64,000 nt of DNA. Origin: Escherichia coli (GTDB taxonomy: Bacteria; Pseudomonadota; Gammaproteobacteria; Enterobacterales; Enterobacteriaceae). This document shows, one piece after another, positions 1-64,000 of this stretch. Numbering within the stretch: position 1 is the stretch's first letter; every line of letters starts with the position of its first letter. The translations under genes and the position numbers were made by a program. The DNA lies in assembly GCF_013122565.1 (NCBI RefSeq), contig NZ_CP053258.1, one strand, 5' to 3'. Under the pieces are notes generated by a model. That model was not told the DNA's origin and made no database searches. It worked only from the letters and a program-made list of their open reading frames with translations.

Positions 1-191
<191 letters not shown>

Positions 192-203
192 ACCGCGTCA
201 AGG

Positions 204-229
204 GTTGCCGGATGTTTCCATCCGGCAAC
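204..229. terminator. Stem-loop between convergent glnB and hmp (candidate bidirectional terminator)
   Basis: Inverted repeat gttgccgga / tccggcaac with 8-nt loop, placed between the two stop codons. Confidence 0.45.
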
Positions 230-235
230 ATCAAA

Positions 236-1426
236 TCACAGCACCTTATGCGGGCCAAAGCATTCGTAATGAATGTTTTCCTGCTTCACGCCCAGATCCA
301 CTAACTGTTTCGCGGCAAACTGCATGAAGCCAACCGGGCCGCAGAGATAGAACTGCATTGTCGGATCGCTGAACGCACCTTCCAGTTTGCTCAAATCCAT
401 CAGACCTTCGCTATCAAACTGACCTTTAGCGCGATCGGCTTCGCTCGGCTGACGATACCAGGTGTGCGCGGTAAAGCGCGGCAGTGACTGCCCCAGTTCC
501 TTAACTTCATCGGCAAAGGCGTGAACATCGCCATTTTCTGCCGCATGGAACCAGTTCACTTGTGCTGTGTGGCCTGCTTTTGCCAGCGTGTCGAGCATTG
601 CCAGCATTGGCGTTTGACCGACACCGGCAGAGATTAACGTCACTGGTGTGTCATCGGCCACAGCCATAAAGAAATCACCTGCCGGAGCGACCAGTTTCAC
701 GACATCGCCAACATTGGCGTGATTGTGCAACCAGTTGGATACCTGCCCGCCATCTTCGCGTTTCACCGCAATACGATAGCCTTTGCCATCCGGTTTGCGA
801 GTCAAAGAGTACTGACGAATTTCCTGATGCGGGAAACCTTCCGGCTTCAGCCAGACGCCGAGATATTGCCCCGGACGGTATTCTGCCACTGCGCCACCGT
901 CGACCGGCTCCAGTTCGAAGCTGGTGATAAGCGCGCTGCGCGGTGTTTTAGCCACAATGCGGAAATCGCGAGTACCTTCCCAACCACCGGCTTTGCTGGC
1001 GTTTTCGTTATAGATTTCCGCCTCGCGATTGATAAATACATTAGCCAGTACGCCATAGGCTTTACCCCACGCGTCCAGCACTTCCTGCCCCGGGCTGAAC
1101 ATTTCGTCCAGCGTTGCCAACAGGTGTTCACCGACGATGTTGTACTGTTCCGGTTTGATCTGGAAACTGGTGTGCTTCTGCGCGATTTTTTCTACCGCTG
1201 GCAGCAGCGCAGGCAGGTTTTCAATATTACTGGCGTAGGCGGCAATAGCGTTAAACAGGGCTTCACGTTGATCGCCATTACGCTGGTTACTCATGTTAAA
1301 AATTTCTTTGAGTTCTGGGTTATGAGTAAACATACGGTCGTAGAAATGGGCGGTTAACTTTGGCCCCGTTTCCACCAGTAAAGGGATGGTGGCTTTTACT
1401 GTAGCGATGGTTTGAGCGTCAAGCAT
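236..1426 (-). CDS. hmp: Flavohemoglobin / nitric oxide dioxygenase
   Basis: ORF 236..1447 translation contains [17 protein letters not shown]... globin plus FAD/NAD reductase domains; start placed at internal ATG (1426) giving 396 aa; the longer ORF start at 1447 falls inside the promoter/operator. Confidence 0.93.
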
Positions 1427-1452
1427 ATGGTCTTCCTTTTTTTGCATCTTAA

Positions 1453-1475
1453 TTGATGTATCTCAAATGCATCTT
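1453..1475. promoter_or_regulatory. NsrR operator in hmp promoter
   Basis: Sequence ttgatgtatctcaaatgcatctt (reverse complement aagatgcatttgagatacatcaa) is an inverted repeat matching the NsrR site I recall for hmp, located just upstream of the hmp start. Confidence 0.65.
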
Positions 1476-1753
1476 ATAAAAAATAGCCCTGCAATGTAAA
1501 TGGTTCTTTGGTGTTTTTCAGAAAGAATGTGATGAAGTGAAAAATTTGCATCACAAACCTGAAAAGAAATCCGTTTCCGGTTGCAAGCTCTTTATTCTCC
1601 AAAGCCTTGCGTAGCCTGAAGGTAATCGTTTGCGTAAATTCCTTTGTCAAGACCTGTTATCGCACAATGATTCGGTTATACTGTTCGCCGTTGTCCAACA
1701 GGACCGCCTATAAAGGCCAAAAATTTTATTGTTAGCTGAGTCAGGAGATGCGG

Positions 1754-3007
1754 ATGTTAAAGCGTGAAATGAACATTGCCGATTATGATGCCGAACTGTG
1801 GCAGGCTATGGAGCAGGAAAAAGTACGTCAGGAAGAGCACATCGAACTGATCGCCTCCGAAAACTACACCAGCCCGCGCGTAATGCAGGCGCAGGGTTCT
1901 CAGCTGACCAACAAATATGCTGAAGGTTATCCGGGCAAACGCTACTACGGCGGTTGCGAGTATGTTGATATTGTTGAACAACTGGCGATCGATCGTGCGA
2001 AAGAACTGTTCGGCGCTGACTACGCTAACGTCCAGCCGCACTCCGGCTCCCAGGCTAACTTTGCGGTCTACACCGCGCTGCTGGAACCAGGTGATACCGT
2101 TCTGGGTATGAACCTGGCGCATGGCGGTCACCTGACTCACGGTTCTCCGGTTAACTTCTCCGGTAAACTGTACAACATCGTTCCTTACGGTATTGATGCT
2201 ACCGGTCATATCGACTACGCCGATCTGGAAAAACAAGCCAAAGAACACAAGCCGAAAATGATTATCGGTGGTTTCTCTGCATATTCCGGCGTGGTTGACT
2301 GGGCGAAAATGCGTGAAATCGCTGACAGCATCGGTGCTTACCTGTTTGTTGATATGGCGCACGTTGCGGGCCTGGTTGCTGCTGGCGTCTACCCGAACCC
2401 GGTTCCTCATGCTCACGTTGTTACTACCACCACTCACAAAACCCTGGCGGGTCCGCGCGGCGGCCTGATCCTGGCGAAAGGTGGTAGCGAAGAGCTGTAC
2501 AAAAAACTGAACTCTGCCGTTTTCCCTGGTGGTCAGGGCGGTCCGTTGATGCACGTAATCGCCGGTAAAGCGGTTGCTCTGAAAGAAGCGATGGAGCCTG
2601 AGTTCAAAACTTACCAGCAGCAGGTCGCTAAAAACGCTAAAGCGATGGTAGAAGTGTTCCTGGAACGCGGCTACAAAGTGGTTTCCGGCGGTACTGATAA
2701 CCATCTGTTCCTGGTTGATCTGGTAGATAAAAACCTGACCGGTAAAGAAGCAGACGCCGCTCTGGGCCGTGCTAACATCACCGTCAACAAAAACAGCGTA
2801 CCGAACGATCCGAAGAGCCCGTTTGTGACCTCCGGTATTCGCGTGGGTACTCCGGCAATTACGCGTCGCGGCTTCAAAGAAGCAGAAGCGAAAGAACTGG
2901 CTGGCTGGATGTGTGACGTGCTGGACAGCATCAATGATGAAGCCGTTATCGAGCGCATCAAAGGTAAAGTTCTCGACATCTGCGCACGTTACCCGGTTTA
3001 CGCATAA
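1754..3007 (+). CDS. glyA: Serine hydroxymethyltransferase
   Basis: ORF translation [22 protein letters not shown]... with PLP-lysine region [14 protein letters not shown]; AGGAG Shine-Dalgarno at 1744-1748; start at second ATG gives 417 aa. Confidence 0.96.
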
Positions 3008-3072
3008 GCGAAACGGTGATTTGCTGACAATGTGCTCGTTGTTCATGTTGGATGCGGCATGAACACCTTCTC

Positions 3073-3147
3073 AGGCCTACAAAATCTTGCAAATTCAATA
3101 TACTGCAATCTCCGTGTAGGCCTGATAAGCGCAGCGCATCAGGCAAT
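3073..3147. repeat. REP/BIME-type palindromic units downstream of glyA
   Basis: aggcctaca...tgtaggcct inverted repeat followed by gataagcgcagcgcatcaggc, typical E. coli REP consensus. Confidence 0.7.
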
Positions 3148-3204
3148 TTTTCGTTTATGATCATCAAGGCTTCCTTCGGGAAGCCTTTCTACGTTATCGC
3201 GCCA

Positions 3205-4404
3205 TCAAATCTGTCGTAACTGCGTCTCAACATACAAATAGCCAATTCCCAGCACCTGTTGTGCGCGGCTTAATTGCCCGAAGCCAATTTGCGTCGCTTT
3301 CACGCTCGGTCCTTCGTCGCGGTCGAACGGGTTAAATCCTGTCTGGCGAATAATGGTATTAAGCCAGTGCTCACCAAAGGCACAACTGCGACCGTACAAC
3401 CAAATCTGATTAATATTGAGGATGTTGAGGAAGTTATACAGACTCAAACCAATGGCATTGGCACTGCGGTCAACCCAGCTGGTGATCCACGGTTCTCCAC
3501 TCTGCCAGGCAGCGATTAACTGCGCGGTTGTCAGTTTTTCAGGATCAAGTTGAGTATTAACCGGTTGTGATTTTAGCCATACCCGCGCCTGTTTTTTTAA
3601 TGCACTTAACGAGGCGACGGTTTCCAGGCAGCCGTAACGTCCACAGTCGCAGACGACGCCATCCGTATTAACGATGGTGTGACCAATCTGTCCGCTACCA
3701 TACAAACTGCCGCGATAAATTTGCTCGTTAATCACGAACGACGAGCCAATGCCGTAATCAACGTTGATCACGCAGAAATCCCGTTCCTGCGAATTATTTT
3801 GCCATTTTTCCGCCAGCGCCAGCATCACGCAGTCATTATCGACCATCACCCGAATGCCCAGCTTCTCTTCCAGCAGATATTTCACCTCAACCGGCGTTGT
3901 CCACGGCGCTTGCGGCATGGTTTGCGACACTCCAGTCACTGGATCAACCTGACCGTGGATTGCCAGCGCCAGATTGATGGTGCGGTCCGGCCACAATTTA
4001 CGGTGGCGATGCCAGCATTTTTCGATTTCGGACAGCAGCGCCTGCGGCGTCGGTGCATCAATCTGTAAATACTCAAATTCACCTTTCGGACTTAAACAAG
4101 CATTAGCAACCTGACACTCAATACTGGTGGGCGTCACGTTCAGGCACAGCGTCCAGTCACCTTCCGGCGCAATCAGCCATGTACCGCTACTATGCCCGCG
4201 CGTCTGGCTTTCATCGTCGATATTCACCACCCGTTTTTCGCTTTCCAGTTCCTGCAAAATATTACTGACTGCCGGAATCGAAATTTGCGCCAGCCGGGCC
4301 AGCGTTGATTTATTGGCGCGCTTTTGCCGGTACAGCAGTTCCAGAATCACGCATTTGTTATGGTGGCGAATCTGTTGATTGTTAATGCAGGCTCTCATCT
4401 TCAC
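3205..4404 (-). CDS. yphH: ROK-family transcriptional regulator (NagC/Mlc-like)
   Basis: ORF translation has an N-terminal HTH region and the ROK zinc motif CDCGRYGCLE; position and sequence match K-12 yphH as I recall it. Start could be the second ATG at 4398. Confidence 0.85.
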   Translation of the reverse strand: MKMRACINNQQIRHHNKCVILELLYRQKRANKSTLARLAQISIPAVSNILQELESEKRVVNIDDESQTRGHSSGTWLIAPEGDWTLCLNVTPTSIECQVANACLSPKGEFEYLQIDAPTPQALLSEIEKCWHRHRKLWPDRTINLALAIHGQVDPVTGVSQTMPQAPWTTPVEVKYLLEEKLGIRVMVDNDCVMLALAEKWQNNSQERDFCVINVDYGIGSSFVINEQIYRGSLYGSGQIGHTIVNTDGVVCDCGRYGCLETVASLSALKKQARVWLKSQPVNTQLDPEKLTTAQLIAAWQSGEPWITSWVDRSANAIGLSLYNFLNILNINQIWLYGRSCAFGEHWLNTIIRQTGFNPFDRDEGPSVKATQIGFGQLSRAQQVLGIGYLYVETQLRQI

Positions 4405-4515
4405 TAAACCTTGTTTAGTTAATTGCGTGATTATTCCGCGAAAACATTGCCAGATTGTTCAATACACTGCCACAAATCTTTTAATTCAGTATGTCTTGTT
4501 AATATTGAGGGCACC

Positions 4516-7500
4516 ATGACTCCAGTAAAAGTGTGGCAAGAGCGCGTTGAGATCCCGACCTATGAAACCGGGCCGCAGGATATACATCCCATGTTCCTCG
4601 AAAATCGCGTTTATCAGGGATCGTCCGGCGCGGTTTATCCCTACGGCGTGACCGATACGCTGAGCGAGCAGAAAACCCTGAAATCCTGGCAGGCGGTGTG
4701 GCTGGAAAACGACTACATCAAAGTGATGATCCTGCCGGAATTGGGCGGTCGGGTGCATCGAGCATGGGATAAAGTGAAACAGCGCGATTTTGTCTATCAC
4801 AATGAAGTCATTAAACCTGCGCTGGTGGGGCTGCTGGGACCGTGGATCTCCGGCGGGATTGAGTTTAACTGGCCGCAACACCATCGCCCGACCACCTTTA
4901 TGCCCGTTGATTTCACCCTCGAAGCCCATGAAGACGGCGCACAGACGGTGTGGGTAGGCGAAACGGAGCCGATGCATGGTTTACAGGTGATGACAGGTTT
5001 CACCCTGCGCCCTGACCGGGCGGCGCTGGAAATCGCCAGCCGCGTCTATAACGGCAACGCCACGCCGCGTCATTTCTTGTGGTGGGCCAACCCGGCAGTG
5101 AAAGGGGGGGAAGGGCATCAGAGCGTCTTCCCGCCGGATGTAACGGCGGTGTTTGATCACGGCAAACGGGCCGTCTCCGCTTTCCCTATCGCCACCGGCA
5201 CTTACTACAAAGTGGACTACTCCGCTGGAGTGGACATTTCTCGCTATAAAAATGTGCCTGTTCCAACCTCATATATGGCCGAAAAATCGCAGTACGATTT
5301 TGTCGGCGCGTGGTGTCACGATGAAGATGGCGGTTTGCTGCACGTTGCCAACCACCATATTGCGCCAGGTAAAAAACAGTGGAGTTGGGGACACAGTGAA
5401 TTTGGCCAGGCGTGGGATAAGAGCCTAACTGATAATAACGGCCCGTATATCGAACTGATGACCGGTATTTTTGCCGATAACCAGCCCGATTTTACCTGGC
5501 TTGATGCTTACGAAGAGAAGCGTTTTGAGCAGTATTTCCTGCCTTATCATTCTTTGGGCATGGTGCAAAATGCCTCCCGCGATGCGGTGATAAAACTCCA
5601 GCGTAGTGAGCGGGGGATTGAGTGGGGGCTGTATGCCATCTCTCCGTTGAACGGATACCGCCTGGCGATCCGCGAAATCGGCAAATGCAACGCGTTACTT
5701 GATGATGCCGTGGCACTGATGCCTGCGACCGCCATCCAGGGCGTGTTGCACGGTATCAATCCTGAAAGGCTGACCATTGAGCTCTCTGATGCCGACGGCA
5801 ATATTGTACTGAGTTATCAGGAACATCAGCCGCAAGAGTTGCCGTTGCCGGACGTCGCCAAAGCGCCACTGGCAGCACAAGACATTACCAGTACAGATGA
5901 AGCCTGGTTTATCGGTCAGCATCTGGAGCAATATCATCACGCGAGCCGTTCACCGTTCGATTACTACCTGCGCGGCGTGGCGCTGGATCCGCTGGATTAC
6001 CGCTGTAACCTGGCGCTGGCGATGCTGGAGTATAACCGCGCAGATTTCCCGCAAGCGGTGGCGTATGCCACTCAGGCTCTGAAACGCGCACATGCGCTGA
6101 ACAAAAATCCGCAGTGCGGACAGGCGAGTTTGATTCGCGCCAGTGCTTACGAACGTCAGGGACAATATCAACAAGCCGAAGAGGATTTCTGGCGTGCGGT
6201 CTGGAGCGGCAACAGTAAAGCCGGAGGCTATTATGGTCTGGCACGACTGGCGGCGCGTAATGGTAACTTCGACGCGGGTCTGGATTTTTGCCAACAAAGT
6301 CTTCGCGCCTGCCCAACCAATCAGGAAGTGCTTTGCCTGCATAATCTGCTGCTGGTGTTAAGTGGTCGTCAGGACAACGCGCGTTTGCAGCGCGAGAAAC
6401 TGCTGCGCGATTATCCGCTGAACGCCACTCTGTGGTGGCTGAACTGGTTCGATGGTCGTAGCGAATCAGCTCTCGCGCAGTGGCGCGGTCTGTGTCAGGG
6501 ACGCGACGTTAACGCCCTGATGACCGCCGGGCAACTGATTAACTGGGGAATGCCCACCCTGGCGGCAGAGATGCTGAACGCACTGGACTGCCAGCGCACG
6601 CTGCCGCTTTACCTGCAAGCCAGCTTGCTGCCGAAAGCCGAACGTGGCGAACTGGTCGCAAAAGCCATTGATGTCTTCCCGCAGTTTGTCCGTTTCCCGA
6701 ATACGCTGGAAGAAGTGGCGGCGCTGGAGAGTATTGAAGAGTGCTGGTTTGCTCGCCATTTACTGGCCTGCTTCTACTACAACAAACGTAGCTACAACAA
6801 AGCCATTGCCTTATGGCAACGTTGCGAAGAGATGTCGCCGGAGTTTGCCGACGGCTGGCGCGGGTTAGCGATCCATGCGTGGAATAAGCAACACGATTAT
6901 GAGCTGGCCGCGCGTTATCTTGATAATGCTTATCAGCTTGCGCCGCAGGATGCACGTCTGCTTTTCGAACGGGATTTGCTTGATAAGTTAAGTGGAGCCA
7001 CACCGGAGAAACGACTGGCGCGTCTGGAAAATAATCTGGAAATTGCGCTGAAACGCGACGACATGACCGCAGAACTGCTCAATTTGTGGCATCTCACGGG
7101 GCAGGCAGACAAAGCGGCGGACATTCTCGCCACGCGCAAATTCCACCCGTGGGAAGGCGGGGAAGGGAAGGTCACCAGTCAGTTTATCCTCAACCAGTTA
7201 TTACGCGCCTGGCAGCATCTTGATGCCAGACAGCCGCAGCAGGCCAGCGAACTGCTTCATGCCGCGCTGCATTATCCGGAGAATTTAAGCGAAGGCCGTT
7301 TACCGGGGCAAACTGATAACGACATCTGGTTCTGGCAGGCGATATGCGCCAACGCGCAGGGCGATGAAACTGAAGCGACGCGTTGTTTACGTCTGGCGGC
7401 GACTGGCGATCGCACCATTAACATTCACAGTTATTACAACGATCAGCCGGTTGATTATCTCTTCTGGCAAGGAATGGCGCTGCGACTGCTGGGCGAACAA

Positions 7501-7797
7501 CAAATCGCACAGCAACTGTTTAGTGAAATGAAACAGTGGGCGCAAGAGATGGCGAAAACCAGTATCGAAGCGGATTTCTTTGCCGTCTCGCAACCTGACT
7601 TGTTGTCGCTGTATGGCGATTTACAACAGCAGCATAAAGAAAAATGCCTGATGGTGGCGATGCTGGCGTCCGCGGGACTCGGGGAGGTTGCGCAATATGA
7701 GTCTGCTCGCGCTGAATTGACGGCGATTAATCCGGCCTGGCCGAAAGCGGCATTATTCACCACTGTGATGCCTTTTATTTTTAACTACGTTCACTAA
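4516..7797 (+). CDS. yphG: Large TPR-repeat protein of unknown function
   Basis: 1124-aa ORF (track start is TTG at 4423); first ATG at 4516 with nearby GAGGG; C-terminal two-thirds is rich in TPR-like helical repeats; divergent from yphH. Confidence 0.8.
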   Translation: MTPVKVWQERVEIPTYETGPQDIHPMFLENRVYQGSSGAVYPYGVTDTLSEQKTLKSWQAVWLENDYIKVMILPELGGRVHRAWDKVKQRDFVYHNEVIKPALVGLLGPWISGGIEFNWPQHHRPTTFMPVDFTLEAHEDGAQTVWVGETEPMHGLQVMTGFTLRPDRAALEIASRVYNGNATPRHFLWWANPAVKGGEGHQSVFPPDVTAVFDHGKRAVSAFPIATGTYYKVDYSAGVDISRYKNVPVPTSYMAEKSQYDFVGAWCHDEDGGLLHVANHHIAPGKKQWSWGHSEFGQAWDKSLTDNNGPYIELMTGIFADNQPDFTWLDAYEEKRFEQYFLPYHSLGMVQNASRDAVIKLQRSERGIEWGLYAISPLNGYRLAIREIGKCNALLDDAVALMPATAIQGVLHGINPERLTIELSDADGNIVLSYQEHQPQELPLPDVAKAPLAAQDITSTDEAWFIGQHLEQYHHASRSPFDYYLRGVALDPLDYRCNLALAMLEYNRADFPQAVAYATQALKRAHALNKNPQCGQASLIRASAYERQGQYQQAEEDFWRAVWSGNSKAGGYYGLARLAARNGNFDAGLDFCQQSLRACPTNQEVLCLHNLLLVLSGRQDNARLQREKLLRDYPLNATLWWLNWFDGRSESALAQWRGLCQGRDVNALMTAGQLINWGMPTLAAEMLNALDCQRTLPLYLQASLLPKAERGELVAKAIDVFPQFVRFPNTLEEVAALESIEECWFARHLLACFYYNKRSYNKAIALWQRCEEMSPEFADGWRGLAIHAWNKQHDYELAARYLDNAYQLAPQDARLLFERDLLDKLSGATPEKRLARLENNLEIALKRDDMTAELLNLWHLTGQADKAADILATRKFHPWEGGEGKVTSQFILNQLLRAWQHLDARQPQQASELLHAALHYPENLSEGRLPGQTDNDIWFWQAICANAQGDETEATRCLRLAATGDRTINIHSYYNDQPVDYLFWQGMALRLLGEQQIAQQLFSEMKQWAQEMAKTSIEADFFAVSQPDLLSLYGDLQQQHKEKCLMVAMLASAGLGEVAQYESARAELTAINPAWPKAALFTTVMPFIFNYVH

Positions 7798-7893
7798 ACC
7801 CTATTAACTGTAATATTTGAGCGGCACGCGCTGCCGCTCATCACAAAATAATTAGAATAAGCCGTTGTTAATAAAAACCCTACAGGAGGCTCT

Positions 7894-8877
7894 ATGCCTA
7901 AAAAAATGAGAACAACCCGTAATCTATTATTAATGGCTACGCTATTAGGTAGCGCTTTATTTGCCAGGGCTGCGGATAAAGAAATGACCATTGGCGCAAT
8001 ATACCTTGATACTCAGGGATATTACGCTGGAGTGCGTCAGGGCGTTCAGGATGCGGCAAAAGATTCTTCAGTACAGGTACAGTTAATTGAAACTAACGCC
8101 CAGGGTGATATTTCGAAAGAAAGTACCTTTGTTGATACCCTCGTGGCGCGTAATGTCGATGCTATTATTTTATCGGCAGTGTCTGAAAATGGCAGTAGCC
8201 GTACCGTTCGTCGCGCCAGTGAAGCGGGTATTCCGGTGATTTGCTACAACACCTGTATTAATCAAAAGGGTGTCGATAAATATGTCTCGGCATATCTGGT
8301 GGGTGACCCGCTGGAATTTGGTAAAAAACTGGGTAACGCTGCCGCCGATTATTTTATTGCCAACAAAATTGACCAGCCGAAAATTGCCGTCATCAATTGC
8401 GAAGCCTTTGAAGTTTGTGTGCAACGACGTAAAGGGTTTGAAGAAGTATTAAAAGCCCGCGTTCCCGGCGCGCAAATTGTCGCTAATCAGGAAGGGACTG
8501 TTTTAGATAAAGCGATTTCCGTTGGTGAAAAACTAATTATCTCTACGCCGGATCTCAACGCCATTATGGGAGAATCGGGCGGTGCGACACTCGGCGCGGT
8601 AAAAGCGGTACGTAATCAAAATCAGGCAGGAAAAATTGCCGTTTTCGGTTCGGATATGACAACCGAAATTGCTCAGGAGCTGGAAAACAATCAGGTGCTG
8701 AAAGCGGTAGTGGATATTTCCGGTAAGAAAATGGGCAATGCTGTTTTCGCGCAAACATTGAAGGTTATCAATAAACAAGCCGACGGTGAAAAAGTGATTC
8801 AGGTGCCAATCGATCTCTATACCAAAACGGAAGACGGTAAACAGTGGCTGGCAACGCACGTTGATGGTCTGCCCTAA
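7894..8877 (+). CDS. yphF: Periplasmic sugar-binding protein of ABC transporter
   Basis: Signal peptide MPKKMRTTRNLLLMATLLGSALFARAADKE, periplasmic binding protein fold type I-like sequence; AGGAGG Shine-Dalgarno at 7885-7890. Confidence 0.88.
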   Translation: MPKKMRTTRNLLLMATLLGSALFARAADKEMTIGAIYLDTQGYYAGVRQGVQDAAKDSSVQVQLIETNAQGDISKESTFVDTLVARNVDAIILSAVSENGSSRTVRRASEAGIPVICYNTCINQKGVDKYVSAYLVGDPLEFGKKLGNAAADYFIANKIDQPKIAVINCEAFEVCVQRRKGFEEVLKARVPGAQIVANQEGTVLDKAISVGEKLIISTPDLNAIMGESGGATLGAVKAVRNQNQAGKIAVFGSDMTTEIAQELENNQVLKAVVDISGKKMGNAVFAQTLKVINKQADGEKVIQVPIDLYTKTEDGKQWLATHVDGLP

Positions 8878-8899
8878 TCGCTGATTCGCAGAGGTCCCT

Positions 8900-10411
8900 A
8901 TGTTCACGGCAACAGAGGCAGTCCCGGTAGCAAAAGTGGTGGCAGGAAATAAGCGTTATCCCGGCGTCGTTGCGTTGGATAACGTTAACTTCACGCTCAA
9001 TAAAGGCGAGGTTCGTGCGCTGTTAGGCAAAAACGGCGCGGGCAAATCGACCCTCATTCGAATGCTTACCGGTAGCGAACGTCCGGATAGCGGTGATATC
9101 TGGATTGGCGAGACGCGACTGGAAGGCGACGAAGCTACGCTGACTCGCCGTGCCGCTGAACTGGGGGTTCGTGCGGTTTATCAGGAGTTAAGTCTGGTGG
9201 AAGGGCTGACGGTGGCGGAAAACCTCTGCCTCGGTCAGTGGCCCCGCCACAACGGCATGATTGATTACCTGCAAATGGCGCAGGATGCCCAACGTTGCTT
9301 ACAGGCGCTGGGCGTTGACGTTAGTCCTGAACAACTTGTTTCAACACTAAGCCCGGCGCATAAGCAGCTGGTGGAAATTGCGCGGGTGATGAAGGGCGAG
9401 CCGCGCGTGGTCATTCTTGATGAACCTACCAGTTCGCTTGCGAGTGCGGAAGTTGAACTGGTGATCAGCGCGGTGAAAAAGATGTCGGCACTGGGCGTGG
9501 CGGTGATTTATGTCAGCCACCGGATGGAAGAAATTCGCCGCATTGCCTCCTGTGCCACCGTTATGCGCGACGGGCAGGTGGCTGGCGATGTGATGCTCGA
9601 AAACACTTCCACGCATCATATTGTGTCGCTAATGCTAGGGCGCGATCACGTTGATATTGCGCCGGTTGCACCTCAGGAAATTGTGGATCAGGCCGTGCTG
9701 GAAGTCCGTGCGTTACGCCATAAGCCCAAGCTGGAGGATATCAGTTTTACGCTACGTCGTGGCGAAGTGCTCGGCATTGCTGGTCTGCTGGGGGCAGGGC
9801 GCAGTGAATTGCTAAAGGCGATAGTTGGGCTGGAGACATATGAACAGGGCGAAATTGTTATCAACGGCGAGAAAATCACTCGCCCCGATTACGGCGACAT
9901 GCTGAAACGCGGCATTGGCTATACGCCAGAAAACCGCAAAGAAGCGGGGATCATTCCCTGGTTGGGCGTTGACGAAAATACAGTGCTGACCAATCGGCAA
10001 AAAATCAGCGCCAACGGTGTGCTGCAATGGTCCACCATCCGCCGCCTGACCGAAGAGGTGATGCAGCGGATGACGGTCAAGGCCGCCAGTAGTGAAACGC
10101 CCATCGGTACGCTTTCTGGCGGCAATCAGCAAAAAGTGGTGATCGGTCGTTGGGTCTATGCCGCCAGCCAGATTTTGTTGCTCGACGAGCCAACGCGCGG
10201 CGTCGATATCGAAGCCAAACAGCAGATTTACCGTATTGTCCGTGAGCTGGCTGCCGAAGGAAAAAGCGTGGTGTTTATCTCCAGTGAAGTGGAGGAGTTG
10301 CCGCTGGTGTGTGACCGCATCCTGTTATTACAGCACGGCACGTTCTCGCAGGAGTTTCACGCTCCGGTCAATGTGGATGAGCTGATGTCCGCCATTCTGT
10401 CTGTGCACTGA
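8900..10411 (+). CDS. yphE: Sugar ABC transporter ATP-binding protein with two ATPase domains
   Basis: Two Walker A motifs (GKNGAGKST and GLLGAGRSE) and two LSGG signature regions in 503 aa. Confidence 0.9.
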   Translation: MFTATEAVPVAKVVAGNKRYPGVVALDNVNFTLNKGEVRALLGKNGAGKSTLIRMLTGSERPDSGDIWIGETRLEGDEATLTRRAAELGVRAVYQELSLVEGLTVAENLCLGQWPRHNGMIDYLQMAQDAQRCLQALGVDVSPEQLVSTLSPAHKQLVEIARVMKGEPRVVILDEPTSSLASAEVELVISAVKKMSALGVAVIYVSHRMEEIRRIASCATVMRDGQVAGDVMLENTSTHHIVSLMLGRDHVDIAPVAPQEIVDQAVLEVRALRHKPKLEDISFTLRRGEVLGIAGLLGAGRSELLKAIVGLETYEQGEIVINGEKITRPDYGDMLKRGIGYTPENRKEAGIIPWLGVDENTVLTNRQKISANGVLQWSTIRRLTEEVMQRMTVKAASSETPIGTLSGGNQQKVVIGRWVYAASQILLLDEPTRGVDIEAKQQIYRIVRELAAEGKSVVFISSEVEELPLVCDRILLLQHGTFSQEFHAPVNVDELMSAILSVH

Positions 10412-10434
10412 TGAATTTTACCGAGGAACCTAAG

Positions 10435-11433
10435 ATGTCTGCTTCGTCATTACCATTGCCGCAGGGCAAGAGCGTCTCGCTCAAACTATTTGTCAGTCGC
10501 CATATTAATGAGATCGGTTTGCTGGTGGTGATTGCCATTCTTTATCTGGTCTTCTCCCTGAACGCGCCTGGCTTTATCTCATTGAATAACCAGATGAACG
10601 TGCTGCGCGATGCCGCCACCATTGGGATTGCCGCCTGGGCGATGACGCTGATTATTATCTCCGGTGAAATTGATGTCAGCGTTGGGCCGATGGTGGCTTT
10701 TGTCTCGGTGTGCCTGGCATTTTTGCTGCAATTTGAAGTTCCGCTGGCGGTGGCGTGTCTGCTGGTGTTGCTGTTAGGCGCGCTGATGGGAACGCTGGCC
10801 GGGGTGCTGCGCGGCGTGTTTAACGTACCAAGTTTCGTTGCCACACTGGGGCTGTGGAGCGCCCTGCGCGGAATGGGGCTGTTTATGACCAACGCACTGC
10901 CAGTGCCGATTGACGAAAACGAGGTGCTGGACTGGCTGGGCGGACAATTTCTCGGTGTGCCGGTATCCGCGCTGATCATGATGGTGCTGTTTGCGCTGTT
11001 TGTGTTCATTAGCCGAAAAACCGCCTTCGGGCGCTCGGTTTTTGCCGTTGGCGGTAATGCCACGGCGGCGCAGTTGTGCGGTATTAACGTTCGTCGGGTA
11101 CGCATTCTTATCTTTACCCTTTCGGGATTATTAGCGGCGGTGACCGGCATTTTGTTGGCGGCGCGCCTCGGTTCTGGTAACGCAGGTGCCGCAAACGGTC
11201 TGGAGTTTGACGTCATCGCCGCGGTCGTGGTCGGCGGTACGGCACTTTCCGGTGGTCGCGGCTCGTTGTTCGGTACGCTGCTTGGCGTACTGGTGATTAC
11301 GCTAATCGGTAACGGTCTGGTGCTGCTCGGGATTAACTCCTTTTTCCAGCAGGTGGTGCGCGGCGTCATCATCGTGGTGGCGGTGCTGGCGAATATCTTG
11401 CTGACCCAGCGTAGCAGTAAAGCGAAACGCTAA
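10435..11433 (+). CDS. yphD: ABC transporter permease
   Basis: Multi-pass hydrophobic protein; chosen start ATG at 10435 follows GAGGAA; an alternative ATG at 10411 overlaps the yphE stop (TGATG). Confidence 0.85.
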   Translation: MSASSLPLPQGKSVSLKLFVSRHINEIGLLVVIAILYLVFSLNAPGFISLNNQMNVLRDAATIGIAAWAMTLIIISGEIDVSVGPMVAFVSVCLAFLLQFEVPLAVACLLVLLLGALMGTLAGVLRGVFNVPSFVATLGLWSALRGMGLFMTNALPVPIDENEVLDWLGGQFLGVPVSALIMMVLFALFVFISRKTAFGRSVFAVGGNATAAQLCGINVRRVRILIFTLSGLLAAVTGILLAARLGSGNAGAANGLEFDVIAAVVVGGTALSGGRGSLFGTLLGVLVITLIGNGLVLLGINSFFQQVVRGVIIVVAVLANILLTQRSSKAKR

Positions 11434-11498
11434 ACCTTAACGCCCCTGGCGCGGGTGCGGCAGGGATGAAAATTAATCGTATTGTTAATGAGGGATTT

Positions 11499-12560
11499 AT
11501 GAAAACGATGCTGGCAGCTTATTTACCAGGAAATTCGACCGTCGATCTGCGGGAAGTTGCGGTGCCGACGCCGGGGATTAACCAGGTACTGATCAAAATG
11601 AAATCCTCCGGGATTTGCGGAAGCGATGTCCACTATATCTACCATCAACACCGCGCCACGGCGGCGGCGCCCGATAAACCGTTATACCAGGGCTTTATCA
11701 ACGGTCATGAGCCGTGCGGGCAAATTGTGGCGATGGGGCAAGGCTGCCGCCATTTTAAAGAGGGCGACCGCGTGCTGGTGTATCACATTTCTGGCTGTGG
11801 TTTTTGCCCGAACTGCCGTCGCGGTTTTCCTATATCTTGTACTGGCGAAGGAAAAGCGGCTTACGGCTGGCAGCGTGACGGCGGTCATGCCGAATATCTG
11901 CTGGCGGAAGAAAAAGATCTGATCCTCCTGCCGGATGCGCTGAGCTACGAAGATGGTGCGTTTATCAGTTGCGGCGTTGGCACGGCCTATGAAGGGATTT
12001 TACGCGGCGAAGTTTCCGGCAGCGATAACGTGCTGGTGGTCGGTCTGGGGCCGGTCGGCATGATGGCGATGATGCTGGCGAAAGGTCGCGGTGCAAAACG
12101 GATCATCGGCGTTGATATGCTGCCGGAACGTCTGGCGATGGCAAAACAGTTAGGGGTGATGGATCACGGTTATTTAGCGACCACCGAAGGTCTGCCGCAG
12201 ATAATTGCTGAACTTACCCACGGTGGCGCGGATGTTGCGCTCGATTGTTCCGGTAATGCCGCAGGTCGCTTGCTGGCACTGCAATCCACTGCTGACTGGG
12301 GGCGGGTGGTTTACATTGGTGAAACCGGAAAAGTGGAATTCGAGGTCAGCGCCGATCTGATGCACCATCAACGGCGGATTATTGGCTCCTGGGTGACCAG
12401 TCTGTTCCATATGGAAAAATGCGCCCACGATTTGACTGACTGGAAGCTGTGGCCGCGTAACGCCATTACCCATCGCTTCTCGCTGGAACAGGCAGGTGAT
12501 GCCTATGCGCTGATGGCGAGCGGCAAATGCGGGAAAGTTGTGATTAACTTCCCGGATTAA
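11499..12560 (+). CDS. yphC: Zinc-dependent alcohol/polyol dehydrogenase (MDR family)
   Basis: GHEPCGQIV and CGFCPNCRRG zinc-ligand motifs, GLGPVG Rossmann motif; start at internal ATG 11499. Confidence 0.85.
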   Translation: MKTMLAAYLPGNSTVDLREVAVPTPGINQVLIKMKSSGICGSDVHYIYHQHRATAAAPDKPLYQGFINGHEPCGQIVAMGQGCRHFKEGDRVLVYHISGCGFCPNCRRGFPISCTGEGKAAYGWQRDGGHAEYLLAEEKDLILLPDALSYEDGAFISCGVGTAYEGILRGEVSGSDNVLVVGLGPVGMMAMMLAKGRGAKRIIGVDMLPERLAMAKQLGVMDHGYLATTEGLPQIIAELTHGGADVALDCSGNAAGRLLALQSTADWGRVVYIGETGKVEFEVSADLMHHQRRIIGSWVTSLFHMEKCAHDLTDWKLWPRNAITHRFSLEQAGDAYALMASGKCGKVVINFPD

Positions 12561-12571
12561 GGAGTTAGCGG

Positions 12572-13444
12572 ATGACCATCTATACCTTATCCCACGGGTC
12601 GCTAAAGCTGGGCGTTTCTGACCAGGGCGGCGTAATCGAAGGCTTCTGGCGCGATACGACGCCGCTCTTACGTCCTGGTAAAAAAAACGGTGTGGCAACC
12701 GATGCCTCCTGTTTTCCGCTGGTGCCGTTTGCAAACCGGGTGAGCGGTAACCGTTTTGTCTGGCAGGGGCGTGAGTATCAACTGCAACCGAATGTTGAAT
12801 GGGATGCGCACTATCTGCACGGCGATGGCTGGCTGGTCGAGTGGCAATGTGTCTCGCACAGCGATGATAGTTTGTGTCTGGTGTATGAACATCGCAGCGG
12901 TGTCTATCACTATCGGGTAAGTCAGGCGTTTCATTTAACGGCGGATACGCTGACGGTGACGCTCTCTGTCACCAATCAAGGGGCAGAGACGCTGCCATTT
13001 GGTACCGGCTGGCATCCTTATTTTCCGTTGTCGCCGCAAACGCGGATTCAGGCACAGGCGAGCGGTTACTGGCTGGAGCGGGAGCAGTGGCTGGCGGGTG
13101 AGTTTTGCGAGCAGCTACCGCAAGAATTGGATTTTAACCAGCTCGCGCCGTTGCCGCGCCAGTGGGTGAACAATGGTTTTGCCGGATGGAATGGTCAGGC
13201 CCGCATCGAGCAGCCGCAGGAGGGTTATGCCATCATCATAGAAACGACGCCATCTGCACCGTGTTATTTCATCTTTGTTTCCGACCCGGCGTTTGATAAA
13301 GGATATGCGTTTGATTTCTTCTGTCTGGAGCCGATGAGCCATGCGCCGGATGACCATCATCGCCCGGAAGGGGGGGACCTCATTGCGCTTGCGCCGGGGG
13401 AATCAACAACCTCAGAGATGTCGTTGCGGGTAGAGTGGCTGTAA
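12572..13444 (+). CDS. yphB: Aldose 1-epimerase (mutarotase) family protein
   Basis: 290-aa ORF in yph cluster, length and position matching K-12 yphB; family assignment from recollection. Confidence 0.8.
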   Translation: MTIYTLSHGSLKLGVSDQGGVIEGFWRDTTPLLRPGKKNGVATDASCFPLVPFANRVSGNRFVWQGREYQLQPNVEWDAHYLHGDGWLVEWQCVSHSDDSLCLVYEHRSGVYHYRVSQAFHLTADTLTVTLSVTNQGAETLPFGTGWHPYFPLSPQTRIQAQASGYWLEREQWLAGEFCEQLPQELDFNQLAPLPRQWVNNGFAGWNGQARIEQPQEGYAIIIETTPSAPCYFIFVSDPAFDKGYAFDFFCLEPMSHAPDDHHRPEGGDLIALAPGESTTSEMSLRVEWL

Positions 13445-13454
13445 TTTATAAAAT

Positions 13455-13484
13455 GCCGGATAAGGCGTTCACGCCGCATCCGGC
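13455..13484. repeat. REP element
   Basis: gccggataaggcgttcacgccgcatccggc matches the REP palindromic unit consensus. Confidence 0.75.
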
Positions 13485-13491
13485 ATCTTTC

Positions 13492-13914
13492 CTAACGGCG
13501 ATCGAGAGAAATTGCCCCCGGCCCGGTAATTGCCAATAGCAAGAACGCGCCAGCGATACTGACATTCTTCCAGAAATTAATCATATTTGGCCCGACGGCA
13601 TCGCCGGTCATATCCCAGTAATGGTGACCAATCACCGCCGTACCCAGCGTGTAGAAAATAAACAGTACCGCCAGCGGACGGGTGAAAAAGCCAAGCACGA
13701 TTAATATCGCGGCGGGCACTTCCATAACTACCGCAATAATCGCTGCCAGCATCGGCATCGGTGCGCCCAGCGAGGCCATATATTGGACCGTACCGTCAAA
13801 GCCCATCATTTTGGGAAAACCAAAAATAATGAAAATTAGGACCACGGCGATACGGGCAATTAATAACAAAACGGGGCGGGCAGCACCAAAATCAAAATAA
13901 CGTAGTGAGTTCAT
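13492..13914 (-). CDS. yphA: DoxX-family inner membrane protein
   Basis: Hydrophobic 140-aa protein [25 protein letters not shown]...; start at internal ATG (cat at 13912-13914). Confidence 0.8.
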
Positions 13915-14010
13915 AACCAATCCCTTTGCAAGATAATGTGATTTAAACGTAATACACACTCTGGTACCTCGCCACGCCCCAAGCGTTGAGATATTCGCTA
14001 ATTATCCTGG

Positions 14011-15222
<1,212 letters not shown>

Positions 15223-16035
15223 TTAAAGATCCAGCCCAGCCGCTACGTGGCGAATGCCGCGAATCGCTAAACCCGCATCAGCGTTGATCATCACACCGCT
15301 TAATGCGCGATTATTGCGCCGCGATGCCAACATCACATACGGACCCGTAAAATCAGCCGGTTGCGGGAAAAATTGCAGCGGTAAAATGGCGGCAATTTTC
15401 TCCGGCGTCAGAGACTGCATTATTGAGGTTTCACTTTGCCCGAGCGCCTGTGGGCCGCGCAGGTCGCTGGCCATACCACAAGGGCCGACGCCATTCACCC
15501 GTACTTTCGGAGCCAGTTCATAAGCCAGTTGGCGAATAAGTCCGGTTGCGGCATGTTTACTGGCGGTGTACAGCGGGCCACCGCCGCCGGGATACCAGGC
15601 GGCATTTGATAGTGTGAAAATCATGCTGCCTTCACCGGCGATTAACGCCGGAGCGCAGGCTTTTGCACCCAGCAGGTAACCGAGTACGTTGACGTTAAAC
15701 AGCTCGTGGAAGCCGGTTTCGAGCGTCTCTGCGGGAGTATTAACCAGTGAGGCATTGTGATCCCAGATGCCCGCATTGCCGATAAAACAATCCAGCTTGC
15801 CGGAACGAGTCAGGATCTGATCGACCGCGCGTTGATAATCGGCATAACAGGTCACGTTGCCTTCCACCGCCAGAATATGTTCACCAAATCGCTGACGCAG
15901 ACTGGCGACTTTCGCCGCCGACAGTTCCAGCGTGGCAACCTGCGCGCCTTCTTCGATAAATCGCTCGACCAGCGCCAGCCCTAATCCCGATCCGCCGCCG
16001 GTAATAAAAATGGACTCGTTATGCAGATCGCTCAT
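15223..16035 (-). CDS. hcaB: 2,3-dihydroxy-2,3-dihydrophenylpropionate dehydrogenase (SDR family)
   Basis: SDR motif TGGGSGLG near N-terminus; 270 aa. Confidence 0.92.
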
Positions 16036-16351
16036 GGCTGCGCCTCCGGTAAGTCGATGAAAATGTCACCACCTTCAACGTGTACTGGATAAGTGGTGAG
16101 CGGATCGGTGGCGGGCAGGCATAACGCTTTCCCCGTTTTCAGGCAAAAACTGGCGGCGTGTAGCGGGCACTCCACCGTGGCGTCATCTTCCAGATACCCT
16201 TCTGACATAGACGCATTACCATGGCTGCAACGATCGTTAATGGCATAAAACTCGCCGCCAACGTTGAACAGGGCGATGACGGGCGAGGTATCGATCCGGA
16301 GAGCCTCACCCTCCGGCACATCCGCAACGGGACACGCATAAATTCGATTCA

Positions 16352-16352
<1 letters not shown>
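16032..16352 (-). CDS. hcaC: Rieske-type ferredoxin of 3-phenylpropionate dioxygenase
   Basis: Rieske motifs [11 protein letters not shown]...CPLHAASF; 4-bp overlap with hcaB. Confidence 0.92.
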
Positions 16353-18264
<1,912 letters not shown>

Positions 18265-18363
18265 CTATTTTTGTGCCATAAGGATGTTGCTGGTTGGTTG
18301 CTAATATGTGAAATAGTTAATTTCTACCAGCTGAGACGTTTTTTCGATAACAAGGGGAAGGTG

Positions 18364-19254
18364 ATGGAACTACGACATTTACGCTATTTCGTCGCAGTGG
18401 CGCAGGCACTGAACTTTACCCGTGCGGCGGAAAAACTGCATACCTCACAGCCTTCGTTAAGCAGCCAGATCCGCGATCTTGAAAACTGTGTCGGTGTTCC
18501 GTTACTGGTGAGGGATAAGCGCAAAGTCGCGTTGACGGCGGCGGGAGAATGTTTTCTCCAGGACGCGCTGGCAATCCTCGAACAAGCGGAAAATGCCAAA
18601 TTACGGGCGCGGAAAATTGTTCAGGAAGACAGACAATTAACCATTGGCTTTGTGCCATCGGCGGAAGTGAATTTACTGCCAAAAGTATTACCGATGTTTC
18701 GTCTCAGACAGCCAGACACCTTGATTGAGCTGGTGAGTTTAATCACCACGCAACAGGAGGAAAAAATTCGCCGTGGTGAACTCGACGTCGGCTTAATGCG
18801 CCATCCTGTTTATAGCCCGGAGATTGATTATCTGGAGCTTTTTGACGAACCATTAGTGGTGGTGTTACCGGTTGATCACCCTTTAGCACATGAAAAAGAG
18901 ATCACCGCCGCGCAACTGGATGGCGTGAATTTCGTCAGTACCGATCCGGCGTATTCCGGTTCGCTTGCGCCGATCGTTAAAGCGTGGTTTGCGCAAGAAA
19001 ACAGCCAGCCAAATATCGTCCAGGTGGCAACGAATATTCTGGTGACCATGAATCTGGTGGGCATGGGGCTGGGCGTCACTTTGATACCCGGTTATATGAA
19101 TAATTTTAATACCGGGCAGGTTGTTTTTCGTCCCATTGCCGGAAATGTGCCTTCCATTGCTTTACTGATGGCGTGGAGGAAAGGGGAGATGAAGCCGGCA
19201 TTACGCGATTTCATCGCCATTGTGCAGGAACGTTTGGCAAGCGTAACGGCATAA
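18364..19254 (+). CDS. hcaR: LysR-family transcriptional activator of hca operon
   Basis: MELRHLRYFVAVAQALNFTRAAEKLHTSQPSLSSQIRDLE HTH; divergent from hcaE; start at internal ATG 18364 (track ORF extends upstream to 18271). Confidence 0.92.
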   Translation: MELRHLRYFVAVAQALNFTRAAEKLHTSQPSLSSQIRDLENCVGVPLLVRDKRKVALTAAGECFLQDALAILEQAENAKLRARKIVQEDRQLTIGFVPSAEVNLLPKVLPMFRLRQPDTLIELVSLITTQQEEKIRRGELDVGLMRHPVYSPEIDYLELFDEPLVVVLPVDHPLAHEKEITAAQLDGVNFVSTDPAYSGSLAPIVKAWFAQENSQPNIVQVATNILVTMNLVGMGLGVTLIPGYMNNFNTGQVVFRPIAGNVPSIALLMAWRKGEMKPALRDFIAIVQERLASVTA

Positions 19255-19413
19255 TTACGCATTATTTTTGCAACATGCGTCGCGGATCGCAGTTTTTTAG
19301 TGCTTGTGAACTGGCGTTACAGACATCGGGAAGCAGACTCGAATATTCTTATTTTTCAACTTGCACCAACATTCGATTAACCCCAGACTAACGCCTCCTG
19401 ACGGGAGGGACTC

Positions 19414-20553
19414 ATGGTTTTGCAATCCACGCGCTGGTTGGCGCTCGGCTATTTCACATACTTTTTTAGTTACGGCATTTTTCTACCTTTCTGGAGCGTC
19501 TGGCTTAAAGGGATTGGTTTAACGCCAGAAACCATCGGCCTGTTATTGGGGGCGGGTCTGGTTGCCCGTTTCCTCGGGAGTTTGCTCATCGCGCCCCGCG
19601 TCAGCGATCCTTCTCGCCTGATTTCCGCCTTGCGCGTGCTGGCACTGCTGACACTTCTCTTTGCTGTCGCCTTCTGGGCGGGGGGGCACGTAGCGTGGCT
19701 GATGCTGGTGATGATTGGCTTTAACCTTTTTTTCTCACCGCTGGTACCGTTGACCGATGCACTGGCGAATACGTGGCAAAAGCAGTTCCCGCTTGATTAC
19801 GGCAAAGTGCGACTGTGGGGCTCGGTGGCGTTTGTCATTGGCTCGGCGCTGACGGGCAAACTGGTCACTATGTTTGATTATCGGGTGATCCTCGCGCTGT
19901 TGACGTTGGGCGTGGCATCCATGCTGCTCGGCTTTCTCATCCGTCCGACGATTCAGCCACAAGGGGCAAGCCGCCAGCAGGAGAGCACCGGTTGGTCAGC
20001 GTGGTTGGCGCTGGTTCGCCAGAACTGGCGCTTTCTGGCCTGCGTTTGTTTATTGCAGGGGGCACATGCGGCCTATTACGGTTTTAGCGCCATTTACTGG
20101 CAGGCCGCTGGCTACTCGGCCTCGGCGGTGGGGTATTTGTGGTCGCTGGGCGTGGTGGCGGAAGTCATTATCTTTGCGCTGAGTAATAAACTTTTCCGCC
20201 GTTGTAGTGCACGCGATATGCTGTTGATCTCGGCGATTTGCGGCGTAGTGCGCTGGGGCATTATGGGAGCAACTACGGCGTTGCCGTGGTTGATAGTGGT
20301 GCAAATTCTGCATTGCGGCACCTTCACGGTCTGCCACCTGGCCGCCATGCGTTATATTGCTGCTCGCCAGGGTAGCGAAGTTATCCGTTTACAGGCGGTT
20401 TACTCTGCCGTCGCGATGGGCGGCAGTATCGCTATCATGACCGTTTTCGCCGGTTTCCTGTATCAATATCTGGGCCACGGCGTGTTCTGGGTGATGGCGC
20501 TGGTGGCGCTTCCGGCAATGTTTTTGCGCCCGAAAGTTGTTCCCTCATGCTGA
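19414..20553 (+). CDS. hcaT: MFS transporter (probable 3-phenylpropionate transporter)
   Basis: 379-aa polytopic membrane protein downstream of hcaR; 3-prime end overlaps csiE convergently by 9 bp. Confidence 0.88.
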   Translation: MVLQSTRWLALGYFTYFFSYGIFLPFWSVWLKGIGLTPETIGLLLGAGLVARFLGSLLIAPRVSDPSRLISALRVLALLTLLFAVAFWAGGHVAWLMLVMIGFNLFFSPLVPLTDALANTWQKQFPLDYGKVRLWGSVAFVIGSALTGKLVTMFDYRVILALLTLGVASMLLGFLIRPTIQPQGASRQQESTGWSAWLALVRQNWRFLACVCLLQGAHAAYYGFSAIYWQAAGYSASAVGYLWSLGVVAEVIIFALSNKLFRRCSARDMLLISAICGVVRWGIMGATTALPWLIVVQILHCGTFTVCHLAAMRYIAARQGSEVIRLQAVYSAVAMGGSIAIMTVFAGFLYQYLGHGVFWVMALVALPAMFLRPKVVPSC

Positions 20554-21825
20554 TTCGAGCATTTTGCGGATCTGCTCCTGTTGATGTGTTGTCAGCGTCA
20601 GGTCCGTATAGATCAGCGGTGGTGAAAAGAGCGGTAACGGCATGGCGTAAGGCGCAATAATCAATGCTGCGCCGCGCGGAGCGCCTGTCTGCAAAAATGC
20701 CTTTACCGACATATGCTTAATGTTGAGCGGCAGTAACGTTAGTTCGCGTAACTGCTGCTCAATCTGCGCTTCTCGCTCGCTATCATTCCCGGTCAGTAGA
20801 ATAATCTGTTTTTCATGCAGATCGTTTTCCTGCATTAGCCAGGCACCGAAAATCACCGCGACCAGACCACTTTCCTCATCAGAAAGATGGACGCCGTATT
20901 CACTTTCAAATCCGGTCAACGCCGCGCGGGTGGTGCGCACCAGGCGTGGGTACAGTCTGGAGAACTCTTCCGGCAGGGTGTTATCAATACCGATGGCAAA
21001 CAAACTGCGATTTAACGCCTGGGCGAGGTGGGTATAAAGCTGATCGCATAACCCCTGTTCATCATAAAAACGAACATTTCCCAGCTCACGAAAATGGTTT
21101 ACCAGACGTTTGATAGACTGACGCAATTGTTTGTCCCGCTGATGCGCATCCCGGAGTGGATCGGGAACCCGCAACATGGAAAAAAGTAATGCCATAAACA
21201 GTGGCTCATCAGGCGGTACAGGCTGGAGCGCCCGACGCTGCCAGTGGCGTCCAATTTCCTGCGCTACTTGAAATTCAAGGCAGGATTCCGCCCAGCGACG
21301 TTGGAGCGGATTAAACTGAGGCGTAATTCCAGCGTGGTGTTGCAGCAAACAATATTGCAGATACAGACACAGGAAATGAATATCGCGCGATTCAAAGCGT
21401 TTTTGCAGCCGTCGGGAGCAGAGATTCACTAACGCTTGTAGATTGGTATCGTCGTAAAAGTTACGCGCAATTCCGCGCCGCTTCAGTTCACTCTTCAGGG
21501 CGGGGGTGAATTGGCTGGTAATAAATGACGGACACAGACGGAAACCACGTCGTAGCCAGTGAAATAAACACAAACGTTGGTTAAGCACTGTACCTTCAAC
21601 CCGGTAGCTACCGTCATAACCAGTCGTCAGTGTGAGTTGATGATAGCGCAGGATCTCCCGTCCTGTTTCGCTGATATCAAGACTGGCAATATCATCATCC
21701 ACACCATTAAGCTCGCTGAAGGTTGCCATGGTGGCGGTCAACCCCGGCTGAAAGAGCGTCAGCAAGATCTGGCAGCGGCGCTGGGGAGCCGAAAGGACAG
21801 ATGGTGGAGCAAGCGTAGGCATCAT
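20545..21825 (-). CDS. csiE: Stationary-phase inducible protein CsiE
   Basis: Translation from internal ATG begins MMPTLAPPSVLSAPQRRCQILL..., matching the CsiE N-terminus as I recall it; 426 aa. Confidence 0.88.
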   Translation of the reverse strand: MMPTLAPPSVLSAPQRRCQILLTLFQPGLTATMATFSELNGVDDDIASLDISETGREILRYHQLTLTTGYDGSYRVEGTVLNQRLCLFHWLRRGFRLCPSFITSQFTPALKSELKRRGIARNFYDDTNLQALVNLCSRRLQKRFESRDIHFLCLYLQYCLLQHHAGITPQFNPLQRRWAESCLEFQVAQEIGRHWQRRALQPVPPDEPLFMALLFSMLRVPDPLRDAHQRDKQLRQSIKRLVNHFRELGNVRFYDEQGLCDQLYTHLAQALNRSLFAIGIDNTLPEEFSRLYPRLVRTTRAALTGFESEYGVHLSDEESGLVAVIFGAWLMQENDLHEKQIILLTGNDSEREAQIEQQLRELTLLPLNIKHMSVKAFLQTGAPRGAALIIAPYAMPLPLFSPPLIYTDLTLTTHQQEQIRKMLESA

Positions 21826-22015
21826 CTGTAGATCTCCCATAAGCATAATTGATAAGAATAGCTAAAGTTTGCTCAGGGAAATGGCGAAGTGAATGCTAAT
21901 CATCAGAAATGTTGGCAAGCGTCACAGAATTTTTCTCATCTTAAACTGTTCTGACCAGTGGATTAGCATGTCTTAAGGTGGTTTTGTGAATGATTATCGC
22001 GCTAGCGATCATGGG

Positions 22016-22870
22016 TTAGTTCTGCGGATTCAACGCGCTAAGGATAAAGTCCACCATCTGTTCGCGATAAACATCGCCGTGACGATCGGAAAAAGCATCA
22101 ATGTGTTCGCCATCCGGGATTAGGATCAACCGTTTTGGCTCTTTTGCCAGGCTATACAACTTTTCGCTGTGCTGCCATGGGATAACGTGATCAGCTTTAC
22201 CATGTATAAGTAAAAGCGGGATCGGGCTGACGCTGGCGATGTAATTTTCGCCGCTGTAACTCTCATCAAGTAAGTAGCCACTGCCGGGGATCATCTGGTT
22301 GGCGATGGTTGCATAAGAGGCAAATGTGGAGTCGAGGATCACCGCACGTATGCCTTCACGATCACCCTGACCAATAACAGCAAGAATATTCGCCCCGCCA
22401 ATACTCTGCCCGAACAGCACCAGCCGTTGTGGGTTTACATCACTGCGATGGCGCACCACATTGATGGCGCTTTGCGTATCGTCCAGCAATCCGGCCTGGG
22501 ACGGCGTGCCTTTTGATTTACCAAACCCGCGATAATCAAACATAAAAACGTTGAAATTACGCTCGGGTAACCAACTGACCAGCGGCCAGTGGGCGGACAT
22601 ATTTCCGGCATTGCCGTGAGCATGAATGATGGTTGCGATGGCGTTGTCAGCAGGGCCCGTCGAAGAAGGGATAAACCAGCCTTGCAGACGAGTACCGTCC
22701 TTAGCCGTAAATTCGACGGATTCCGCCGACCATGGGTCGGGACCGTAAATTTTATCGTCAGGATAATAGAAGAAGTTGATGGCAACGCGCGGCACTAAAT
22801 AAACGCAGAAGGCAACAACAAAGAGAATAAACAGAATTTTGGGAACGCGTTTGTTCACTGGCAGTGCCAT
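22016..22870 (-). CDS. yfhR: Alpha/beta hydrolase family membrane-anchored protein
   Basis: N-terminal TM segment and GQSIGG nucleophile elbow; start at internal ATG giving 284 aa. Confidence 0.85.
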   Translation of the reverse strand: MALPVNKRVPKILFILFVVAFCVYLVPRVAINFFYYPDDKIYGPDPWSAESVEFTAKDGTRLQGWFIPSSTGPADNAIATIIHAHGNAGNMSAHWPLVSWLPERNFNVFMFDYRGFGKSKGTPSQAGLLDDTQSAINVVRHRSDVNPQRLVLFGQSIGGANILAVIGQGDREGIRAVILDSTFASYATIANQMIPGSGYLLDESYSGENYIASVSPIPLLLIHGKADHVIPWQHSEKLYSLAKEPKRLILIPDGEHIDAFSDRHGDVYREQMVDFILSALNPQN

Positions 22871-23014
22871 AACCTTTCCTTGCGACTTCTTTATCATCCA
22901 TTAATCGGGGAAAGATGGTGGGAGAGTGACGAAAGAAAGTAAAGCGGTGAGGAAGTATTTCGGAATAGCGCCTGAAAGGCGAGGGCGGGTGAGTGATATC
23001 ACCCGCCTGAGTCA

Positions 23015-23818
23015 TTAACGCTTCAGAGCGTCGCTTAACTCGTCACGCATGTTCGCCAGCATGGCTTTAACAACACGCGGGTTACCAGCAACGATGTTAC
23101 CGGTCAGCATATAGTTATGACCACCGGTGAAGTCGCTGACGATGCCGCCCGCTTCACGAACCAGCAGCTCGCCTGCAGCGAAGTCCCACGGGCGCAGACC
23201 GATTTCAAAGAAACCGTCAACACGACCCGCAGCGACGTAAGCCAGATCCAGCGCCGCAGAACCGGTACGACGGAAGTCTGCACATTCGTTGAACAGTTTG
23301 CCGACGATGTTGATGTAGGTAGTGGCGTACTGTTTTGCTTTGAACGGGAAGCCGGTCGCCAGAATAGTACCGTCGAGATCGCGAGCGGTGCTGCCGCGCA
23401 GACGGTAGCCGTTCAGCTGTGCGCCCTGACCGCGAGTGGCGGTGAACAGTTCGTTACGCATAGGATCGTATACCACAGCAACTTCGGTGCGGCCTTTGAT
23501 ACGAACGGCGATAGATACCGCGAAGTGCGGCAGACGTTTGATAAAGTTGGTAGTGCCATCCAGTGGATCGATAACCCATTGAACATCCTGATCAGTACCT
23601 TCAAGTTCACCGCTTTCTTCGGTGATGATGGTGTGCTGTGGGTAAGATTTACGAATCGTGTCGATAATCACCGCTTCGGCAGCTTTATCTACGTTGGTCA
23701 CGAAATCGTTACTGCCTTTCTGGCTCGCTTCTACAGCGTCCGGGGTTTCATAGTTTTTGGCAATTAAATTACCCGCCTTGCGCGCTGCGCGCACGGCGAT
23801 GTTCAGCATCGGATGCAT
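23015..23818 (-). CDS. suhB: Inositol monophosphatase family protein SuhB
   Basis: 267-aa ORF with IMPase motifs (DPLDGT, WDFAAG); divergent from trmJ. Confidence 0.93.
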   Translation of the reverse strand: MHPMLNIAVRAARKAGNLIAKNYETPDAVEASQKGSNDFVTNVDKAAEAVIIDTIRKSYPQHTIITEESGELEGTDQDVQWVIDPLDGTTNFIKRLPHFAVSIAVRIKGRTEVAVVYDPMRNELFTATRGQGAQLNGYRLRGSTARDLDGTILATGFPFKAKQYATTYINIVGKLFNECADFRRTGSAALDLAYVAAGRVDGFFEIGLRPWDFAAGELLVREAGGIVSDFTGGHNYMLTGNIVAGNPRVVKAMLANMRDELSDALKR

Positions 23819-23936
23819 CGGTCTCTCTCACTGGATGTTAAAGAACGGGAAAACGGCGCAGATTATAGCAGCGAGATCGGCATCTGTCTTCGTTTTATGA
23901 TAAGATGCGCTAATAATCTTTAGACGAAGAAAGACA

Positions 23937-24674
23937 ATGCTGCAAAATATTCGAATTGTGCTGGTGGAGACGTCACACACCGGCAATATGGGTTCTGTTG
24001 CCCGTGCCATGAAAACAATGGGATTAACCAATCTGTGGCTGGTTAATCCACTGGTGAAACCCGACTCCCAGGCGATTGCCCTGGCAGCAGGGGCCAGCGA
24101 TGTGATTGGTAATGCTCACATCGTCGATACGCTCGACGAAGCGTTAGCCGGTTGTAGCCTGGTGGTGGGCACCAGCGCACGCTCCCGCACGCTGCCGTGG
24201 CCGATGCTCGACCCGCGCGAATGCGGTCTGAAAAGCGTCGCTGAAGCGGCAAATACCCCGGTGGCGCTGGTTTTTGGTCGCGAGCGTGTTGGCTTGACCA
24301 ATGAAGAGTTGCAGAAATGCCATTATCATGTCGCGATTGCCGCGAACCCGGAATACAGCTCGCTGAACCTGGCGATGGCGGTGCAGGTTATTGCCTATGA
24401 AGTGCGTATGGCCTGGCTGGCAACTCAGGAAAACGGCGAGCAGGTCGAGCATGAAGAGACGCCATATCCGCTGGTCGATGATCTGGAGCGTTTTTATGGT
24501 CATCTCGAACAAACGCTGCTGGCAACCGGTTTTATTCGTGAAAACCATCCGGGGCAGGTGATGAATAAACTGCGACGTCTGTTTACCCGTGCGCGCCCGG
24601 AAAGCCAGGAATTGAATATCCTGCGCGGGATTCTGGCTTCTATAGAGCAGCAGAATAAAGGTAATAAGGCCTGA
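23937..24674 (+). CDS. trmJ: tRNA (cytidine/uridine-2-prime-O)-methyltransferase TrmJ (SpoU family)
   Basis: SPOUT-class methyltransferase sequence, 245 aa, directly upstream of iscR. Confidence 0.92.
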
Positions 24675-24696
24675 GGGCTAAGCCAGATAAATGCAC

Positions 24697-24746
24697 GGAC
24701 GGTCCCCTCGCCCCTTCGGGGAGAGGGTTAGGGTGAGGGGAAGAGG
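24697..24746. repeat. GC-rich stem-loop-forming element downstream of trmJ (REP-like / possible terminator)
   Basis: ggacggtcccctcgccccttcggggagagggttagggtgaggggaagagg contains nested inverted repeats (ccccttcgggg; tcccctc/gaggggaa). Confidence 0.35.
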
Positions 24747-24866
24747 CCAGCGCTAATGCGAATAATTGCCCTCAACCCGCCCATGGTCTGGAAGGACAAC
24801 AGGTACAAACGCCACGATAAAAAAATGGCACTGAAGGTTAAATACCCGACTAAATCAGTCAAGTAA

Positions 24867-24891
24867 ATAGTTGACCAATTTACTCGGGAAT
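24867..24891. promoter_or_regulatory. IscR type-1 binding site in iscR promoter
   Basis: atagttgaccaatttactcgggaat fits the IscR type-1 motif ATASYYGACTRwwwYAGTCRRSTAT as I recall it; a second similar site follows at about 24898-24922. Confidence 0.55.
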
Positions 24892-24974
24892 GTCAGACTT
24901 GACCCTGCTATGCAATACCCCCACTTTTACAATAAAAAACCCCGGGCAGGGGCGAGTTTGAGGTGAAGTAAGAC

Positions 24975-25463
24975 ATGAGACTGACATCTAAAGGGCGCTA
25001 TGCCGTGACCGCAATGCTTGACGTTGCGCTCAACTCTGAAGCGGGCCCGGTACCGTTGGCTGATATTTCCGAACGTCAGGGAATTTCCCTTTCTTATCTG
25101 GAACAACTGTTTTCCCGTCTGCGTAAAAATGGTCTGGTTTCCAGCGTACGTGGACCAGGCGGTGGTTATCTGTTAGGCAAAGATGCCAGCAGCATCGCCG
25201 TTGGCGAAGTGATTAGCGCCGTTGACGAATCTGTAGATGCCACCCGTTGTCAGGGTAAAGGCGGCTGCCAGGGCGGCGATAAATGCCTGACCCACGCGCT
25301 GTGGCGTGATTTGAGCGACCGTCTCACCGGTTTTCTCAACAACATTACTTTAGGCGAACTGGTTAATAACCAGGAAGTGCTGGATGTGTCTGGTCGTCAG
25401 CATACTCACGACGCACCACGCACACGCACACAAGACGCGATCGACGTTAAGTTACGCGCTTAA
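24975..25463 (+). CDS. iscR: Fe-S cluster assembly transcriptional regulator IscR (Rrf2 family)
   Basis: [55 protein letters not shown] with Cys ligands; 162 aa. Confidence 0.96.
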
Positions 25464-25476
25464 TAAAAAGAATTCA

Positions 25477-25540
25477 GAATCAGGCCGGGGCGTATCGCGC
25501 TCCGTAAACACGGTCGTACATCCAGCCGGTAGCCTGATTC
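25477..25540. promoter_or_regulatory. Structured iscR-iscS intergenic region (stem-loop; candidate site of RyhB-dependent differential stability)
   Basis: 9-bp arms gaatcaggc / gcctgattc enclosing a GC-rich interior, between the iscR stop and the iscS start codon. Confidence 0.45.
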
Positions 25541-25574
25541 CTTGCATTGAGTGATGTACGGAGTTTATAGAGCA

Positions 25575-26789
25575 ATGAAATTACCGATTTATCTCGACTA
25601 CTCCGCAACCACGCCGGTGGACCCGCGTGTTGCCGAGAAAATGATGCAGTTTATGACGATGGACGGAACCTTTGGTAACCCGGCCTCCCGTTCTCACCGT
25701 TTCGGCTGGCAGGCTGAAGAAGCGGTAGATATCGCCCGTAATCAGATTGCCGATCTGGTCGGCGCAGATCCGCGTGAAATCGTCTTTACCTCTGGTGCAA
25801 CCGAATCTGACAACCTGGCGATCAAAGGTGCAGCCAACTTTTATCAGAAAAAAGGCAAGCACATCATCACCAGCAAAACCGAACACAAAGCAGTACTGGA
25901 TACCTGCCGTCAGCTGGAGCGCGAAGGTTTTGAAGTCACCTACCTGGCACCGCAGCGTAACGGCATTATCGACCTGAAAGAACTTGAAGCAGCGATGCGT
26001 GACGACACCATCCTCGTGTCCATCATGCACGTAAATAACGAAATCGGCGTGGTGCAGGATATCGCGGCTATCGGCGAAATGTGCCGTGCTCGTGGCATTA
26101 TCTATCACGTTGATGCAACCCAGAGCGTGGGCAAACTGCCTATCGACCTGAGCCAGTTGAAAGTTGACCTGATGTCTTTCTCCGGTCACAAAATCTATGG
26201 CCCGAAAGGTATCGGTGCGCTGTATGTGCGTCGTAAACCGCGCGTACGCATCGAAGCGCAAATGCACGGCGGCGGTCACGAGCGCGGTATGCGTTCCGGC
26301 ACTCTGCCTGTTCACCAGATCGTCGGTATGGGCGAAGCCTATCGCATCGCAAAAGAAGAGATGGCGACCGAGATGGAACGTCTGCGCGGCCTGCGTAACC
26401 GTCTGTGGAACGGCATCAAAGATATCGAAGAAGTTTACCTGAACGGTGACCTCGAACACGGTGCGCCGAACATTCTCAACGTCAGCTTTAACTACGTTGA
26501 AGGTGAGTCGCTGATTATGGCGCTGAAAGACCTCGCGGTTTCTTCCGGTTCCGCCTGTACGTCAGCAAGCCTCGAACCGTCCTACGTGCTGCGCGCGCTG
26601 GGGCTGAACGACGAGCTGGCACATAGCTCTATCCGTTTCTCTTTAGGTCGTTTTACTACTGAAGAAGAGATCGACTACACCATCGAGTTAGTTCGTAAAT
26701 CCATCGGTCGTCTGCGTGACCTTTCTCCACTGTGGGAAATGTACAAGCAGGGCGTGGATCTGAACAGCATCGAATGGGCTCATCATTAA
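25575..26789 (+). CDS. iscS: Cysteine desulfurase IscS
   Basis: [19 protein letters not shown]..., PLP-lysine [10 protein letters not shown], active-site Cys region SSGSACTS; 404 aa from internal ATG. Confidence 0.97.
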
Positions 26790-26816
26790 TCGGTATCGGA
26801 ATCAGGAGAATTTATA

Positions 26817-27203
26817 ATGGCTTACAGCGAAAAAGTTATCGACCATTACGAGAATCCGCGTAACGTGGGTTCCTTTGACAACAACGACGAGAACGTCGGC
26901 AGCGGCATGGTGGGTGCACCGGCCTGTGGCGACGTGATGAAGTTGCAGATTAAAGTCAACGATGAAGGTATCATTGAAGACGCGCGTTTTAAAACTTACG
27001 GCTGCGGTTCTGCTATCGCTTCCAGCTCCCTGGTCACCGAATGGGTGAAAGGGAAGTCTCTCGACGAAGCGCAGGCGATCAAAAACACCGATATTGCTGA
27101 AGAACTTGAACTGCCGCCGGTGAAAATTCACTGTTCTATTCTGGCAGAAGACGCGATCAAAGCCGCCATTGCGGACTATAAAAGCAAACGTGAAGCAAAA
27201 TAA
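26817..27203 (+). CDS. iscU: Fe-S cluster scaffold protein IscU
   Basis: Conserved Cys motifs GAPACGDVMKLQ, YGCGSAIASS and LPPVKIHCS; 128 aa. Confidence 0.97.
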   Translation: MAYSEKVIDHYENPRNVGSFDNNDENVGSGMVGAPACGDVMKLQIKVNDEGIIEDARFKTYGCGSAIASSSLVTEWVKGKSLDEAQAIKNTDIAEELELPPVKIHCSILAEDAIKAAIADYKSKREAK

Positions 27204-27219
27204 GAGTTGAGGTTTGGTT

Positions 27220-27543
27220 ATGTCGATTACACTTAGCGACAGTGCAGCAGCGCGAGTAAATACCTTTCTGGCTAACCGTGGCAAAGGGTTTGGCCTGCGT
27301 CTGGGCGTGAGAACCTCCGGATGTTCAGGTATGGCTTATGTACTGGAATTTGTTGACGAACCGACGCCGGAAGACATCGTGTTTGAAGACAAAGGCGTGA
27401 AAGTCGTGGTCGATGGCAAAAGCCTGCAATTTCTGGACGGTACGCAGCTGGACTTCGTAAAAGAAGGCCTGAACGAAGGGTTTAAATTCACCAACCCGAA
27501 CGTTAAAGATGAGTGTGGTTGCGGCGAAAGCTTCCACGTTTGA
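27220..27543 (+). CDS. iscA: Fe-S cluster insertion protein IscA (A-type carrier)
   Basis: [13 protein letters not shown]... with C-terminal CGCGESF; start at ATG 27220. Confidence 0.96.
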
Positions 27544-27638
27544 TGCGCATACCGATAACCCCACCGTGGTCGCCTGCGCGTGGGGTTTGTTTTACCTGAT
27601 TCGCCGTTATCGCGGCGGATCGCAGCCCTGAGAATGTT

Positions 27639-28154
27639 ATGGATTACTTCACCCTCTTTGGCTTGCCTGCCCGTTATCAACTCGATACCCAGGCACTGAG
27701 CCTGCGTTTTCAGGATCTACAACGTCAGTATCATCCTGATAAATTCGCCAGCGGAAGCCAGGCGGAACAACTCGCCGCCGTACAGCAATCTGCAACCATT
27801 AACCAGGCATGGCAAACGCTGCGTCATCCGTTAATGCGCGCGGAATATTTGCTTTCTTTGCACGGCTTTGATCTCGCCAGCGAGCAGCATACTGTGCGCG
27901 ACACCGCGTTCCTGATGGAACAGCTGGAACTGCGCGAAGAACTGGACGAGATCGAACAGGCGAAAGATGAAGCGCGGCTGGAAAACTTTATCAAACGTGT
28001 GAAAAAGATGTTTGATACCCGCCATCAGTTGATGGTTGAACAGTTAGACAACGAGACGTGGGACGCGGCGGCGGATACCGTGCGTAAGCTGCGTTTTCTC
28101 GATAAACTGCAAAGCAGTGCCGAACAACTCGAAGAAAAACTGCTCGATTTTTAA
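27639..28154 (+). CDS. hscB: Co-chaperone HscB (J-domain)
   Basis: J-domain with HPD motif (QRQYHPDKF); 171 aa. Confidence 0.95.
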
Positions 28155-28170
28155 TTTCTGGAAGCTAAAC

Positions 28171-30021
28171 ATGGCCTTATTACAAATTAGTGAACCTGGT
28201 TTGAGTGCTGCGCCGCATCAGCGTCGTCTGGCGGCCGGTATTGACCTGGGCACAACCAACTCGCTGGTGGCGACAGTGCGCAGCGGTCAGGCCGAAACGT
28301 TAGCCGACCATGAAGGCCGTCACCTGCTGCCATCTGTTGTTCACTATCAACAGCAAGGGCATTCGGTGGGTTATGACGCGCGTACTAATGCAGCGCTCGA
28401 TACCGCCAACACAATTAGTTCTGTTAAACGCCTGATGGGACGCTCACTGGCTGATATCCAGCAACGCTATCCGCATCTGCCTTATCAATTCCAGGCCAGC
28501 GAAAACGGCCTGCCGATGATTGAAACGGCGGCGGGGCTGCTGAACCCGGTGCTCGTTTCTGCGGACATCCTCAAAGCACTGGCGGCGCGGGCAACTGAAG
28601 CCCTGGCAGGCGAGCTGGATGGTGTAGTTATCACCGTTCCGGCGTACTTTGACGATGCCCAGCGTCAGGGCACCAAAGACGCGGCGCGTCTGGCGGGCCT
28701 TCACGTCCTGCGCTTACTTAACGAACCGACCGCTGCGGCTATCGCCTACGGGCTGGATTCCGGTCAGGAAGGCGTGATCGCCGTTTATGACCTCGGTGGC
28801 GGGACGTTTGATATTTCCATTCTGCGCTTAAGTCGCGGCGTGTTTGAAGTGCTGGCAACCGGCGGTGATTCCGCGCTCGGCGGCGATGATTTCGACCATC
28901 TGCTGGCGGATTACATTCGTGAGCAGGCGGGCATTCCTGATCGTAGCGATAACCGCGTTCAGCGTGAACTGCTGGATGCCGCCATTGCAGCCAAAATCGC
29001 GCTGAGCGATGCGGACTCCGTGACCGTTAACGTTGCGGGCTGGCAGGGCGAAATCAGCCGTGAACAATTCAATGAACTGATCGCGCCACTGGTAAAACGA
29101 ACCTTACTGGCCTGTCGTCGCGCGCTGAAAGACGCGGGTGTAGAAGCTGATGAAGTGCTGGAAGTGGTGATGGTGGGCGGTTCTACTCGCGTGCCGCTAG
29201 TGCGTGAACGGGTAGGCGAATTTTTCGGTCGTCCACCGCTGACTTCCATCGACCCGGATAAAGTCGTCGCTATTGGCGCGGCGATTCAGGCGGATATTCT
29301 GGTGGGTAACAAGCCAGACAGCGAAATGCTGCTGCTTGATGTGATCCCACTGTCGCTGGGCCTCGAAACGATGGGCGGCCTGGTGGAGAAAGTGATTCCG
29401 CGTAATACCACTATTCCGGTGGCCCGCGCTCAGGATTTCACCACCTTTAAAGATGGTCAGACGGCGATGTCTATCCATGTAATGCAGGGTGAGCGTGAAC
29501 TGGTACAGGACTGCCGCTCGCTGGCGCGTTTTGCGCTGCGTGGTATCCCGGCGTTACCGGCTGGCGGAGCGCATATTCGCGTAACGTTCCAGGTTGATGC
29601 CGACGGTCTTTTGAGCGTGACGGCGATGGAGAAATCCACCGGCGTTGAGGCGTCTATTCAGGTCAAACCGTCTTACGGTCTGACCGATAGAGAAATCGCT
29701 TCGATGATCAAAGACTCAATGAGCTATGCCGAGCAGGACGTAAAAGCCCGAATGCTGGCAGAACAAAAAGTAGAAGCGGCGCGTGTGCTGGAAAGTCTGT
29801 ACGGCGCGCTGGCTGCTGATGCCGCGCTGTTAAGCGCCGCAGAACGTCAGGTCATTGACGATGCTGCCGCTCACCTGAGTGAAGTGGCGCAGGGCGATGA
29901 TGTTGACGCCATCGAACAAGCGATTAAAAACGTAGACAAACAAACCCAGGATTTCGCCGCTCGCCGCATGGACCAGTCGGTTCGTCGTGCGCTGAAAGGC
30001 CATTCCGTGGACGAGGTTTAA
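28171..30021 (+). CDS. hscA: Hsp70-type chaperone HscA
   Basis: [10 protein letters not shown]...[11 protein letters not shown] Hsp70 ATPase motifs; start at internal ATG 28171 giving 616 aa. Confidence 0.96.
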
Positions 30022-30022
30022 T

Positions 30023-30358
30023 ATGCCAAAGATTGTTATTTTGCCTCATCAGGATCTCTGCCCTGATGGCGCTGTTCTGGAAGCTAATAGCGGTGAAACC
30101 ATTCTCGACGCAGCTCTGCGTAACGGTATCGAGATTGAACACGCCTGTGAAAAATCCTGTGCTTGCACCACCTGCCACTGCATCGTTCGTGAAGGTTTTG
30201 ACTCGCTGCCGGAAAGCTCAGAGCAGGAAGACGACATGCTGGACAAAGCCTGGGGACTGGAGCCGGAAAGCCGTTTAAGCTGCCAGGCGCGCGTCACCGA
30301 CGAAGATTTAGTGGTCGAAATCCCGCGTTACACTATCAACCATGCGCGTGAGCATTAA
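30023..30358 (+). CDS. fdx: [2Fe-2S] ferredoxin
   Basis: Cys ligand pattern [12 protein letters not shown]...C; 111 aa. Confidence 0.96.
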
Positions 30359-30369
30359 CAGAGGTTAGT

Positions 30370-30570
30370 ATGGGACTTAAGTGGACCGATAGCCGCGAAA
30401 TTGGCGAAGCACTGTACGATGCGTATCCCGATCTTGATCCGAAAACGGTTCGATTCACCGATATGCATCAGTGGATTTGCGATCTGGAAGATTTCGACGA
30501 CGACCCGCAGGCATCCAACGAGAAAATCCTCGAAGCGATTTTGTTAGTCTGGCTGGACGAAGCCGAGTAA
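30370..30570 (+). CDS. iscX: Fe-S assembly protein IscX
   Basis: 66-aa acidic protein [47 protein letters not shown]. Confidence 0.93.
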
Positions 30571-30747
30571 TTTCCGCGTCATGCTTCACGCCGCAGATGC
30601 GTTGGCTGCGCTCGTTCACCCCAGTCACATAGTTATCTATGCTCCTGGGGCTTCACTCACTTGCCGCCTTCCTGCAACGCGAATCATTTAGCGGAAAAAT
30701 CCTGGGGCTGCCAACTGGCGGCCCTTTTACAAAGAAGGATAACTAAA

Positions 30748-32031
30748 ATGACAGAAGCGATGAAAATTACCCTCTCTACCCAACCTGCCGACGCGCGCTG
30801 GGGAGAAAAAGCAACTTACAGCATTAATAATGACGGCATTACCCTGCATTTGAACGGGGCAGACGATCTGGGGCTGATCCAGCGTGCGGCGCGCAAAATT
30901 GACGGTCTGGGCATCAAACATGTTCAGCTAAGCGGTGAAGGCTGGGATGTGGATCGCTGCTGGGCATTCTGGCAAGGTTACAAAGCCCCGAAAGGCACGC
31001 GTAAAGTGGAGTGGCCGGATCTGGACGATGCCCAGCGCCAGGAACTGGATAACCGCCTGATGATCATCGACTGGGTGCGTGACACCATCAACGCACCGGC
31101 GGAAGAGCTGGGGCCATCGCAACTGGCACAGCGTGCTGTTGATCTGATCAGCAACGTCGCAGGCGATCGTGTGACTTATCGGATCACCAAAGGTGAAGAT
31201 CTGCGTGATCAAGGTTATATGGGGCTGCACACTGTCGGGCGCGGTTCAGAACGTTCTCCGGTATTGCTGGCGCTGGATTACAACCCAACTGGCGATAAAG
31301 AAGCACCGGTGTACGCGTGCCTGGTTGGTAAAGGCATCACTTTTGATTCCGGCGGCTACAGCATCAAACAGACTGCGTTTATGGACTCGATGAAGTCGGA
31401 CATGGGCGGCGCGGCAACGGTTGCCGGGGCGCTGGCATTTGCCATTACGCGCGGACTGAACAAGCGCGTGAAGCTGTTCCTCTGCTGTGCGGATAACCTG
31501 ATTAGCGGCAATGCGTTCAAGCTGGGCGATATCATCACCTATCGCAACGGTAAAAAAGTTGAAGTGATGAACACTGATGCCGAAGGGCGTCTGGTGCTGG
31601 CCGATGGTCTGATTGATGCCAGTGCGCAGAAACCGGAACTGATCATTGATGCGGCGACCCTCACCGGGGCGGCGAAAACCGCGCTGGGTAATGATTATCA
31701 TGCGCTGTTCAGTTTTGACGATGCGCTGGCCGGTCGCTTGCTGGCGAGTGCCGCGCAGGAGAACGAACCATTCTGGCGTCTGCCGCTGGCGGAATTCCAC
31801 CGCAGCCAGCTGCCGTCTAACTTTGCCGAACTGAACAATACCGGAAGCGCGGCGTACCCGGCAGGCGCGAGCACGGCGGCGGGCTTCCTGTCGCACTTTG
31901 TTGAGAACTATCAGCAAGGCTGGCTGCATATCGACTGCTCGGCGACTTACCGTAAAGCGCCGGTTGAACAGTGGTCTGCGGGTGCTACGGGACTTGGTGT
32001 GCGCACGATTGCTAATCTGTTAACGGCGTAA
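30748..32031 (+). CDS. pepB: Peptidase B (M17 leucyl aminopeptidase family)
   Basis: M17 signature [12 protein letters not shown]; start at internal ATG 30748 (AAGGA Shine-Dalgarno) giving 427 aa. Confidence 0.95.
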
Positions 32032-32039
32032 ACTAATAT

Positions 32040-32150
<111 letters not shown>

Positions 32151-32173
32151 ACGTTGAATGAATTGTGGTTCTT

Positions 32174-32950
32174 ATGTCCGAAACAAAAAACGAACTTGAA
32201 GACCTGCTGGAAAAAGCAGCAACCGAACCGGCTCACCGCCCGGCCTTTTTCCGTACTCTACTGGAATCCACCGTCTGGGTGCCGGGTACGGCGGCGCAGG
32301 GCGAGGCAGTAGTTGAAGATAGCGCGCTTGATTTACAGCACTGGGAAAAAGAAGATGGCACCAGCGTCATTCCTTTTTTTACCTCGTTAGAAGCACTTCA
32401 ACAGGCGGTTGAAGACGAACAGGCATTTGTCGTAATGCCCGTTCGCACATTGTTTGAGATGACCCTTGGTGAAACGCTCTTCCTTAATGCCAAACTGCCA
32501 ACCGGTAAAGAGTTTATGCCGCGTGAAATCAGTTTGTTGATTGGTGAAGAAGGGAGTCCGCTGAGTAGTCAGGAAGTACTGGAAGGCGGTGAATCGCTGA
32601 TATTATCGGAAGTCGCAGAGCCGCCAGCACAAATGATTGATTCACTCACCACCTTATTTAAAACCATTAAGCCAGTGAAGCGTGCTTTTATTTGTTCAAT
32701 TAAAGAGAACGAAGAGGCACAGCCTAATTTACTTATTGGCATTGAAGCCGATGGTGATATCGAAGAAATTATTCAGGCGGCGGGAAGTGTAGCGACCGAT
32801 ACATTACCTGGCGATGAACCAATCGATATTTGTCAGGTGAAAAAAGGGGAAAAAGGAATTAGCCACTTTATTACCGAACATATTGCGCCATTCTATGAAC
32901 GTCGCTGGGGTGGTTTTTTGCGTGACTTTAAACAGAATCGGATAATCTAA
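32174..32950 (+). CDS. sseB: Protein SseB (enhances serine sensitivity)
   Basis: MSETKNELEDLLEKAATEPAHRPAFFRTLLEST...; 258 aa from ATG 32174; adjacent to pepB as in K-12. Confidence 0.88.
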   Translation: MSETKNELEDLLEKAATEPAHRPAFFRTLLESTVWVPGTAAQGEAVVEDSALDLQHWEKEDGTSVIPFFTSLEALQQAVEDEQAFVVMPVRTLFEMTLGETLFLNAKLPTGKEFMPREISLLIGEEGSPLSSQEVLEGGESLILSEVAEPPAQMIDSLTTLFKTIKPVKRAFICSIKENEEAQPNLLIGIEADGDIEEIIQAAGSVATDTLPGDEPIDICQVKKGEKGISHFITEHIAPFYERRWGGFLRDFKQNRII

Positions 32951-32953
32951 AAT

Positions 32954-32975
32954 ATGCCGCCCTAAAGGGCGGCAT
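32954..32975. terminator. Stem-loop after sseB, also positioned as terminator of the minus-strand toxin transcript
   Basis: atgccgccc taaa gggcggcat hairpin; on the minus strand it is followed by AUUUUA. Confidence 0.5.
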
Positions 32976-32981
32976 TCTGGC

Positions 32982-33119
32982 TTACCTGCTGTTCTGAAGG
33001 TTGTTAACCACCAGTAAATTGTCGCCGGAGAGACTCCGGTTATTATTTACCTCGGTTAACAGCGCACCAGAAACAATAAGTACGATACAGAAGCACCGTA
33101 TCTTCATTGTGCGGTCCAT
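32982..33119 (-). CDS. Small hydrophobic peptide, candidate type I toxin (TimP/RyfA-encoded-like), copy 1
   Basis: Minus-strand translation MDRTMKIRCFCIVLIVSGALLTEVNNNRSLSGDNLLVVNNLQNSR (internal Met gives 41 aa from 33107); single predicted TM-like segment; lies at the ryfA locus between sseB and sseA; below the 60-aa cutoff of the ORF track. Confidence 0.45.
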   Translation of the reverse strand: MDRTMKIRCFCIVLIVSGALLTEVNNNRSLSGDNLLVVNNLQNSR

Positions 33120-33330
33120 GCGAAGACCGCATCACGACAGCACCACTGGCGATATTGCCGCGATAGCAAGCGCTGAGACGCGCTTGCTCTAAAGGTCGCG
33201 GAACATCCTTTCCTTAAGCCAGCGCCCGCTTGCGAGACGGCGGAAAGGGCCGCAGTGGATAATACACTAACAGAACAATAATAACTCTCTTTTGCTTGAC
33301 AAAAAGAGAGTTACTGGCGAGTATTGTCTC

Positions 33331-33427
33331 CGCTGAGACGCGCTTGCATTACTACGGTAATACAACCTGCTGGAAAGGCCGCGAACCAAACCGGCAACAA
33401 ATAGCCGCCTGATTTTGGCGGTTTTTT
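33331..33427 (+). ncRNA. Divergent small RNA (TimR/RyfB-like antitoxin candidate), copy 1
   Basis: Sigma70-like promoter TTGACA (33296-33301), 17-bp spacer, GAGTAT (33319-33324); terminator ccgcc...ggcgg plus T6 at 33405-33427; 5-prime 17 nt (33331-33347) are the exact complement of the toxin mRNA leader segment at 33171-33187. Confidence 0.45.
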
Positions 33428-33552
33428 GTTGTTTAAAGAAAGTGAAATTACACGTTTAAGTAATATCTTTTATTGGTTAGTATTTTTAATATTAAGCGAA
33501 AATTGTTTATATTTGTCTGAATTCGGACTAATAAGTCAGGTTATTTTAATAT

Positions 33553-33628
33553 CGAACATATTGCGCCATTCTATGAATGTCGCTGGGGTGGGCTTTTGCG
33601 TGACTTTAAACAGAATCGGATAATCTAA
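33553..33628 (+). pseudogene. Duplicated 3-prime fragment of sseB (unit 2)
   Basis: Near-identical copy of sseB 32875-32950 including the stop codon and followed by a copy of the terminator hairpin; no upstream sseB sequence. Confidence 0.8.
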
Positions 33629-33659
33629 AATATGCCGCCCCAAAGGGCGGCATTCGGGC

Positions 33660-33797
33660 TTACTTGCTGCTCTGACGGTTGTTAACCACCAGTAAATTGT
33701 CGCCGGAGAGACTCCGGTTATTATTTACCTCGGTTAACAGCGCACCAGAAACAATAAGTACGATACAGAAGCACCGTATCTTCATTGTGCGGTCCAT
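33660..33797 (-). CDS. Small hydrophobic peptide, candidate type I toxin, copy 2
   Basis: Same ORF as copy 1 with identical hydrophobic core; C-terminal tail differs (…VVNNRQSSK). Confidence 0.45.
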   Translation of the reverse strand: MDRTMKIRCFCIVLIVSGALLTEVNNNRSLSGDNLLVVNNRQSSK

Positions 33798-34008
33798 GCG
33801 AAGACCGCATCACGACAGCACCACTGGCGATATTGCCGCGATAGCAAGCGCTGTGAAACACCTGCATTTACGGCCACGGAACATCCTTTCCTAAAGCCAG
33901 CGCCCGTTTGCGAGACGGCGGAAAGGGCCGGTGTCGATAATACGCTAAATAAACAATAATTACTCTCTTTTGCTTGACAAAAAGAGAGTTGCTGGCGAAT
34001 ATTGCTCT

Positions 34009-34109
34009 GCTGTGAAGCACCTGCGTTGCTCATGCAACACAAGTCAATCTGCTGGAGAGGCCGCGAACCAAACCGGCAACAAATAACCGCCTGATCTTGG
34101 CGGTTTTTT
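34009..34109 (+). ncRNA. Divergent small RNA (TimR/RyfB-like), copy 2
   Basis: TTGACA (33974-33979), 17-bp spacer, GAATAT (33997-34002); terminator at 34087-34109; 5-prime gctgtgaagcacctgc matches mRNA-leader segment 33850-33865 (two positions form G-U pairs). Confidence 0.45.
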
Positions 34110-34234
34110 GTTGCTTAAAGAAAGTGAATTTACATGTTTAAGTAATATCTTTTACCGGTTAGTATTTTTAATATTGAGCGGGATTTGTTTATATTTGTCT
34201 GAATTCGGACTAATAAGCCAGGTCATTTTAATAT

Positions 34235-34310
34235 CGAACATATTGCGCCATTCTATGAACGTCGCTGGGGTGGTTTTTTGCGTGACTTTAAACAGAATCG
34301 GATAATCTAA
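34235..34310 (+). pseudogene. Duplicated 3-prime fragment of sseB (unit 3)
   Basis: Identical to sseB 32875-32950 including stop; followed by terminator hairpin copy. Confidence 0.8.
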
Positions 34311-34341
34311 AATATGCCGCCCCAAAGGGCGGCATTCGGGC

Positions 34342-34479
34342 TTACCTGCTGTTCTGAAGGTTGTTAACCACCAATAAATTGTTGCCGGAGAGACTCCGGT
34401 TATTATTTACCTCAGTTAACAGCGCACCAGAAACAATAAGTACGATACAGAAGCACCGTATCTTCATTGTGCGGTCCAT
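34342..34479 (-). CDS. Small hydrophobic peptide, candidate type I toxin, copy 3
   Basis: Same ORF; relative to copy 1 two synonymous changes and one D-to-N change (…SLSGNNLLVV…). Confidence 0.45.
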   Translation of the reverse strand: MDRTMKIRCFCIVLIVSGALLTEVNNNRSLSGNNLLVVNNLQNSR

Positions 34480-34693
34480 GCGAAGACCGCATCACGACAG
34501 CACCACTGGCGATATTGCCGCGATAGCAAGCACTGTGGGGTGCCTGTATTTACGGTCATGGAACATCCTTTCCTAAAGCCAGTGCCCGTTTGCGAGACGG
34601 CGAAAAGGGCCGTTAAGAATAATACTCTCATGTTTGAATAATTACTCTGTTTATTATCTTGACATGGCCAGGCATAAAAGAGAGTATTTCAAC

Positions 34694-34793
34694 ACTGTGG
34701 GGTGCCTGCGTTGCTCCGGCAACACAAGCCAACCTGCTGGAAAGGCCGCGAACCAGACCAGCAATAAAAAACCGCCAAATTCGGCGGTTTTTT
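34694..34793 (+). ncRNA. Divergent small RNA (TimR/RyfB-like), copy 3
   Basis: TTGACA (34659-34664), 17-bp spacer, GAGTAT (34682-34687); terminator accgcc...ggcgg plus T6 at 34771-34793; 5-prime cactgtggggtgcctg equals mRNA-leader segment 34531-34546. Confidence 0.45.
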
Positions 34794-34809
34794 ATTGCCT
34801 GTAAAAAGC

Positions 34810-35655
34810 TTATTTCACTGGCTCAACCGGTAAATCTGCCCGCGCGCCCCATTCACTCCATGCGCCGTCGTACAGTTTCACGTTTGGCACATCCAGCGTC
34901 GCGAGTGCCAACAAAACCACGGCTGCTGTTACACCAGAGCCGCAGCTGACGATAATCGGTTTGTCATAGCTGACGCCGCGACCAAAAAATATCGCATCCA
35001 GTTCATCGGTCGTTTTTAGTTCGCCTTCGCGCACCAGTTCCGTCCACGGAACGTTCAATGCACCGGGAATATGTCCGCGACGTAAACCTGGGCGAGGTTC
35101 ATCAACTTCTGCGTTAAAACGTGCAGCCGGGCGGGCATCAACAATTTGCGCCGTATTTTCATGGCTTGCCAATAATACATCGGTTACTTTCACCACGGCT
35201 TCAGGATTAAACGCGGCGTTAAACTCTCCTTCCGGCAGCTCTACTGCACCTTCTTCTAACAACAGATCATCGCGCTGCCAGCCTGCAAGTCCACCCCCCA
35301 GAATCGACACTTTCTCTACACCAAAGGTGCGCAGCATCCACCATGCTCGTGGGGCTGAGAAAAGATTACCTTCGTCATAGACAATCAGGTGCTTATCCTG
35401 GTTAACGCCTAATTCACGCATTGCCACGGCGAACGTTTCCGGGCGCGGCAGCATGTGCGGAAGCGGGGAAGTGTGATCAGAAAGCGCTTCGATATCAAAA
35501 AACACTGCGCCGGGAATATGTCCATTCAGATACTCCTGAGCAACGTTACGATCTTCCTGTCCAGGCGACGCCATGCGGGCATCGATAATCTGAATTTCCG
35601 GGTCATCAATATGTTCGGCGAGCCAGTCGGCTCCTACAAACCATGTCGTGGACAT
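34810..35655 (-). CDS. sseA: 3-mercaptopyruvate sulfurtransferase (rhodanese family)
   Basis: Translation from internal ATG begins MSTTWFVGADWLAEHIDDPEIQIIDARM...; tandem rhodanese domains; 281 aa. Confidence 0.92.
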   Translation of the reverse strand: MSTTWFVGADWLAEHIDDPEIQIIDARMASPGQEDRNVAQEYLNGHIPGAVFFDIEALSDHTSPLPHMLPRPETFAVAMRELGVNQDKHLIVYDEGNLFSAPRAWWMLRTFGVEKVSILGGGLAGWQRDDLLLEEGAVELPEGEFNAAFNPEAVVKVTDVLLASHENTAQIVDARPAARFNAEVDEPRPGLRRGHIPGALNVPWTELVREGELKTTDELDAIFFGRGVSYDKPIIVSCGSGVTAAVVLLALATLDVPNVKLYDGAWSEWGARADLPVEPVK

Positions 35656-35861
35656 AGGCATCTCCATTTTTGCCGGGGTTAGGCTAAATTGTCGGATGTT
35701 TAGTGAAAAGCGACAAGCAAAAGAGGCTGATTTGGCTGTCTGAGCCACAATTCTCACTAAAATTCGGATTGTATGGGCGTGATACTGAATTACATAACGT
35801 AAATTCTCACGCATAATAATTATTCGACGTTGCTAACGGGCCATTGTGGCAGGGATGAAAA

Positions 35862-38800
35862 ATGAAAAAGTTACGCTTAGCCGCCTGCATGCTAATGCTG
35901 GCGCTGGCAGGGTGCGACAACAACGATAACGCGCCAACAGCGGTGAAAAAAGATGCGCCTTCTGAAGTTACTAAAGCGGCCTCTTCAGAAAACGCGAGTT
36001 CAGCAAAACTCTCCGCGCCAGAGCGACAAAAACTGGCACAACAGAGTGCCGGTAAGGCGCTGACATTGCTGGATCTCGCTGAAGTCCAACTTGATGGTGC
36101 AGCCACGCTGGTGCTGACGTTCTCCATCCCTCTCGACCCGGATCAGGATTTCTCACGCGTTATTCATGTCGTCGATAAAAAAAGCGGCAAAGTGGATGGT
36201 GCCTGGGAGCTGTCAGATAATCTTAAAGAGCTGCGTTTACGCCACCTCGAACCGAAACGTGATTTGATCGTTACTATTGGCAAGGAGGTCAAAGCACTCA
36301 ACAACGCAACCTTCAGTAAAGATTACGAAAAAACTATAACTACCCGCGACATCCAACCCAGCGTCGGTTTTGCCAGCCGTGGTTCGCTGCTGCCTGGTAA
36401 AGTCGTTGAAGGGCTGCCGGTAATGGCGCTCAACGTTAATAATGTCGATGTTAACTTCTTCCGCGTTAAGCCAGAATCTCTGCCAGCATTCATTAGCCAA
36501 TGGGAATACCGCAATTCGCTGGCGAACTGGCAGTCAGACAAACTGCTGCAGATGGCGGATCTGGTCTACACCGGACGGTTTGATCTCAATCCTGCGCGTA
36601 ACACCCGTGAAAAATTATTGCTGCCGCTGGGCGATATCAAACCGCTTCAGCAGGCGGGCGTGTATCTGGCTGTGATGAATCAGGCTGGACGTTACGATTA
36701 CAGTAATCCCGCGACGCTGTTTACGTTAAGTGATATCGGCGTTTCAGCTCACCGTTATCACAATCGTCTGGATATCTTTACCCAAAGTCTGGAAAACGGC
36801 GCGGCCCAGCAAGGAATTGAAGTCTCTTTATTAAATGAGAAAGGGCAGACTCTGACTCAGGCAACAAGTGACGCTCAGGGGCATGTGCAGCTGGAAAATG
36901 ATAAAAATGCGGCATTACTGCTGGCACGTAAAGACGGTCAGACAACGCTACTCGATTTAAAACTTCCGGCGCTGGACTTAGCAGAATTTAACATTGCTGG
37001 CGCGCCAGGCTATAGCAAACAGTTTTTCATGTTTGGCCCGCGCGATCTTTATCGCCCAGGTGAAACGGTCATCCTCAATGGTTTGCTGCGTGATGCAGAC
37101 GGTAAAGCGTTGCCCGATCAACCCATCAAGTTAGACGTGATTAAACCCGACGGGCAGGTACTCAGGAGCGTCGTTAGTCAGCCGGAGAATGGCCTCTACC
37201 ACTTAACCTGGCCACTCGATAGCAATGCGGCAACCGGTATGTGGCATATTCGCGCTAACACGGGCGATAACCAGTATCGGATGTGGGATTTCCACGTCGA
37301 AGATTTTATGCCAGAGCGCATGGCGCTGAATCTGACCGGTGAGAAAACCCCGCTTATGCCGAAAGATGAAGTGAAATTCTCCGTGGTGGGGTACTACCTG
37401 TACGGTGCACCTGCTAATGGTAATACTTTGCAAGGGCAACTTTTCCTGCGCCCACTGCGTGACGCTGTGTCAGCCTTACCTGGTTTTGAATTCGGCGATA
37501 TAGCTGCCGAAAACCTTTCCCGCACGCTGGATGAAGTTCAGTTGACGCTGGATGATAAAGGGCGCGGCGAAGTTTCTACAGAAAGCCAGTGGAAGGAAAC
37601 GCATTCCCCATTACAGGTTATTTTCCAGGGTAGTTTGCTGGAATCGGGCGGTCGCCCGGTGACGCGCCGCGCTGAGCAGGCTATCTGGCCTGCCGATGCA
37701 TTGCCGGGGATCCGTCCGCAGTTCGCCTCGAAATCGGTTTACGATTATCGCACTGACAGCACGGTGAAACAGCTCATTGTTGATGAAGGCAGTAACGCCG
37801 CTTTTGACATCGTTTATAGCGATGCGCAAGGCGTGAAAAAAGCTGTGTCGGGCTTGCAAGTGCGCCTGATTCGCGAACGCCGTGATTACTACTGGAACTG
37901 GTCAGAAGATGAAGGCTGGCAGTCACAGTTTGATCAAAAAGATCTGATCGAAAATGAACAAACTCTGGATCTTCAGGCGGATGAAACCGGTAAGGTCAGT
38001 TTCCCGGTAGAGTGGGGCGCTTATCGTCTGGAAGTCAAAGCGCCGAATGAAGCGGTCAGTAGCGTGCGTTTCTGGGCTGGCTATAGCTGGCAGGACAACA
38101 GCGACGGGAGCGGTACCGTGCGACCCGACCGTGTCACGCTGAAACTGGATAAAGCCAGTTATCGCCCTGGCGATACCATCAAGTTGCATATTGCCGCGCC
38201 AACGGCGGGTAAAGGTTATGCGATGGTCGAGTCCAGTGAAGGGCCGCTGTGGTGGCAAGAGATTGATGTTCCGGCTCAAGGGCTAGATCTGACGATTCCG
38301 GTCGATAAAACCTGGCATCGTCATGATCTGTATTTAAGTACACTGGTGGTACGTCCTGGCGATAAATCTCGCTCCGCGACGCCAAAACGCGCGGTTGGGG
38401 TGTTGCATCTTCCGCTTGGTGATGAAAACCGTCGCCTCGATCTGGCGCTGGAAACACCAGCAAAAATGCGTCCCAATCAGCCATTAACCGTGAAAATTAA
38501 AGCCAGCAATAAAAATGGTGAGATGCCAAAACAGGTGAATGTGCTGGTGTCTGCCGTTGATAGCGGTGTGCTGAATATTACTGACTACGTTACCCCCGAT
38601 CCGTGGCAGGCGTTCTTTGGTCAGAAACGCTATGGTGCAGACATTTACGATATTTACGGTCAGGTCATTGAAGGTCAGGGGCGTCTGGCAGCTCTGCGTT
38701 TTGGTGGCGATGGTGATGAGCTGAAACGTGGTGGTAAACCGCCGGTCAATCACGTCAATATTGTCGCGCAGCAGGCGCTGCCGGTAACGCTCAATGAACA

Positions 38801-40823
38801 GGGCGAAGGCTCGGTTACACTGCCAATTGGCGATTTTAACGGTGAATTACGCGTCATGGCGCAAGCCTGGACGGCAGATGACTTCGGTAGCAACGAAAGC
38901 AAAGTGATAGTTGCCGCACCGGTGATTGCTGAACTGAACATGCCGCGCTTTATGGCGAGTGGCGATACCTCGCGTCTGACGCTGGATATCACTAATCTTA
39001 CCGATAAACCGCAAAAACTGAACGTTGCCCTGACCGCCAGTGGTTTGCTTGAACTGGTCAGCGATTCACCCGCAGCCGTTGAATTAGCGCCAGGTGTGCG
39101 TACTACGCTGTTTATCCCGGTGCGAGCATTGCCGGGTTATGGCGATGGAGAAATTCAGGCCACCATTAGCGGGTTAGCGTTACCGGGTGAAACCGTTGCC
39201 GATCAGCATAAGCAGTGGAAAATCGGCGTCCGTCCGGCGTTCCCGGCACAAACGGTTAATGACGGTACGGCGTTGCAGCCTGGTGAGTCATGGGCGATTC
39301 CGGCGGATGGATTGCAAAACTTCTCGCCTGTTACGCTGGAAGGGCAATTGTTGTTGAGCGGCAAACCACCGCTGAACATCGCACGTTATATCAAAGAGTT
39401 AAAAGCGTATCCGTACGGCTGTCTCGAGCAAACCGCCAGCGGCCTGTTCCCGTCACTTTATACCAACGCAGCCCAACTGCAGGCGTTGGGCATCAAAGGC
39501 GACAGTGATGAGAAACGCCGTGCATCGGTCGATATCGGCATTTCCCGTTTGCTGCAAATGCAACGTGATAACGGCGGCTTTGCGCTGTGGGATAAAAACG
39601 GTGACGAAGAGTACTGGCTGACGGCTTACGTGATGGATTTCCTGGTCCGCGCAGGCGAACAGGGTTACAGCGTGCCGACAGACGCCATTAACCGGGGTAA
39701 TGAGCGTCTGCTGCGCTATTTACAAGATCCGGGCATGATGTCGATCCCGTACGCGGATAATCTCAAAGCCAGTAAATTCGCCGTACAGTCTTACGCTGCG
39801 CTGGTGTTGGCCCGTCAGCAAAAGGCTCCACTGGGTGCGCTGCGTGAAATCTGGGAGCATCGTGCAGATGCCGCTTCTGGTTTACCGCTGCTGCAACTTG
39901 GCGTTGCGCTGAAAACCATGGGTGATGCAACGCGTGGTGAAGAAGCGATTGTGCTGGCGCTGAAAACGCAGAGAAATAGTGATGAGCGGATATGGCTGGG
40001 TGATTACGGTAGTCCACTGCGCGACAACGCGTTAATGCTCTCCTTGCTGGAAGAAAATAAACTGCTACCCGATGAGCAGTACACTTTGCTGAACACACTT
40101 TCGCAGCAGGCGTTTGGTGAACGCTGGCTATCGACGCAGGAAAGTAACGCGTTGTTCCTGGCTGCCCGTACGATTCAGGATTTACCGGGTAAATGGCAGG
40201 CGCAAACCTCTTTCTCATCTGAGCCGCTGATAGGCGAGAAAGCGCAAAACAGCACTCTGAATAGCGATCAACTTGCCACCTTGCAGGTGACCAACAGTGG
40301 CGATCAGCCGTTATGGCTGCGTGTGGATGCCAGCGGTTATCCGCAATCCGCACCTTTACCGGCGAACAATGTGCTGCAAATCGAGCGTCATATTCTTGGT
40401 ACTGATGGTAAGAGCAAATCGCTGGACTCGTTACGTAGCGGCGATCTGGTGCTGGTCTGGTTGCAGGTAAAAGCCAGTAACAGCGTGCCAGATGCGTTAG
40501 TCGTGGATTTGCTGCCTGCGGGTCTGGAACTGGAAAACCAGAATCTGGCGAACGGTAGCGCCAGCCTGGAGCAAAGTGGTGGCGAAGTGCAAAACTTACT
40601 GAACCAGATGCAGCAGGCGAGTATTAAGCACATTGAGTTCCGTGACGATCGCTTTGTGGCGGCGGTTGCCGTTGATGAATACCAACCGGTAACGCTGGTG
40701 TATCTGGCGCGGGCGGTGACGCCGGGAACGTATCAGGTACCGCAACCGATGGTGGAATCAATGTATGTTCCCCAATGGCGGGCGACTGGCGCGGCTGAAG
40801 ATCTGCTGATTGTCAGACCGTAA
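35862..40823 (+). CDS. yfhM: Alpha-2-macroglobulin family lipoprotein
   Basis: Lipoprotein signal MKKLRLAACMLMLALAGC; thioester motif GCLEQ (about 39420); 1653 aa. Confidence 0.93.
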   Translation: MKKLRLAACMLMLALAGCDNNDNAPTAVKKDAPSEVTKAASSENASSAKLSAPERQKLAQQSAGKALTLLDLAEVQLDGAATLVLTFSIPLDPDQDFSRVIHVVDKKSGKVDGAWELSDNLKELRLRHLEPKRDLIVTIGKEVKALNNATFSKDYEKTITTRDIQPSVGFASRGSLLPGKVVEGLPVMALNVNNVDVNFFRVKPESLPAFISQWEYRNSLANWQSDKLLQMADLVYTGRFDLNPARNTREKLLLPLGDIKPLQQAGVYLAVMNQAGRYDYSNPATLFTLSDIGVSAHRYHNRLDIFTQSLENGAAQQGIEVSLLNEKGQTLTQATSDAQGHVQLENDKNAALLLARKDGQTTLLDLKLPALDLAEFNIAGAPGYSKQFFMFGPRDLYRPGETVILNGLLRDADGKALPDQPIKLDVIKPDGQVLRSVVSQPENGLYHLTWPLDSNAATGMWHIRANTGDNQYRMWDFHVEDFMPERMALNLTGEKTPLMPKDEVKFSVVGYYLYGAPANGNTLQGQLFLRPLRDAVSALPGFEFGDIAAENLSRTLDEVQLTLDDKGRGEVSTESQWKETHSPLQVIFQGSLLESGGRPVTRRAEQAIWPADALPGIRPQFASKSVYDYRTDSTVKQLIVDEGSNAAFDIVYSDAQGVKKAVSGLQVRLIRERRDYYWNWSEDEGWQSQFDQKDLIENEQTLDLQADETGKVSFPVEWGAYRLEVKAPNEAVSSVRFWAGYSWQDNSDGSGTVRPDRVTLKLDKASYRPGDTIKLHIAAPTAGKGYAMVESSEGPLWWQEIDVPAQGLDLTIPVDKTWHRHDLYLSTLVVRPGDKSRSATPKRAVGVLHLPLGDENRRLDLALETPAKMRPNQPLTVKIKASNKNGEMPKQVNVLVSAVDSGVLNITDYVTPDPWQAFFGQKRYGADIYDIYGQVIEGQGRLAALRFGGDGDELKRGGKPPVNHVNIVAQQALPVTLNEQGEGSVTLPIGDFNGELRVMAQAWTADDFGSNESKVIVAAPVIAELNMPRFMASGDTSRLTLDITNLTDKPQKLNVALTASGLLELVSDSPAAVELAPGVRTTLFIPVRALPGYGDGEIQATISGLALPGETVADQHKQWKIGVRPAFPAQTVNDGTALQPGESWAIPADGLQNFSPVTLEGQLLLSGKPPLNIARYIKELKAYPYGCLEQTASGLFPSLYTNAAQLQALGIKGDSDEKRRASVDIGISRLLQMQRDNGGFALWDKNGDEEYWLTAYVMDFLVRAGEQGYSVPTDAINRGNERLLRYLQDPGMMSIPYADNLKASKFAVQSYAALVLARQQKAPLGALREIWEHRADAASGLPLLQLGVALKTMGDATRGEEAIVLALKTQRNSDERIWLGDYGSPLRDNALMLSLLEENKLLPDEQYTLLNTLSQQAFGERWLSTQESNALFLAARTIQDLPGKWQAQTSFSSEPLIGEKAQNSTLNSDQLATLQVTNSGDQPLWLRVDASGYPQSAPLPANNVLQIERHILGTDGKSKSLDSLRSGDLVLVWLQVKASNSVPDALVVDLLPAGLELENQNLANGSASLEQSGGEVQNLLNQMQQASIKHIEFRDDRFVAAVAVDEYQPVTLVYLARAVTPGTYQVPQPMVESMYVPQWRATGAAEDLLIVRP

Positions 40824-43136
40824 ATGCCTCGCCTGTTAACCAAACGCGGCTGCTGGATAACGCTGGCAGCTGCGCCCTTTCTCCTTTTTCTTGCAGCGTG
40901 GGGAGCAGATAAACTCTGGCCTCTACCGCTGCATGAAGTCAATCCCGCACGAGTGGTCGTGGCGCAGGATGGTACGCCGCTCTGGCGCTTCGCCGATGCT
41001 GACGGCATCTGGCGTTATCCGGTAACAATCGAAGATGTTTCTCCACGTTACCTTGAAGCGCTGATCAATTATGAAGATCGCTGGTTCTGGAAGCATCCGG
41101 GGGTGAATCCATTCTCGGTGGCGCGCGCAGCATGGCAAGATCTCACTTCGGGACGGGTTATTTCCGGTGGCAGCACGCTCACTATGCAGGTTGCTCGTCT
41201 GCTTGATCCTCACCCCAAAACATTTGGCGGCAAAATTCGCCAGCTCTGGCGCGCGTTGCAACTGGAGTGGCATTTGTCTAAGCGTGAAATTCTGACCTTG
41301 TATCTTAACCGCGCTCCGTTTGGCGGTACGTTGCAGGGGATCGGTGCGGCAAGTTGGGCTTATCTCGGAAAATCGTCTGCGAATTTAAGCTATTCCGAGG
41401 CGGCAATGCTGGCGGTGTTGCCGCAAGCGCCCAGCCGACTGCGCCCGGATCGCTGGCCGGAACGTGCCGAAGCCGCGCGTAATAAAGTGCTCGAACGGAT
41501 GGCTGCGCAAGGTGTGTGGTCCCGTGAGCAGGTAAAAGAGTCAAGGGAAGAACCCATCTGGCTGGCACCCCGACAAATGCCGCAACTGGCACCGCTGTTT
41601 TCGCGCATGATGCTCGGTAAAAGCAAAAGCGACAAAATTGTTACTACGCTGGATGCCGGTCTTCAACGACGTCTGGAAGAACTGGCGCAAAACTGGAAAG
41701 GACGATTACCACCGAGCAGCTCACTGGCGATGATCGTGGTTGATCATACCGATATGCGTGTTCGCGGCTGGGTGGGATCGGTTGATCTCAACGATGATTC
41801 ACGCTTTGGTCATGTCGATATGGTCAATGCGATCCGATCGCCAGGATCGGTGCTCAAACCGTTTGTTTATGGTCTGGCGCTGGATGAAGGCTTGATCCAC
41901 CCGGCATCACTGCTGCAAGACGTCCCCCGGCGCACCGGTGATTATCGACCAGGTAATTTTGATGGCGGTTTTCATGGCCCGATCAGCATGAGCGAGGCGC
42001 TGGTGCGCTCGCTGAATTTACCTGCTGTGCAGGTGCTGGAAGCCTATGGCCCGAAACGGTTTGCGGCAAAGTTACGCAATGTTGGATTGCCGTTATATTT
42101 GCCCAACGGTGCTGCGCCGAATCTTTCACTCATACTCGGCGGCGCTGGTGCAAAACTGGAAGATATGGCGGCAGCGTATACCGCGTTTGCTCGCCACGGC
42201 AAGGCAGGCAAATTGCGCTTACAGCCTGACGATCCGCTGCTTGAACGGCCTTTAATGTCGTCGGGGGCGGCGTGGATCATTCGCCGGATTATGGCTGATG
42301 AAGCGCAACCCTTGCCGGATAGTGCCTTGCCGCGCGTCGCCCCACTGGCATGGAAAACGGGCACCAGCTATGGCTATCGTGATGCCTGGGCGATTGGGGT
42401 TAACGCTCGCTATGTCATTGGGATCTGGACTGGCAGACCGGATGGCACGCCCGTTGTTGGTCAGTTTGGCTTTGCCAGCGCCGTACCGCTGTTGAATCAG
42501 GTTAATAATATCTTATTGTCGCGCAGTGCTAATCTGCCGGAAGACCCGCGCCCGAACTCAGTCACTCGTGGCGTTATCTGCTGGCCGGGCGGACAGTCTT
42601 TGCCGGAAGGTGACGGTAACTGTCGCCGCCGCCTGGCAACCTGGTTGCTGGACGGGAGCCAGCCGCCAACTCTATTACTGCCGGAGCAGGAAGGCATTAA
42701 TGGCATTCGTTTTCCCATCTGGCTGGATGAAAACGGCAAACGTGTTGCCGCTGATTGCCCTCAGGCGCGACAAGAAATGATAAATGTCTGGCCGCTACCG
42801 CTGGAACCCTGGTTGCCCGCATCAGAACGCCGCGCTGTGCGCTTACCACCGGCCTCGACAATTTGCCCGCCATACGGTCACGATGCACAACTCCCGCTGC
42901 AGCTGACAGGCGTTCGCGATGGCGCGATTATTAAACGTTTACCGGGCGCAGCAGAAGCGACTTTGCCGGTGCAATCAAGTGGAGGAGCAGGTGAACGCTG
43001 GTGGTTTCTGAATGGCGAACCGTTAACTGAACGCGGGCGCAACGTGACCCTGCATTTGATGGATAAAGGCGATTATCAATTGCTGGTGATGGATGAGGTG
43101 GGGCAAATCGCGACAGTGAAATTTGTCATGCAATAG
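40824..43136 (+). CDS. pbpC: Penicillin-binding protein 1C (transglycosylase/transpeptidase)
   Basis: 770 aa; glycosyltransferase family 51 N-terminal region plus transpeptidase region; start ATG immediately follows the yfhM stop. Confidence 0.93.
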   Translation: MPRLLTKRGCWITLAAAPFLLFLAAWGADKLWPLPLHEVNPARVVVAQDGTPLWRFADADGIWRYPVTIEDVSPRYLEALINYEDRWFWKHPGVNPFSVARAAWQDLTSGRVISGGSTLTMQVARLLDPHPKTFGGKIRQLWRALQLEWHLSKREILTLYLNRAPFGGTLQGIGAASWAYLGKSSANLSYSEAAMLAVLPQAPSRLRPDRWPERAEAARNKVLERMAAQGVWSREQVKESREEPIWLAPRQMPQLAPLFSRMMLGKSKSDKIVTTLDAGLQRRLEELAQNWKGRLPPSSSLAMIVVDHTDMRVRGWVGSVDLNDDSRFGHVDMVNAIRSPGSVLKPFVYGLALDEGLIHPASLLQDVPRRTGDYRPGNFDGGFHGPISMSEALVRSLNLPAVQVLEAYGPKRFAAKLRNVGLPLYLPNGAAPNLSLILGGAGAKLEDMAAAYTAFARHGKAGKLRLQPDDPLLERPLMSSGAAWIIRRIMADEAQPLPDSALPRVAPLAWKTGTSYGYRDAWAIGVNARYVIGIWTGRPDGTPVVGQFGFASAVPLLNQVNNILLSRSANLPEDPRPNSVTRGVICWPGGQSLPEGDGNCRRRLATWLLDGSQPPTLLLPEQEGINGIRFPIWLDENGKRVAADCPQARQEMINVWPLPLEPWLPASERRAVRLPPASTICPPYGHDAQLPLQLTGVRDGAIIKRLPGAAEATLPVQSSGGAGERWWFLNGEPLTERGRNVTLHLMDKGDYQLLVMDEVGQIATVKFVMQ

Positions 43137-43284
43137 TCTGTTTTGTCCCTGATTGTTGCTTAAACTGGGTTTATTTTAAAAAAATGTTACCTTCAGCAAT
43201 AGTCAACGGCCCTGTTGCTCATTATAATCCGCGCCATCTCGTACGCTGGTACAGACAACAACAGAACAATTTACAGAGGTAAAC

Positions 43285-43716
43285 ATGGCTATTGAACGTA
43301 CTTTTTCCATCATCAAACCGAACGCGGTAGCAAAAAACGTCATTGGTAATATCTTTGCGCGCTTTGAAGCTGCAGGGTTCAAAATTGTCGGCACCAAAAT
43401 GCTGCACCTGACCGTTGAACAGGCTCGTGGCTTTTATGCTGAACACGATGGAAAACCGTTCTTTGATGGTCTGGTTGAATTCATGACCTCTGGCCCGATC
43501 GTGGTTTCCGTGCTGGAAGGTGAAAACGCCGTTCAGCGTCACCGCGATCTGCTGGGCGCGACCAATCCGGCAAACGCACTGGCCGGTACTCTGCGCGCTG
43601 ATTACGCTGACAGCCTGACCGAAAATGGTACCCACGGTTCTGATTCCGTCGAATCTGCCGCTCGCGAAATCGCTTATTTTTTCGGCGAAGGCGAAGTGTG
43701 CCCGCGCACCCGTTAA
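43285..43716 (+). CDS. ndk: Nucleoside diphosphate kinase
   Basis: [28 protein letters not shown]... with active-site NGTHGSDS; 143 aa. Confidence 0.97.
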
Positions 43717-43775
43717 TAATTTCGTAAATGCCGCGTGCAAACGTGGCATCCGTGCGCCAGAATTTGTACAATGAA

Positions 43776-43819
43776 GCGCCCCCGGACGAGCAGCCGCTCA
43801 CCGGGGCGTTTCTTTTTTC
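43776..43819 (+). terminator. Rho-independent terminator downstream of ndk
   Basis: GC-rich stem gcgcccccgg...ccggggcg followed by tttcttttttc. Confidence 0.7.
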
Positions 43820-43865
43820 AACCCTCCAGGGGCCATAACGTGTAATAACGAGGCCGGAATAGCAT

Positions 43866-45020
43866 ATGTCTGAACAATTAGTCACACCTGAAAACGTCAC
43901 CACGAAAGATGGAAAAATCAACCTGCTGGATCTCAACCGTCAGCAGATGCGGGAGTTTTTTAAAGATTTAGGTGAAAAACCCTTCCGCGCCGATCAGGTG
44001 ATGAAGTGGATGTATCACTATTGCTGCGACAACTTTGATGAGATGACCGACATCAACAAAGTGTTGCGCGGCAAACTGAAAGAGGTGGCGGAGATCCGCG
44101 CACCGGAAGTGGTTGAAGAACAGCGTTCATCTGACGGCACCATTAAATGGGCGATCGCCGTTGGCGATCAGCGCGTCGAAACGGTGTATATCCCGGAAGA
44201 CGACCGTGCCACGCTCTGCGTCTCTTCGCAGGTGGGGTGTGCGCTGGAGTGTAAATTCTGTTCCACCGCCCAGCAGGGCTTTAACCGCAACCTGCGGGTA
44301 TCGGAAATTATCGGTCAGGTGTGGCGTGCGGCGAAAATCGTCGGCGCAGCAAAAGTCACCGGTCAGCGCCCAATCACTAACGTAGTGATGATGGGCATGG
44401 GCGAGCCGCTGCTCAACCTGAACAACGTCGTTCCGGCGATGGAAATCATGCTTGATGATTTCGGTTTTGGCCTGTCTAAACGTCGCGTCACGCTTTCTAC
44501 TTCCGGTGTAGTTCCGGCGCTGGATAAACTGGGCGATATGATCGACGTTGCACTGGCAATTTCCCTGCACGCGCCGAACGACGAAATTCGTGACGAAATT
44601 GTGCCGATCAACAAAAAGTACAATATCGAAACGTTCCTTGCTGCGGTGCGCCGTTATCTGGAGAAATCCAACGCCAATCAGGGCCGAGTCACTATTGAAT
44701 ACGTGATGCTTGACCACGTTAACGACGGCACTGAACACGCGCACCAACTGGCGGAACTGCTGAAAGATACGCCGTGTAAGATCAACCTGATCCCGTGGAA
44801 CCCGTTCCCGGGTGCGCCGTATGGACGCAGCTCGAACAGCCGTATCGACCGTTTCTCAAAAGTGCTGATGAGCTACGGTTTCACCACTATTGTGCGTAAA
44901 ACTCGTGGTGATGATATCGATGCTGCCTGTGGTCAGTTGGCGGGCGATGTTATCGACCGTACAAAACGTACCCTGCGTAAACGGATGCAGGGTGAAGCCA
45001 TCGACATTAAAGCGGTCTGA
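43866..45020 (+). CDS. rlmN: 23S rRNA m2A2503 / tRNA m2A37 methyltransferase, radical SAM
   Basis: Radical SAM motif [10 protein letters not shown]; 384 aa. Confidence 0.95.
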
Positions 45021-45025
45021 TAGCC

Positions 45026-45067
45026 ATTACGCCACGGTTACTTTATGTACCGTGGCGTAATGTTTTA
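45026..45067 (+). terminator. Stem-loop terminator downstream of rlmN
   Basis: 13-bp stem attacgccacggt / accgtggcgtaat, 10-nt loop, followed by gtttta. Confidence 0.55.
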
Positions 45068-45304
45068 TGAATGAAGTATTAAGTTGCAATTGTCTGGTCA
45101 ATATTAACGGTGCGTTTTTGCTGACTTTAAGGCAGTATGTAACGATGCAACAGTAAGTTAGCCTTAGTGAATGTGGGCTTTGTCACGAGCACACAGACGG
45201 TCTTATACTGTATGATAACGGTTAACTTAACGGATGTTTCGCGGTGTGGGTGAGCATGATGGTTCACCGGCATCTCAATTCTCATTTAAACGTACCTGCA
45301 GCGA

Positions 45305-46318
45305 ATGAATACTGAAGCCACGCACGACCAAAATGAAGCACTTACTACCGGCGCTCGCCTGCGTAATGCTCGCGAACAACTAGGACTTAGTCAGCAGGCC
45401 GTTGCCGAGCGACTTTGCCTGAAGGTTTCCACGGTACGCGACATTGAAGAAGATAAGGCACCCGCCGATCTTGCTTCAACATTCCTGCGCGGATATATCC
45501 GCTCTTATGCGCGTCTGGTACATATTCCAGAAGAAGAACTGCTGCCAGGGCTGGAAAAGCAGGCTCCACTACGGGCTGCAAAAGTTGCGCCGATGCAGAG
45601 TTTTTCCCTCGGTAAACGCCGCAAAAAACGTGACGGCTGGCTGATGACCTTCACCTGGCTGGTGTTGTTTGTGGTTATCGGCCTGAGCGGTGCCTGGTGG
45701 TGGCAAGACCACAAAGCTCAGCAGGAAGAGATCACCACTATGGCCGATCAATCTTCGGCGGAACTGAGCAGTAATAGCGAGCAGGGGCAGAGTGTTCCGT
45801 TAAATACGTCGACAACTACAGATCCGGCTACAACGTCCACGCCGCCAGCGTCTGTGGATACTACCGCAACCAACACGCAAACACCTGCCGTAACTGCGCC
45901 AGCACCAGCTGTTGATCCGCAACAGAATGCGGTTGTCTCGCCTTCGCAGGCAAATGTTGAGACCGCCGCGACCCCGGCACCAACGGCAACAACAACGCCA
46001 GATGGCGCTGCGCCGTTGCCAACCGATCAGGCTGGCGTGACCACGCCGGCGGCTGATCCGAATGCGCTGGTGATGAACTTTACTGCCGATTGCTGGCTGG
46101 AGGTCACTGATGCTACCGGTAAAAAATTGTTTAGCGGTATGCAGCGTAAAGACGGTAATTTGAACTTAACCGGCCAGGCACCGTACAAACTGAAAATTGG
46201 TGCGCCAGCCGCAGTACAGATCCAGTATCAAGGGAAACCTGTCGATCTGAGTCGTTTTATCAGAACTAACCAGGTTGCGCGTCTGACCCTCAATGCCGAA
46301 CAATCACCGGCGCAGTAA
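45305..46318 (+). CDS. rodZ: Cytoskeleton protein RodZ
   Basis: N-terminal HTH, single TM segment ([21 protein letters not shown]), T/P-rich linker; 337 aa. Confidence 0.94.
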
Positions 46319-46344
46319 CAGACGGGTAACGCGGGAGATTTTTC

Positions 46345-47463
46345 ATGCATAACCAGGCTCCAATTCAACGTAGAAAATCAACACGTATTTACGTTGGGAA
46401 TGTGCCGATTGGCGATGGTGCTCCCATCGCCGTACAGTCCATGACCAATACGCGTACGACAGACGTCGAAGCAACGGTCAATCAAATCAAGGCGCTGGAA
46501 CGCGTTGGCGCTGATATCGTCCGTGTATCCGTACCGACGATGGACGCGGCAGAAGCGTTCAAACTCATCAAACAGCAGGTTAACGTGCCGCTGGTGGCTG
46601 ACATCCACTTCGACTATCGCATTGCGCTGAAAGTAGCGGAATACGGCGTCGATTGTCTGCGTATTAACCCTGGCAATATCGGTAATGAAGAGCGTATTCG
46701 CATGGTGGTTGACTGTGCGCGCGATAAAAACATTCCAATCCGTATTGGCGTTAACGCCGGATCGCTGGAAAAAGATCTGCAAGAAAAGTATGGCGAACCG
46801 ACGCCGCAGGCGTTGCTGGAATCCGCCATGCGTCATGTTGATCATCTCGATCGCCTGAACTTCGATCAGTTCAAAGTTAGCGTGAAAGCGTCTGACGTCT
46901 TCCTCGCTGTTGAGTCTTATCGTTTGCTGGCAAAACAGATCGATCAGCCACTGCATCTGGGGATCACCGAAGCCGGTGGTGCGCGCAGTGGGGCAGTAAA
47001 ATCCGCCATTGGTTTAGGTCTGCTGCTGTCTGAAGGCATCGGCGACACGCTGCGCGTATCGCTGGCGGCCGATCCGGTCGAAGAGATCAAAGTCGGTTTC
47101 GATATTTTGAAATCGCTGCGTATCCGTTCGCGCGGGATCAACTTCATCGCCTGCCCAACCTGTTCGCGTCAGGAGTTTGATGTTATCGGTACGGTTAACG
47201 CGTTGGAGCAACGCCTGGAAGATATCATCACTCCGATGGACGTTTCGATAATCGGCTGCGTGGTGAATGGCCCAGGTGAGGCGCTGGTTTCTACACTCGG
47301 CGTCACCGGCGGCAACAAGAAAAGCGGCCTCTATGAAGATGGCGTGCGCAAAGACCGTCTGGACAACAACGATATGATCGACCAGCTGGAAGCACGCATT
47401 CGTGCGAAAGCCAGTCAGCTGGACGAAGCGCGTCGAATTGACGTTCAGCAGGTTGAAAAATAA
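46345..47463 (+). CDS. ispG: 4-hydroxy-3-methylbut-2-enyl diphosphate synthase
   Basis: Fe-S ligands CPTCSR...GCVVNGPGE; 372 aa. Confidence 0.96.
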
Positions 47464-47465
47464 TA

Positions 47466-47560
47466 ACGTGATGGGAAGCGCCTCGCTTCCCGTGTATGAT
47501 TGAACCCGCATGGCTCCCGAAACATTGAGGGAAGCGTTGAGGGTTCATTTTTATATTCAG
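47466..47560 (+). ncRNA. sroE: Possible SroE-like sRNA in the ispG-hisS intergenic region
   Basis: Position-only inference: I recall an sRNA (SroE) in the ispG-hisS spacer of E. coli; region contains hairpin gggaagcg-cctc-gcttccc (47473-47491). Sequence identity was not verified. Confidence 0.25.
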
Positions 47561-47573
47561 AAAGAGAATAAAC

Positions 47574-48863
47574 GTGTCGAAGAAAATTCAGTCTGTACGC
47601 GGTATGAATGATTATTTGCCAGTGGAAACCGCTGTATGGCAACGCGTTGAGCGCATAATTAAAAGCGTCGTTGAGTCTTACGGATACAGTGAGATTCGCA
47701 CACCTATTCTTGAGCAAACGCCACTGTTTAAGCGCGCTATCGGTGAAGTTACTGATGTTGTTGAAAAGGAGATGTACACCTTCAACGATCGTGAGCGTGA
47801 TGCGAAAGAGGTTGTTTCGTTAACTCTTCGCCCTGAAGGTACAGCAGGATGTGTACGCGCCGGCATCGAGCATGGCCTTCTGTACAATCAGGAACAGCGT
47901 TTGTGGTATATGGGACCGATGTTCCGCCACGAGCGCCCGCAAAAAGGGCGTTATCGTCAGTTCCACCAAATCGGTCTGGAAGTTTTCGGTCTGCAAGGTC
48001 CGGATATCGACGCTGAACTGATTATGCTCACCGCCCGCTGGTGGCGTGCGCTGGGTATCTCCGAACACGTAACTCTTGAGCTGAACTCTATCGGTTCGCT
48101 GGAAGCACGTGCCAATTACCGCGATGCGCTGGTGGCATTCCTCGAGCAGCATAAAGAAAAGCTGGACGAAGACTGCAAACGTCGCATGTACACTAACCCG
48201 CTGCGCGTGCTGGATTCAAAAAATCCGGAAGTGCAGGCGCTTCTCAACGACGCTCCGGCATTAGGTGATTATCTGGACGAGGAATCTCGTGAGCATTTTG
48301 CCGGTCTGTGCAAACTGCTTGAGAGCGCGGGGATCGCTTACACCGTAAACCAGCGTCTGGTGCGTGGTCTGGATTACTATAACCGTACCGTTTTCGAGTG
48401 GGTGACTAACAGTCTCGGCTCCCAGGGCACCGTGTGTGCAGGCGGTCGTTATGACGGTCTTGTGGAACAACTGGGCGGTCGTGCAACACCGGCTGTCGGT
48501 TTTGCGATGGGCCTCGAACGTCTTGTATTGTTAGTACAGGCCGTTAATCCGGAATTTAAAGCCGATCCTGTTGTCGATATCTATCTGGTGGCTTCAGGTG
48601 CTGATACACAATCTGCGGCTATGGCATTAGCTGAGCGTCTGCGTGATGAATTACCGGGCGTGAAACTGATGACCAACCACGGCGGCGGCAACTTTAAGAA
48701 ACAGTTTGCCCGTGCTGATAAATGGGGTGCCCGCGTTGCTGTGGTGCTGGGTGAGTCTGAAGTGGCTAACGGCACAGCTGTAGTGAAGGATTTGCGCTCT
48801 GGTGAGCAAACGGCAGTTGCGCAGGATAGCGTAGCCGCGCATTTGCGCACGTTACTGGGTTAA
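47574..48863 (+). CDS. hisS: Histidine--tRNA ligase
   Basis: Class II aaRS motifs; GTG start (first in-frame start; next Met would delete the conserved N-terminus); 429 aa; the first ~130 codons look divergent from the K-12 protein as I remember it. Confidence 0.93.
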
Positions 48864-48880
48864 GGAAGGAGAAGGACAGC

Positions 48881-49501
48881 GTGGAAATTTACGAGAACGA
48901 AAACGACCAGGTTGAAGCGGTTAAACGCTTTTTTGCTGAAAATGGCAAAGCACTGGCTGTTGGGGTGATTTTGGGCGTTGGCGCACTGATTGGCTGGCGC
49001 TACTGGAACAGCCATCAGGTTGATTCTGCACGCTCCGCTTCTCTTGCCTATCAAAATGCGATTACCGCAGTGAGCGAAGGCAAACCGGATAGTATCCCGG
49101 CGGCGGAAAAATTTGCTGCTGAAAATAAAAATACCTATGGTGCGCTGGCTTCTTTGGAACTTGCGCAGCAATTTGTTGACAAAAATGAACTAGAGAAAGC
49201 TGCCGCCCAGTTACAACAGGGGCTGGCAGACACGAGCGATGAAAATCTCAAAGCCGTGATAAATCTGCGTCTTGCTCGCGTTCAGATACAGCTCAAGCAG
49301 GCTGATGCCGCGCTGAAAACCCTTGATACCATCAAAGGTGAAGGGTGGGCTGCCATTGTTGCCGACCTGCGTGGTGAAGCATTGCTGAGCAAAGGTGATA
49401 AGCAAGGTGCGCGTAGTGCATGGGAAGCAGGCGTGAAAAGCGATGTTACTCCGGCACTGAGCGAAATGATGCAGATGAAAATTAATAATTTGTCCATCTG
49501 A
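48881..49501 (+). CDS. yfgM: TPR-like membrane-anchored protein YfgM
   Basis: GTG start; translation …EIYENENDQVEAVKRFFAENGKALAVGVILGVGALIGW (TM anchor); 206 aa. Confidence 0.92.
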   Translation: MEIYENENDQVEAVKRFFAENGKALAVGVILGVGALIGWRYWNSHQVDSARSASLAYQNAITAVSEGKPDSIPAAEKFAAENKNTYGALASLELAQQFVDKNELEKAAAQLQQGLADTSDENLKAVINLRLARVQIQLKQADAALKTLDTIKGEGWAAIVADLRGEALLSKGDKQGARSAWEAGVKSDVTPALSEMMQMKINNLSI

Positions 49502-49511
49502 GAGGGACCCG

Positions 49512-50690
49512 ATGCAATTGCGTAAATTACTGCTGCCAGGACTGCTTTCCGTTACCCTTTTAAGCGGCTGTTCGCTGTTTAACAGCGAAGAAGATGTGGT
49601 AAAGATGTCCCCATTGCCGACCGTTGAAAACCAGTTTACGCCGACCACGGCGTGGAGCACTTCCGTTGGTAGCGGCATTGGCAACTTCTATTCCAATCTT
49701 CATCCGGCACTGGCGGACAACGTTGTCTATGCAGCGGACCGCGCTGGTTTAGTAAAAGCGCTGAATGCGGATGATGGCAAAGAAATCTGGTCTGTCAGCC
49801 TGGCCGAGAAAGATGGCTGGTTCTCTAAAGAGCCTGCATTACTTTCTGGCGGTGTGACCGTGTCTGGTGGGCATGTCTACATTGGCAGCGAAAAGGCGCA
49901 GGTTTACGCGCTGAATACCAGCGATGGTACTGTGGCATGGCAAACTAAAGTCGCGGGTGAAGCACTTTCGCGCCCGGTGGTCAGCGACGGTCTGGTGTTA
50001 ATCCACACCAGTAACGGTCAGTTACAGGCGCTGAACGAAGCTGACGGCGCTGTCAAATGGACAGTTAACCTCGATATGCCTTCGCTCTCTTTGCGTGGCG
50101 AGTCTGCGCCAGCAACGGCTTTTGGTGCGGCCGTCGTGGGTGGCGATAATGGTCGCGTCAGTGCAGTGCTGATGGAACAAGGCCAGATGATTTGGCAGCA
50201 GCGTATTTCCCAGGCGACCGGTTCTACCGAAATTGACCGTCTGAGTGATGTTGACACGACTCCCGTCGTTGTTAACGGCGTTGTTTTCGCGCTGGCCTAT
50301 AATGGTAACCTGACGGCGCTTGATCTGCGCAGTGGTCAGATTATGTGGAAACGCGAACTGGGTTCGGTGAATGATTTCATCGTCGACGGCAATCGCATCT
50401 ATCTGGTCGATCAAAATGACCGGGTGATGGCGTTGACCATTGATGGCGGCGTTACGCTGTGGACACAAAGTGATCTGCTACATCGCCTGCTGACTTCTCC
50501 GGTGCTGTATAATGGCAACCTGGTGGTAGGTGACAGTGAAGGTTATCTGCACTGGATTAACGTCGAAGATGGTCGTTTCGTTGCCCAGCAAAAAGTTGAT
50601 AGTTCCGGTTTCCAGACTGAACCGGTTGCCGCTGACGGCAAACTGCTGATCCAGGCAAAAGACGGAACCGTGTACTCTATTACACGTTAA
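49512..50690 (+). CDS. bamB: Outer membrane protein assembly factor BamB (PQQ beta-propeller lipoprotein)
   Basis: Lipoprotein signal with lipobox LSGC; 392 aa. Confidence 0.95.
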   Translation: MQLRKLLLPGLLSVTLLSGCSLFNSEEDVVKMSPLPTVENQFTPTTAWSTSVGSGIGNFYSNLHPALADNVVYAADRAGLVKALNADDGKEIWSVSLAEKDGWFSKEPALLSGGVTVSGGHVYIGSEKAQVYALNTSDGTVAWQTKVAGEALSRPVVSDGLVLIHTSNGQLQALNEADGAVKWTVNLDMPSLSLRGESAPATAFGAAVVGGDNGRVSAVLMEQGQMIWQQRISQATGSTEIDRLSDVDTTPVVVNGVVFALAYNGNLTALDLRSGQIMWKRELGSVNDFIVDGNRIYLVDQNDRVMALTIDGGVTLWTQSDLLHRLLTSPVLYNGNLVVGDSEGYLHWINVEDGRFVAQQKVDSSGFQTEPVAADGKLLIQAKDGTVYSITR

Positions 50691-50711
50691 TCGTCTCTGT
50701 CGTTCACTTTG

Positions 50712-50749
50712 AAAACGGCTCCTGGACAGGGGCCGTTTTCCTGTTTTTA
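50712..50749 (+). terminator. Rho-independent terminator downstream of bamB
   Basis: Stem aaaacggc-t-cctg / cagg-g-gccgtttt followed by cctgttttt. Confidence 0.65.
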
Positions 50750-50807
50750 ACAACGACGCGAATATAGCGTGCGTTGTCTGATGATTTATAAAAATGAGGC
50801 TTTAAAC

Positions 50808-52280
50808 ATGGTACCTGTGGTCGCGCTTGTCGGGCGCCCTAACGTAGGAAAATCCACGTTATTTAACCGTCTAACTCGCACCCGAGATGCGCTGGTTGCG
50901 GATTTCCCGGGTCTGACTCGTGACCGTAAGTACGGTCGTGCGGAAATTGAAGGCCGTGAGTTTATCTGTATTGATACCGGCGGGATTGATGGTACAGAAG
51001 ACGGTGTAGAAACCCGCATGGCGGAACAGTCGCTGCTGGCGATTGAAGAAGCGGACGTCGTACTGTTTATGGTGGATGCGCGCGCGGGCCTGATGCCGGC
51101 AGATGAAGCGATTGCCAAACATCTGCGCTCCCGTGAAAAACCGACCTTCCTGGTGGCAAACAAAACTGACGGTCTGGATCCCGATCAGGCAGTGGTTGAT
51201 TTCTACTCGCTTGGTTTAGGTGAAATCTACCCGATCGCCGCGTCTCACGGTCGTGGCGTATTAAGTCTGCTGGAGCATGTGCTACTGCCGTGGATGGAAG
51301 ATCTCGCACCGCAAGAGGAAGTCGACGAAGACGCTGAATACTGGGCGCAATTTGAAGCGGAAGAGAACGGCGAAGAAGAAGAGGAAGACGACTTCGACCC
51401 GCAAAGTCTGCCGATCAAACTGGCGATTGTGGGTCGTCCGAACGTAGGTAAGTCTACACTCACTAACCGTATTCTTGGTGAAGAGCGCGTTGTTGTTTAT
51501 GACATGCCTGGTACGACGCGTGACAGTATCTACATTCCAATGGAACGCGATGGACGTGAGTATGTGCTCATTGACACCGCTGGCGTACGTAAACGCGGTA
51601 AAATCACCGATGCTGTAGAGAAATTCTCCGTAATCAAAACGTTGCAGGCCATTGAAGATGCCAACGTGGTGATGTTGGTGATTGATGCGCGCGAAGGTAT
51701 TTCCGATCAGGATCTCTCCCTGCTGGGCTTTATTCTCAATAGTGGGCGCTCACTTGTCATTGTGGTGAATAAGTGGGATGGCCTGAGCCAGGAAGTGAAA
51801 GAGCAGGTGAAAGAAACGCTGGACTTCCGTCTGGGCTTTATCGATTTTGCTCGTGTGCACTTTATCTCTGCCTTGCACGGCAGTGGTGTTGGTAACTTGT
51901 TTGAATCAGTACGTGAAGCGTATGACAGCTCCACCCGTCGTGTGGGGACCTCTATGCTGACGCGCATCATGACGATGGCTGTTGAAGATCACCAACCGCC
52001 GCTGGTACGCGGTCGTCGTGTGAAGCTGAAATATGCACACGCCGGTGGTTATAATCCGCCGATTGTGGTGATTCACGGTAACCAGGTGAAAGACCTGCCT
52101 GATTCCTACAAGCGTTACTTGATGAACTACTTCCGCAAATCGCTGGACGTAATGGGATCGCCGATTCGTATTCAGTTCAAAGAAGGGGAAAACCCGTATG
52201 CGAACAAGCGTAACACCCTGACGCCAACCCAGATGCGTAAACGTAAGCGCCTGATGAAGCACATCAAGAAAAGTAAGTAA
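50808..52280 (+). CDS. der: Ribosome assembly GTPase Der (EngA), tandem GTPase domains
   Basis: Two G1 motifs GRPNVGKST (N-terminal and about residue 213), acidic linker, KH-like C-terminus; start at internal ATG 50808 giving 490 aa. Confidence 0.96.
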
Positions 52281-52339
52281 TTACTTATCTGGTTTCCCTT
52301 TTCTCATGGAGAGGGAAACCGAATAACACGCGAGGAGTA

Positions 52340-52558
52340 TTGATGGAATTCAATTGCCCAACCTGCCATAAACCTCTCGAACATCACGGCGAGACGGCTC
52401 ATTGCGTAACTTGCGACAAAGATTTCACCATCCAGGCACTTTGCCCTGACTGCCATCAGCCGCTACAGGTGTTAAAGGCTTGTGGCGCTGTGGACTATTT
52501 CTGCCAACATGGCCACGGATTAATTTCTAAAAAACGCGTTGAGTTTATTATTGCTTAA
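52340..52558 (+). CDS. yfgJ: Small zinc-ribbon protein YfgJ
   Basis: 72 aa with two CxxC…HxxxC pairs (CPTCHKPLEHHGETAHCVTC and CPDCHQPLQVLKACGAVDYFCQHGH); GAGGAG Shine-Dalgarno at 52331-52336. Confidence 0.85.
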   Translation: MMEFNCPTCHKPLEHHGETAHCVTCDKDFTIQALCPDCHQPLQVLKACGAVDYFCQHGHGLISKKRVEFIIA

Positions 52559-52767
52559 TATCATCTGAATGTATGGTTTTATCATTTGTATTTAATATAT
52601 AAATGATAAAGCCATCTCTTATTGGTTAAATCACTAGTACATGTGAGTGAAATCATTTTGATAAATTTTTAGGAATATATTTAGTTTTTCTGACGTGCCT
52701 TCCTGAATGTTCTGGCATAGAATATTAGAGCTTATTCATCAAATTATCATTGCCACAGGGAAAGTGC

Positions 52768-54942
52768 ATGCTGCGATGGAGTCGCTTTATAATGTTACTA
52801 TTTATCTCTGCTGCAACTCCTGCGGCAGAGATAAATAGTAAGCAAAATGAATCGTTACCTGATTTAGGCAGCCAGGCGGCTCAACAAGTAGAACAAACGG
52901 ATAAGGGTAAATCGTTAAAAGAGCGTGGAGCCGATTACGTCATCGATTCTGCTACGCAAGGGTTCGAAAACCTGACCCCCGAGGCGCTGGAATCTCAGGC
53001 CAGAAGCTATCTGCAAAGTCAAATCACCTCAACCGCGCAATCTTATATTGAAGAGACACTCTCTCCCTACGGTAAGGTCCGTTCGAATCTCTCTATTGGT
53101 CAAGGTGGCGATCTGGATGGTAGCTCCATCGATTATTTTGTTCCCTGGTATGATAATCAAACGACCGTTTATTTCAGTCAATTTTCTGCGCAACGAAAAG
53201 AGGACCGTACGATCGGGAATATCGGAATTGGAGCAAGACATAATTTCGATGAATGGCTTTTGGGTGGAAATATATTTTACGATTATGATTTCACCCGTGG
53301 GCATCGACGTTTAGGTTTGGGGACAGAGGCCTGGACCAATTATTTAAAATTTTCTGGCAACTATTATCATCCGCTCTCTGACTGGAAAGACTCTGAAGAT
53401 TTCGACTTTTATGAAGAGCGCCCTGCGCGCGGTTGGGATATTCGCGCTGAAGCCTGGTTACCTTCTTATCCGCAACTGGGGGGCAAAATTGTCTTCGAGC
53501 AATATTACGGTGATGAAGTCGCCCTTTTTGGTACGGATAATTTAGAGAAAGATCCCTATGCGGTGACGCTAGGACTGAATTATCAACCGGTACCGTTACT
53601 GACAGTTGGAACGGATTATAAAGCGGGGACAGGAGATAACAGCGATGTCAGCATTAATGCCACTCTTAATTATCAATTCGGCGTTCCGCTAAAAGATCAA
53701 CTCGACAGCAATAAAGTAAAAGCAGCCCACTCGTTGATGGGCAGTCGCCATGATTTTGTCGAGCGTAATAACTTTATCGTCCTGGAATATAAAGAGAAAG
53801 ACCCTCTGGATGTGACGTTGTGGCTGAAAGCGGATGCGACCAACGAGCACCCTGAGTGCGTCATTAAGGACACTCCAGAAGCGGCGATCGGGCTGGAAAA
53901 ATGTAAGTGGACCATTAACGCACTGATCAATCACCACTACAAAATTGTCGCTGCGTCATGGCAGGCGAAAAACAATGCCGCCCGCACGCTGGTGATGCCG
54001 GTCATCAAAGAAAATACCATCACTGAAGGCAACAACAACCACTGGAATCTGATACTGCCAGCCTGGCAGTACAGCTCTGACAAAGCCGAGCAGGAAAAAC
54101 TCAACACCTGGCGGGTACGGCTGGCGCTGGAAGATGAAAAGGGTAATCGGCAAAACTCCGGCCTGGTTGAGATCACCGTTCAGCAGGACCGTAAAATTGA
54201 GCTGACCGTCAATAACATTGCTGATGTGCCTGATGAGAATAACCACAGCCATGAAGCCAGCGCTCAGGCGGATGGCGTTGATGGTGTGGTCATGGACCTC
54301 GAGGTGACGGACAGTTTTGGCGATAACACGGACCGCAACGGTGATGCTCTGCCAGAAGATAATCTTGCACCGCAGCTCTACGACGCTCAGGACAAAAAAG
54401 TCACGCTAACCAATAAACCCTGCTCGACCGACAACCCCTGCGTGTTTATTGCCAAACAAGATAAAGAAAAGGGAACGGTAACCCTCTCCAGTACATTGCC
54501 AGGCGTTTTCCGCTGGAAAGCGAAAGCGGCTCCCTACGATGACAGTAACTATGTGGATGTCACGTTTATTGGATCTGATATCGGCGGGCTTAATGCTTTC
54601 ATTTACCGGCTTGGGGGAGCGAAGCCAGTCAATTTGATCGGCAATGATAAAGACCCCCTGCCGCTGGGCAACACGTACCGATTTGTGTTGTGGCGTGATG
54701 CCAACAAAGACGGCGTTTTTCAGCAGTCGGAAAAACTAACCGATGAAGAGATGACTCAGTACGACTACAAGTGGGAATTTACCGGCAAGAGCATCAATGG
54801 CGAAGTAGGTGCGCAGGCGAACACATCCAATGCAGACATTGTAATACCGGCGACCAACCGTGAAGCGGCGCAATCCTATGGTGCAAAAGTGGAAGATGGC
54901 TTGCAGGGTTACGGTTTACGCGTGCTGTACACCAAAAAATAA
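52768..54942 (+). CDS. sinH: Intimin/invasin-family outer membrane protein (inverse autotransporter), SinH-like
   Basis: Signal peptide MLRWSRFIMLLFISAATPAAE; central region aligns by eye with the invasin/intimin beta-barrel domain (…EAWTNYLKFSGNYYHP…ERPARGWDIRAEAWLPSYPQLGGKIVFEQYYGDEVALFG…RNNFIVLEYKE); ATG at 52768 (track ORF starts at upstream TTG). Confidence 0.8.
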   Translation: MLRWSRFIMLLFISAATPAAEINSKQNESLPDLGSQAAQQVEQTDKGKSLKERGADYVIDSATQGFENLTPEALESQARSYLQSQITSTAQSYIEETLSPYGKVRSNLSIGQGGDLDGSSIDYFVPWYDNQTTVYFSQFSAQRKEDRTIGNIGIGARHNFDEWLLGGNIFYDYDFTRGHRRLGLGTEAWTNYLKFSGNYYHPLSDWKDSEDFDFYEERPARGWDIRAEAWLPSYPQLGGKIVFEQYYGDEVALFGTDNLEKDPYAVTLGLNYQPVPLLTVGTDYKAGTGDNSDVSINATLNYQFGVPLKDQLDSNKVKAAHSLMGSRHDFVERNNFIVLEYKEKDPLDVTLWLKADATNEHPECVIKDTPEAAIGLEKCKWTINALINHHYKIVAASWQAKNNAARTLVMPVIKENTITEGNNNHWNLILPAWQYSSDKAEQEKLNTWRVRLALEDEKGNRQNSGLVEITVQQDRKIELTVNNIADVPDENNHSHEASAQADGVDGVVMDLEVTDSFGDNTDRNGDALPEDNLAPQLYDAQDKKVTLTNKPCSTDNPCVFIAKQDKEKGTVTLSSTLPGVFRWKAKAAPYDDSNYVDVTFIGSDIGGLNAFIYRLGGAKPVNLIGNDKDPLPLGNTYRFVLWRDANKDGVFQQSEKLTDEEMTQYDYKWEFTGKSINGEVGAQANTSNADIVIPATNREAAQSYGAKVEDGLQGYGLRVLYTKK

Positions 54943-54996
54943 GATTGGCGTAAGGCCAGTCGGCCAGTCGCTGAAGATTCATTAAGGAGAGACTCA

Positions 54997-55974
54997 ATGA
55001 AGCAGGACAAAAGACGCGGTCTGACCCGGATCGCATTGGCGCTGGCACTGGCTGGTTACTGCGTGACGCCCCTGGCGCTGGCGGAAGACAGCGCGTGGAT
55101 CGACAGCGGCGAGACCAATATTTTCCAGGGGACTATTCCGTGGCTCTACCCCGTTGATGAAGATGAGGTAACTGGCGCGGGTCGGGTGACGTTAACCTCT
55201 GACTATAAAGGTACTCGTCCGTCGGGAAGTACATCCGACAAGCGTATGTACTCTGGCGACAAATTAACGCTCAGTTGGGTGATTGGCGATACTGAAGGCG
55301 ACGTCGATCTTGGTACGGCGGGTAAAGATGCAAAAACCATCGACACCATCCGCTGGATGAGCTACAAGGACGCCCAGGGTGGCGATCCGAAAGAGCTGGC
55401 AACAAAGGTGACCACTTACACCCTTACCGATGCCGACCGTGGTCGTTATATCGGTATTGAAATTACCCCAACCACCCAGACGGGTACGCCATACGTTGGG
55501 ACTGCGCTGCATCTTTATGATGTTTCGAATGCTAACGGCGGGGGAAGCGATAAAGATAACGTTGATCCAGGACCGGTAGTTAACCAGAACCTGAAAGTCG
55601 CCATCTTTGTTAAAGACACCTCGACTAACCTCATTAACGGTAGTACGCCAATCCAGTTGGGCAAAACGTACGTCGCCAAACTGTACTCGGATGAGAACAA
55701 AAACGGTCAGTATGACGCAGGTACTGACGTTGATGTTACCGCCAATTACGACTTCCGTTGGGTTCTTTCTGACACCAGCGATCAGCTCGGTACGGGGGGC
55801 GGCATTGTTAACTCAAGCTTCGATAATCAAAACCTGGTCATCCCTGCGACCAACGACGAAGCCAGAACCAACCTTAACGGCCCTGCTCGTGATGGCAAAG
55901 ATGCCCTTGCGATCCCGACCAACGGCGATGGGGTTCAGGGTTACAAACTGCAGATTATCTACAAACACAAATAA
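54997..55974 (+). CDS. sinI: Secreted protein with SinH-like C-terminal domain, SinI-like
   Basis: Signal peptide MKQDKRRGLTRIALALALAGYCVTPLALA; C-terminus (…LVIPATNDEA…DGVQGYKLQIIYKHK) parallels the SinH C-terminus (…IVIPATNREA…DGLQGYGLRVLYTKK). Confidence 0.7.
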   Translation: MKQDKRRGLTRIALALALAGYCVTPLALAEDSAWIDSGETNIFQGTIPWLYPVDEDEVTGAGRVTLTSDYKGTRPSGSTSDKRMYSGDKLTLSWVIGDTEGDVDLGTAGKDAKTIDTIRWMSYKDAQGGDPKELATKVTTYTLTDADRGRYIGIEITPTTQTGTPYVGTALHLYDVSNANGGGSDKDNVDPGPVVNQNLKVAIFVKDTSTNLINGSTPIQLGKTYVAKLYSDENKNGQYDAGTDVDVTANYDFRWVLSDTSDQLGTGGGIVNSSFDNQNLVIPATNDEARTNLNGPARDGKDALAIPTNGDGVQGYKLQIIYKHK

Positions 55975-55983
55975 CACTTGCTC

Positions 55984-56011
55984 AACAGCATTCCCGCAAG
56001 GGAATGCTGTT
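55984..56011 (+). terminator. Terminator-like hairpin downstream of sinI
   Basis: 12-bp stem aacagcattccc / gggaatgctgtt with GCAA loop, followed by T-rich tccgcatatttt. Confidence 0.6.
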
Positions 56012-56015
56012 TCCG

Positions 56016-56050
56016 CATATTTTGCTTAATCCAGGATTAAGCAAAATATG
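56016..56050. promoter_or_regulatory. Perfect 35-bp palindrome upstream of ratA (candidate operator or attenuator)
   Basis: catattttgcttaatcc-a-ggattaagcaaaatatg: 17-bp arms with no mismatches, 45 bp upstream of the ratA ATG. Confidence 0.4.
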
Positions 56051-56094
56051 TTGATGCGGTAACCGTTCGTTAAATAACTGGTGGAGTTCTTTTC

Positions 56095-59000
56095 ATGTCC
56101 CAGCCCCTGAAACCCGGCACTTTTTATGTTCTGCTTGTATTGCTGCTAACCGCAATGCTGCCGGGATGGTCATGGGCGGGCTCATCATGGCAAGACTCAT
56201 CCGATACGGCGGGTGAATTTAACGGTACCGTCCCCAATGCCGACAGCGCCAGTATGCCGGTTTATCAGGGCAGTATTTGGCTTGATCCTGCAAAGCCCCA
56301 TGATGTTTCGTTTTCCGCTAAACCCAATGAATTTAGCGTTAATCTGGATGTGTCGAAGCTGATTGTGACGAACCCGCAGGACCTGGAAGGCGATGTGTTT
56401 ACCAACCCGCGTTGGGAAAACCAAACGCCGCCAGTGGTCTCTTTAGTCTGGGCGGATGCGGCGACACCGGAAACCCCACTTAATCCTCAGCCAGTGGCTG
56501 GGCGTTCCTTTTGTGCGCAAGGGCTTGCCGGGCGTTCGCTGGTTGTCTGGCCGCAGCCAGACCCACAGCAGACCATGCCGCAGCTTTATCTACGCACCTC
56601 GACAGGTTATCCCTATGAAAGTCTTCTGACGCTTGTCGATAAGAAAGTGACGTTAAATATTGCACCGGCCCAGGGCGACTTAATTTCTGTCAGCGCGGCC
56701 GGTTATGACGACACCGTGGGCGGGGCGAAAACTACCGTTGGCGGCAATATCACGTTGACCGTTACCACCAAAGACTGCAGCGGTAACGTTGCCGGAAATA
56801 TTCCTTTTATTATCAAACGCAAAGATGCTGAAAACCGACAGGGCGCAGTCAACAATGCTTCGCCGGTTGTTCTGGACAAAACTGAACTGACCACTATCGC
56901 GACCGAATATCACAGCACCACGGATGCGAACGGCGTTGCGACGATCACGGTCACGCAACCCAACGGCCCTGGTGTAAAAACGCCGCTGGTAGCCAGTCTT
57001 TCAGGTATTGGTCAAACCAGTGAAACGGCAGTGATCTTTACCGTCCTTACCAGCCCGGATGTCCCTCAAGCCATGATGTGGGGCCATATGCCCGATACGC
57101 TAAAGGCCCATGATTATACGTTCAGTCGGCCAAAACTGGCGGCGGAGGTCGATAACGAAAATGGTACCGTTAACGATCACAATGAAACCTGGTCTACCTT
57201 CACCTGGAATGGTGCGGATAAACATTGCGACATTTTGCCTGGTATGCGCCAGTTTGGCGCGTTGGCAACGGTGGTGCCCACGACAGTTCAGGATCTCGTT
57301 GGTTGGCCGATACAGGGTAACTACTACTGGTCATCACTGGCGGGGATGACCGGACAGCACCATGCGGCGGATGTTTCCAACCGTAGCGAAGCGCAAAAAC
57401 CGGACGATACGACGTTTATTGTCAGTTGTGTCGATAAAGACGCTCCTGACGTTGAACCGAAACTGGTGCTAACACCGGGAAGCTATGATTCGACGTTAAA
57501 GGCGATGAAAGTAAAGGTGGGGGAAGAAGCGTCTCTGCGTGTAACCATCACCGATAATAAAAACAATAATCAACCGCTGGCGTATTACTACTTTTCGTTA
57601 CATCTGGATGACGGCATCAACCGTAAAAATCAATCGGATGCGGCATGGGAAGCGCATCCGGTGCAGATAGCGGGTGGCAGCAATGTCCATCAGGTTGACG
57701 CGCATACCTATGAAGGCATTACGGATGTGAACGGTCAGGCATCACTGACGCTAACGCAACCGGGCGGCGCGGGCGTGAAAACACACATTACTGCGAAAAT
57801 GCGCAGCGACTTCACCACGTCGGATGAGAAAGACGTGATTTTTACAGTCATTACCAGCCCCGATACTGACAAAGCCCGGATGTGGGGGCATATGCAGGGT
57901 ATTATTGATTCTAATAATATCTTTAAACGTCCACGGCTGGCAGATGAAACCGACCATGAACTCGATTCAGTGCGAGAGAACAACGAAGACTGGGCGCTGT
58001 TCGACCAAAATGGCAGCATGCAGGCTGAATGTGGTGTAGGTCATATTCCGAGCCAGAATCAATTACAGGGTCTGTTCACGGCGCATCCTGGCAATGCGAT
58101 TGGCACCGAATATGGCTGGCCGACGGCGCAAAAAGATTACCTTAGTGCGGTACAACAAGAGCCACACTCCTCCGTGAACCTGGGCACAGGTAACATCGAC
58201 ACCTATTCAGGCTTTAAGCAGAACTATCTCTCCTGTTCCGGTAATGAGATGGTTGCTCAGATTACCGCAACGACCGATCATGACGTTTCCGTGGGTAGCA
58301 GGGCGCAGGCTAAAGTTGGAGAAACCGTCACCATGACGGTGCATACCTTCAATGCACTGAATAATGCGCCCGTGCCGTTTACCGCCTTCAGCATCACAAA
58401 GGAGATGGGTAAAAACCGTCAGGGGCAGACTACCGGATATACCGATCCGACGAGTGGCGCAATTGAGATGAATGGCAAGCTCTACGGAACATCCCAGGCC
58501 TCGGTGGTTTATTCCGGGACTACGGATGCACAGGGCTACGCAACGGTGGAGATTGAACAACCGCAGGGCGTGGGCTTAGCGACGCCGCTAAATATTGCGC
58601 CTGTGAACTCCTACATTCCCAATACAGTAAATTACAACGTGATTTTCACCACGCCTACCAGCCCGGATGCGGTGGCGGCGCAGATGTGGGGGCATATGGA
58701 TGAGACTATTACAGTCGATTCTTTAACCTTCACCCGGCCTAAACTGGCAGCGGAAGTTTCCAGCCCGGATGCGACATTGACAGAAAATAATGAAGTCTGG
58801 GCGCGTGTGAGTCAGGCGAATACATCCAGTATAAGTAAAGGTGGCTGCGGAGCGAATATGCTGCCGCGTCGATCCCAGCTTAGCGCGCTCTATGATGCCA
58901 ATAACGGTAATGCTGTACAGACAGTACACGGCTGGCCAACTCTGCGTGAGCCTTACTGGAGTAGTTCCCCTGCGGATAAAGTTCCTCATTTTTACACCAT

Positions 59001-62000
59001 TGCTCTCAATGATGGCGCACAGGCTATTGGCGGTAGCAACGCGGTTTATGTCAGCTGCCTGACGACGGCAAATAATCCTGCAAACGCTATTACTTTAGAG
59101 GTGGTGGATCAGGCGCAATGGAACGCGACGGCGAAAGCGGCGAAGCTGAAAAAAGGCGAAACGCTCCAGGTTAAGGTAACGGTGAAGGATGCTCAGGGCA
59201 ATGCACTGTCGGATATGCCATTCACCCTGAAACGTGGCGATGGTTATACTCGCTCAAATGAAAAACATATTGCTGGCAGCGGGGATGCGCTGGTTGCGCC
59301 AGTCATCGTCAACGGTGGCCTGACGGATGAGACTTCACTGAATGACACCGCGACAGCATACGCTACCATGACCGGCAGCGACGGCACTAAAATACTTACC
59401 ATAACCCGCCCTGAGACGCATGGCACCAAAACGGCGCTGATCGCTGCGCTGTATTCTGATGCAACGAAAAACGCCAGCCTCGACACCATTTTTACCGTTG
59501 CGACCAGCCCGGACAGCGATAAGGCGAAAATGTGGGGGCACATGGCGGAAACGGTGACGGCTACTGACGGCACGGTATTTAAACGCCCGCGCTTACTGAA
59601 AGAGTGGTCAACTCAGTCCTCTCTTACTGAAGATAATGAGGTCTGGGGGTTGTATAACATCAGCGATGCAAAATCTACCAGCAATGGCTGTGGCGCTAAT
59701 TATGTTCCTGCGCAGGTTGGGCTGGAGTCACTGTTTGACAATAACCGCAGCAACGCGATGAAAACCGTACAAGGTTGGCCGGTAGATACCCATTATCTTT
59801 CAAATACCTCAAGTACCGACAGTTTATCGCAGCATAATTACAAAGCCGTGGATCTGGGCAATGGTACCAGTACCTCAATATCCGCTTCCGAGAGGAAGTT
59901 GTTAACCTGCCAGACGACCGCGGTGTTACAGGCAAGCCAGATTCTGCTGGACGCAGCGGATCCAACCACCTTCGACAGCACAAATAATGTTGTCAAAGTT
60001 AAAAAAGGCGAAGCGGCAGTGGTGCGTGTAACCACGAAGGATTCGCAGGGGAATCCTGTAGGAAATACCGCATTTACCCTCAAACGAAACCACAGCGTGA
60101 ACAGGGCTAATGCGTCGAATACCACGTCGATTGCTTCACTGGTGGTAACGGATGCATGGGGAAATACTCAGGACAGTTTTCTTTCAACGTCCCTGGTCAT
60201 ATATGGCGTAACGGGGGCCGATGGCACCACCACCTTTACACTGAAACAAGACCAGTCTACCGGCTTAAAAACGGAACTCACGGCAGCGCTGGACTCCTCC
60301 AGCAGCATTACATCGTCGCTTCCCGTCGTCTTTACGGTGCTTACCAGCCCGGATTCGCCAAAAGCCAAATTCTGGGGGCATATGGCTGAAACGGCGACAG
60401 GCGATGACGGTCTCATTTATAAAAGACCATTGCTGAGAGACGAGATTAGCGCCTCTAGCGGTATCAGCACCCTGACAGAAGAGGGGGAAAACTGGTCTGC
60501 ATTCTGGGCGAACAATGCTAATGATACTTCGATAAGTGGTTGTGGCGCAGAGTATGTTCCCTCTGCCGATGAACTTAAGGCCATTTATGCGCACCAGGGG
60601 GGGAGCGCATTGCATGGTGCTATTGGCTGGCCAGTTTCGAAGCCCTATATCTCGAATACCGTCGCAGATATGTTCACTCAACCCTTTAAGTTTGATGTCG
60701 TTTCGCTGAAGACAGGAGATGAAACACAGATTTCATCAGGTAGTGGTGTAGGGCCTCTGAGTTGCCGGACCACACCTGTCGCCGTTGCCAGTCAGATCAT
60801 TGTTGAGGCGAACGATGCGGCGCAATTTGTCAAAGTTGACGATACCTTGAGTGCACTGAAAGTGAAAAAAGGTGAAGACGCGGTGATTCGCGTGGTGACC
60901 AAGGATGCGCAGGGGAATACCGTGCCCAATGTTCCCTTTATTCTCAAGCGCGAGGGCTCGAGAAACCGTCAAAATGTCGAGATGATAAACAAATCGATTA
61001 CGGTGATTAACGCGGCAGGGACTTCTACGAATGTGCTTAGTTCGTCAACACTGCTTTATGGGGTAACGGGCGCGGACGGGACTACCACGTTTACAGTAAA
61101 ACAAGATGATTCTATGGGTCTGATGACCAATATGTACGCTCAGTTGTATCAGTCGACGATAGAATCCAACAAATTACCGGTGATGTTTACCGTTATAACC
61201 AGCCCGGATACGCCTCTGGCAAACTACTGGGGGCATATGTCTGAAACCTTCACGACAAGGTCGGGGGTTGTCTTCAAGCGGCCAATGCTTAGTGCCGAGC
61301 ATCCAGCGGGGCAGTCAACCGTGGATAATAATGAAACCTGGCTTTCCTTGAATACAGCAGCAAAAAATGATGTCAGCAAATCAGGCTGTGACGAACCTTA
61401 TCAACCGTTATTAAGCGAACTTCAGGAGTTGTACAGTGAACATCCTAATGGTGCGATAGGAACCGATTTAGGCCTGCCGCTGACGAAAACCTGGTGGGCT
61501 TACGATAAAGTGGCCAACTCGAATGCCTGGTACGATCAGTCTGTTAATTTGTCGAATGGGTCAAGCGCCAGGGCGTCGTCAACCACCGTGGCGTTTGTGC
61601 CCTGTCTGGTAAACCCTCATCCAGTGGCTGCTTCTATTGAGATAACCTCCACGGCACTGGATGCGGAGAAAACGGCCAGTAACGATGGTCGCCCCAGCGC
61701 AACCGCACCGAAAGGTACGGCGATCCGGATGACGGTGATTGTGCGGGATAGCGCAGGAAATCCATTGCCCGGCGCCAACTTTAACCTCGTACGCGGGACG
61801 GCATTGGATCGTGCAAAATACAGTGTCGATAGTTCAGCTGATGATCTTACTCTCGTGCCTGTCACGCCTGCTGGCGTAAATATGACTCTCACGAGTAATA
61901 CATCAAAAGCACTGTTGACGACAGGCAGTGATGGTAAAGTGACCTTTGATGTGACGCAAAACGGGACTTATGGGCTGGCAACCCCGCTCACTGCAACATT

Positions 62001-64000
62001 GCTACGCGACACTTCAATAAGCGCCACGATGGATGTCATTTTCACGGTGATAACCAGTCCCGACTCACCGAAAGCAAAATACTGGGGTCATATGCCCGAC
62101 ACGTTTACCAGCAGTGCGGGGGTGACCTTTAAACGGCCGCTACTGGCAGCCGAAGCGACCTCCGGGTCCTCGGTTGGCAGTAATAATGAGTCGTGGTCAT
62201 ACATTGGTATTAACGAAAGAGCTACGTCGGATTGCTCACTGGAGTATCAGCCGCGTCTTAATGAGTTACAGGGGTTATATAACGATCATCCTGGCGGGGC
62301 CATACAGACGGATCTGGGGTTACCTGTAGCTGCCGGAAGTGGAAACTGGTGGGCTTATGAAATGAGTATGCCTAACCCCAGCGGGTCGGTGTGGTTTTAC
62401 GGCATCATTAATTTGAAAACGGGACAATCGTCGACCACGTCGAGTGGATTCGCTTTAATGCTCTGCCTGACGCAGCCGCATACGGTACCGGCAAGCCTTA
62501 CACTGTCATCAACCGCCTACGATGAAGGCAGAACCGCCAGCAATGGTGGCACACCTACGTCATCTGTGAAAAAAGGTGAGACGCTTCCCTTAGTGGTGAC
62601 GATCAAAGATGCCAATGGTAACCCCGTTGGCGGCGAAGGCGTTACGCTCAAGCGCGCGCAGGCGAAAAGCCGTTCAGGTATCTCTGTCTCCCCCACTACC
62701 GCCGATGATCTTATTTTAAATGAAGTCACACCGGAATCAGCCAGCTTTTCCTTCGCCGCGGATTTGGCATCATGGAGCGGCATCACCGGCAGTGACGGCA
62801 CTGTAACGTTCAATATTACACAAAAAAATACAATCGGCCTGGTAACGCCGTTTACAGCCTCATTGGGGCGAAATCCGCAGGTCACCGCCAACCAGGACCT
62901 GATGTTCACGGTGGTAACCAGCCCGGATTCGCCGAAGGCAAACTACTGGGGGCATATGCCAGCAACCTTGACGGCAGTGAATGGTGCGGTATTTGAACGC
63001 CCGAAATTGTGGAGTGAACTGCCATCGACCTCCGGCGTCGGCAAGATCAATAACAATAATGAGGACTGGCCGTACTATTCACCGACAAAAAAATCTGATG
63101 AGAGTGTGACCCCTTGCGAAGTGGCAAGACAGCCTCTGCTTAGTGATTTAAATTCGCTGTCTGCGCGTTATCCGAATAACTCCTTCGCTGCTGAAACGGG
63201 CTGGTCTGTGTATTACACCTGGTGGGCAGAGGATAAATCCGCCGCGGGTAAAGATCAGTCGGTGGATTTGAGAGATGGCACGCTGTATACGTATGCATCA
63301 GGAGCATTTCAACCTTGCCTGGTTAACGCGCGTTCAACTGTTTCTAGCGTCACACTTACCTCAACGGCGTTTGACGCTACCACTCAGGCGGCGAAAGTGA
63401 AAAAAGGCGAAGCCATGCCGGTGACGGTCACGGTGAAAGACAGCGCCGGGAAAACGGTGCCGAATGTGGCTTTTACCCTGAAACGCGGTGATGCTGCGCC
63501 AAGAAACCCTGGTATGGCCTTGTACGGTGATGTGGATGCGATGGATGACCTGACCGTTCAACCGACATCGGGAGCGGCGGTGACGTGGTCTGAAAGTGGC
63601 AACTTGCTACAGGGGACCACTGGCTCTGACGGCACCGCGACGTTTATGATTAAACAGGATCATTCGCCGGGCTATAAAACCCCTTTGACGGTCACGTTGG
63701 ACAATAACACCAGCATCACTGCGACAATGGACGCTATTTTCACCGTCGTGACCAGCCCGAATGTCTCAAGCGCCTATTACTGGGGGCACATGGCAGATAC
63801 GACCACGGTGAACGGTAAAACACTGCATCGCCCGTTGTTGGCATCGGAGCTACCTGCGAATGCTTCTTCCCCAGCCACGCCTGACGTAAACAATGAAGCC
63901 TGGGCTATGGGGCATATGGTGGATTCAAGGAATTGGGATATCGAGGCGCAGTGTGGCAGCTTGACCAACGCGCCAAACGATGACGACTTAATGGGTCTGT
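56095..64000 (+). CDS. ratA: Giant repetitive surface/secreted protein, RatA-like; 3-prime end beyond window
   Basis: ATG at 56095 preceded by GGTGGAG; signal-peptide-like N-terminus [28 protein letters not shown]; the frame has no listed ORF (no in-window stop) and every repeat landmark checked lies in this frame; synteny after sinH-sinI. Confidence 0.8.
57049..64000 (+). repeat. In-frame tandem repeats within ratA (~805-865 bp, ~270-290 aa each, at least 9 copies)
   Basis: Motif accagcccggat (TSPD) followed ~30 nt later by tgggg(g)ca(t/c)atg (WGHM) recurs at 57049, 57853, 58657, 59503, 60343, 61198, 62053, 62917 and 63751. Confidence 0.9.

Follow-up and report, generated by a model that had tools for sequence, protein, structure and literature searches.

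A three-unit timPR (ryfA/ryfB) array with predicted copy-specific antitoxin pairing in Escherichia coli

The interval between sseB and sseA in the Escherichia coli DNA analysed here (a stretch of 64,000 nucleotides, termed the window) holds three tandem units of ~680 bp, which very probably represent the known enterobacterial timPR (ryfA/ryfB) type I toxin-antitoxin locus in three copies, with copy-specific pairing predicted between each antitoxin and its toxin mRNA. Each unit comprises a ryfA/timP toxin mRNA on the minus strand and, divergent from it, an sRNA of ~100 nt on the plus strand. The flanking context, with sseB at 32174-32950 (+) and sseA at 34810-35655 (-), matches that of timPR in Escherichia, Shigella and Salmonella, and the genes flanking the array are 97-99% identical to E. 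coli. The timPR system, its mechanism and copy-specific recognition through the variable region of the leader are already published, the last in 2017, and the array illustrates well, in a natural setting, how an antitoxin sRNA acting in trans diversifies jointly with its target.

Organisation and family membership of the array

The anatomy of the array and the family membership of its parts are established in the present analysis, and the features are as follows.

32949..33253, minus strand: unit 1 ryfA/timP toxin mRNA (leader, ORF, terminator); Rfam RF00126, 314 bits
32982..33107, minus strand: unit 1 TimP ORF, 41 codons plus stop, MKIRCFCIVLIVSGALLTEVNNNRSLSGDNLLVVNNLQNSR; NF040796 toxic_TimP, 84.2 bits
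33171..33187, minus strand: unit 1 TimR target site in leader SL2, allele A, mRNA GCAAGCGCGUCUCAGCG; Fris variant CGCGT
33296..33324, plus strand: unit 1 sRNA promoter TTGACA-N17-GAGTAT, read from the sequence
33331..33431, plus strand: unit 1 TimR/RyfB-type sRNA
33545..33628, plus strand: duplicated sseB 3' fragment at the start of unit 2; repeat family D1
33627..33931, minus strand: unit 2 ryfA/timP toxin mRNA; Rfam RF00126, 316 bits
33660..33785, minus strand: unit 2 TimP ORF (...NNRQSSK); NF040796, 84.3 bits
33849..33865, minus strand: unit 2 TimR target site, allele B, mRNA GCAGGUGUUUCACAGCG; Fris variant TGTTT, ryfA2 type (PMC5333039)
33974..34002, plus strand: unit 2 sRNA promoter TTGACA-N17-GAATAT
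34008..34113, plus strand: unit 2 TimR/RyfB-type sRNA, seed UGCUGUGAAGCACCUGC, terminator 34085-34105
34227..34310, plus strand: duplicated sseB 3' fragment at the start of unit 3; repeat family D1
34309..34613, minus strand: unit 3 ryfA/timP toxin mRNA; Rfam RF00126, 324 bits
34342..34467, minus strand: unit 3 TimP ORF; NF040796, 84.2 bits
34531..34546, minus strand: unit 3 TimR target site, allele C, mRNA CAGGCACCCCACAGUG; Fris variant CACCC
34659..34687, plus strand: unit 3 sRNA promoter TTGACA-N17-GAGTAT
34693..34794, plus strand: unit 3 TimR/RyfB-type sRNA, seed CACUGUGGGGUGCCUGC

The ryfA covariance model RF00126 gave three matches that span its full length, model positions 1-296, at 314-324 bits (gathering score, 80 bits). 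In keeping with TimP as a small protein with a signal-like hydrophobic N-terminus, the three 41-residue ORFs, with annotated starts (MKIR...) at the ATGs of 33107, 33785 and 34467, all match NCBIfam NF040796 toxic_TimP at 84 bits, the cut-off being 45 bits; their homologues are named TimP by NCBI. The duplicated sseB 3' fragment with which unit 2 begins is labelled a partial sseB pseudogene in RefSeq loci. Structural-switch elements are present in the leaders, which are 100% identical among the three units from the ATG to SL2. The sites were placed from the text, not the figures, of PMC13000454, and hence at approximate positions: units 2 and 3 show GCUGGC (site 1), GCCAGU (site 3), G(G/A)CCGU (site 2) and GCGGUC (site 4), and site 2 of unit 1 reads GACCUU.

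All three divergent sRNA genes have their own promoter, a terminator hairpin and a 5' seed of 16-17 nt complementary to SL2. The promoters conform to TTGACA-N17-GA(G/A)TAT: the 17-nt spacer given in the preliminary description is present in all three, and the -10 hexamer GAGTAT ascribed to every unit is found in units 1 and 3, with GAATAT in unit 2. In unit 1 the seed (33331-33347) is followed by hairpin 1, a conserved hairpin, the terminator (33403-33423) and a T run. Conservation of the 3' scaffold and terminator, claimed for the whole set, is partial, since the second hairpin is 90-97% and the terminator 77-94% identical among units and the first hairpin only 46-83%. This architecture of variable seed, covarying hairpin 1, conserved hairpin and terminator is common to the Salmonella and Erwinia homologues. 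No Rfam model for TimR/STnc2070 was matched at E ≤ 1, and Rfam 15 appears to be without a family for TimR, so assignment of the sRNAs rests on synteny, architecture and alignment; their sole Rfam match is a sub-threshold one to sraL (32.4 bits vs 39).

The closest systems described are those of Shigella dysenteriae and Salmonella. S. dysenteriae carries two tandem units, ryfA1/ryfB1 and ryfA2/ryfB2, as opposed to three here, at the same sseB–sseA locus, with divergent transcripts of ~100 nt and ~17 nt of complementarity that overlaps the variable region of the leader, as in the array (Fris et al. 2017, PMC5333039). Four leader variants were described in that study, three of which, CGCGT, TGTTT and CACCC, correspond to units 1, 2 and 3, respectively; ryfA was taken there as non-coding, and the matching of RyfB2 with RyfA2 and the three-way set are absent from it. 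The toxin (NF040796) and mRNA (RF00126) of Salmonella Typhimurium timP-TimR are homologous to those of the array, its divergent sRNA pairs with SL2 through the 5' end, and SL3-SL4 together with the pseudoknot sites is conserved between its timP and the array. In contrast, Salmonella timP is single copy and encodes a toxin of 38 residues instead of 41. The Salmonella seed differs from those of the window, while that of S. diarizonae is close to allele C.

Seed-target complementarity and covariation

Complementarity between each sRNA and the leader of its own unit, its covariation and the predicted energies were likewise established. The leader and sRNA repeats lie where they had been described, with 33171-33187 identical to 33331-33347 (17/17) and 34531-34546 identical to 34693-34708 (16/16), at seed-to-leader distances of 159-162 nt; the sRNA copy starts 6-7 nt past the -10 hexamer in the three units, and in unit 1 the target segment constitutes the 5' arm and loop of the predicted SL2 hairpin. 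In unit 2, 33850-33865 and 34009-34024 agree at 15 of 16 positions. Both G-U-compatible differences previously placed within this 16-mer are indeed compatible, one lying inside it and the second being the next base. The internal difference, leader A against sRNA G, sets an mRNA U opposite an sRNA G, and this stable U·G wobble recurs in every type B unit seen, which argues that selection acts on pairing and not on sequence identity. Measured from the annotated TimP ATG, the leader segment spans the interval 64-80 nt upstream; the interval of 50-70 nt originally given holds only from an in-frame ATG four codons further up (52-68 nt).

Identity between leader and sRNA ends within 17-19 nt, so that the segments are not part of a larger duplication, a possible artefact raised at the outset. 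The within-unit co-variation of the preliminary description was confirmed, the three versions differing at 8 of 17 positions and always on both partners. Divergence among units is concentrated in the SL2 site and seed (59-71% identity), and the SL3-SL4 leader and the ORF are 100% and 95-98% identical, respectively.

Duplex prediction for all nine sRNA x mRNA combinations ranked the cognate partner first for each sRNA and for each mRNA. Seed duplexes (sRNA nt 1-22 against the leader) reached -35.9 to -37.0 kcal/mol for cognate and -19.3 to -25.1 kcal/mol for non-cognate pairs, and 24-nt seeds against mRNA nt 51-100 gave -15.1 to -25.8 kcal/mol for the non-cognate pairs of the window. Cofolding of full-length molecules yielded ddG values of -18.5 to -23.9 on the diagonal and -6.6 to -17.2 off it, and cognate partners again ranked first in both directions. 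The predicted cognate advantage is 10-20 kcal/mol for seeds and 3-17 kcal/mol in cofolding. Duplex prediction between full-length sRNAs and full leaders was discarded: it returned -63 to -76 kcal/mol for every pair through absurd long-range pairings, and because it disregards intramolecular structure, seed-only duplexes and cofolding were used instead.

Across eight distinct leader/sRNA pairs, 92.9% of cells are paired intermolecularly and changes on both sides were observed in 7 of 21 pairs. The covariation score was 0.425 against 0.225±0.026 for shuffled sets, none of 500 shuffles reaching the observed value, and slid registers paired at just 25-50%. With seven distinct specificities (window A, B and C, S. 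diarizonae and three Erwinia units), no other of the 5040 permutations does as well as the cognate assignment. The match between leader and sRNA therefore exceeds chance, and the compensatory changes are confined to the pairing segments. The Salmonella papers had noted a species-level co-variation of TimR with its own timP (Fig. 8B). Overall, the proposal of three specificity-diversified cognate pairs is supported, as energies, confined compensatory changes and published experiments on the same type of locus agree.

Predicted mechanism and strength of insulation

For transcription, in vivo pairing, the repression mechanism and the specificity of one pair, the model below draws on the literature on related loci. 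Each minus-strand mRNA of ~300 nt would encode the 41-residue inner-membrane toxin TimP, and the sRNA would use its first 16-17 nt to bind the leader of its own unit at the 5' arm and loop of SL2. As in Salmonella, such binding would keep the leader pseudoknot needed for 30S recruitment from forming, blocking TimP translation. In Salmonella the 18-nt TimR/timP pairing was proven with compensatory mutants and in vitro translation (Andresen 2020, PMC7667032), the TimR binding site lies within SL2, and translation is unaffected by SL2 deletion (PNAS 2024, PMC11228461). The structural-switch model for timP, as set out in the text of its description, involves a site 1/site 3 pseudoknot, a site 2/site 4 pairing and an SD-sequestering SL4 (NAR 2026, PMC13000454). 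Being dispensable for translation itself, SL2 would be free to vary, which makes the joint diversification of sRNA and target possible, and the A, B and C versions with their matching sRNA changes lead to the prediction that each antitoxin recognises mainly its own toxin mRNA. We infer from this model that the array would be insulated three ways.

Some degree of cross-talk between A and B may occur, given that non-cognate duplexes are appreciable. The three sRNAs could even be partly redundant, each TimR repressing more than one timP mRNA, so that the array would raise dosage instead of providing independent control; shared flanking bases (GCUG..., ...CUUGC/CCUGC) and the conserved scaffold would permit such cross-repression. 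Non-cognate seed duplexes are as strong as -24 to -26 kcal/mol, the cofold ddG values of R1xP2 (-17.2, against a cognate -20.1) and R2xP1 (-16.4) are near cognate values, A and C share 13 Watson-Crick and 2 G·U pairs of 20 in register, and the sRNA adjacent to timP is of a different type in ~29% of E. coli genomes. Redundancy is nevertheless unlikely, as overproduction of RyfB1 in S. dysenteriae lowered RyfA1 but not RyfA2 (PMC5333039), each intact leader among the 30 examined has a fully matching sRNA within its own locus, and the differences occupy the loop and upper stem of SL2, the expected starting point of pairing. The analogous zorO-orzO/zorP-orzP loci of E. coli O157:H7, which are also tandem duplicated type I loci with divergent trans-acting sRNAs, discriminate with three variable nucleotides: the sRNAs bind through an 18-nt 5' seed, far upstream of the RBS, and cognate specificity resides in a short variable region, V1 (Wen et al. 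2014, PMC3919570). Their toxin and RNA families are unrelated to timPR, and zorO requires 5' processing and RNase III, in contrast to activation of timP by a structural switch. Ibs/Sib of E. coli offers a further copy-specific comparison among paralogous type I systems (Han et al. 2010, PMC2943612); Sib RNAs, however, are cis-encoded and fully overlap their targets, and the Ibs toxin family is unrelated to TimP.

A still less probable reading holds that ryfA is mainly a regulatory non-coding RNA, acting on ompC, stress responses and fimbriae, with the divergent RNA as a copy-specific antagonist in a form of sRNA-on-sRNA control. Loss of ompC on RyfA1 overproduction, with no detectable translation, was seen by Fris and colleagues (PMC5333039), and ryfA phenotypes are reported in UPEC and APEC studies. 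TimP, however, is a translated, toxic protein that localises to the membrane, and its translation is blocked by TimR (PMC7667032); the three ORFs of the window remain intact, at 95-98% conservation, next to RNA segments that diverge. The two roles can, moreover, coexist.

A second contact was also considered, made by the conserved sRNA loop AAGGCCGC with either site 4, which flanks SL4 on its 5' side, or the 5' end of the mRNA, and was rejected as a general feature. The complementarity amounts to 9 nt in E. coli, and in Escherichia and Salmonella the contact was not above that of shuffled loops (fraction at least as good, 0.09-0.86). Erwinia phyllosphaerae alone stands out (-27.8 vs -18.1±2.8; 0 of 300 shuffles). 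That TimR represses even when SL4 is replaced (PNAS 2024, PMC11228461) counts against a loop–SL4 contact, and a likeness of the loop to 'site 2' (GGCCG) is speculative.

Related loci and possible cassette dynamics

Alleles A, B and C are all common in E. coli genomes. RefSeq annotates one to three timP genes at the sseB–sseA locus, and further three-unit arrays exist, E. coli MEW (NZ_CM192120) being one example; in the totals from DNA similarity searches, K-12-type remnants count as extra places. In the K-12-type layout, seen in ~29% of complete E. coli genomes, the sRNA adjoining timP is non-cognate and the cognate TimR is located in a remnant second unit; in strain 19KM1831 the neighbouring sRNA is also of another type. 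Adjacency of an sRNA to timP is thus not always a sign of the cognate partner, and these sequences predict that control of the K-12 toxin falls to the distal sRNA and not to the adjacent one. Orphan antitoxins of zor-orz similarly occur in many strains (PMC11264685).

Precise ~160-nt deletions between the direct repeats, which fuse leader site to sRNA seed, have arisen independently in E. coli (strain 400660) and S. enterica subsp. arizonae. These, along with the reshuffling of units, would suit a view in which the segments, as direct repeats separated by 160 nt, are kept identical by recombination or gene conversion, as a DNA by-product and not through selection on RNA pairing, a view made highly improbable by the A/G difference that type B pairs retain unhomogenised, by several other pairs that differ solely by G·U-compatible changes, by the sharp end of identity at the pairing segment and by the Salmonella compensatory mutagenesis that proves pairing functional.

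A tentative picture, slightly less likely than not, is that of E. coli timPR as recombining cassettes with few mutually insulated alleles (A, B and C, plus a fourth sRNA type that is less frequent), whose units may be gained, lost and reshuffled, the ~29% of genomes keeping a non-cognate orphan TimR beside timP and the repeat geometry offering a way to delete both promoters in one step. No population-level description of timPR cassette dynamics was found in the searchable literature. Discovery value is small, as RefSeq already annotates arrays with three timP genes, and the additions are modest; the discrete E. coli alleles, the distal-sRNA control predicted in K-12 and the repeat-driven co-deletions could be useful to workers on timPR.

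A profile search of genome contigs with the TimP alignment identified 7 loci, used for the Salmonella and Erwinia comparisons. Besides the non-cognate adjacency of K-12-type loci and the precise inter-repeat deletions, the modest additions include an independently diversified pair in Erwinia.

Layout and identity of the array

The three-unit array is a timPR (ryfA/ryfB) type I toxin-antitoxin system. The tandem units fill 32867-34830 with periods of 678 and 682 bp, and the genes on either side display 97-99% identity to E. coli, which marks the source as an E. coli/Shigella-type genome. Each unit carries on the minus strand a full-length ryfA RNA (Rfam RF00126; 314-324 bits against a gathering score of 80), inside which lies an intact 41-codon ORF (MKIRCFCIVLIVSGALLTE...); all three ORFs match NCBIfam NF040796 ‘toxic_TimP’ with 84 bits (cut-off 45). 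Units 2 and 3 each open with 84 nt duplicated from the 3' end of sseB, and such copies are labelled in E. coli RefSeq entries as partial sseB pseudogenes.

Features of the array and its flanks
32174-32950, plus strand, sseB, one flank of the array
32949-33253, minus strand, ryfA RNA of unit 1
33627-33931, minus strand, ryfA RNA of unit 2
34309-34613, minus strand, ryfA RNA of unit 3
34810-35655, minus strand, sseA, other flank of the array

Two full-length minus-strand matches to Rfam IS128 (33385-33595 and 34067-34277; 203 and 225 bits) lie antisense to the sRNA and cover the spacer between units, running from the sRNA terminator as far as the copied sseB fragment; this spacer is absent from unit 3. 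Ordinary Rfam matches to the iscRS stability element (25464-25573) and sroE (47463-47554) fit the isc-sseB-sseA region of the E. coli chromosome.

ryfA codes for the toxic inner-membrane protein TimP, and 18 nt at the 5' end of the divergent sRNA TimR pair with the timP 5'UTR, a pairing proven with compensatory mutants and through in vitro translation; in all species examined by Andresen et al. (2020, PMC7667032) the sRNA found upstream of timP is complementary to the leader of that same gene. The TimR site lies in stem-loop 2 (SL2), deletion of which leaves translation unaffected, while TimR binding destabilises an SL1-SL3 pseudoknot required for initiation (PNAS 2024, PMC11228461); a structural switch (sites 1-2 / 1-3 / 2-4) was added later (NAR 2026, PMC13000454). 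Shigella dysenteriae has two tandem ryfA copies, each with a divergent transcript of ~100 nt (ryfB1 / ryfB2) whose complementarity overlaps a ‘variable region’ of the ryfA leader, and RyfB1 overproduction decreased RyfA1 and did not lower RyfA2 (Fris et al. 2017, PMC5333039). Of the four Escherichia/Shigella versions of that region (TGTTT, CGCGT, CCCCC and CACCC; PMC5333039), the array holds CGCGT in unit 1, TGTTT in unit 2 and CACCC in unit 3, termed here alleles A, B and C. Copy-specific pairing is already known from Fris et al. 2017, and the array exemplifies a system and a specificity principle that have both been described before. Among its closest analogues, both from other families, are Ibs/Sib (PMC2943612) and zorO-orzO/zorP-orzP, where recognition is decided by a 3-nt V1 region (PMC3919570).

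Copy-specific pairing of leaders and sRNAs

The preliminary description proposed that the sRNA seed (its first 16-17 nt) repeats a leader segment in each unit. In unit 1, 33171-33187 equals 33331-33347 (17/17) and in unit 3, 34531-34546 equals 34693-34708 (16/16), as claimed; the coordinates also hold for unit 2 (33850-33865 and 34009-34024), with 15/16 identity, although only one of its two differences falls within the 16-mer, the second being at the next base. The mismatch (A in the leader, G in the sRNA) yields a U·G wobble, and the adjoining base differs likewise. Identity ends at 17-19 nt, so no larger duplication encompasses the segments. The leader segment lies upstream of the toxin start, at 64-80 nt from the annotated TimP ATG rather than 50-70 nt. 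The plus-strand copy begins 6-7 nt past a promoter, which reads TTGACA-N17-GAGTAT in units 1 and 3 but GAATAT at the second box in unit 2, and a terminator hairpin with a T run follows ~70 nt downstream in each unit.

In the predicted folds a hairpin occupies the SL2 position, and the variable segment falls within its 5' arm and loop; the leader is otherwise invariant. Aligned in register, the alleles differ at positions 2, 6, 8, 9, 10, 11, 12 and 14 of 17, and the differences are mirrored on the partner RNA, except at position 10, which is wobble-compatible instead. The sRNA 3' scaffold, described as conserved, is so in its conserved hairpin but not in hairpin 1.

Pairwise identity among units 1-3
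SL2 site paired to seed: 59-71%
sRNA seed: 65-71%
sRNA hairpin 1: 46-83%
Inter-promoter region, unit 3 vs units 1 and 2: 56%
Leader, ATG to SL2 (SL3-SL4): 100%
TimP ORF: 95-98%
Conserved sRNA hairpin: 90-97%

Duplex energies, cofolding and covariation support the reading as three specificity-diversified cognate sRNA-target pairs. Over the nine sRNA and mRNA combinations, seeds (nt 1-22) gave -35.9 to -37.0 kcal/mol for cognate and -19.3 to -25.1 kcal/mol for non-cognate duplexes. When each full sRNA was cofolded with each full leader, cognate ddG values were -20.1, -23.9 and -18.5 against -6.6 to -17.2 for non-cognate ones, and the cognate partner ranked first in each row and column. Eight distinct natural leader/sRNA pairs display 92.9% paired intermolecular cells, two-sided changes in 7/21 pairs and a covariation score of 0.425 (shuffled, 0.225 ± 0.026; reached in 0/500 shuffles), while slid registers give only 25-50% pairing. 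When all 5,040 permutations of seven distinct specificities are ranked, the cognate assignment alone comes first, with mean seed energies of -37.4 (diagonal) and -21.9 kcal/mol (off-diagonal).

Partial cross-talk among the three pairs is possible on energies alone but rather unlikely; both the RyfB1/RyfA1 experiment of 2017 (PMC5333039) and the zor-orz precedent (PMC3919570) favour discrimination. It is still less probable that ryfA has a non-coding regulatory role in place of its toxin role, which such a role may accompany but does not supplant. Homogenisation of two direct repeats by recombination, without RNA pairing, is mechanistically possible, and precise deletions of ~160 nt exactly between leader target site and sRNA seed in E. 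coli and S. arizonae speak for it, but it is very improbable as the explanation, because the wobble-compatible differences fixed in type B pairs, together with compensatory mutagenesis in the literature (PMC7667032), show that pairing, not identity, is maintained. The deletions (L015, E. coli 400660, 2650-2840; L023, S. enterica subsp. arizonae CCUG 6322T, 2200-2460; coordinates within each locus) eliminate the two promoters along with the 5' portion of the timP leader, and arose independently in two genera.

Alleles and mismatched units across genomes

Small additions to published work are the non-cognate adjacency of K-12-type loci, the repeat-mediated co-deletions and an Erwinia pair. The timPR locus, with at most three units, is present in 5,425 of 5,426 complete E. 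coli genomes; the A-B-C array recurs in strain MEW, and strain 19KM1831 also has three units. The 200-nt leader-to-seed core was found at >=95% identity in 2,966 (A), 470 (B) and 576 (C) complete E. coli genomes. In the window and 19 sampled loci, the cognate sRNA adjoins 27 of 30 intact leaders and lies elsewhere in the same locus for the other three. In unit 1 of 19KM1831 (L001, 1500-1720), a type A sRNA adjoins a type C leader, the type C sRNA being in unit 3, which is evidence of recombination between units. K-12-type loci (L003, E. coli O16:H48, 2205-2800; also L007) hold a single timP with a type B leader and an adjacent divergent, non-cognate type A sRNA; the type B sRNA is found 326 nt beyond, in what remains of a second unit, from which the sseB fragment, the ORF and most of the leader are gone. 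This hybrid core occurs in 1,584 of the 5,426 genomes (>=95% identity). Orphan sRNAs are of type B in L008 and L010 and of a fourth type in L009 (E. coli FDAARGOS_1291), where a second sRNA copy (~2610-2690) bears the seed GAGTAGACGAGATACACTTGC, with no matching leader in that locus.

Scanning species-representative genomes yielded seven loci. The seed spans 20 nt in S. enterica subsp. diarizonae (18 Watson-Crick and 2 G·U pairs) and 25 nt in Erwinia sp. OLFS4. Erwinia phyllosphaerae (L025, 2348-3215) has two tandem units (period 568 bp) with different matched seed/SL2 pairs, an independent within-genome diversification.

Conserved sRNA hairpin and promoter region

Aligned array, Salmonella and Erwinia sRNAs share a variable seed, a covarying hairpin 1, a conserved hairpin and a terminator; Rfam contains no TimR-type sRNA model. 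The loop AAGGCCGC of the conserved hairpin (33373-33381, 34055-34063 and 34740-34748) is unchanged from Escherichia through to Erwinia. Within this loop lies GGCCG, which forms the core of ‘site 2’ (GGCCGU) in the timP switch as published (PMC13000454), so pairing with site 1 or site 4 is conceivable in principle; the energies were not significant in Escherichia or Salmonella. A second contact of this loop with the SL4 flank or mRNA 5' end did not exceed chance outside Erwinia phyllosphaerae, and a loop-SL4 contact is also at odds with the SL4-replacement result (PNAS 2024, PMC11228461). Only in E. phyllosphaerae is the loop complementary to the SL4 5' arm and loop, over 15 nt (13 Watson-Crick and 2 G·U), far beyond shuffled controls.

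The conserved hairpin (33365-33395, 34047-34077 and 34732-34762) resembles the sseB 5' coding region on the same strand (32201-32232, codons ~12-22), with 27/32 identical positions and two gaps (score 35; maximum of 25 in 500 shuffles), a likeness equalled by none of 865 tiles elsewhere in the window. Both are of the same sense and so are not complementary.

The promoter region of unit 3 differs from those of units 1 and 2, in which an inverted repeat of 10-14 bp (ACTCTCTTTT..AAAAGAGAGT; 33280-33315 and 33962-33989) flanks the sRNA -35 box TTGACA and a minus-strand TTGTCA hexamer overlaps it. The inverted repeat could be an operator or reflect shared divergent promoter architecture.

What the first reader, a model, noticed from the sequence alone, without database searches (positions are those of the whole stretch)
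33428..33552. AT-rich ~125-bp junction spacer present after units 1 and 2 but not unit 3
The sequence between each sRNA terminator and the next sseB-tail copy (33428-33552 and 34110-34234) is about 75 percent A+T and has no counterpart at the end of the array, where the unit 3 terminator abuts the sseA stop. It is either the relic of an ancestral insertion that seeded the amplification or a protein-binding region. It also carries a TTG-start 65-aa reading frame that I regard as unlikely to be translated.
Basis: seen in the sequence. Interest (0 to 1): 0.3.

Follow-up and report, generated by a model that had tools for sequence, protein, structure and literature searches.

The report
Linker DNA between tandem timP-timR units
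The AT-rich 125-bp stretch is the linker that joins neighbouring copies of a small toxin-antitoxin unit between sseB and sseA; it is the same DNA that E. coli K-12 carries and that was once catalogued as the putative small RNA "IS128", and nothing found here suggests it has a function of its own.

Summary
Two copies of a ~114-125 bp stretch (33428-33552 and 34110-34234) are 77.6% and 72.0% A+T and 90% alike. They lie between units 1/2 and 2/3 of a three-unit array, and nothing like them follows unit 3.

The array units are timP/ryfA-TimR type I toxin-antitoxin modules. The spacer is not new: it matches Rfam RF00125 "IS128" at 203 and 225 bits (gathering score 80). It occurs in 2241 of 5426 complete E. 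coli genomes, always at this locus, including K-12.

K-12 is a two-unit array that lost 357 bp, so its spacer is also an inter-unit junction. True one-unit loci (EDL933, ATCC 25922) and the other species read lack it.

It resembles nothing in sseA, sseB, plasmids or phages, so its source is unknown. It diverges faster than most of its flanks, its 65-aa ORF is broken in other strains, and it folds no better than shuffles. Its predicted curvature is unremarkable, and it tolerates an IS1 insertion and a truncation.

Best reading: a passively carried junction relic created once and then copied or lost by recombination between units. It is a known element of low interest.

The parts
32174..32950 (+). 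sseB, complete gene. Its last 84 nt (32867-32950) are the part repeated in units 2 and 3.
   Evidence: ORF. RefSeq annotation of the matching loci. Repeat family D1.
32949..33253 (-). Unit 1 timP/ryfA mRNA (pairing box class 1, ...AGACGCGCTTGC...). The TimP ORF is 32982-33119.
   Evidence: Rfam RF00126 at 314 bits. ORF. Box class.
33296..33430 (+). Unit 1 TimR/RyfB-like antitoxin sRNA gene. TTGACA at 33296-33301, transcript from about 33332, pairing box class 1. Internal-type terminator with stem 33403-33423 and a T-tail to 33430. The transcript start is inferred, not mapped.
   Evidence: Sequence. Terminator scan. Box identical to the timP box on the same DNA strand, so the two RNAs are complementary. 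About 100-nt divergent RyfB RNAs were seen in S. dysenteriae (PMC5333039).
33428..33552 (.). Spacer copy 1 (core 33431-33544), 77.6% A+T. Contains the palindrome TATTTGTCTGAATTCGGACTAATA at 33510-33533.
   Evidence: Rfam RF00125 IS128 on the minus strand at 33385-33595, 203 bits.
33545..33628 (+). sseB-tail copy of unit 2, a pseudogene fragment.
   Evidence: The equivalent fragments are annotated as partial sseB in RefSeq records.
33627..33931 (-). Unit 2 timP/ryfA mRNA (box class 2, ...TGAAACACCTGC...). The TimP ORF is 33660-33797.
   Evidence: RF00126 at 316 bits..
33974..34112 (+). Unit 2 TimR-like sRNA gene. Promoter TTGACA-18-AATATT at 33974-34003, box class 2, internal-type terminator stem 34085-34105.
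34110..34234 (.). Spacer copy 2 (core 34113-34226), 72.0% A+T.
   Evidence: RF00125 on the minus strand at 34067-34277, 225 bits.
34227..34310 (+). sseB-tail copy of unit 3.
34309..34613 (-). Unit 3 timP/ryfA mRNA (box class 3, ...TGGGGTGCCTG...). The TimP ORF is 34342-34479.
   Evidence: RF00126 at 324 bits..
34659..34797 (+). Unit 3 TimR-like sRNA gene with the sseA-proximal terminator type (CCGCCAAATTCGGCGG, about 34772-34787). No spacer follows it.
   Evidence: The terminator is only 74-76% identical to the internal terminators.
34810..35655 (-). sseA (3-mercaptopyruvate sulfurtransferase), convergent with TimR of unit 3.
   Evidence: ORF. RefSeq annotation of the matching loci.

Best explanation
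The spacer is the non-coding linker of a polymorphic tandem array of timP-TimR (ryfA/ryfB) type I toxin-antitoxin units that lies between sseB and sseA.

**Origin (inferred).** A single ancestral event in the E. coli lineage joined the end of one unit, just past the TimR terminator, to a point 84 nt before the sseB stop codon. About 115 nt of AT-rich DNA of unknown source was trapped at that joint.

**Spread (shown by comparison).** The module 'internal terminator + spacer + sseB tail' has since been carried along passively. Homologous recombination between units copies it (2 to 3 units), shuffles which specificity class sits on either side of it, or removes it. Collapse to one unit leaves the sseA-type terminator and no spacer.

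**Position.** In the array it lies in the gap between two convergent terminators: TimR of unit n reading rightward, and timP of unit n+1 reading leftward.

**Function (inferred, not tested experimentally).** It most likely has no sequence-specific function. It is the same DNA as the K-12 'IS128' candidate sRNA.

**Why IS128 was predicted in K-12 (inferred from the sequence).** A 357-bp deletion in K-12 placed an orphan timP promoter next to the spacer. A promoter-plus-terminator search would therefore call a 209-nt minus-strand 'gene' running across the spacer to the bidirectional terminator. The window has no such deletion, so it has no such adjacent promoter.
For: **Identity**
- Rfam RF00125 hits at 203 and 225 bits, against a gathering score of 80.
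- The K-12 hit scores 261 bits at the homologous place.

**Distribution**
- The spacer is in 2241 of 5426 complete E. coli genomes. It is always chromosomal, once or at most twice per genome, and never at another locus.
- It was absent from every locus read that holds a single TimR gene, namely EDL933 and ATCC 25922.
- It is absent from Escherichia sp. E1V33 and E. coli SCPM-O-B-8794, and from Citrobacter, Superficieibacter, Yersinia, Rahnella, Erwinia and Salmonella.

**One junction, many arrays**
- The same junction links units in the order 1-2-3 (window, MEW), 1-2 (ETEC1738) and 2-1 (MMC-J-0085).
- The internal terminator type always precedes the spacer, and the sseA type is always last.

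**K-12**
- K-12 equals a two-unit array minus 357 bp. It keeps 14 nt of the sseB tail and the timP promoter of the lost unit.
- 1687 genomes share that exact deletion junction.

**No sign of constraint**
- The two window copies are 90% identical, and copies in different strains 87-97%. The flanking repeat parts are 94-98% identical, and sseB/sseA are 97-99% identical between strains.
- The spacer carries 1-bp indels.
- The ORF is broken in K-12, in ETEC1738 and in one MEW copy, and is shifted into the sseB frame in the other MEW copy.
- IS1 sits inside the palindrome in strain 361. The spacer is truncated after about 108 nt in 241 genomes.

**No RNA structure, no marked curvature**
- Folding z-scores are -0.38 and -0.62.
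- Predicted curvature is not exceptional.

**Literature**
- Strand-specific northern blots found no IS128 RNA in K-12. Only the opposite-strand RNA of about 95-100 nt was seen (PMC3175480).
- IS128 is patchily distributed among E. coli and Shigella (PMC3318445).
Against: - The source of the spacer DNA is unexplained. A simple tandem duplication would leave sseA-derived sequence at the joint, and none is detectable. The founding event is therefore inferred, not reconstructed.
- Two blocks change little in the 10 copies read: GTTTAAGTAATATCTTTTA, and TATATTTGTCTGAATTCGGACT with its palindrome. Ten related sequences are too few to show constraint, but this is compatible with a small functional site.
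- The linker has survived in 41% of genomes. In most of them it survives in a decayed array, where further deletion might have been expected.
- A weak sigma-70-like match (TTAATA-16-TATATT, 9 of 12) is conserved in both copies on the plus strand.
- No expression or protein-binding data were examined for a strain with full units.
Confidence: 0.7

Rival explanations
1. The spacer is the body of a real minus-strand small RNA, IS128. It would be expressed only under particular conditions, either by read-through of the timP terminator of the next unit or from an undetected promoter. It would overlap the TimR terminator in antisense.
For: - A covariance-model match to RF00125 well above the gathering score.
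- The internal terminator is scored as a terminator on both strands.
- The original report detected 90-95 nt bands with a double-stranded probe, as cited in PMC3175480.
Against: - Strand-specific probes detected no IS128 RNA in K-12, and the signal belonged to the opposite strand (PMC3175480).
- Overexpressing IS128 gave no change in any of the phenotypes scored (biofilm formation, swimming, swarming, fimbriae) (PMC4606813).
- In the window, the 5' quarter of the model aligns to the sseB tail. The K-12 orphan timP promoter that would drive such an RNA is not adjacent.
- A strong terminator (9-bp stem, 7 G-C pairs) stands upstream on the minus strand.
- The spacer folds no better than shuffles.
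Confidence: 0.08
2. The spacer is a binding or nucleation site for a nucleoid-associated protein (H-NS, Fis or IHF). The protein would silence or insulate neighbouring toxin-antitoxin units, and selection would keep the spacer for that reason.
For: - It is 72-78% A+T in a 48% A+T background, among the most AT-rich 125-bp stretches of the window.
- It contains a near-perfect palindrome and two little-changed blocks.
- It persists in 41% of complete E. coli genomes.
Against: - Predicted curvature is only slightly above the window mean, and its peaks lie at the edges. This came from my own wedge-model script with parameters recalled from memory, so it is indicative only.
- One-unit loci carry a complete timP-TimR pair without the spacer.
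- IS1 insertion and truncation are tolerated in natural isolates.
- No binding data were examined.
Confidence: 0.12
3. The spacer is the flank of a foreign timP-TimR unit. A unit from another lineage recombined into sseB on one side and joined illegitimately on the other, bringing about 115 nt of the donor's DNA downstream of TimR. This is an origin hypothesis and is compatible with the spacer having no function.
For: - The three pairing-box classes strung together in the array each exist as the sole allele in other lineages: class 1 in E. whittamii, class 2 in ATCC 25922, class 3 in EDL933, E1V33 and SCPM.
- The internal terminator is only 74-76% identical to the sseA-proximal one.
- The spacer composition is atypical for its surroundings.
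Against: - No donor was found. A spacer profile gave no hit downstream of TimR in Escherichia sp. E1V33, E. coli SCPM-O-B-8794, two Citrobacter, Superficieibacter, Yersinia, Rahnella or Erwinia.
- The Salmonella locus gave only E = 2.
- E. albertii, E. fergusonii and Shigella were not sampled. E. whittamii was covered for only 215 bp.
Confidence: 0.2
4. The spacer is a decayed mobile element (MITE or IS remnant) whose insertion provided the homology or the break that started the amplification.
For: It is AT-rich DNA unrelated to its surroundings, with an internal palindrome.
Against: - There is never a copy at another locus in 5426 genomes.
- Nothing significant was found in 72,556 plasmid records. 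The single strong hit is a 4.9-Mb record, presumably a chromosome filed as a plasmid. Nothing was found in 50,697 phage records or in IMG/VR.
- There are no terminal inverted repeats and no target-site duplication at its borders.
- It has no conserved coding capacity.
Confidence: 0.03
5. The spacer encodes the 65-aa TTG-start protein.
For: The frame is open in both window copies.
Against: - The frame is reduced to 6 aa in K-12, 37 aa in ETEC1738 and 31 aa in one MEW copy. In the other MEW copy it is shifted into the sseB frame by a 1-bp indel.
- It runs out of frame through the sseB tail.
Confidence: 0.01

Closest known systems
IS128 RNA (Rfam RF00125), a candidate sRNA predicted in the sseA-sseB intergenic region of E. 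coli K-12
   Same: It is the same DNA. The covariance model matches both window copies at 203 and 225 bits and K-12 at 261 bits. Nucleotide identity to K-12 is 87-93%. The position is also the same: directly after the internal TimR-type terminator.
   Different: In K-12 a 357-bp deletion has put the timP promoter of the lost unit next to the spacer, which is why a 209-nt minus-strand 'gene' could be predicted there. In the window the spacer is followed instead by an sseB-tail fragment and a complete timP gene with its own strong terminator. The RNA itself was not confirmed with strand-specific probes (PMC3175480).
Sibling ryfA1/ryfB1 - ryfA2/ryfB2 locus of Shigella dysenteriae (Fris et al. 2017, PMC5333039) and the timP-TimR type I toxin-antitoxin system (Andresen et al. 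2020, PMC7667032)
   Same: The units are tandem, each with a roughly 300-nt timP/ryfA mRNA and a divergent sRNA of about 100 nt whose 5' part is complementary to a variable box in the mRNA leader. Several versions of the variable box are known. The window units fit this on every point tested.
   Different: The window has three units, not two. In the passages I read, those papers do not discuss the DNA between the units, which is the subject of this finding.
Tandem arrays of other chromosomal type I toxin-antitoxin loci in E. coli, such as the long direct repeats ldrA-ldrB-ldrC with their rdl RNAs (from my own knowledge, not checked here)
   Same: Head-to-tail repeats of a small toxin mRNA plus its antitoxin sRNA, with copy number varying between strains.
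   Different: The families are unrelated in sequence. I did not compare how their units are joined.
Novel joints of tandem duplications that carry filler DNA (a general category, from my own knowledge)
   Same: The spacer sits exactly at the unit-to-unit joint. It is present at every internal joint and absent from both outer ends of the array.
   Different: A plain duplication joint consists only of the two endpoint sequences. Here about 115 nt derive from neither endpoint, and the event is old enough for the copies to differ by 3-13%.

Membership tests
Rfam RF00125 (IS128 RNA) | Covariance-model score at or above the family's gathering score (80 bits) | tested here: met
   203 bits at 33385-33595 (minus strand) and 225 bits at 34067-34277 (minus strand), full model length.
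Rfam RF00125 (IS128 RNA) | A promoter placed so as to start the minus-strand RNA at the model's 5' end, as at the K-12 deletion junction | tested here: not met
   In K-12 the model's 5' end lies on the retained timP promoter and first transcript bases. In the window those model positions align to the sseB tail, with non-standard pairs marked in the one alignment printed, that of copy 2. No minus-strand promoter-like site was found next to the spacer.
Rfam RF00125 (IS128 RNA) | Expression as a discrete RNA from the annotated strand | not testable with these tools
   Literature only. No IS128 RNA was seen with strand-specific probes in K-12 (PMC3175480).
Rfam RF00125 (IS128 RNA) | A stable or conserved secondary structure of the spacer part | tested here: not met
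   Minimum free energy of -7.6 kcal/mol on the minus strand, z = -0.38 against 200 shuffles.
Inter-unit joint of a tandem timP-TimR array | Present at each internal unit boundary and absent from the outer ends | tested here: met
   Window. The same holds in MEW, ETEC1738 and MMC-J-0085.
Inter-unit joint of a tandem timP-TimR array | Flanking units are complete timP-TimR modules: RF00126 match, TimP ORF, divergent sRNA with a complementary box, terminators | tested here: met
   Three RF00126 hits at 314-324 bits. 45-aa TimP ORFs. Matching boxes within each unit. Terminators.
Inter-unit joint of a tandem timP-TimR array | Joint sequence derivable from the two endpoints of the one-unit locus (a plain duplication joint) | tested here: not met
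   The right side is the sseB tail, as expected. The spacer itself has no similarity beyond shuffles to the sseA 3' end, sseB, unit 3 or the rest of the window.
Mobile-element remnant (IS or MITE) | Copies at unrelated loci or on plasmids or phages | tested here: not met
Mobile-element remnant (IS or MITE) | Terminal inverted repeats and target-site duplication | tested here: not met
   Only an internal palindrome and short chance-level arms were found.
Nucleoid-protein binding region | High A+T content | tested here: met
   72-78% A+T.
Nucleoid-protein binding region | Marked intrinsic curvature | tested here: inconclusive
   My own wedge-model script gave a mean of 22-25 degrees against a window mean of 17. 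The peaks reach only the 97.5-98.8th percentile and lie at the edges. The parameters were recalled from memory.
Nucleoid-protein binding region | Demonstrated protein occupancy | not testable with these tools
   No ChIP or footprint data were consulted.

The most novel reading that the evidence does not exclude
The linker is kept by selection as a small functional site, centred on the nearly invariant block TATATTTGTCTGAATTCGGACT with its palindrome. It could bind a protein that insulates or silences adjacent toxin units. Alternatively it could favour the recombination that expands, contracts and reshuffles the array, so that this stretch of DNA governs the copy-number dynamics of a chromosomal toxin-antitoxin array.
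Probability: 0.08. Interest if true: 0.45.

Novelty: already known. Interest (0 to 1): 0.13.

Why it matters
It matters little as a discovery, because the DNA is a catalogued K-12 element and tandem ryfA copies are already described.

The useful by-product is an explanation for a doubtful database entry. 'IS128' is best read as the linker of a decayed timP-TimR array, next to an orphaned timP promoter, rather than as an sRNA gene. Annotators should not transfer the IS128 label to arrays like this one.

The locus also shows how a chromosomal type I toxin-antitoxin array behaves.
- Units of different pairing specificity are shuffled around a constant joint.
- The toxin gene of the sseA-proximal unit has been deleted at least twice independently, while its antitoxin sRNA gene was kept.

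Tried and rejected
- **Spacer as a diverged copy of local DNA.** I tested the sseA 3' end, sseB upstream of the tail, unit 3 and the rest of the window. Local alignments scored no better than shuffles. An apparent match I saw by eye (ATATTTGTC, GTCAGG in sseB) did not survive this test.
- **Mobile-element or plasmid/phage origin.** blastn with 11-nt words against plasmids and phages gave only chance-level hits, plus one mislabelled chromosome. An exact 21-mer scan of IMG/VR gave 0 hits.
- **Paralogues elsewhere in E. coli.** None were found.
- **Homologue in other genera.** My one scan of genome contigs used a ryfA stem pattern (GCGGTCNNNGCANNGACCGCAC) that proved too degenerate. It still yielded 15 enterobacterial ryfA loci, none of which has the spacer. 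E. albertii, E. fergusonii and Shigella were therefore not sampled.
- **Salmonella.** A locus reached through SseB has a single unit, then about 60 nt and a REP-like element (judged by eye) before sseA. The spacer profile gave E = 2, which is not significant.
- **RNA structure.** None beyond shuffles on either strand.
- **Curvature.** Unremarkable.
- **Counting full junctions with a 39-nt query.** This failed because 32 of the 39 nt are shared with the K-12 deletion type. I replaced it by counting extra sseB tails.

Full report
**1. What is in the sequence**

sseB (32174-32950, plus strand) and sseA (34810-35655, minus strand) converge on a 1.86-kb interval. This interval holds three head-to-tail units of about 680 bp (repeat families D1-D3, start-to-start spacing 678-685).

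Each unit has four parts.
- It begins with the last 84 nt of sseB: the real gene end in unit 1, and copies at 33545 and 34227.
- It contains a minus-strand RNA that matches Rfam ryfA (RF00126) over its full length at 314-324 bits.
- That RNA holds a conserved 45-codon frame, MDRTMKIRCFCIVLIV.... [quoted passage not shown]
- Divergent from it is a plus-strand small gene with a TTGACA promoter and an intrinsic terminator.

About 17 nt at the start of the small RNA are the same as a box in the timP leader on the same DNA strand, so the two RNAs are complementary.

This is the timP-TimR (ryfA/ryfB) type I toxin-antitoxin arrangement. It has been described in Salmonella and S. dysenteriae (PMC7667032; PMC5333039).

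**2. The observation**

The stretches 33428-33552 and 34110-34234 run from the T-tail of the TimR-type terminator to the next sseB-tail copy.
- They are 77.6% and 72.0% A+T, against 47.7% for the window. Only one other place in 64 kb is as AT-rich at this scale.
- The two copies are 90% identical.
- Their 21-nt core occurs only there.
- After unit 3 a different version of the terminator, 74-76% identical to the internal ones, is followed within about 12 nt by the sseA stop codon. Nothing there resembles the spacer.

The description is correct.

**3. It is a known piece of DNA**

On the minus strand both copies match Rfam RF00125, 'IS128 RNA', at 203 and 225 bits against a gathering score of 80.

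K-12 has the same sequence (87-93% identity) between its single timP gene and sseA, scoring 261 bits.

The K-12 locus is not a one-unit locus, however. After the first TimR-type gene, its internal terminator and the spacer come three things: 14 nt of the sseB tail, the very 5' end of a second timP transcript with its promoter region, and a second TimR-type gene that abuts sseA.

Aligned to the two-unit array of strain ETEC1738, K-12 differs by one 357-bp deletion. That deletion corresponds to window 33558-33914. So in K-12 too the spacer marks a unit junction.

This also explains the IS128 prediction. The deletion leaves a timP promoter reading on the minus strand into the spacer, towards a terminator that is scored as such on both strands. 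A promoter-plus-terminator search would call that a 209-nt gene.

- Strand-specific northern blots later found no such RNA. Only the opposite-strand RNA of about 95-100 nt was seen (PMC3175480). By position, that RNA is the first TimR-type RNA.
- Overexpressing IS128 gave no phenotype in a screen (PMC4606813).

**4. Distribution**

In 5426 complete E. coli genomes:

| Feature | Genomes or places |
|---|---|
| Spacer present (always chromosomal, never at another locus) | 2241 genomes |
| Two spacers in one genome | 6 genomes |
| Exact K-12 deletion junction | 1687 genomes |
| Second deletion type (below) | 241 genomes |
| Extra sseB tails, meaning extra complete units | 160 places, at most 3 tails per genome |

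In the second deletion type the spacer is cut after about 108 nt and joined directly to a TimR-type gene of a further box class (L129, L130).

One-unit loci such as EDL933 and ATCC 25922 lack the spacer. In a 40-row sample down the ranking of all genomes, most records, O25b:H4-ST131 among them, spanned only 834-841 bp where the window spans 2201 bp.

The spacer is also absent from these other species' loci:
- Escherichia sp. E1V33 and E. coli SCPM-O-B-8794;
- two Citrobacter and Superficieibacter;
- Yersinia, Rahnella and Erwinia;
- a Salmonella locus.

This agrees with the patchy phyletic pattern reported for IS128 (PMC3318445).

**5. One joint, shuffled contents**

The pairing boxes fall into classes.

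| Class | Box | Sole allele in |
|---|---|---|
| 1 | AGACGCGCTTGC | E. whittamii |
| 2 | TGAAaCACCTGC | ATCC 25922 |
| 3 | TGGGGTGCCTG | EDL933, E1V33, SCPM |

- Unit order is 1-2-3 in the window and MEW, 1-2 in ETEC1738, and 2-1 in MMC-J-0085.
- In every array the same module links the units: internal terminator, spacer, sseB tail. The sseA-type terminator is always last.
- Several versions of the variable box were already reported (PMC5333039).

The simplest account is one founding junction, followed by homologous exchange between units. That exchange copies, deletes or re-sorts what lies on either side of the junction. This is inference from comparison. The founding event itself was not reconstructed.

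**6. Where the spacer DNA came from**

This is unresolved.
- It has no similarity beyond shuffles to the sseA 3' end, which is what a plain duplication joint would carry. The same holds for sseB, unit 3 and the rest of the window.
- It has no relatives in plasmids, phages or IMG/VR, and no second locus in any E. coli genome.
- It has no terminal repeats.
- A foreign flank brought in with a unit from another lineage remains possible, but no donor was found.
- My one scan of the species-representative genomes was partly wasted on a pattern that was too degenerate. The closest outgroups were therefore not sampled.

**7. Function**

Nothing points to one.
- The 65-aa frame is open only in this window's copies.
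- The spacer folds no better than shuffles on either strand.
- Predicted curvature is only slightly above average (my own script, indicative only).
- The spacer diverges faster than the neighbouring sseB tail, timP body and terminator, and has 1-bp indels.
- It tolerates an IS1 insertion in its palindrome (L131) and truncation.
- timP-TimR units exist without it in one-unit loci.
- Where it sits, between the terminators of two convergent transcription units, little transcription is expected.

Points that keep a small door open:
- two blocks that hardly vary in the ten copies read;
- a weak promoter-like match conserved in both copies;
- its persistence in 41% of genomes.

**8. Verdict**

The 'relic at the junction' reading is broadly right, but 'seeded the amplification' is not shown. 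The element is already known as the K-12 IS128 region, so the finding is ordinary.

I put about 0.7 on 'passive linker without a function of its own'. The identity with IS128 and the junction position are close to certain.

Noticed in passing
L001 (E. coli K-12) 2235-2830: K-12's only timP has a class-2 pairing box, but the TimR-type gene next to it is class 1. The class-2 TimR-type gene that matches it lies beyond the spacer, next to sseA. So K-12 carries one apparently orphan antitoxin-type sRNA, and a toxin separated from its best-matching repressor by about 320 bp.
   Followed up: partly
L129 1175-1480 and L130 1175-1480 (E. coli SCU-301 and strain 222): Here the spacer is truncated after about 108 nt. 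It is joined directly to a TimR-type gene with a further box (GACGAGATACACTTGC) and no timP partner. 241 complete genomes share this junction. Together with the K-12 type, this is a second independent loss of the sseA-proximal toxin gene with the sRNA gene kept.
   Followed up: partly
L131 1290-2075 (E. coli strain 361): An IS1A element is inserted inside the spacer palindrome, flanked by a short direct repeat (ctgaattcgg).
   Followed up: partly
L132 (E. coli MMC-J-0085): A two-unit array in the order class 2 then class 1, the reverse of the window, MEW and ETEC1738, but with the same linker between the units.
   Followed up: partly
L127 3828-3872 and L128 2616-2660 (metagenome contigs; SseB 94% identical to the window's): sseB and sseA are only 43 bp apart with a REP-like sequence between them, so this organism has no timP-TimR unit at the locus. 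The organism was not identified.
   Followed up: no
L070 3262-3430 (Escherichia whittamii): About 175 extra bp lie between the sseB stop codon and the ryfA 3' end. By eye it looks like an ERIC/IRU repeat (…AGGAGCTTACATAAGTAAGTGACTGGGGTGAGCG…). That identification is from memory and was not tested.
   Followed up: no
window 52514-52708: The only other stretch of the window as AT-rich as the spacer (at least 74% A+T in 125-bp windows). It has a predicted curvature peak at the 99.9th percentile. Not examined.
   Followed up: no
window 32026-32116: Upstream of sseB there are sub-threshold Rfam matches to naRNA4 (40.3 bits against a gathering score of 59.5) and ES036 (28.9 against 37.6). I read both as REP-derived families (from memory), so I take this to be a REP/BIME element between pepB and sseB.
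   Followed up: no
window 32700-34900: No complete E. coli genome matches the array better than 96.3% (strain MEW, from an ivory gull). Only 6 of 5426 genomes have two spacers. The window may come from Shigella or from a poorly sampled E. coli lineage.
   Followed up: no
P0001 and P0002 (SseB-like proteins of 279 aa, 91-92% identical): These are SseB variants 21 residues longer than usual. One of them (P0002) is labelled E. coli by NCBI; the other carries no name. They may be products of rearrangements at the array end of the gene.
   Followed up: no

What the first reader, a model, noticed from the sequence alone, without database searches (positions are those of the whole stretch)
35862..43136. 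yfhM-pbpC cistrons joined with no intergenic gap
The yfhM stop codon (40821-40823) is immediately followed by the pbpC ATG (40824), consistent with translational coupling of the alpha-2-macroglobulin-like lipoprotein (thioester motif CLEQ present) and the PBP1C transglycosylase, the pairing proposed to act as a periplasmic defence and repair module.
Basis: partly seen in the sequence, partly recalled or inferred. Interest (0 to 1): 0.25.

Follow-up and report, generated by a model that had tools for sequence, protein, structure and literature searches.

The report
Known yfhM-pbpC operon junction, stem-loop inside
The two genes are the well-known E. coli alpha-2-macroglobulin (yfhM) and PBP1C (pbpC) pair, abutting exactly as annotated in thousands of genomes, so the finding is ordinary; the only new detail is that pbpC has no ribosome-binding site and carries a conserved, terminator-like RNA stem-loop in its first 50 bases.

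Summary
yfhM (35862-40823, 1653 aa) ends in TAA, and the pbpC ATG (40824; 770 aa, ends 43136) follows with no gap. Both ORFs are intact. The CLEQ region is identical to crystallised ECAM, and PbpC scores well above NCBI's equivalog cutoff.

The arrangement is already known. RefSeq annotates the same zero-gap junction. The locus is present in 5425 of 5426 complete E. coli genomes. The defence-and-repair pairing dates from 2004. Distances of -8 to +6 nt are common in E. coli.

New details:
1. pbpC has no Shine-Dalgarno sequence in any of 51 distinct Enterobacteriaceae junctions.
2. In Escherichia, a 25-bp hairpin pairs the 3' end of yfhM with pbpC codons 1-5.
3. A 12-13-bp hairpin at pbpC +22 to +51 (40845-40874) is conserved with compensatory changes. 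In Klebsiella it carries a full U-tract and looks like an intrinsic terminator. In this window the U-tract is weak.

Best reading: pbpC is translated mainly by termination-reinitiation at low yield, and the stem-loop probably attenuates transcription or stabilises the yfhM 3' end. None of this is shown experimentally.

Interest is low for the finding and modest for the stem-loop.

The parts
35848..35854 (+). Shine-Dalgarno-like GGCAGGG, 7 nt upstream of the yfhM ATG
   Evidence: The anti-SD duplex energy is -6.0 kcal/mol.
35862..40823 (+). yfhM (ECAM), a bacterial alpha-2-macroglobulin lipoprotein of 1653 aa
   Evidence: Pfam finds bMG1, A2M_bMG2, bMG3, MG2, bMG5, bMG6, A2M_BRD, A2M, TED, CUB and bMG10. 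PDB chains 4rtd, 4ziq and 5a42 match with more than 3500 bits. RefSeq annotates the homologue as yfhM.
35904..35915 (+). Lipobox L-A-G-C (Cys18), followed by Asp at +2
   Evidence: Seen in the translation. Asp+2 as an inner-membrane retention signal is established knowledge and was not tested here.
39420..39431 (+). CLEQ thioester motif (residues 1187-1190)
   Evidence: A 77-residue segment around it is 100% identical to crystallised E. coli ECAM.
40776..40838 (+). Hairpin A: an interrupted 25-bp stem-loop that pairs yfhM 3' codons with the G of the pbpC AUG and pbpC codons 2-5. The UAA-AU sits in an internal loop.
   Evidence: strand folding gives z = -4.9 with 0/200 shuffles. The pair list is stable across four window sizes. 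Only 0.06% of 64-nt windows in the operon fold as well. It is kept in all sampled E. coli variants and in E. albertii through one-sided G-C to G-U changes. It is not evident in Citrobacter (z about -0.5).
40821..40826 (+). The yfhM stop TAA abutting the pbpC start ATG (0-nt gap, in frame); no Shine-Dalgarno sequence upstream
   Evidence: In the homologous E. coli region pbpC has the second-weakest SD, the most stable local fold and the lowest accessibility of 40 neighbouring genes. None of 51 distinct Enterobacteriaceae junctions has an SD of -4 kcal/mol or better.
40824..43136 (+). pbpC (PBP1C), a class A penicillin-binding protein of 770 aa
   Evidence: NCBIfam NF008414 scores 1560 bits against a cutoff of 1121, aligned over residues 1-770. 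Pfam finds Transgly, Transpeptidase and BiPBP_C. The motifs are present: E84-D85 at 41073-41078, S342xxK at 41847-41858, S396xN at 42009-42017 and K511TG at 42354-42362.
40845..40874 (+). Hairpin B: a 12-bp stem with a 6-nt loop inside pbpC codons 8-17, conserved with covariation across Enterobacteriaceae
   Evidence: Pairs are listed and folds in 50 junction variants. On the MAFFT alignment A3, 83.8% of cells are paired against 70.4% when shuffled, and the covariation score is 0.375 against 0.145 (0/500 shuffles; slid controls at most 0.166). Pair 29:52 occurs as CG/GC/AU/UA. Synonymous recoding reaches the observed stability in 3.6% of trials for the window and in 0-22% across other genera.
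40875..40892 (+). Pyrimidine/U-rich tract CCCTTTCTCCTTTTTCTT after hairpin B (it encodes P-F-L-L-F-L of the membrane anchor)
   Evidence: It has 4 U in the first 9 nt and is below the tool's terminator threshold. The homologous tract in Klebsiella is UUUAUUUUU(U/C), with 8 of 9 U, and is flagged as terminator-like.
40887..40938 (+). Hairpin C: a further stable stem-loop in pbpC codons 22-39 (not analysed for conservation)
   Evidence: strand folding on 40840-40945 gives z = -4.6. It is the best 44-nt fold of the junction zone.

Best explanation
This is the known yfhM-pbpC operon of Escherichia. yfhM encodes the inner-membrane-anchored, thioester-containing alpha-2-macroglobulin ECAM, and pbpC encodes PBP1C. 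pbpC has no ribosome-binding site of its own. In Escherichia its initiation region is also buried in a hairpin formed with the last codons of yfhM. I therefore infer that pbpC is translated mainly by ribosomes that have just finished yfhM: they melt the hairpin, terminate at UAA, and a minority re-initiate on the abutting AUG (termination-reinitiation). This would make PBP1C synthesis strictly dependent on, and much lower than, ECAM synthesis. A second, evolutionarily conserved stem-loop lies 21 nt into pbpC. I infer that it acts on the RNA as a partial intrinsic terminator (attenuator) and/or a 3'-end stabiliser for yfhM transcripts, which would lower pbpC expression further. What is shown: the sequence anatomy, the absence of an SD, and the conservation and covariation of the stem-loop. 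What is inferred: coupling, attenuation and the resulting stoichiometry.
For: The zero gap is. The best anti-SD energy is +0.4 kcal/mol, against -6.0 for yfhM. Among 40 neighbouring genes, pbpC is extreme for SD strength, local fold stability and accessibility. None of 51 distinct Enterobacteriaceae junctions has an SD. Hairpin A has z = -4.9, is robust to window size, and is retained across E. coli variants and E. albertii. Published E. coli experiments show three things: reinitiation needs distances of roughly -8 to +6 nt, it is usually weakened 60-90% without an SD, and strictly coupled pairs have structure over the start site (PMC10666635; PMC6728339). Hairpin B covaries. It is more stable than synonymous recodings in most genera. 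It is flagged as terminator-like in Klebsiella and in Enterobacter sp. BIGb0383. Lineages with a 50-110-nt spacer carry a stem-loop right after the A2M stop instead, and the one in Photorhabdus is flagged as terminator-like. In 29 of 70 A2M-pbpC loci from diverse bacteria, the hairpin after the A2M stop ranks in the top 5% of the locus (binomial p about 1e-19). No sigma-70-like promoter was found on the + strand between 35817 and 42903.
Against: I could reach no experimental data on transcripts or translation of this operon. Term-seq supplements that I searched list no 3' end in yfhM or pbpC. In this window the U-tract after hairpin B is weak (4 of 9 U), and the terminator scan does not flag it. 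Some genera (Pseudocitrobacter, Raoultella, Kosakonia) keep the hairpin without a U-tract, so termination cannot be its universal role. The peptide R-W-x-W-L-A-G/A already forces the inner part of the stem: recoded sequences average -16 kcal/mol, and the recoding test gives only p = 0.036 for the window. Hairpin A is confined to Escherichia and is supported only by one-sided changes. At least one E. coli strain keeps an intact pbpC behind a yfhM pseudogene.
Confidence: 0.7

Rival explanations
1. pbpC is expressed independently of yfhM translation. Either ribosomes initiate de novo on the SD-less AUG, or a separate transcript starts inside the 3' part of yfhM. On this view the abutment is only genome compaction.
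For: SD-independent initiation exists in E. coli: bioF initiated de novo despite a very weak SD (PMC6728339). E. coli MSHS 133 retains an intact pbpC downstream of a yfhM pseudogene with an internal stop.
Against: pbpC has no SD, and its start has the lowest accessibility (0.24) and the most stable local structure of 40 neighbouring genes. No promoter-like site lies near the junction. The 0 or +1 nt spacing is kept in nearly all Enterobacteriaceae sampled despite strong divergence of the adjoining pbpC codons.
Confidence: 0.15
2. Hairpin B is a by-product of coding for the conserved basic/Trp-rich tail and the start of the PBP1C membrane anchor (R-W-R-W-L-A-G), and has no function at the RNA level.
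For: The inner stem, CGCUGG...CUGGCG, follows directly from the Arg-Trp and Leu-Ala codons. Randomly recoded sequences still fold to -16 to -24 kcal/mol. In Enterobacter cloacae, Raoultella and Citrobacter the observed stability is not exceptional (p = 0.08-0.22).
Against: The outer stem covaries across amino-acid replacements: pair 29:52 occurs as CG/GC/AU/UA, 30:51 as GC/CG, and 28:53 as AU/CG. No shuffle out of 500 reaches the observed score, and slid-partner controls are far lower. The observed hairpin beats all or nearly all recodings in E. albertii, Kosakonia, Phytobacter, Pseudocitrobacter and Superficieibacter. Lineages with a spacer have a non-coding hairpin at the same place relative to the A2M stop.
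Confidence: 0.2
3. Hairpin B serves translation rather than transcription. It would act as a roadblock just outside the mRNA entry channel that holds the post-termination ribosome on the SD-less AUG.
For: The distance from the start codon to the base of the stem is nearly constant, at 21-26 nt, in 0-gap and +1-gap lineages. The hairpin is kept in genera that lack the U-tract.
Against: In Yersinia, Photorhabdus and other lineages the equivalent stem-loop lies upstream of the pbpC start, in the spacer, where it cannot play this role. I know of no bacterial precedent; this is my own knowledge, not a tool result.
Confidence: 0.15
4. The annotated pbpC start is wrong and the true start is an internal GTG (codon 44 or 46), so there is no abutment.
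For: GTG codons exist at 40953 and 40959.
Against: Such a protein would lack the N-terminal membrane anchor (residues 10-27). The NCBIfam equivalog model aligns from residue 1. NCBI-annotated PbpC proteins of Klebsiella, Enterobacter, Kosakonia, Phytobacter, Raoultella and Pseudocitrobacter have exactly the lengths predicted from starts abutting the A2M stop.
Confidence: 0.03

Closest known systems
E. coli ECAM (YfhM) / PBP1C (PbpC) gene pair, proposed as a periplasmic defence-and-repair module (Budd et al. 2004; structures 4RTD, 4ZIQ, 5A42)
   Same: The genes, order, zero-gap junction, lipobox and CLEQ thioester are the same. Protein identity to an annotated E. coli strain is 99%.
   Different: Nothing of substance. 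The window is 1.7% or more diverged from every complete E. coli genome at this locus.
Termination-reinitiation (TeRe) coupled gene pairs of E. coli, such as hyfH-hyfI, astD-astB and ydbH-ynbE (PMC6728339, PMC10666635)
   Same: The genes are co-directional, the stop-start distance lies within -8 to +6 nt, and stable RNA structure is predicted over the downstream start site.
   Different: Those pairs overlap by 1 nt and mostly carry an SD inside the upstream gene. Here the gap is 0 nt and no SD is present in any Enterobacteriaceae examined. The pair is not known to form a stoichiometric complex.
Partial intrinsic terminators (attenuators) inside operons that set unequal expression, such as the rplL-rpoB attenuator and the terminator between rpsU and dnaG (my own knowledge; not checked here)
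   Same: A GC-rich stem-loop, with a U-tract in many lineages, lies between a presumably more abundant upstream product and a scarce downstream one.
   Different: In Enterobacteriaceae the stem-loop and U-tract lie inside the downstream coding sequence rather than in a spacer. In this window the U-tract is sub-canonical, and function is untested.
Pseudomonas aeruginosa MagD, a class-2 bacterial alpha-2-macroglobulin in the magABCDEF operon (PMC3735191)
   Same: A bacterial alpha-2-macroglobulin fold located in the periplasm.
   Different: MagD lacks the lipobox Cys and the CxEQ thioester, and it is not next to pbpC. The window protein has all three features.

Membership tests
Bacterial alpha-2-macroglobulin, class 1 (ECAM type) | MG-domain series, bait-region domain, thioester domain, CUB and C-terminal MG domain | tested here: met
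   Eleven Pfam A2M-related domains lie above their cutoffs in the expected order. There are full-length matches to PDB 4rtd, 4ziq and 5a42.
Bacterial alpha-2-macroglobulin, class 1 (ECAM type) | CxEQ thioester motif | tested here: met
   CLEQ lies at residues 1187-1190, and 77 of 77 surrounding residues are identical to crystallised ECAM.
Bacterial alpha-2-macroglobulin, class 1 (ECAM type) | Signal peptide with a lipobox cysteine | tested here: met
   The N-terminus reads MKKLRLAACMLMLALAGC-D. Lipidation itself cannot be tested here.
Bacterial alpha-2-macroglobulin, class 1 (ECAM type) | Gene adjacent to pbpC | tested here: met
   A2M also lies directly upstream on the same strand in about 70 of 79 PbpC loci from diverse bacteria.
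PBP1C (PbpC equivalog) | Score above the curated NCBIfam equivalog cutoff | tested here: met
   NF008414 scores 1560 bits against 1121, and TIGR02073 scores 916 against 494.
PBP1C (PbpC equivalog) | Glycosyltransferase E-D motif; transpeptidase SxxK, SxN and KTG motifs; C-terminal BiPBP_C domain | tested here: met
   E84-D85, S342VLK, S396LN and K511TG are all present. Pfam finds Transgly, Transpeptidase and BiPBP_C.
Termination-reinitiation coupled gene pair | Same strand, with a stop-start distance of about -8 to +6 nt | tested here: met
   The gap is 0 nt. The criterion comes from PMC10666635.
Termination-reinitiation coupled gene pair | Translation of the downstream gene depends on translation of the upstream gene | not testable with these tools
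   This needs premature-stop reporter constructs or ribosome profiling.
Termination-reinitiation coupled gene pair | SD motif inside the upstream gene (usual in E. coli pairs, but not strictly defining) | tested here: not met
   The best anti-SD duplex is +0.4 kcal/mol, and 0 of 51 Enterobacteriaceae junctions reach -4 kcal/mol or better.
Intrinsic (Rho-independent) terminator / attenuator | GC-rich stem-loop | tested here: met
   Hairpin B at 40845-40874 has 12 pairs and a free energy of about -20 kcal/mol. It is conserved with covariation.
Intrinsic (Rho-independent) terminator / attenuator | U-tract immediately 3' of the stem | tested here: not met
   The window tail is CCCUUUCUCC, with 4 of 9 U, and is not flagged by the scan. 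The feature is met in Klebsiella (8 of 9 U), Phytobacter, Superficieibacter and Enterobacter sp. BIGb0383. I therefore do not file the window's element as a terminator, only as terminator-like.
Intrinsic (Rho-independent) terminator / attenuator | Transcript 3' ends mapping to the U-tract | not testable with these tools
   No entry for yfhM or pbpC appears in the Term-seq supplements I could search.

The most novel reading that the evidence does not exclude
The conserved stem-loop inside the first 50 nt of pbpC would be a functional transcription attenuator, or 3'-end element of yfhM mRNA, overprinted by the PBP1C membrane-anchor codons. Together with SD-less termination-reinitiation, it would form a two-layer device that fixes a high ECAM to low PBP1C ratio across Enterobacteriaceae. 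Readthrough might depend on a ribosome re-initiating quickly enough to cover the 5' arm of the stem.
Probability: 0.35. Interest if true: 0.45.

Novelty: already known. Interest (0 to 1): 0.27.

Why it matters
As stated, the finding adds nothing to what is annotated in every E. coli genome. The junction anatomy is mildly useful. It predicts that PBP1C, a class A PBP whose role is still unclear, is made only when and where ECAM is made, and at a much lower level. That fits the defence-and-repair idea and may explain why pbpC phenotypes are hard to see. If the in-ORF stem-loop is a real attenuator, it would be a clean natural example of a terminator overlapping the coding sequence of the gene it controls. 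It would also need to be preserved by anyone cloning pbpC or yfhM separately.

Tried and rejected
- **Rfam.** A gathering-threshold search of the whole window, and a permissive search of 40500-41100, found no described RNA family at the junction.
- **Transcript 3' ends.** I looked for experimental 3' ends in Term-seq and TERMITe supplements and found no yfhM or pbpC entries. The Rend-seq paper has no supplements held.
- **Papers not held.** Budd et al. 2004 is not in the library (PMC463071). Two further look-ups by PMC id recalled from memory (aimed at a ribosome-profiling paper and a proteome-quantification paper for ECAM/PBP1C abundance) also failed, so no abundance data could be cited.
- **Literature on the junction.** Searches for yfhM or pbpC with "terminator" or "operon" found nothing on junction regulation.
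- **Internal promoter for pbpC.** No sigma-70-like site lies near the junction. Total hits equal the shuffle expectation, so this scan is weak evidence either way.
- **Alternative pbpC start codons.** Rejected; see the fourth rival explanation.
- **Readthrough fusion of ECAM and PBP1C.** The two ORFs are in frame here, but many genera have a 1-nt gap that breaks the frame, so this is not a conserved feature.
- **Hairpin A as a general feature.** Rejected. It is clear only in Escherichia: Citrobacter gives z about -0.5, and accessibility of the start region is ordinary in most other genera.
- **Protein homologue list.** The first search returned almost only Citrobacter proteins at 86% identity. 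I needed the 50%-cluster search to build a diverse alignment.

Full report
**1. The observation**

The six-frame ORF list gives a 1653-codon ORF at 35862-40823 and a 770-codon ORF at 40824-43136, both on the + strand. The sequence reads CAGACCG-TAA-ATG-CCT. The stop is therefore at 40821-40823 and the next ATG at 40824, with no base between them and both ORFs in the same frame. The upstream in-frame stop for the second ORF is that same TAA. The next in-frame start codons are GTGs at codons 44 and 46.

**2. Identity of the genes**

- The first protein carries the full bacterial alpha-2-macroglobulin domain series: bMG1, bMG2, bMG3, MG2, bMG5, bMG6, bait-region domain, A2M, TED, CUB and bMG10.
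- It matches the crystal-structure sequences of E. coli YfhM/ECAM (4rtd, 4ziq, 5a42) end to end, and Salmonella A2M (4u48) slightly less well.
- It begins MKKLRLAACMLMLALAGC-D, a lipobox with Cys18 followed by Asp.
- CLEQ is at residues 1187-1190 (nt 39420-39431). The 77 residues around it are identical to ECAM.
- The second protein scores 1560 bits on the NCBIfam PbpC equivalog (cutoff 1121), aligned from residue 1 to 770. It has Transgly, Transpeptidase and BiPBP_C domains.
- It keeps E84-D85, S342xxK, S396xN and K511TG.
- Neither gene is interrupted. Identity to the proteins of E. coli GF3-3 is 1637/1653 and 760/770.

**3. How ordinary it is**

A megablast of 35700-43300 finds the locus in 5425 of 5426 complete E. 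coli genomes. The best identity is 98.3%. RefSeq annotates yfhM and pbpC with the same zero-gap junction. The window is collinear with the E. coli yphH-der region.

The literature I could read states three things: that yfhM is frequently in an operon with pbpC, that both proteins are inner-membrane-anchored and periplasmic, and that they were proposed in 2004 to act together in defence and repair (PMC4498604; PMC3735191; PMC6131605).

Distances of -8 to +6 nt account for 24% of co-directional gene pairs in E. coli. This is the range in which termination-reinitiation works (PMC10666635). The finding as written is therefore correct and already known.

**4.

There are none. The best duplex between the 16S anti-SD sequence and the 20 nt upstream of the pbpC ATG is +0.4 kcal/mol, against -6.0 for yfhM. 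I compared 40 annotated genes of the homologous 49-kb E. coli region. Among them pbpC has:

- the second-weakest SD;
- the most stable 120-nt fold around its start (-51.3 kcal/mol; the next is -39.3);
- the lowest probability of being unpaired (0.24).

The 120 nt centred on the junction fold to -53.6 kcal/mol, with z = -4.9 and 0 of 200 shuffles as good. Hairpin A (40776-40838, 25 pairs) pairs codons near the end of yfhM with the G of the AUG and pbpC codons 2-5. It is found with every window size tried. It persists in all sampled E. coli variants and in E. albertii, where substitutions convert G-C to G-U. It is not evident in Citrobacter (z about -0.5).

**5. Related sequences**

- I built a diverse PbpC alignment and scanned one genome per species, which gave 79 loci.
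- An A2M gene lies directly upstream on the same strand in about 70 of them.
- Junction geometry varies:
  - 0 nt in Escherichia and Citrobacter;
  - +1 nt in several Enterobacter-like genera;
  - ATGA or GTGA 4-nt overlaps, or 1-nt overlaps, in many Alpha- and Betaproteobacteria;
  - 50-110 nt in Yersinia and Photorhabdus (about 200 nt in Orbaceae);
  - 400-700 nt in most Pseudomonas.
- A DNA-pattern scan of metagenomes for the conserved 3' end of yfhM added 62 Enterobacteriaceae loci. Together with the earlier loci this gives 55 unique junctions.
- By exact protein look-up, these include Klebsiella grimontii/oxytoca, K. quasipneumoniae, K. aerogenes/pneumoniae, the Enterobacter cloacae complex, Kosakonia, Phytobacter/Kluyvera, Pseudocitrobacter and Raoultella. 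The annotated PbpC lengths equal those predicted from a start abutting the A2M stop.
- All but two junctions have a gap of 0 or 1 nt.
- None of 51 distinct junctions has an SD of -4 kcal/mol or better; the range is -0.6 to +1.2.

**6. A conserved stem-loop inside pbpC**

Hairpin B (40845-40874, 12 pairs, 6-nt loop, about -20 kcal/mol) lies at pbpC +22 to +51. A hairpin at the same place is predicted in almost every junction variant, although the stem sequence differs.

*Covariation.* I used a MAFFT alignment of 30 distinct sequences that was not fitted to any structure. On the 15-pair helix:

| Measure | Observed | Shuffled | Shuffles reaching observed |
|---|---|---|---|
| Cells paired | 83.8% | 70.4% | 0/500 |
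| Cells with changes on both sides | 61 | 25 | 0/500 |
| Covariation score | 0.375 | 0.145 | 0/500 |

Slid-partner controls reach at most 0.166. Pair 29:52 occurs as CG (12), GC (6), AU (4) and UA (4). Pair 30:51 occurs as GC (16) and CG (12). Pair 28:53 occurs as AU (14) and CG (12). These compensations cross amino-acid replacements (Thr/Ser/Arg/Gly on one arm, Gly/Ala plus Phe/Ile/Val on the other).

*Coding constraint.* The inner stem is largely dictated by the Arg-Trp...Leu-Ala codons. Synonymous recodings still average -16 to -24 kcal/mol. The native sequence is more stable than 96.4% of recodings in the window, than all or nearly all (at least 99%) in five genera, and than only 78-93% in four others.

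*The tail.* It is UUUAUUUUU(U/C) in all 17 unique Klebsiella-type (K. pneumoniae/oxytoca-group) junctions, and 7 of 9 U in four others. It is only 3-5 of 9 U in Escherichia, Citrobacter and Enterobacter cloacae, and 1-3 of 9 in Pseudocitrobacter and Raoultella; Kosakonia has 4 of 9.

*Terminator scan.* The independent scan flags the element in Klebsiella (13 pairs) and in Enterobacter sp. BIGb0383. It does not flag it in this window.

*Wider picture.*
- In Photorhabdus, Yersinia and an Enterobacterales MAG, which have a spacer, a strong stem-loop sits right after the A2M stop, upstream of pbpC. The Photorhabdus one is flagged as terminator-like; the other two are not.
- Over 70 A2M-pbpC loci, the best hairpin within about 100 nt after the A2M stop ranks in the top 5% of the locus's own coding DNA in 29 cases (binomial p about 1e-19).
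- In the window, the junction zone beats all 71 background zones.
- A third hairpin follows at 40887-40938.

**7. Mechanism**

*Shown:* the 0-nt gap; the absence of an SD throughout the family; a sequestered start in Escherichia; and a covarying stem-loop 21 nt into pbpC that has textbook terminator anatomy in some genera and a degenerate U-tract here.

*Established elsewhere:*
- In E. coli, reinitiation needs near-zero distance.
- Removing the SD usually costs 60-90% of reinitiation.
- Strictly coupled pairs have structure over the downstream start.

*Inferred:*
- pbpC is translated chiefly by ribosomes that terminate on yfhM, at low efficiency.
- The stem-loop acts on the RNA, most economically as a partial terminator and/or 3' stabiliser of yfhM mRNA. 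That role also fits the lineages where the stem-loop precedes the pbpC start.
- A ribosome stalled at the yfhM stop would cover roughly 12-15 nt downstream and leave hairpin B free to form. A ribosome that has re-initiated and moved a few codons would cover its 5' arm. Readthrough could therefore depend on reinitiation. This last step is speculation.

**8. Limits**

- I could reach no transcript or protein abundance data for this operon. The searchable Term-seq supplements do not list it.
- The shuffle control does not correct for relatedness. The slid-partner control and the multiple pair types mitigate this, but a phylogeny-aware test is still needed.
- Many metagenome junctions are close relatives of one another.
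- Start-codon assignment outside Enterobacteriaceae is approximate.

**9. Verdict**

The finding is real, correctly interpreted and already known. Interest is low. The SD-less, structured junction and the conserved in-ORF stem-loop are, as far as the searchable literature shows, undescribed. They would be new instances of known mechanisms, and they are worth a small experiment rather than a headline.

Noticed in passing
window 32949-34613 (- strand): Three tandem ryfA (RF00126) copies and two IS128 (RF00125) copies lie between sseB and sseA. The closest E. coli genome examined (GF3-3) has two timP/ryfA units, so this window carries an extra copy of the toxin/sRNA unit.
   Followed up: partly
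window 52700-64000: After der/yfgJ lies a sinI / sinH (intimin-like inverse autotransporter) / giant adhesin island. Only 933 of 5426 complete E. coli genomes match 80% or more of it, and the best identity is 97.1%.
   Followed up: partly
L149 (E. coli NCTC9100), locus 1480-1740: This is a natural deletion of pbpC and ndk. yfhM ends normally, about 25 nt of pbpC remain, and the sequence then continues into the ndk-rlmN spacer. Hairpin A is kept and hairpin B is lost.
   Followed up: partly
L147 (E. coli MSHS 133): yfhM is annotated as a pseudogene with an internal stop, while pbpC is intact. This is a natural test case for coupling or polarity.
   Followed up: no
window 40887-40938: A third stable stem-loop (hairpin C) lies in pbpC codons 22-39, after the U-rich linker. 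The stretch 40764-40940 is the most structured part of the 7.3-kb operon. Its conservation was not tested.
   Followed up: partly
protein clusters; P0035 and P0001: In Klebsiella and Enterobacter, the 90%-identity clusters contain both 1649-aa A2M and 774-aa PbpC members. There is also a 903-aa PbpC-like call (P0035). The E. coli cluster representative (P0001) is 758 aa rather than 770. These are probably fused or truncated gene calls across the in-frame TAA|ATG junction.
   Followed up: no
window 24671-24795 and 30571-30729: Two short stretches do not align to E. coli GF3-3 in an otherwise collinear region: after trmJ / before iscR, and after iscX / before pepB.
   Followed up: no
window 35700-43300 and 52200-64000: No complete E. 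coli genome is closer than 98.3% at the yfhM-pbpC locus, or 97.1% at the sinH region. The 117-nt junction itself is identical in some strains. The source is therefore an Escherichia lineage not represented among complete RefSeq genomes, or a mosaic.
   Followed up: no

Follow-up and report, generated by a model that had tools for sequence, protein, structure and literature searches.

How does an essential gene of translation come to carry a first part that diverges so far from the usual form of the gene in its own species? The question is raised by hisS, the gene for histidine--tRNA ligase (HisRS), in a 64,000-nucleotide stretch of Escherichia coli DNA (contig NZ_CP053258.1, assembly GCF_013122565.1), hereafter the window. 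The first-pass annotation of this DNA had described the 5' region of the gene as apparently mosaic and suggested intragenic recombination with a more distant lineage, the break falling near residue 135. We compared a 7.5-kb part of the window with E. coli REL606 by alignment and followed identity in stretches of 100 nt, a check of the kind that the annotation had itself proposed. Identity proved far from uniform. It is 94-100% per 100 nt everywhere except in one block, where it falls to 63-79% across 47544-47893 and to 86-91% across 47844-48043; stretches lying within 47294-47543 are 100% identical, those downstream of 47994 are 95-100% identical, and the steps stand at 47577, where the first hisS mismatch occurs in codon 2, and at 47978, where the last cluster of mismatches ends. 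The features of the region are collected in Table 1.

Table 1. Features of the hisS region; positions are counted from the first nucleotide of the window.
Feature	Position	Strand	Basis
ispG, native upstream neighbour	46345..47463	+	ORF; annotation of homologous loci; 97-100% identity to REL606 per 100 nt
SroE small RNA, ispG-hisS spacer, native	47463..47554	+	Rfam RF00371, 116.6 bits, full length
Inferred 5' crossover interval, RBS and start codon (...TTCAGAAAGAGAATAAAC GTG), just after SroE	47544..47576	+	identical to REL606
hisS CDS, chimeric histidine--tRNA ligase	47574..48863	+	429-aa ORF, GTG start
Imported tract (probable), codons 2-135	47577..47978	+	first and last clustered mismatches against REL606
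Five-codon insertion AKEVV	47802..47816	+	gap after Asp76 (E. coli/1KMM numbering)
Inferred 3' crossover interval, window and group A (see text)	47979..48031	+	zero differences from REL606

Between these edges, the gene is 73.1% identical to REL606 at the nucleotide level, against 98.4% in the remaining hisS. Mismatches fall at almost every third base and also at many first and second positions. Counted against normal hisS, the 134 codons of the tract hold about 61 synonymous and 32 nonsynonymous changes (pS 0.70, dS about 2.1, dN 0.114), and the other 294 codons give a dS of 0.07 and a dN of 0. Composition shifts as well, with a GC3 of 0.48 in the tract and 0.63 in the E. coli segment that it replaces. 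Divergence of this order at silent sites fits a long separate history and not a local burst of amino-acid change. The two parts of the gene also differ in their closest relatives, which are Superficieibacter and Budvicia for the tract and E. coli for the rest. Site-by-site typing of the protein assigns Budvicia-type residues to positions 2-80 and the E. coli type to positions thereafter. Sharp edges, saturated dS and a shift in GC3 all support what had been proposed, recombination with a more distant lineage and a break close to residue 135, as do the derived characters, including an insertion, that the tract has in common with Budvicia/Limnobaculum and Superficieibacter and the purely E. coli character of the remaining gene.

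At the protein level, residues 136-429 are 100% identical in alignment to HisS of REL606 (the normal counterpart, WP_001107167.1, 424 aa) and to PDB 1KMM, and residues 1-135 are 81% identical to both. The earlier description, of a protein that matches K-12 past about residue 135 and differs from it at many positions before, was therefore accurate, and the K-12 peptides quoted in support of it were correct. So was the five-codon insertion that it had proposed: relative to normal Enterobacterales HisRS, the protein is 429 rather than 424 aa long because of five extra residues, AKEVV, which account for the difference exactly, although the placement of the insertion is alignment-dependent within about 47795-47820. 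The annotation erred in counting the GTG start among the anomalies, given that normal hisS in E. coli and in all other Enterobacterales examined also begins with GTG.

The chimera retains the signature of a genuine HisRS. It scores 518.1 bits against the TIGR00442 hisS equivalog (cutoff 286.75), where normal E. coli HisRS scores 523.0, and its 162.8 bits against TIGR00443 (HisZ) lie under the cutoff of 271.65, which identifies it as HisRS and not as the paralogue HisZ. Pfam places PF13393 (tRNA-synt_His) at residues 10-317 (151.7 bits) and PF03129 (HGTP_anticodon) at residues 341-425 (42.6 bits), and the protein aligns over its full length with PDB 1KMM, 2EL9 and 1HTT (E about 1e-272). Every residue that is invariant in an alignment of 26 HisRS sequences is kept; motif 2, LRPEGT and GGRYDG are intact in the translation and lie among these invariant columns. 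An AlphaFold2 model built from the same 26-sequence alignment had a mean pLDDT of 62, with the catalytic core below 50, and was set aside. The identical chimeric protein occurs on at least 1,000 public contigs under the name "MULTISPECIES: histidine--tRNA ligase [Escherichia]". All 5,425 of 5,425 complete E. coli genomes have hisS at one place only, and the chimera is the sole hisS in 53 finished genomes of viable carriers, from which we infer that it is a functional HisRS and would be the only one available to the cell.

The surroundings of the gene are native. Synteny is unchanged, with rlmN-rodZ-ispG-hisS-yfgM-bamB-der in standard E. coli order, and SroE, which ends 20 nt ahead of the hisS start codon, is identical to its REL606 counterpart (the gathering score of RF00371 is 51). 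It had been suggested that the foreign DNA might reach into the ispG-hisS spacer; it does not, as 47251-47576 is identical to REL606. The 5' edge, which is common to the window and to the two groups of carriers (A and B) described below, abuts sequence that is widely conserved: the last 13-32 nt before the start codon are preserved across Enterobacterales (AGAGAAT[A/T][A/G]AC GTG), and at the end of the 5' UTR 30 of 32 nt match in Superficieibacter. At the other end, the putative 3' crossover interval follows the motif-2 coding stretch at 47836-47978, where the donor type and E. coli agree at about 90% of nucleotides, as they also do when the stretch is taken to run to 48031. A scan of 47300-48100 for promoter and terminator consensus sequences found none.

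Which lineages carry a module like that of the window? The normal N-terminal module (MAKNIQAIRG...) is 97-99% identical in amino acids within Enterobacteriaceae and 91-92% identical to that of Yersinia, Hafnia and Serratia. The variant module was found outside Escherichia, among the matches listed, in Budvicia/Limnobaculum, in GCA_000307305.1 and in Superficieibacter only. In Budvicia aquatica and B. diplopodorum it is 89% identical to the window in amino acids and 77-78% in nucleotides; "Budviciaceae bacterium BWR-B9" and Limnobaculum parvum also carry it, and the version in GCA_000307305.1 is 77.6% identical to the window tract in nucleotides. Budvicia, Superficieibacter, P0124 and P0149 have an insertion of the same length, whereas that of Limnobaculum parvum is a version of 3 residues. 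Within the same family, Pragia, Leminorella and one Budviciaceae MAG combine the normal module with a Budviciaceae-type C-terminal part. The closest sequence among the matches listed is that of Superficieibacter electus, with 91% amino-acid and 82% nucleotide identity (81.8%) to the window tract and a dS of about 1.5. The variant module is present in every Superficieibacter-labelled or Superficieibacter-like sequence retrieved, and hisS of Superficieibacter is itself mosaic: its informative sites are of the Budvicia type to about residue 185-195 and of the Enterobacteriaceae type beyond, its C-terminal part is 90% identical to E. coli and 73% to Budvicia, and its 5' UTR resembles that of E. 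coli. The normal chromosomal ispG-hisS-yfgM context surrounds the variant hisS in Budvicia, in Superficieibacter and in GCA_000307305.1.

The search for a donor used, at the protein level, a chimeric query that joined the N-terminus of the window to the C-terminus of Budvicia. A donor with more than 82% nucleotide identity was not found among the matches listed (GTDB species representatives), in a set of 5.8 billion proteins or in JGI metagenomes, bearing in mind that clustering at 90% identity can conceal mosaic proteins from other genera and that the absence of a donor is accordingly not proven. In the JGI metagenomes, the degenerate motif M-Y-T-F-x-D-R-E-R-D led to only two contigs, of which the first is Superficieibacter-like (80%) and the second Budviciaceae-like (78%). 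A tblastn search of 72,556 plasmids and 50,697 phage records returned no variant-type hisS and normal-type matches only (best 81%), most of them in chromosome-sized or misassigned records. With the closest of the matches listed at 82% of nucleotides, the direct donor appears to be unsampled. Two candidates were considered and rejected: a megaplasmid hisS, which is too divergent, and Superficieibacter, for which 82% identity and a dS of about 1.5 point to a separate, older event.

The variant is not peculiar to the window. When a 451-nt segment was sought in the 5,425 complete E. coli genomes, it matched at 97% or more in 53 and at about 77% in 5,372, with none between; two discrete classes without intermediates argue that the mosaic is no product of chance. 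The carriers fall into group A (50 of the 5,425, at 99.6% or more) and group B (three, at about 97%), and thirteen carriers, two non-carriers and REL606 were compared with the window. Group A, whose HisS is WP_000037894.1, differs from the window by one synonymous change in the tract (47948) and has flanking SNPs of its own, at 47259, 47340 and 47480 upstream and at 48266 and other sites downstream, together with a different rodZ allele. It comprises two sub-haplotypes that differ only downstream of 48018 and includes strain CREC-544 of ST457 (PMC9860340) and strain TCM3e1 of ST1722 (PMC8801394). The window agrees with neither group in its flanks, its best matches among complete genomes being 99.1% for ispG and the spacer and 98.9% for the 3' part of hisS.

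Group B (HisS WP_032184882.1) belongs to Escherichia cryptic clade I, in which both the carrier EC42405 and the non-carrier 2013C-4282 are listed (PMC10100065). Its tract has the same 5' edge as the window and a 3' end at 48050, 72 nt further on. A clade-I carrier and a clade-I non-carrier differ across 47577-48050 and then at a single site (48374) up to 49228. The 3' hisS haplotype of group B recurs at 99.9% in 16 further genomes, both of the two examined being without the tract; the other 14 must be without it too, because there are just 53 carriers and the 3' haplotype of group A is too different for 99%. Relative to the window, the clade-I version adds A159E ("WWRELG", as in Budvicia) and has 12 differences within 47577-47978, every one of them synonymous, so that residues 1-135 are identical. 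This count of 12 synonymous to zero nonsynonymous differences between the two Escherichia versions shows that the imported module is under purifying selection. The tracts of clade I and group A are separated by 11 synonymous differences and by their 3' ends, and neither version can be derived from the other by simple trimming. Either the module was imported at least twice, from donors closely related to each other, or there was one old import whose descendants have since diverged and been eroded at their edges.

These observations are very probably explained by replacement of codons 2-135, the 5' third of hisS, with the corresponding part of the gene of a distant relative within the Enterobacterales, the exchange being neutral or nearly so. 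The donor HisRS would have had the variant N-terminal module of the Budvicia/Limnobaculum, GCA_000307305.1 and Superficieibacter type, and the swap would have taken place in situ, through recombination between diverged sequences (gene conversion). Its anchors may have been the only two stretches in which donor type and recipient still resemble each other. On the left, the crossover would lie in the conserved last part of the 5' UTR and the start codon, just past SroE; on the right, it would lie in or directly after the conserved motif-2 coding stretch. Anchoring on such short conserved segments would lead independent events to share a 5' edge at codon 2, and the tract would behave as a block unbreakable by recombination because it is so divergent. 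The product, presumably a functional chimeric HisRS, is retained by purifying selection, and the allele now persists as a minority polymorphism of about 1% of complete genomes, in ST457, ST1722, cryptic clade I and the background of the window itself. The replacement itself was most likely neutral or nearly neutral.

Sequences that differ at about 27% of nucleotides should recombine only very rarely. At least two Escherichia versions exist with different 3' ends (47978 and 48050), and the Superficieibacter mosaic is a third, independent case, which counts against the explanation just given. Such recurrence fits poorly with a single, purely neutral event; it could reflect selection on HisRS or on the 5' mRNA, and homology constraints alone could equally give rise to it.

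Selection is the core of the foremost alternative, in which the variant module was favoured since it escapes an agent that acts on the normal, near-invariant module. Such an agent might be a toxin that binds HisRS, an inhibitor of natural origin or a factor encoded by a phage, or its target might be the 5' hisS mRNA or DNA. The module takes in helix alpha-1, motif 1 and an enlarged hairpin loop, and its repeated uptake would find an explanation. It has come to stand on at least four C-terminal backgrounds (Budviciaceae, Superficieibacter, Escherichia and GCA_000307305.1). Within Escherichia, the two versions have different 3' ends, each set within native sequence of its own lineage, and in clade I carrier and non-carrier share all but one site of the 1.1 kb after the tract. 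The Superficieibacter mosaic likewise begins at codon 2 and breaks near residue 185-195, and the normal module is unusually frozen, at 91-99% of amino acids across families. Against this, the literature searched yielded no toxin, phage factor or natural product directed at bacterial HisRS, the allele stays at about 1%, and a common 5' edge would also follow from homology constraints alone; saturation of the divergence, moreover, precludes testing for positive selection by dN/dS. We consider an adaptive swap unlikely. It can be put in a more general form, in which the N-terminal 135-190 or so residues of HisRS are an exchangeable module of Enterobacterales, of which a divergent version with the insertion arose in or near the Budvicia/Limnobaculum lineage and was grafted at codon 2 three times or more (once each in E. 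coli sensu stricto, clade I, with another end-point, and Superficieibacter), because it escapes an agent on the normal module or its mRNA; so stated, the idea is if anything slightly less likely.

A vehicle for repeated import could also be imagined. Gene conversion might have drawn on a second hisS carried by a plasmid, megaplasmid or phage that repeatedly enters Enterobacteriaceae, and such a vector would ease imports into different hosts; Enterobacteriaceae megaplasmids with a hisS of their own have been described (bioRxiv 10.1101/2025.09.30.679422). The best match of one such megaplasmid hisS outside E. coli is in Serratia, at about 64% amino-acid similarity (bioRxiv 10.1101/2025.09.30.679422), the plasmid and phage records that we searched hold only the normal type, each carrier genome has exactly one hisS, and the variant genes of Budvicia, Superficieibacter and GCA_000307305.1 sit in their normal chromosomal places, all of which makes a mobile template a very improbable source. 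Rapid divergence in situ, by mutational burst or positive selection and with no transfer, would account for the clustering of the changes and nothing else, and it is refuted by the silent sites (61 synonymous to 32 nonsynonymous changes and a pS of 0.70, beside 294 adjacent codons with a dS of 0.07), by the shift in composition, by derived states, including the insertion, held in common with Budvicia and Superficieibacter, and by two allele classes with zero intermediates in 5,425 genomes. An artefact of assembly or contamination that left a chimeric contig is refuted in its turn by recurrence of the same junctions in 53 genomes, finished independently of one another in many laboratories and taken from many hosts, and by the exact protein on at least 1,000 contigs.

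Replacement by recombination thus remains the preferred reading, and it places hisS beside several better-known systems. Mosaic genes formed by interspecies recombination are familiar from penA of Neisseria and from pbp2x and pbp2b of Streptococcus pneumoniae. As in these, a block of hisS has been replaced in place, with sharp steps in divergence, an apparently functional chimera and spread of the allele within the species. The donors of the penA and pbp mosaics, however, are identified, belong to the same genus and are typically 5-20% divergent, whereas the donor type of hisS comes from another genus or family and differs at about 27% of nucleotides. Those mosaics, moreover, arose in naturally transformable hosts under beta-lactam selection, and the hisS mosaic has neither a known agent nor a sampled donor; to our knowledge, E. 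coli is not a species noted for natural transformation. Nearer to hand, recombination in the core genome within E. coli typically imports DNA that differs by 1-3% and comes from other E. coli. The hisS tract resembles such imports in its length of a few hundred base pairs, its inheritance as a block and its presence in several backgrounds, and it departs from them in its divergence of about 27% and its extra-generic origin.

The aminoacyl-tRNA synthetases (aaRS) furnish a second comparison. Classic work by Woese, Olsen, Ibba and Soll is said to have dealt with horizontal transfer of whole aaRS genes, and the phylogeny of hisS conflicts, as in those cases, with that of the organism despite the essential, "informational" nature of the gene. 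The documented transfers are mostly whole-gene replacements or added paralogues, often connected with self-resistance to an antibiotic; in hisS, one third of the catalytic domain has been exchanged within the gene, which is single-copy and keeps its native context. The horizontal mobility of aaRS genes in general is well documented (PMC5388404, Chaliotis et al. 2017). An alternative aaRS of the resistance type (the mupM or ileS2 kind) was also considered and rejected: none of the 5,425 genomes has a second hisS copy, the native ispG-hisS-yfgM context is kept, and there is no link to a mobile element or biosynthetic cluster. A further parallel is hisS of Superficieibacter, in which the variant module again begins at codon 2, after an E. 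coli-like 5' UTR, and is joined to an Enterobacteriaceae-type C-terminal part. The breakpoint lies near residue 185-195 there and at 135 or 159 in Escherichia. We found no description of a hisS mosaic in the literature searched.

The mosaic hisS of E. coli is a fresh example of a known phenomenon and of moderate interest. It offers a clean and well-bounded case of recombination across genus or family lines within a translation gene that is essential and single-copy in the best-studied of bacteria. The divergence of about 27% far exceeds the limit usually assumed for homologous recombination in E. coli, and the case indicates that natural strains can live with a HisRS whose catalytic domain is chimeric. 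Should selection lie behind the recurrence, an agent directed at bacterial HisRS would be implied. There are practical consequences as well. More than 100 SNPs and a 15-nt indel in one core gene can distort SNP and cgMLST distances, and recombination-unaware phylogenies of ST457, ST1722 and clade-I strains are likewise open to distortion. Since hisS serves as a single-copy marker (bioRxiv 10.1101/2025.09.30.679422), marker-gene taxonomy could be confused by the variant; at 90% clustering, the chimeric protein falls inside the cluster of normal HisRS.

The N-terminal module of the histidyl-tRNA synthetase (HisRS) is decoupled from the remaining protein within the Budviciaceae, where three proteins (P0125, P0128 and P0131) were set against a fourth (P0121). 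The protein from a metagenome-assembled genome, P0125, is 100% identical to that of B. aquatica across residues 136-190 and only 76% identical across residues 1-135, the latter segment being of the normal Enterobacterales type. A mosaic arrangement is also encountered in Superficieibacter (loci L003 and L096, proteins P0133-P0145), in which HisRS is of the Budvicia type from residue 1 to approximately residue 185-195 and of the Enterobacteriaceae type thereafter, behind a 5' UTR that is E. coli-like. The hisS of Superficieibacter is a mosaic in its own right.

The normal-type gene has its own peculiarity in this region. Comparison of codons 2-130 among three genomes (L001, L011 and L024) revealed that synonymous divergence is unusually low in the 5' 400 nt of normal hisS: between E. 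coli and Citrobacter, dS is 0.29 in the module and 0.87 in the remaining gene, and between E. coli and Yersinia it is 0.96 in the module and saturated in the remaining gene. Third-position GC content (GC3) is, moreover, higher in the module (0.63) than in the remaining gene (0.54). Taken together, the low dS and the higher GC3 suggest either an additional constraint on the mRNA or DNA of this stretch, or past exchange among Enterobacteriaceae.

Features in the vicinity of hisS, in window coordinates
Feature	Coordinates	Strand	Description
rodZ linker region	45757-46127		divergent patch in group A carriers
ispG recombination patch	46563-46977		EC42405 vs 2013C-4282; ~22 differing sites in 0.4 kb
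SroE sRNA, ispG-hisS spacer	47463-47554	+	Rfam RF00371, 116.6 bits, full length

The clade-I carrier EC42405 and the clade-I non-carrier 2013C-4282 are nearly identical from 46978 up to the foreign tract, and their difference within ispG is an ordinary recombination patch, separate from that tract. SroE stops 20 nt short of the start codon of hisS; its sequence lies outside the foreign tract and is unaltered by the import. Group A (the 50 complete E. coli genomes with the tract at 99.6% identity or more) has a second highly divergent patch, which lies 1.5 kb upstream of hisS in the segment of RodZ that is repetitive and rich in Pro, Thr and Ala; there, carriers share only 77-86% identity with the window and REL606 and exhibit a 3-nt length difference; their RodZ is WP_001090831.1 (336 aa).

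Across the wider stretch from 36000 to 60000 (24 kb), the top identity among complete E. coli genomes is 97.7%. The top matches fall into two pieces together covering ~28.8 kb, which gives a ~4.8-kb difference near the sinH / yfhM / pbpC region.

Follow-up and report, generated by a model that had tools for sequence, protein, structure and literature searches.

The stretch of Escherichia coli DNA analysed here (GCF_013122565.1, NZ_CP053258.1; 64,000 nucleotides, hereafter the window) ends in an island of three genes arranged in the order yfgJ, 209-bp spacer, sinH, sinI and a ratA-like gene that runs to the window end (Table 1). This post-yfgJ stretch, present as a rare sequence variant, corresponds to the Salmonella CS54 island and has been described before in E. 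coli. The locus is already known, as the UPEC ila cluster, and what is added here is a census, the rarity of the variant, the divergence of its flanks and its synteny. A first-pass annotation, made from the sequence alone, had recognised an inverse autotransporter, a SinI partner and a giant RatA-like gene, and all three products score above the cut-offs of their NCBI curated families. Neither of the observations that it had named as contradicting its reading, the presence of these genes in K-12 at this site or membership of the ORFs in unrelated families, was made.

Table 1. Features of the der-to-ratA region, in window coordinates.
Feature	Position	Strand	Remarks
der, ribosome-biogenesis GTPase	50808..52280	+	left anchor of the variable block; last gene near-identical to K-12
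14-bp hairpin immediately past the der stop	52290..52321	+	fold of 52281-52342: -23.3 kcal/mol, z = -4.3
yfgJ, 71-aa double zinc-ribbon protein	52343..52558	+	island-linked allele, part of the variable block
AT-rich spacer before sinH	52559..52767		presumed sinH regulatory region; GC 29.2%
19-bp AT-rich hairpin in the spacer	52573-52615		inverted repeat; fold -24.7 kcal/mol, z = -5.7
sinH (= iatB), type Ve inverse autotransporter, 724 aa	52768..54942	+	NF033423, Pfam IAT_beta
21-bp near-perfect hairpin in sinH codons 10-25	52795..52841	+	begins 27 nt past the ATG; inverted repeat
sinI, 325-aa partner protein, signal peptide, no barrel	54997..55974	+	NF040711
two adjacent hairpins in the sinI-ratA gap: 12-bp GC-rich stem and 17-bp perfect palindrome	55984..56050	+	inverted repeat
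ratA-like giant repeat-adhesin gene	56095..64000 (cut by window end)	+	NF011844, Pfam repeats

On the left flank, the der product is identical in amino acids (100%) to those of MB53, the closest complete genome, and of L024, a locus 98.7% identical to the window over 19 kb, and 99.8% identical to that of K-12, with 98.7% nucleotide identity between window and K-12 der. In K-12 MG1655 the order is der-yfgJ-xseA and the last two genes overlap by 4 nt; this bears out the claim that the island is accessory and absent from the K-12 site. The annotation had also held that the window matches K-12 up to yfgJ and that the island begins directly after this gene. Gene order does match and the island does follow yfgJ directly, but close sequence identity has already ended at the der stop codon, where megablast alignments to K-12-type genomes stop (position ~52283). 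The variable block starts there and yfgJ itself is another allele. Identity to K-12 is 44% in the der-yfgJ spacer, 53% in the 5' half of yfgJ and 77% in its 3' half; over the whole gene it is 66% for amino acids and 69% for nucleotides, as against 97% to MB53. The homologous yfgJ product of L024 matches Pfam Zn_ribbon_6.

Beyond the window end, where the annotation had proposed looking for xseA, this gene adjoins ratA in both L024 and MB53, lying on the opposite strand 80-120 bp past ratA and followed by guaB. The ARAGORN search returned no tRNA anywhere in the 64-kb window; at the left junction, between der and sinH, the ORF survey found no integrase, transposase or IS, and a repeat search found no flanking direct repeats. 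The first-pass reading of this junction as free of integrase, tRNA and IS thus agrees with both the ORF survey and ARAGORN. The spacer, predicted at about 210 bp, measures 209 bp and is AT-rich as described (29% GC). The test of composition that had been proposed returned host-like values, with 50.8% GC in the island against 52.6% in the remaining window and a GC3 of 0.553 in ratA against 0.548 in der, and therefore gave no foreign signature; AT-rich sequence is limited to the spacer and the 5'-most 600 nt of sinH (44% GC). The marks of a classical mobile or pathogenicity island, namely an integrase or transposase, a tRNA, flanking repeats and a deviating composition, are thus missing.

The mechanical sinH ORF opens at a TTG at position 52750. 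SinH scores 1465 bits against the equivalog model NF033423 (cut-off 999), with residues 1-724 aligned to model positions 1-730. Its Pfam IAT_beta domain (aa 62-335, E=4e-107) lies N-terminal to a C-terminal passenger (approximately aa 340-724), which is the type Ve topology, and aa 100-342 match the solved barrels of invasin (4E1T, E=5e-72) and intimin (4E1S, E=2e-63). A signal peptide was judged by eye at approximately aa 1-20. Compared with its counterpart in the clinical strain 5-1, sinH has 82% nucleotide and 88% amino-acid identity, and the protein is 72% identical to Salmonella SinH.

The start of sinI lies 55 bp past the sinH stop, and its product scores 322 bits against NF040711 (cut-off 165), with amino-acid identities of 66% to strain 5-1 and ~46% to Salmonella. 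SinI and SinH share a C-terminal domain (SinH 621-724 against SinI 210-325, 36% identity, E=9e-12 by BLASTP), and in family profile searches the HMM of each matches the protein of the other. Pfam searches of SinI returned no domain and no IAT_beta match. Its AF2 model has two beta-rich domains (mean pLDDT 69), and gave no significant match to solved structures.

The frame of the ratA-like gene continues from its ATG at 56095 for 2635 codons without a stop to base 64000, and the stop is expected ~150 bp further on, the complete ratA of L024 encoding 2683 aa. The protein scores 5144 bits against NF011844 / PRK15316 'RatA-like protein' (cut-off 3870), while the Salmonella RatA and RatB models fall below their cut-offs on the same protein (2052 vs 3700 and 2218 vs 4079 bits, respectively). 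It is composed of nine units of alternating BIg21 and InvE_AD domains (Pfam), carries nine copies of the motif SP[DN]x(4-8)WGHM, and has a signal peptide (judged by eye) and no barrel. Nucleotide identity of ratA to strain 5-1 is ~67-76%.

Several hairpins punctuate the locus. The one after the der stop is replaced in the K-12 alignment by a different hairpin at the same place. A sigma-70 consensus scan gave no match within the spacer 52559-52767. The hairpin inside sinH is conserved: folds in six Escherichia alleles have z-scores of -5.8 to -8.3, pairing is found in 82% of cells against 33-53% in slid controls, and ten pairs are altered on both sides. A stem of 20-25 bp, with compensatory and G-U changes, is retained in the examined Escherichia alleles with the exception of the divergent MOD1-EC7003 allele and the rare E. 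coli form described below as type 2; it is shorter in Citrobacter and Pseudocitrobacter and absent from Salmonella sinH and type 2 E. coli sinH. On the sense strand, this hairpin may act as a post-transcriptional control element, for example as an RNase III target or a brake on early elongation. IatB, the SinH orthologue, is activated by LeuO, which raised iatB/sinH mRNA 15-fold while native protein was still undetectable in laboratory culture (PMC6714894); a control element in the sinH hairpin could explain this induction of mRNA without detectable protein. The AT-rich upstream spacer would be consistent with the reported laboratory silencing and LeuO activation. Between sinI and ratA, the region 55972-56094 folds with -47.3 kcal/mol (z = -7.1), and its double hairpin is a probable terminator or processing site parting sinHI from ratA. 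Co-transcription of sinH and sinI as a single unit has been reported, together with infection phenotypes (PMC12525524), and ratA is located behind the double hairpin.

The distribution of the locus was surveyed in 5426 complete E. coli genomes. The slot is empty in 3668, and the arrangement seen in the window, with the island between yfgJ and xseA, is present in 1747, where it is always chromosomal. The window's own variant is rare, being found at 95% identity or more in ten of the 5426 genomes (best 97.1%). Previous work places the island in phylogroups B2, D, F and G and not in A and B1 (PMC9937491). A third form, type 2, has the order der-sinH-sinI-short ratA-yfgJ-xseA and occurs in ~9-11 of the 5426 genomes, including EPEC E2348/69 (11 genomes match, of which eight cover at least 80% of the query and two match weakly). 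Type 2 likewise places a sinH-sinI-rat module between der and xseA; unlike in the window, the module sits before yfgJ and its ratA is short (760 aa), and its proteins are 71% (SinH) and 45-48% (SinI) identical to those of the window. In E2348/69 the left side of this form is occupied by additional genes and an IS4 remnant, the latter adjacent to sinH, unlike in the window.

Outside E. coli proper, the full order der-yfgJ-sinH-sinI-ratA-xseA(reverse)-guaB is present in E. whittamii, Escherichia sp. E1V33 and MOD1-EC7003, and in three Pseudocitrobacter, a Citrobacter sp., C. freundii and two Superficieibacter. An E. albertii contig of 11.5 kb, without der or xseA, shows yfgJ-sinH-sinI-ratA only, as does a Salmonella locus (L025) that ends in ratB and whose left side is as in the window. 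For Salmonella LT2, a published table (STM2512-2517) lists xseA beside the island (PMC3591323).

Among the genes around the slot, yfgJ and xseA are strongly diverged, at silent sites too. Between haplotype classes of E. coli proper, nucleotide identity is 97-99.7% for der, 81-91% for xseA and 63-73% for yfgJ. Divergence from K-12 at four-fold sites is 0-0.03 for bamB, 0.01-0.075 for der and 0.07-0.16 for guaB, as against 0.17-0.46 for xseA and 0.55-0.71 for yfgJ. Sequence divergence of xseA is steepest at its island-proximal 3' end. In its flanking core the window is nearer to K-12 (der 98.7%, rodZ-ispG 99.1%) than to the ExPEC-type strain 5-1 (97.5% for both), and the presence of the island in such a setting indicates that island state is uncoupled from the backbone in this case. 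Outside its cluster, the relatives of K-12 YfgJ do not exceed ~75% identity, and no donor was found for the K-12-type haplotype of yfgJ and xseA.

Overall, the locus is likely to be a three-gene surface-adhesion module in an old slot exchanged by recombination, and not a recent insertion of a mobile element. The module would not be carried on a mobile element but would occupy a variable slot of long standing, located between der and guaB, that several enterobacterial genera have in common. In E. coli the haplotypes of this slot would be deeply diverged (one empty, one with the island after yfgJ and one with it before yfgJ), inherited vertically and swapped by homologous recombination via the core genes on either side, and yfgJ and xseA would travel with them. 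We infer this recombination scenario from divergence patterns at a handful of loci. Homologous exchange of an old slot would explain the lack of integrase, tRNA, IS or direct repeat. The annotation had called the insertion mechanism not evident, and marks of mobility are indeed missing, but exchange of an old slot through its flanks appears to account best for the arrangement.

A recently acquired mobile island, inserted at a K-12-like yfgJ/xseA junction by a site-specific, IS or phage route with its mobility genes since lost or lying outside the window, would suit the two thirds of E. coli genomes that are without the island, the resemblance of the spacer and the sinH 5' end to acquired H-NS-type DNA, the REP-like sequence in the ratA-xseA gap of L024 and the IS4 remnant beside sinH in the type 2 form of E2348/69, which indicates that mobile elements have touched the slot at least once. 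Such an origin is nevertheless very unlikely, as tRNA, integrase, transposase and direct repeats are all missing from the junctions, L024 and MB53 pass straight into xseA at the right-hand junction, overall GC and GC3 are host-like, none of the 1747 genomes has the island on a plasmid, and position and gene order recur across several enterobacterial genera. Nor is the K-12 junction a clean empty site, with yfgJ and xseA themselves differing by 10-35%. Non-coli Escherichia, Salmonella and Citrobacter carry the island at this site as well, which suggests that its presence may be ancestral, and this, together with a distribution that tracks phylogroups (PMC9937491), agrees with pure vertical descent in which a single yfgJ-xseA deletion removed the island from K-12-type lineages (A, B1, E and others), without recombination. 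A single deletion, however, should have left yfgJ and xseA core-like, and their silent-site divergence is 5-20 times that of bamB or der; one deletion could not produce type 2, in which yfgJ lies at the opposite end of the module, and the window has the island despite a core closer to K-12 than to 5-1. Descent of this kind is thus unlikely.

A separate question is whether the locus still functions in this strain or is a remnant, silent or in decay. In the MB53 annotation ratA is a pseudogene, broken by an internal stop, that of the Salmonella contig L025 is split in two, and native IatB/SinH escaped detection in culture despite the LeuO-driven rise in mRNA (PMC6714894). In the window, however, neither sinH nor sinI is disrupted and no stop interrupts the ratA codons present, the near-identical L024 has a full-length ratA, and the family HMMs align end to end with the window proteins, which makes decay quite improbable.

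The block from der to guaB may also form a long-lived, trans-species cassette for recombination, with island-bearing and empty haplotypes coexisting in E. coli. The K-12 'core' arrangement may then be one deeply diverged allele and not an ancestral empty site. That the sinH hairpin is a control element and the der-to-guaB block a trans-species cassette, both of which go beyond the published accounts found, is as a joint proposal tentative, and somewhat doubtful.

A role of these genes in colonisation and virulence, asserted in the annotation for Salmonella and pathogenic E. coli, agrees with the literature on Salmonella and ExPEC (PMC12928451, PMC12525524, PMC4943183, PMC3591323), and surface display with adhesion or invasion activity has been reported for other SinH alleles (PMC6714894, PMC9937491, PMC12525524). 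By homology to intimin and invasin, SinH would pass to the periplasm through its Sec signal peptide, its N-terminal 12-strand-type barrel would be placed in the outer membrane by BAM, and its C-terminal Ig-like passenger would be displayed on the surface. SinI, with its last domain common to SinH, and RatA, with its nine repeats, would be exported to the periplasm by their signal peptides, and SinH would probably assist in their display or release, a published hypothesis based on analogy to ZirT/ZirS/ZirU. For the window's proteins, surface display, adhesion and any SinH-dependent export would follow from homology and from published work on other alleles.

Among known systems, the beta-barrel of SinH is homologous to those of intimin (EPEC/EHEC) and invasin (Yersinia). 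SinH nevertheless scores far below the intimin family models (249 bits against a cut-off of 1400), the Pfam search detected no LysM domain or Big_1 repeats in its passenger, and binding to Tir or integrin is not to be assumed. The Salmonella ZirT/ZirS/ZirU system likewise comprises a protein with an N-terminal IAT barrel followed by barrel-less signal-peptide partners sharing Ig-like domains, and a ZirT-like analogy for SinH was proposed earlier (PMC4943183, PMC6714894). RatA is, however, ~10 times larger than ZirS or ZirU, and SinI matches the ZirU family weakly (ZirU_fam, E=1.5e-4, 22 bits against a cut-off of 100). Export of SinI or RatA via SinH is a hypothesis by analogy.

The CS54 island of Salmonella enterica (sinH, sinI, ratA, ratB, shdA; STM2513-2517) occupies the same yfgJ/xseA site with the same sinH-sinI-ratA order (PMC3591323). 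Its ratB and shdA are absent here, as judged from the short ratA-xseA distance in the nearest relatives. The E. coli counterpart is the UPEC ila cluster of CFT073 and other ExPEC, described with the genomic region 'xseA..yfgJ' (PMC12928451), which has the same three genes, order, orientation and yfgJ-xseA slot, and whose SinH, SinI and RatA-like proteins fall in the same NCBIfam families. The same E. coli locus also appears under other names, as iatB with EcSMS35_2660 in SMS-3-5 and as GR17 'xseA..yfgJ' in BEN2908. Compared with UPEC ila, the window carries a rare allele, diverged from that of the clinical strain 5-1, in a backbone closer to K-12.

The sequence downstream of yfgJ encodes a sinH-sinI-ratA island laid out exactly as the first-pass annotation had described it, with a spacer, an inverse autotransporter, a partner gene and a giant RatA-like gene, and all three genes pass the cut-offs of curated protein families. 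Solved invasin and intimin barrels match the barrel of SinH, the C-terminal ~105 residues of SinH and the last domain of SinI are homologous, and the ratA-like product comprises nine units of BIg21/InvE_AD repeats, its gene ending ~150 bp past the window edge. The xseA gene, which the first-pass annotation proposed to look for beyond the window, was seen in relatives, after ratA and on the opposite strand: the right end of L024, the closest contig found (GCA_018578885.1; 98.7% identity over 19 kb, SinI identical), contains an intact 2683-aa ratA, an 80-bp REP-like spacer, xseA and guaB, and MB53, the closest complete E. coli genome, has the same layout with ratA annotated as a pseudogene. The 80 bp between the ratA and xseA stop codons (L024 19151-19230) have a palindromic appearance of REP/BIME type.

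Features of the island and of the third arrangement (window positions unless a locus is named)
Feature	Position	Size or structure	Match or property
yfgJ	52343-52558		
Hairpin after yfgJ	52573-52615	19-bp AT-rich stem	fold z = -5.7
Spacer yfgJ-sinH		209 bp	29% GC
sinH	52768-54942		NCBIfam NF033423, 1465 bits (cut-off 999); Pfam IAT_beta aa 62-335
Inverted repeat in sinH	52795-52841	21 bp, 95% complementary	codons 10-25
sinI	54997-55974		NF040711, 322 bits (cut-off 165)
Hairpins between sinI and ratA	55984-56050	12-bp GC-rich stem and 17-bp perfect palindrome	fold z = -7.1
ratA-like	start 56095, open to window end	2635 codons	NF011844, 5144 bits (cut-off 3870)
Third arrangement	L026 9345-15940; L029 (E2348/69) 2501-9173		

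Identity between the window and L024 is 99.9-100% over yfgJ, sinH, sinI and both ends of ratA, and only 96.7-98.2% over the central repeats of ratA (58095-62094), a dip that suggests recombination or gene conversion inside this gene. Tandem Repeats Finder reported nothing between 30000 and 64000, because the ratA repeats are too diverged in DNA and the 680-bp ryfA unit exceeds the period limit. Residues L14, A15, L16, A19, G20, Y21, C22 and P25 in the signal-peptide region of SinI are invariant across 18 homologues that are elsewhere 39-67% identical to the window protein (98% for the MB53 copy). Such invariance across residues 14-25 is uncommon in signal peptides, and the motif departs from the canonical lipobox. 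A lipoprotein assignment based on the invariant A-G-Y-C was dropped, as Tyr at position -1 does not fit the lipobox.

K-12 lacks the island at this position, in line with the first-pass annotation; in MG1655 the order is der-yfgJ-xseA, and a 4-nt overlap joins yfgJ directly to xseA. The annotation was right both in its observation and in its interpretation of an accessory island. Gene order also follows K-12 up to yfgJ, but the close match to K-12 ends already with the stop codon of der: identity is 44% across the der-yfgJ spacer, 53% in the 5' half of yfgJ and 77% in its 3' half, and no alignment was obtained beyond the yfgJ stop. On the right side, the most diverged part of xseA is its island-proximal 3' end, and the C-terminus of XseA varies as well.

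Identity between haplotype classes and four-fold-site divergence from K-12, computed for E. coli proper
Gene	Identity between classes	Four-fold divergence from K-12
bamB	not computed	0-0.03
der	97-99.7%	0.01-0.075
yfgJ	63-73%	0.55-0.71
xseA	81-91%	0.17-0.46
guaB	95.6-97.5%	0.07-0.16

The excess divergence lies at silent sites and so points to a whole block of much older or foreign origin, not just to selection on proteins, and the deep divergence of yfgJ and xseA indicates that presence or absence of the island belongs to a larger recombining haplotype block. The flanking core genes of the window are nearer to K-12 than to the ExPEC-type strain 5-1 and the island is nonetheless carried, so island state is uncoupled from backbone in this sequence. 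A search for a donor of the K-12-type yfgJ gave no relative above ~75% identity outside its own YfgJ cluster, and the empty der-yfgJ-xseA form could either have arisen by deletion or have been imported.

The combined evidence speaks against a recent site-specific insertion, because the position is conserved across genera, composition is host-like, mobility genes, repeats and plasmid copies are absent, and the flanking core genes share the deep divergence. The order der-yfgJ-sinH-sinI-ratA-xseA (reverse)-guaB recurs in E. whittamii, Escherichia sp. E1V33, MOD1-EC7003, three Pseudocitrobacter, Citrobacter sp. MGH106, C. freundii and two Superficieibacter, some of which carry extra genes between der and yfgJ; the short E. 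albertii contig covers yfgJ-sinH-sinI-ratA only. The compositional comparison proposed for the island revealed no foreign signature (GC 50.8% versus 52.6% in the rest of the window, GC3 host-like), AT-richness being confined to the spacer and the initial 600 nt of sinH. In agreement with the first-pass annotation, the left junction holds no integrase or transposase ORF and ARAGORN found no tRNA across the entire window; flanking direct repeats were also not found. The cross-genus synteny explains these missing mobility signals. As far as sequence comparison goes, the evidence as a whole favours an old variable slot between der and guaB, with contents that would have been vertically inherited and moved between lineages by homologous recombination, the exchange probably being anchored in der and xseA/guaB.

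Three forms of the slot were distinguished among 5426 complete E. coli genomes: the K-12-type yfgJ/xseA junction (3668), the yfgJ-sinH-sinI-ratA arrangement (1747, always chromosomal) and a third arrangement (11, including EPEC E2348/69, two weak matches and a further one over 65% of the query), the counts summing to 5426 with sets that may overlap. In the third arrangement der is separated from yfgJ by sinH, sinI and a short ratA (760 aa), and yfgJ and xseA overlap as in K-12. The left side in E2348/69 also contains an IS4 remnant, an HTH regulator, a nucleotidyltransferase and a pentapeptide-repeat gene. The variant found in the window is rare in this census, with 10 genomes 95-97% identical and the rest at or below 86%. 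The carriers are MB53, LHM10-1, CP52E, UTME-7, XJ5.2, wlxctx60, VE-T9, 6EVA, PT62 and LP5-1. Genomes partly covered by megablast, such as strain 5-1, still carry the entire island, the partial coverage arising because sinI and ratA are too diverged for megablast; SinH is 88% and SinI 66% identical to those of the clinical-type strain. SinH fragments 94% identical to the window protein in a Collinsella sp. MAG contig (L008, 2 kb) and a Rhizobium wenxiniae contig (L018, 426 bp) most likely come from Escherichia DNA that contaminated these assemblies.

The best identity of the window core to any complete E. coli genome is ~97.6%, a figure depressed by the ryfA repeats and a mosaic hisS. Between sseB and sseA (32867-34900), a ~680-bp unit that MB53 has once is tandemly triplicated; the array holds three full ryfA (timP mRNA) copies and two of the IS128 sRNA on the minus strand. 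The first ~400 bp of hisS (47582-47980), which encode a 5-aa insertion, match K-12, L024, E. whittamii and Salmonella alike at only 40-90% identity in 50-bp steps, and the remainder of hisS matches E. coli at 98-100%; this mosaic allele, present in 53 of the 5426 genomes, suggests that an essential gene took up sequence from a distant donor. In the pbpC-ndk intergenic region (~43129-43153) the window, like K-12, lacks a four-gene DMSO/selenate-reductase-like cluster present in MB53 (L001 2985-7660) and some other E. coli.

By homology, SinH would be exported through its Sec signal peptide, insert its N-terminal barrel in the outer membrane and display its C-terminal passenger at the surface, as intimin and invasin do. 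SinI and RatA have a signal peptide and no barrel, and would therefore reach the periplasm. Heinz et al. proposed that SinH acts as a ZirT-like translocator for SinI and Rat proteins (PMC4943183), and by this analogy with Salmonella ZirT/ZirS/ZirU, SinH may export or anchor them. A ZirU HMM, a weak test of this hypothesis, matched SinI below its cut-off. The AlphaFold2 model of SinI (18-sequence alignment) reached a mean pLDDT of 69, and Foldseek of the PDB returned nothing below E=0.008 and only generic FnIII/Ig-like sandwiches; the weak model and the lack of a PDB match give no structural support for or against kinship with ZirS/ZirU. Matches in a consensus promoter scan were no more frequent than after shuffling, and the sinH spacer contained none. 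The double hairpin between sinI and ratA fits the reported co-transcription of sinH with sinI, with ratA perhaps partly insulated.

The hairpin predicted inside sinH covers the codons for the hydrophobic core of the signal peptide and for the first residues of the mature protein. Folded 100-nt RNA segments of six Escherichia alleles (window, E. whittamii, SCPM isolate, E1V33, E. albertii and strain 5-1) gave energies of -39 to -47.5 kcal/mol and z-scores of -5.8 to -8.3. Its arms differ among alleles in a compensatory manner, and E1V33 keeps the pairing through G-U wobbles, which indicates sense-strand RNA and not DNA. In a 9-sequence alignment, 82% of cells were paired versus 33-53% in slid controls, ten pairs had changed on both sides versus 2-4, and 0/500 shuffles reached the observed values; as there are only nine sequences, these are related and the structure itself came from them, this conservation is no more than suggestive. 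Citrobacter and Pseudocitrobacter retain an 8-10-bp core, and the hairpin is absent from Salmonella, the E. coli alleles of the third arrangement (type 2), MOD1-EC7003 and Superficieibacter. No Rfam family matched 52200-56300, and no mention of the hairpin was found in the published work on sinH covered here. Goh et al. reported that LeuO raised mRNA of iatB (their name for sinH) 15-fold with no detectable protein (PMC6714894); a post-transcriptional brake formed by this hairpin would, speculatively, fit that result.

The locus plays a part in infections of the urinary tract and the bloodstream, and SinH is in development as a vaccine antigen against ExPEC. A rare intact variant on a backbone closer to K-12 than to strain 5-1 bears on estimates of vaccine coverage and on the spread of the locus, and the island being part of a larger haplotype block bears on the interpretation of genome-wide association signals in the region. 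The conserved hairpin is a testable lead for the protein being hard to detect in culture.

The locus itself is already known, being published and PGAP-annotated, and is represented here by a rare allelic variant. New here are the census of three slot states, the actual limits of the diverged block, the synteny across genera and the hairpin lead. The BEN2908 genome paper lists 'xseA..yfgJ' as a genomic region common to ExPEC strains, and describes the ila cluster (sinH, sinI, ratA) as a probable derivative of Salmonella CS54 that is required for full virulence in a murine UTI model (PMC12928451). A 2025 review places sinH, co-transcribed with sinI, in the horizontally acquired ila locus (PMC12525524). 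Surveys tie sinH, an ExPEC vaccine candidate, to phylogroups B2, D, F and G and report its absence from A and B1 commensals (PMC9937491), and Goh et al. found iatB highly prevalent in phylogroup B2, activated by LeuO and 74% identical to Salmonella SinH (PMC6714894). The LT2 gene table runs xseA (STM2512), shdA, ratB, ratA, sinI and sinH (STM2517) (PMC3591323), and a Salmonella contig has the order der-yfgJ-sinH-sinI-ratA-ratB, its left side being arranged as in the window.
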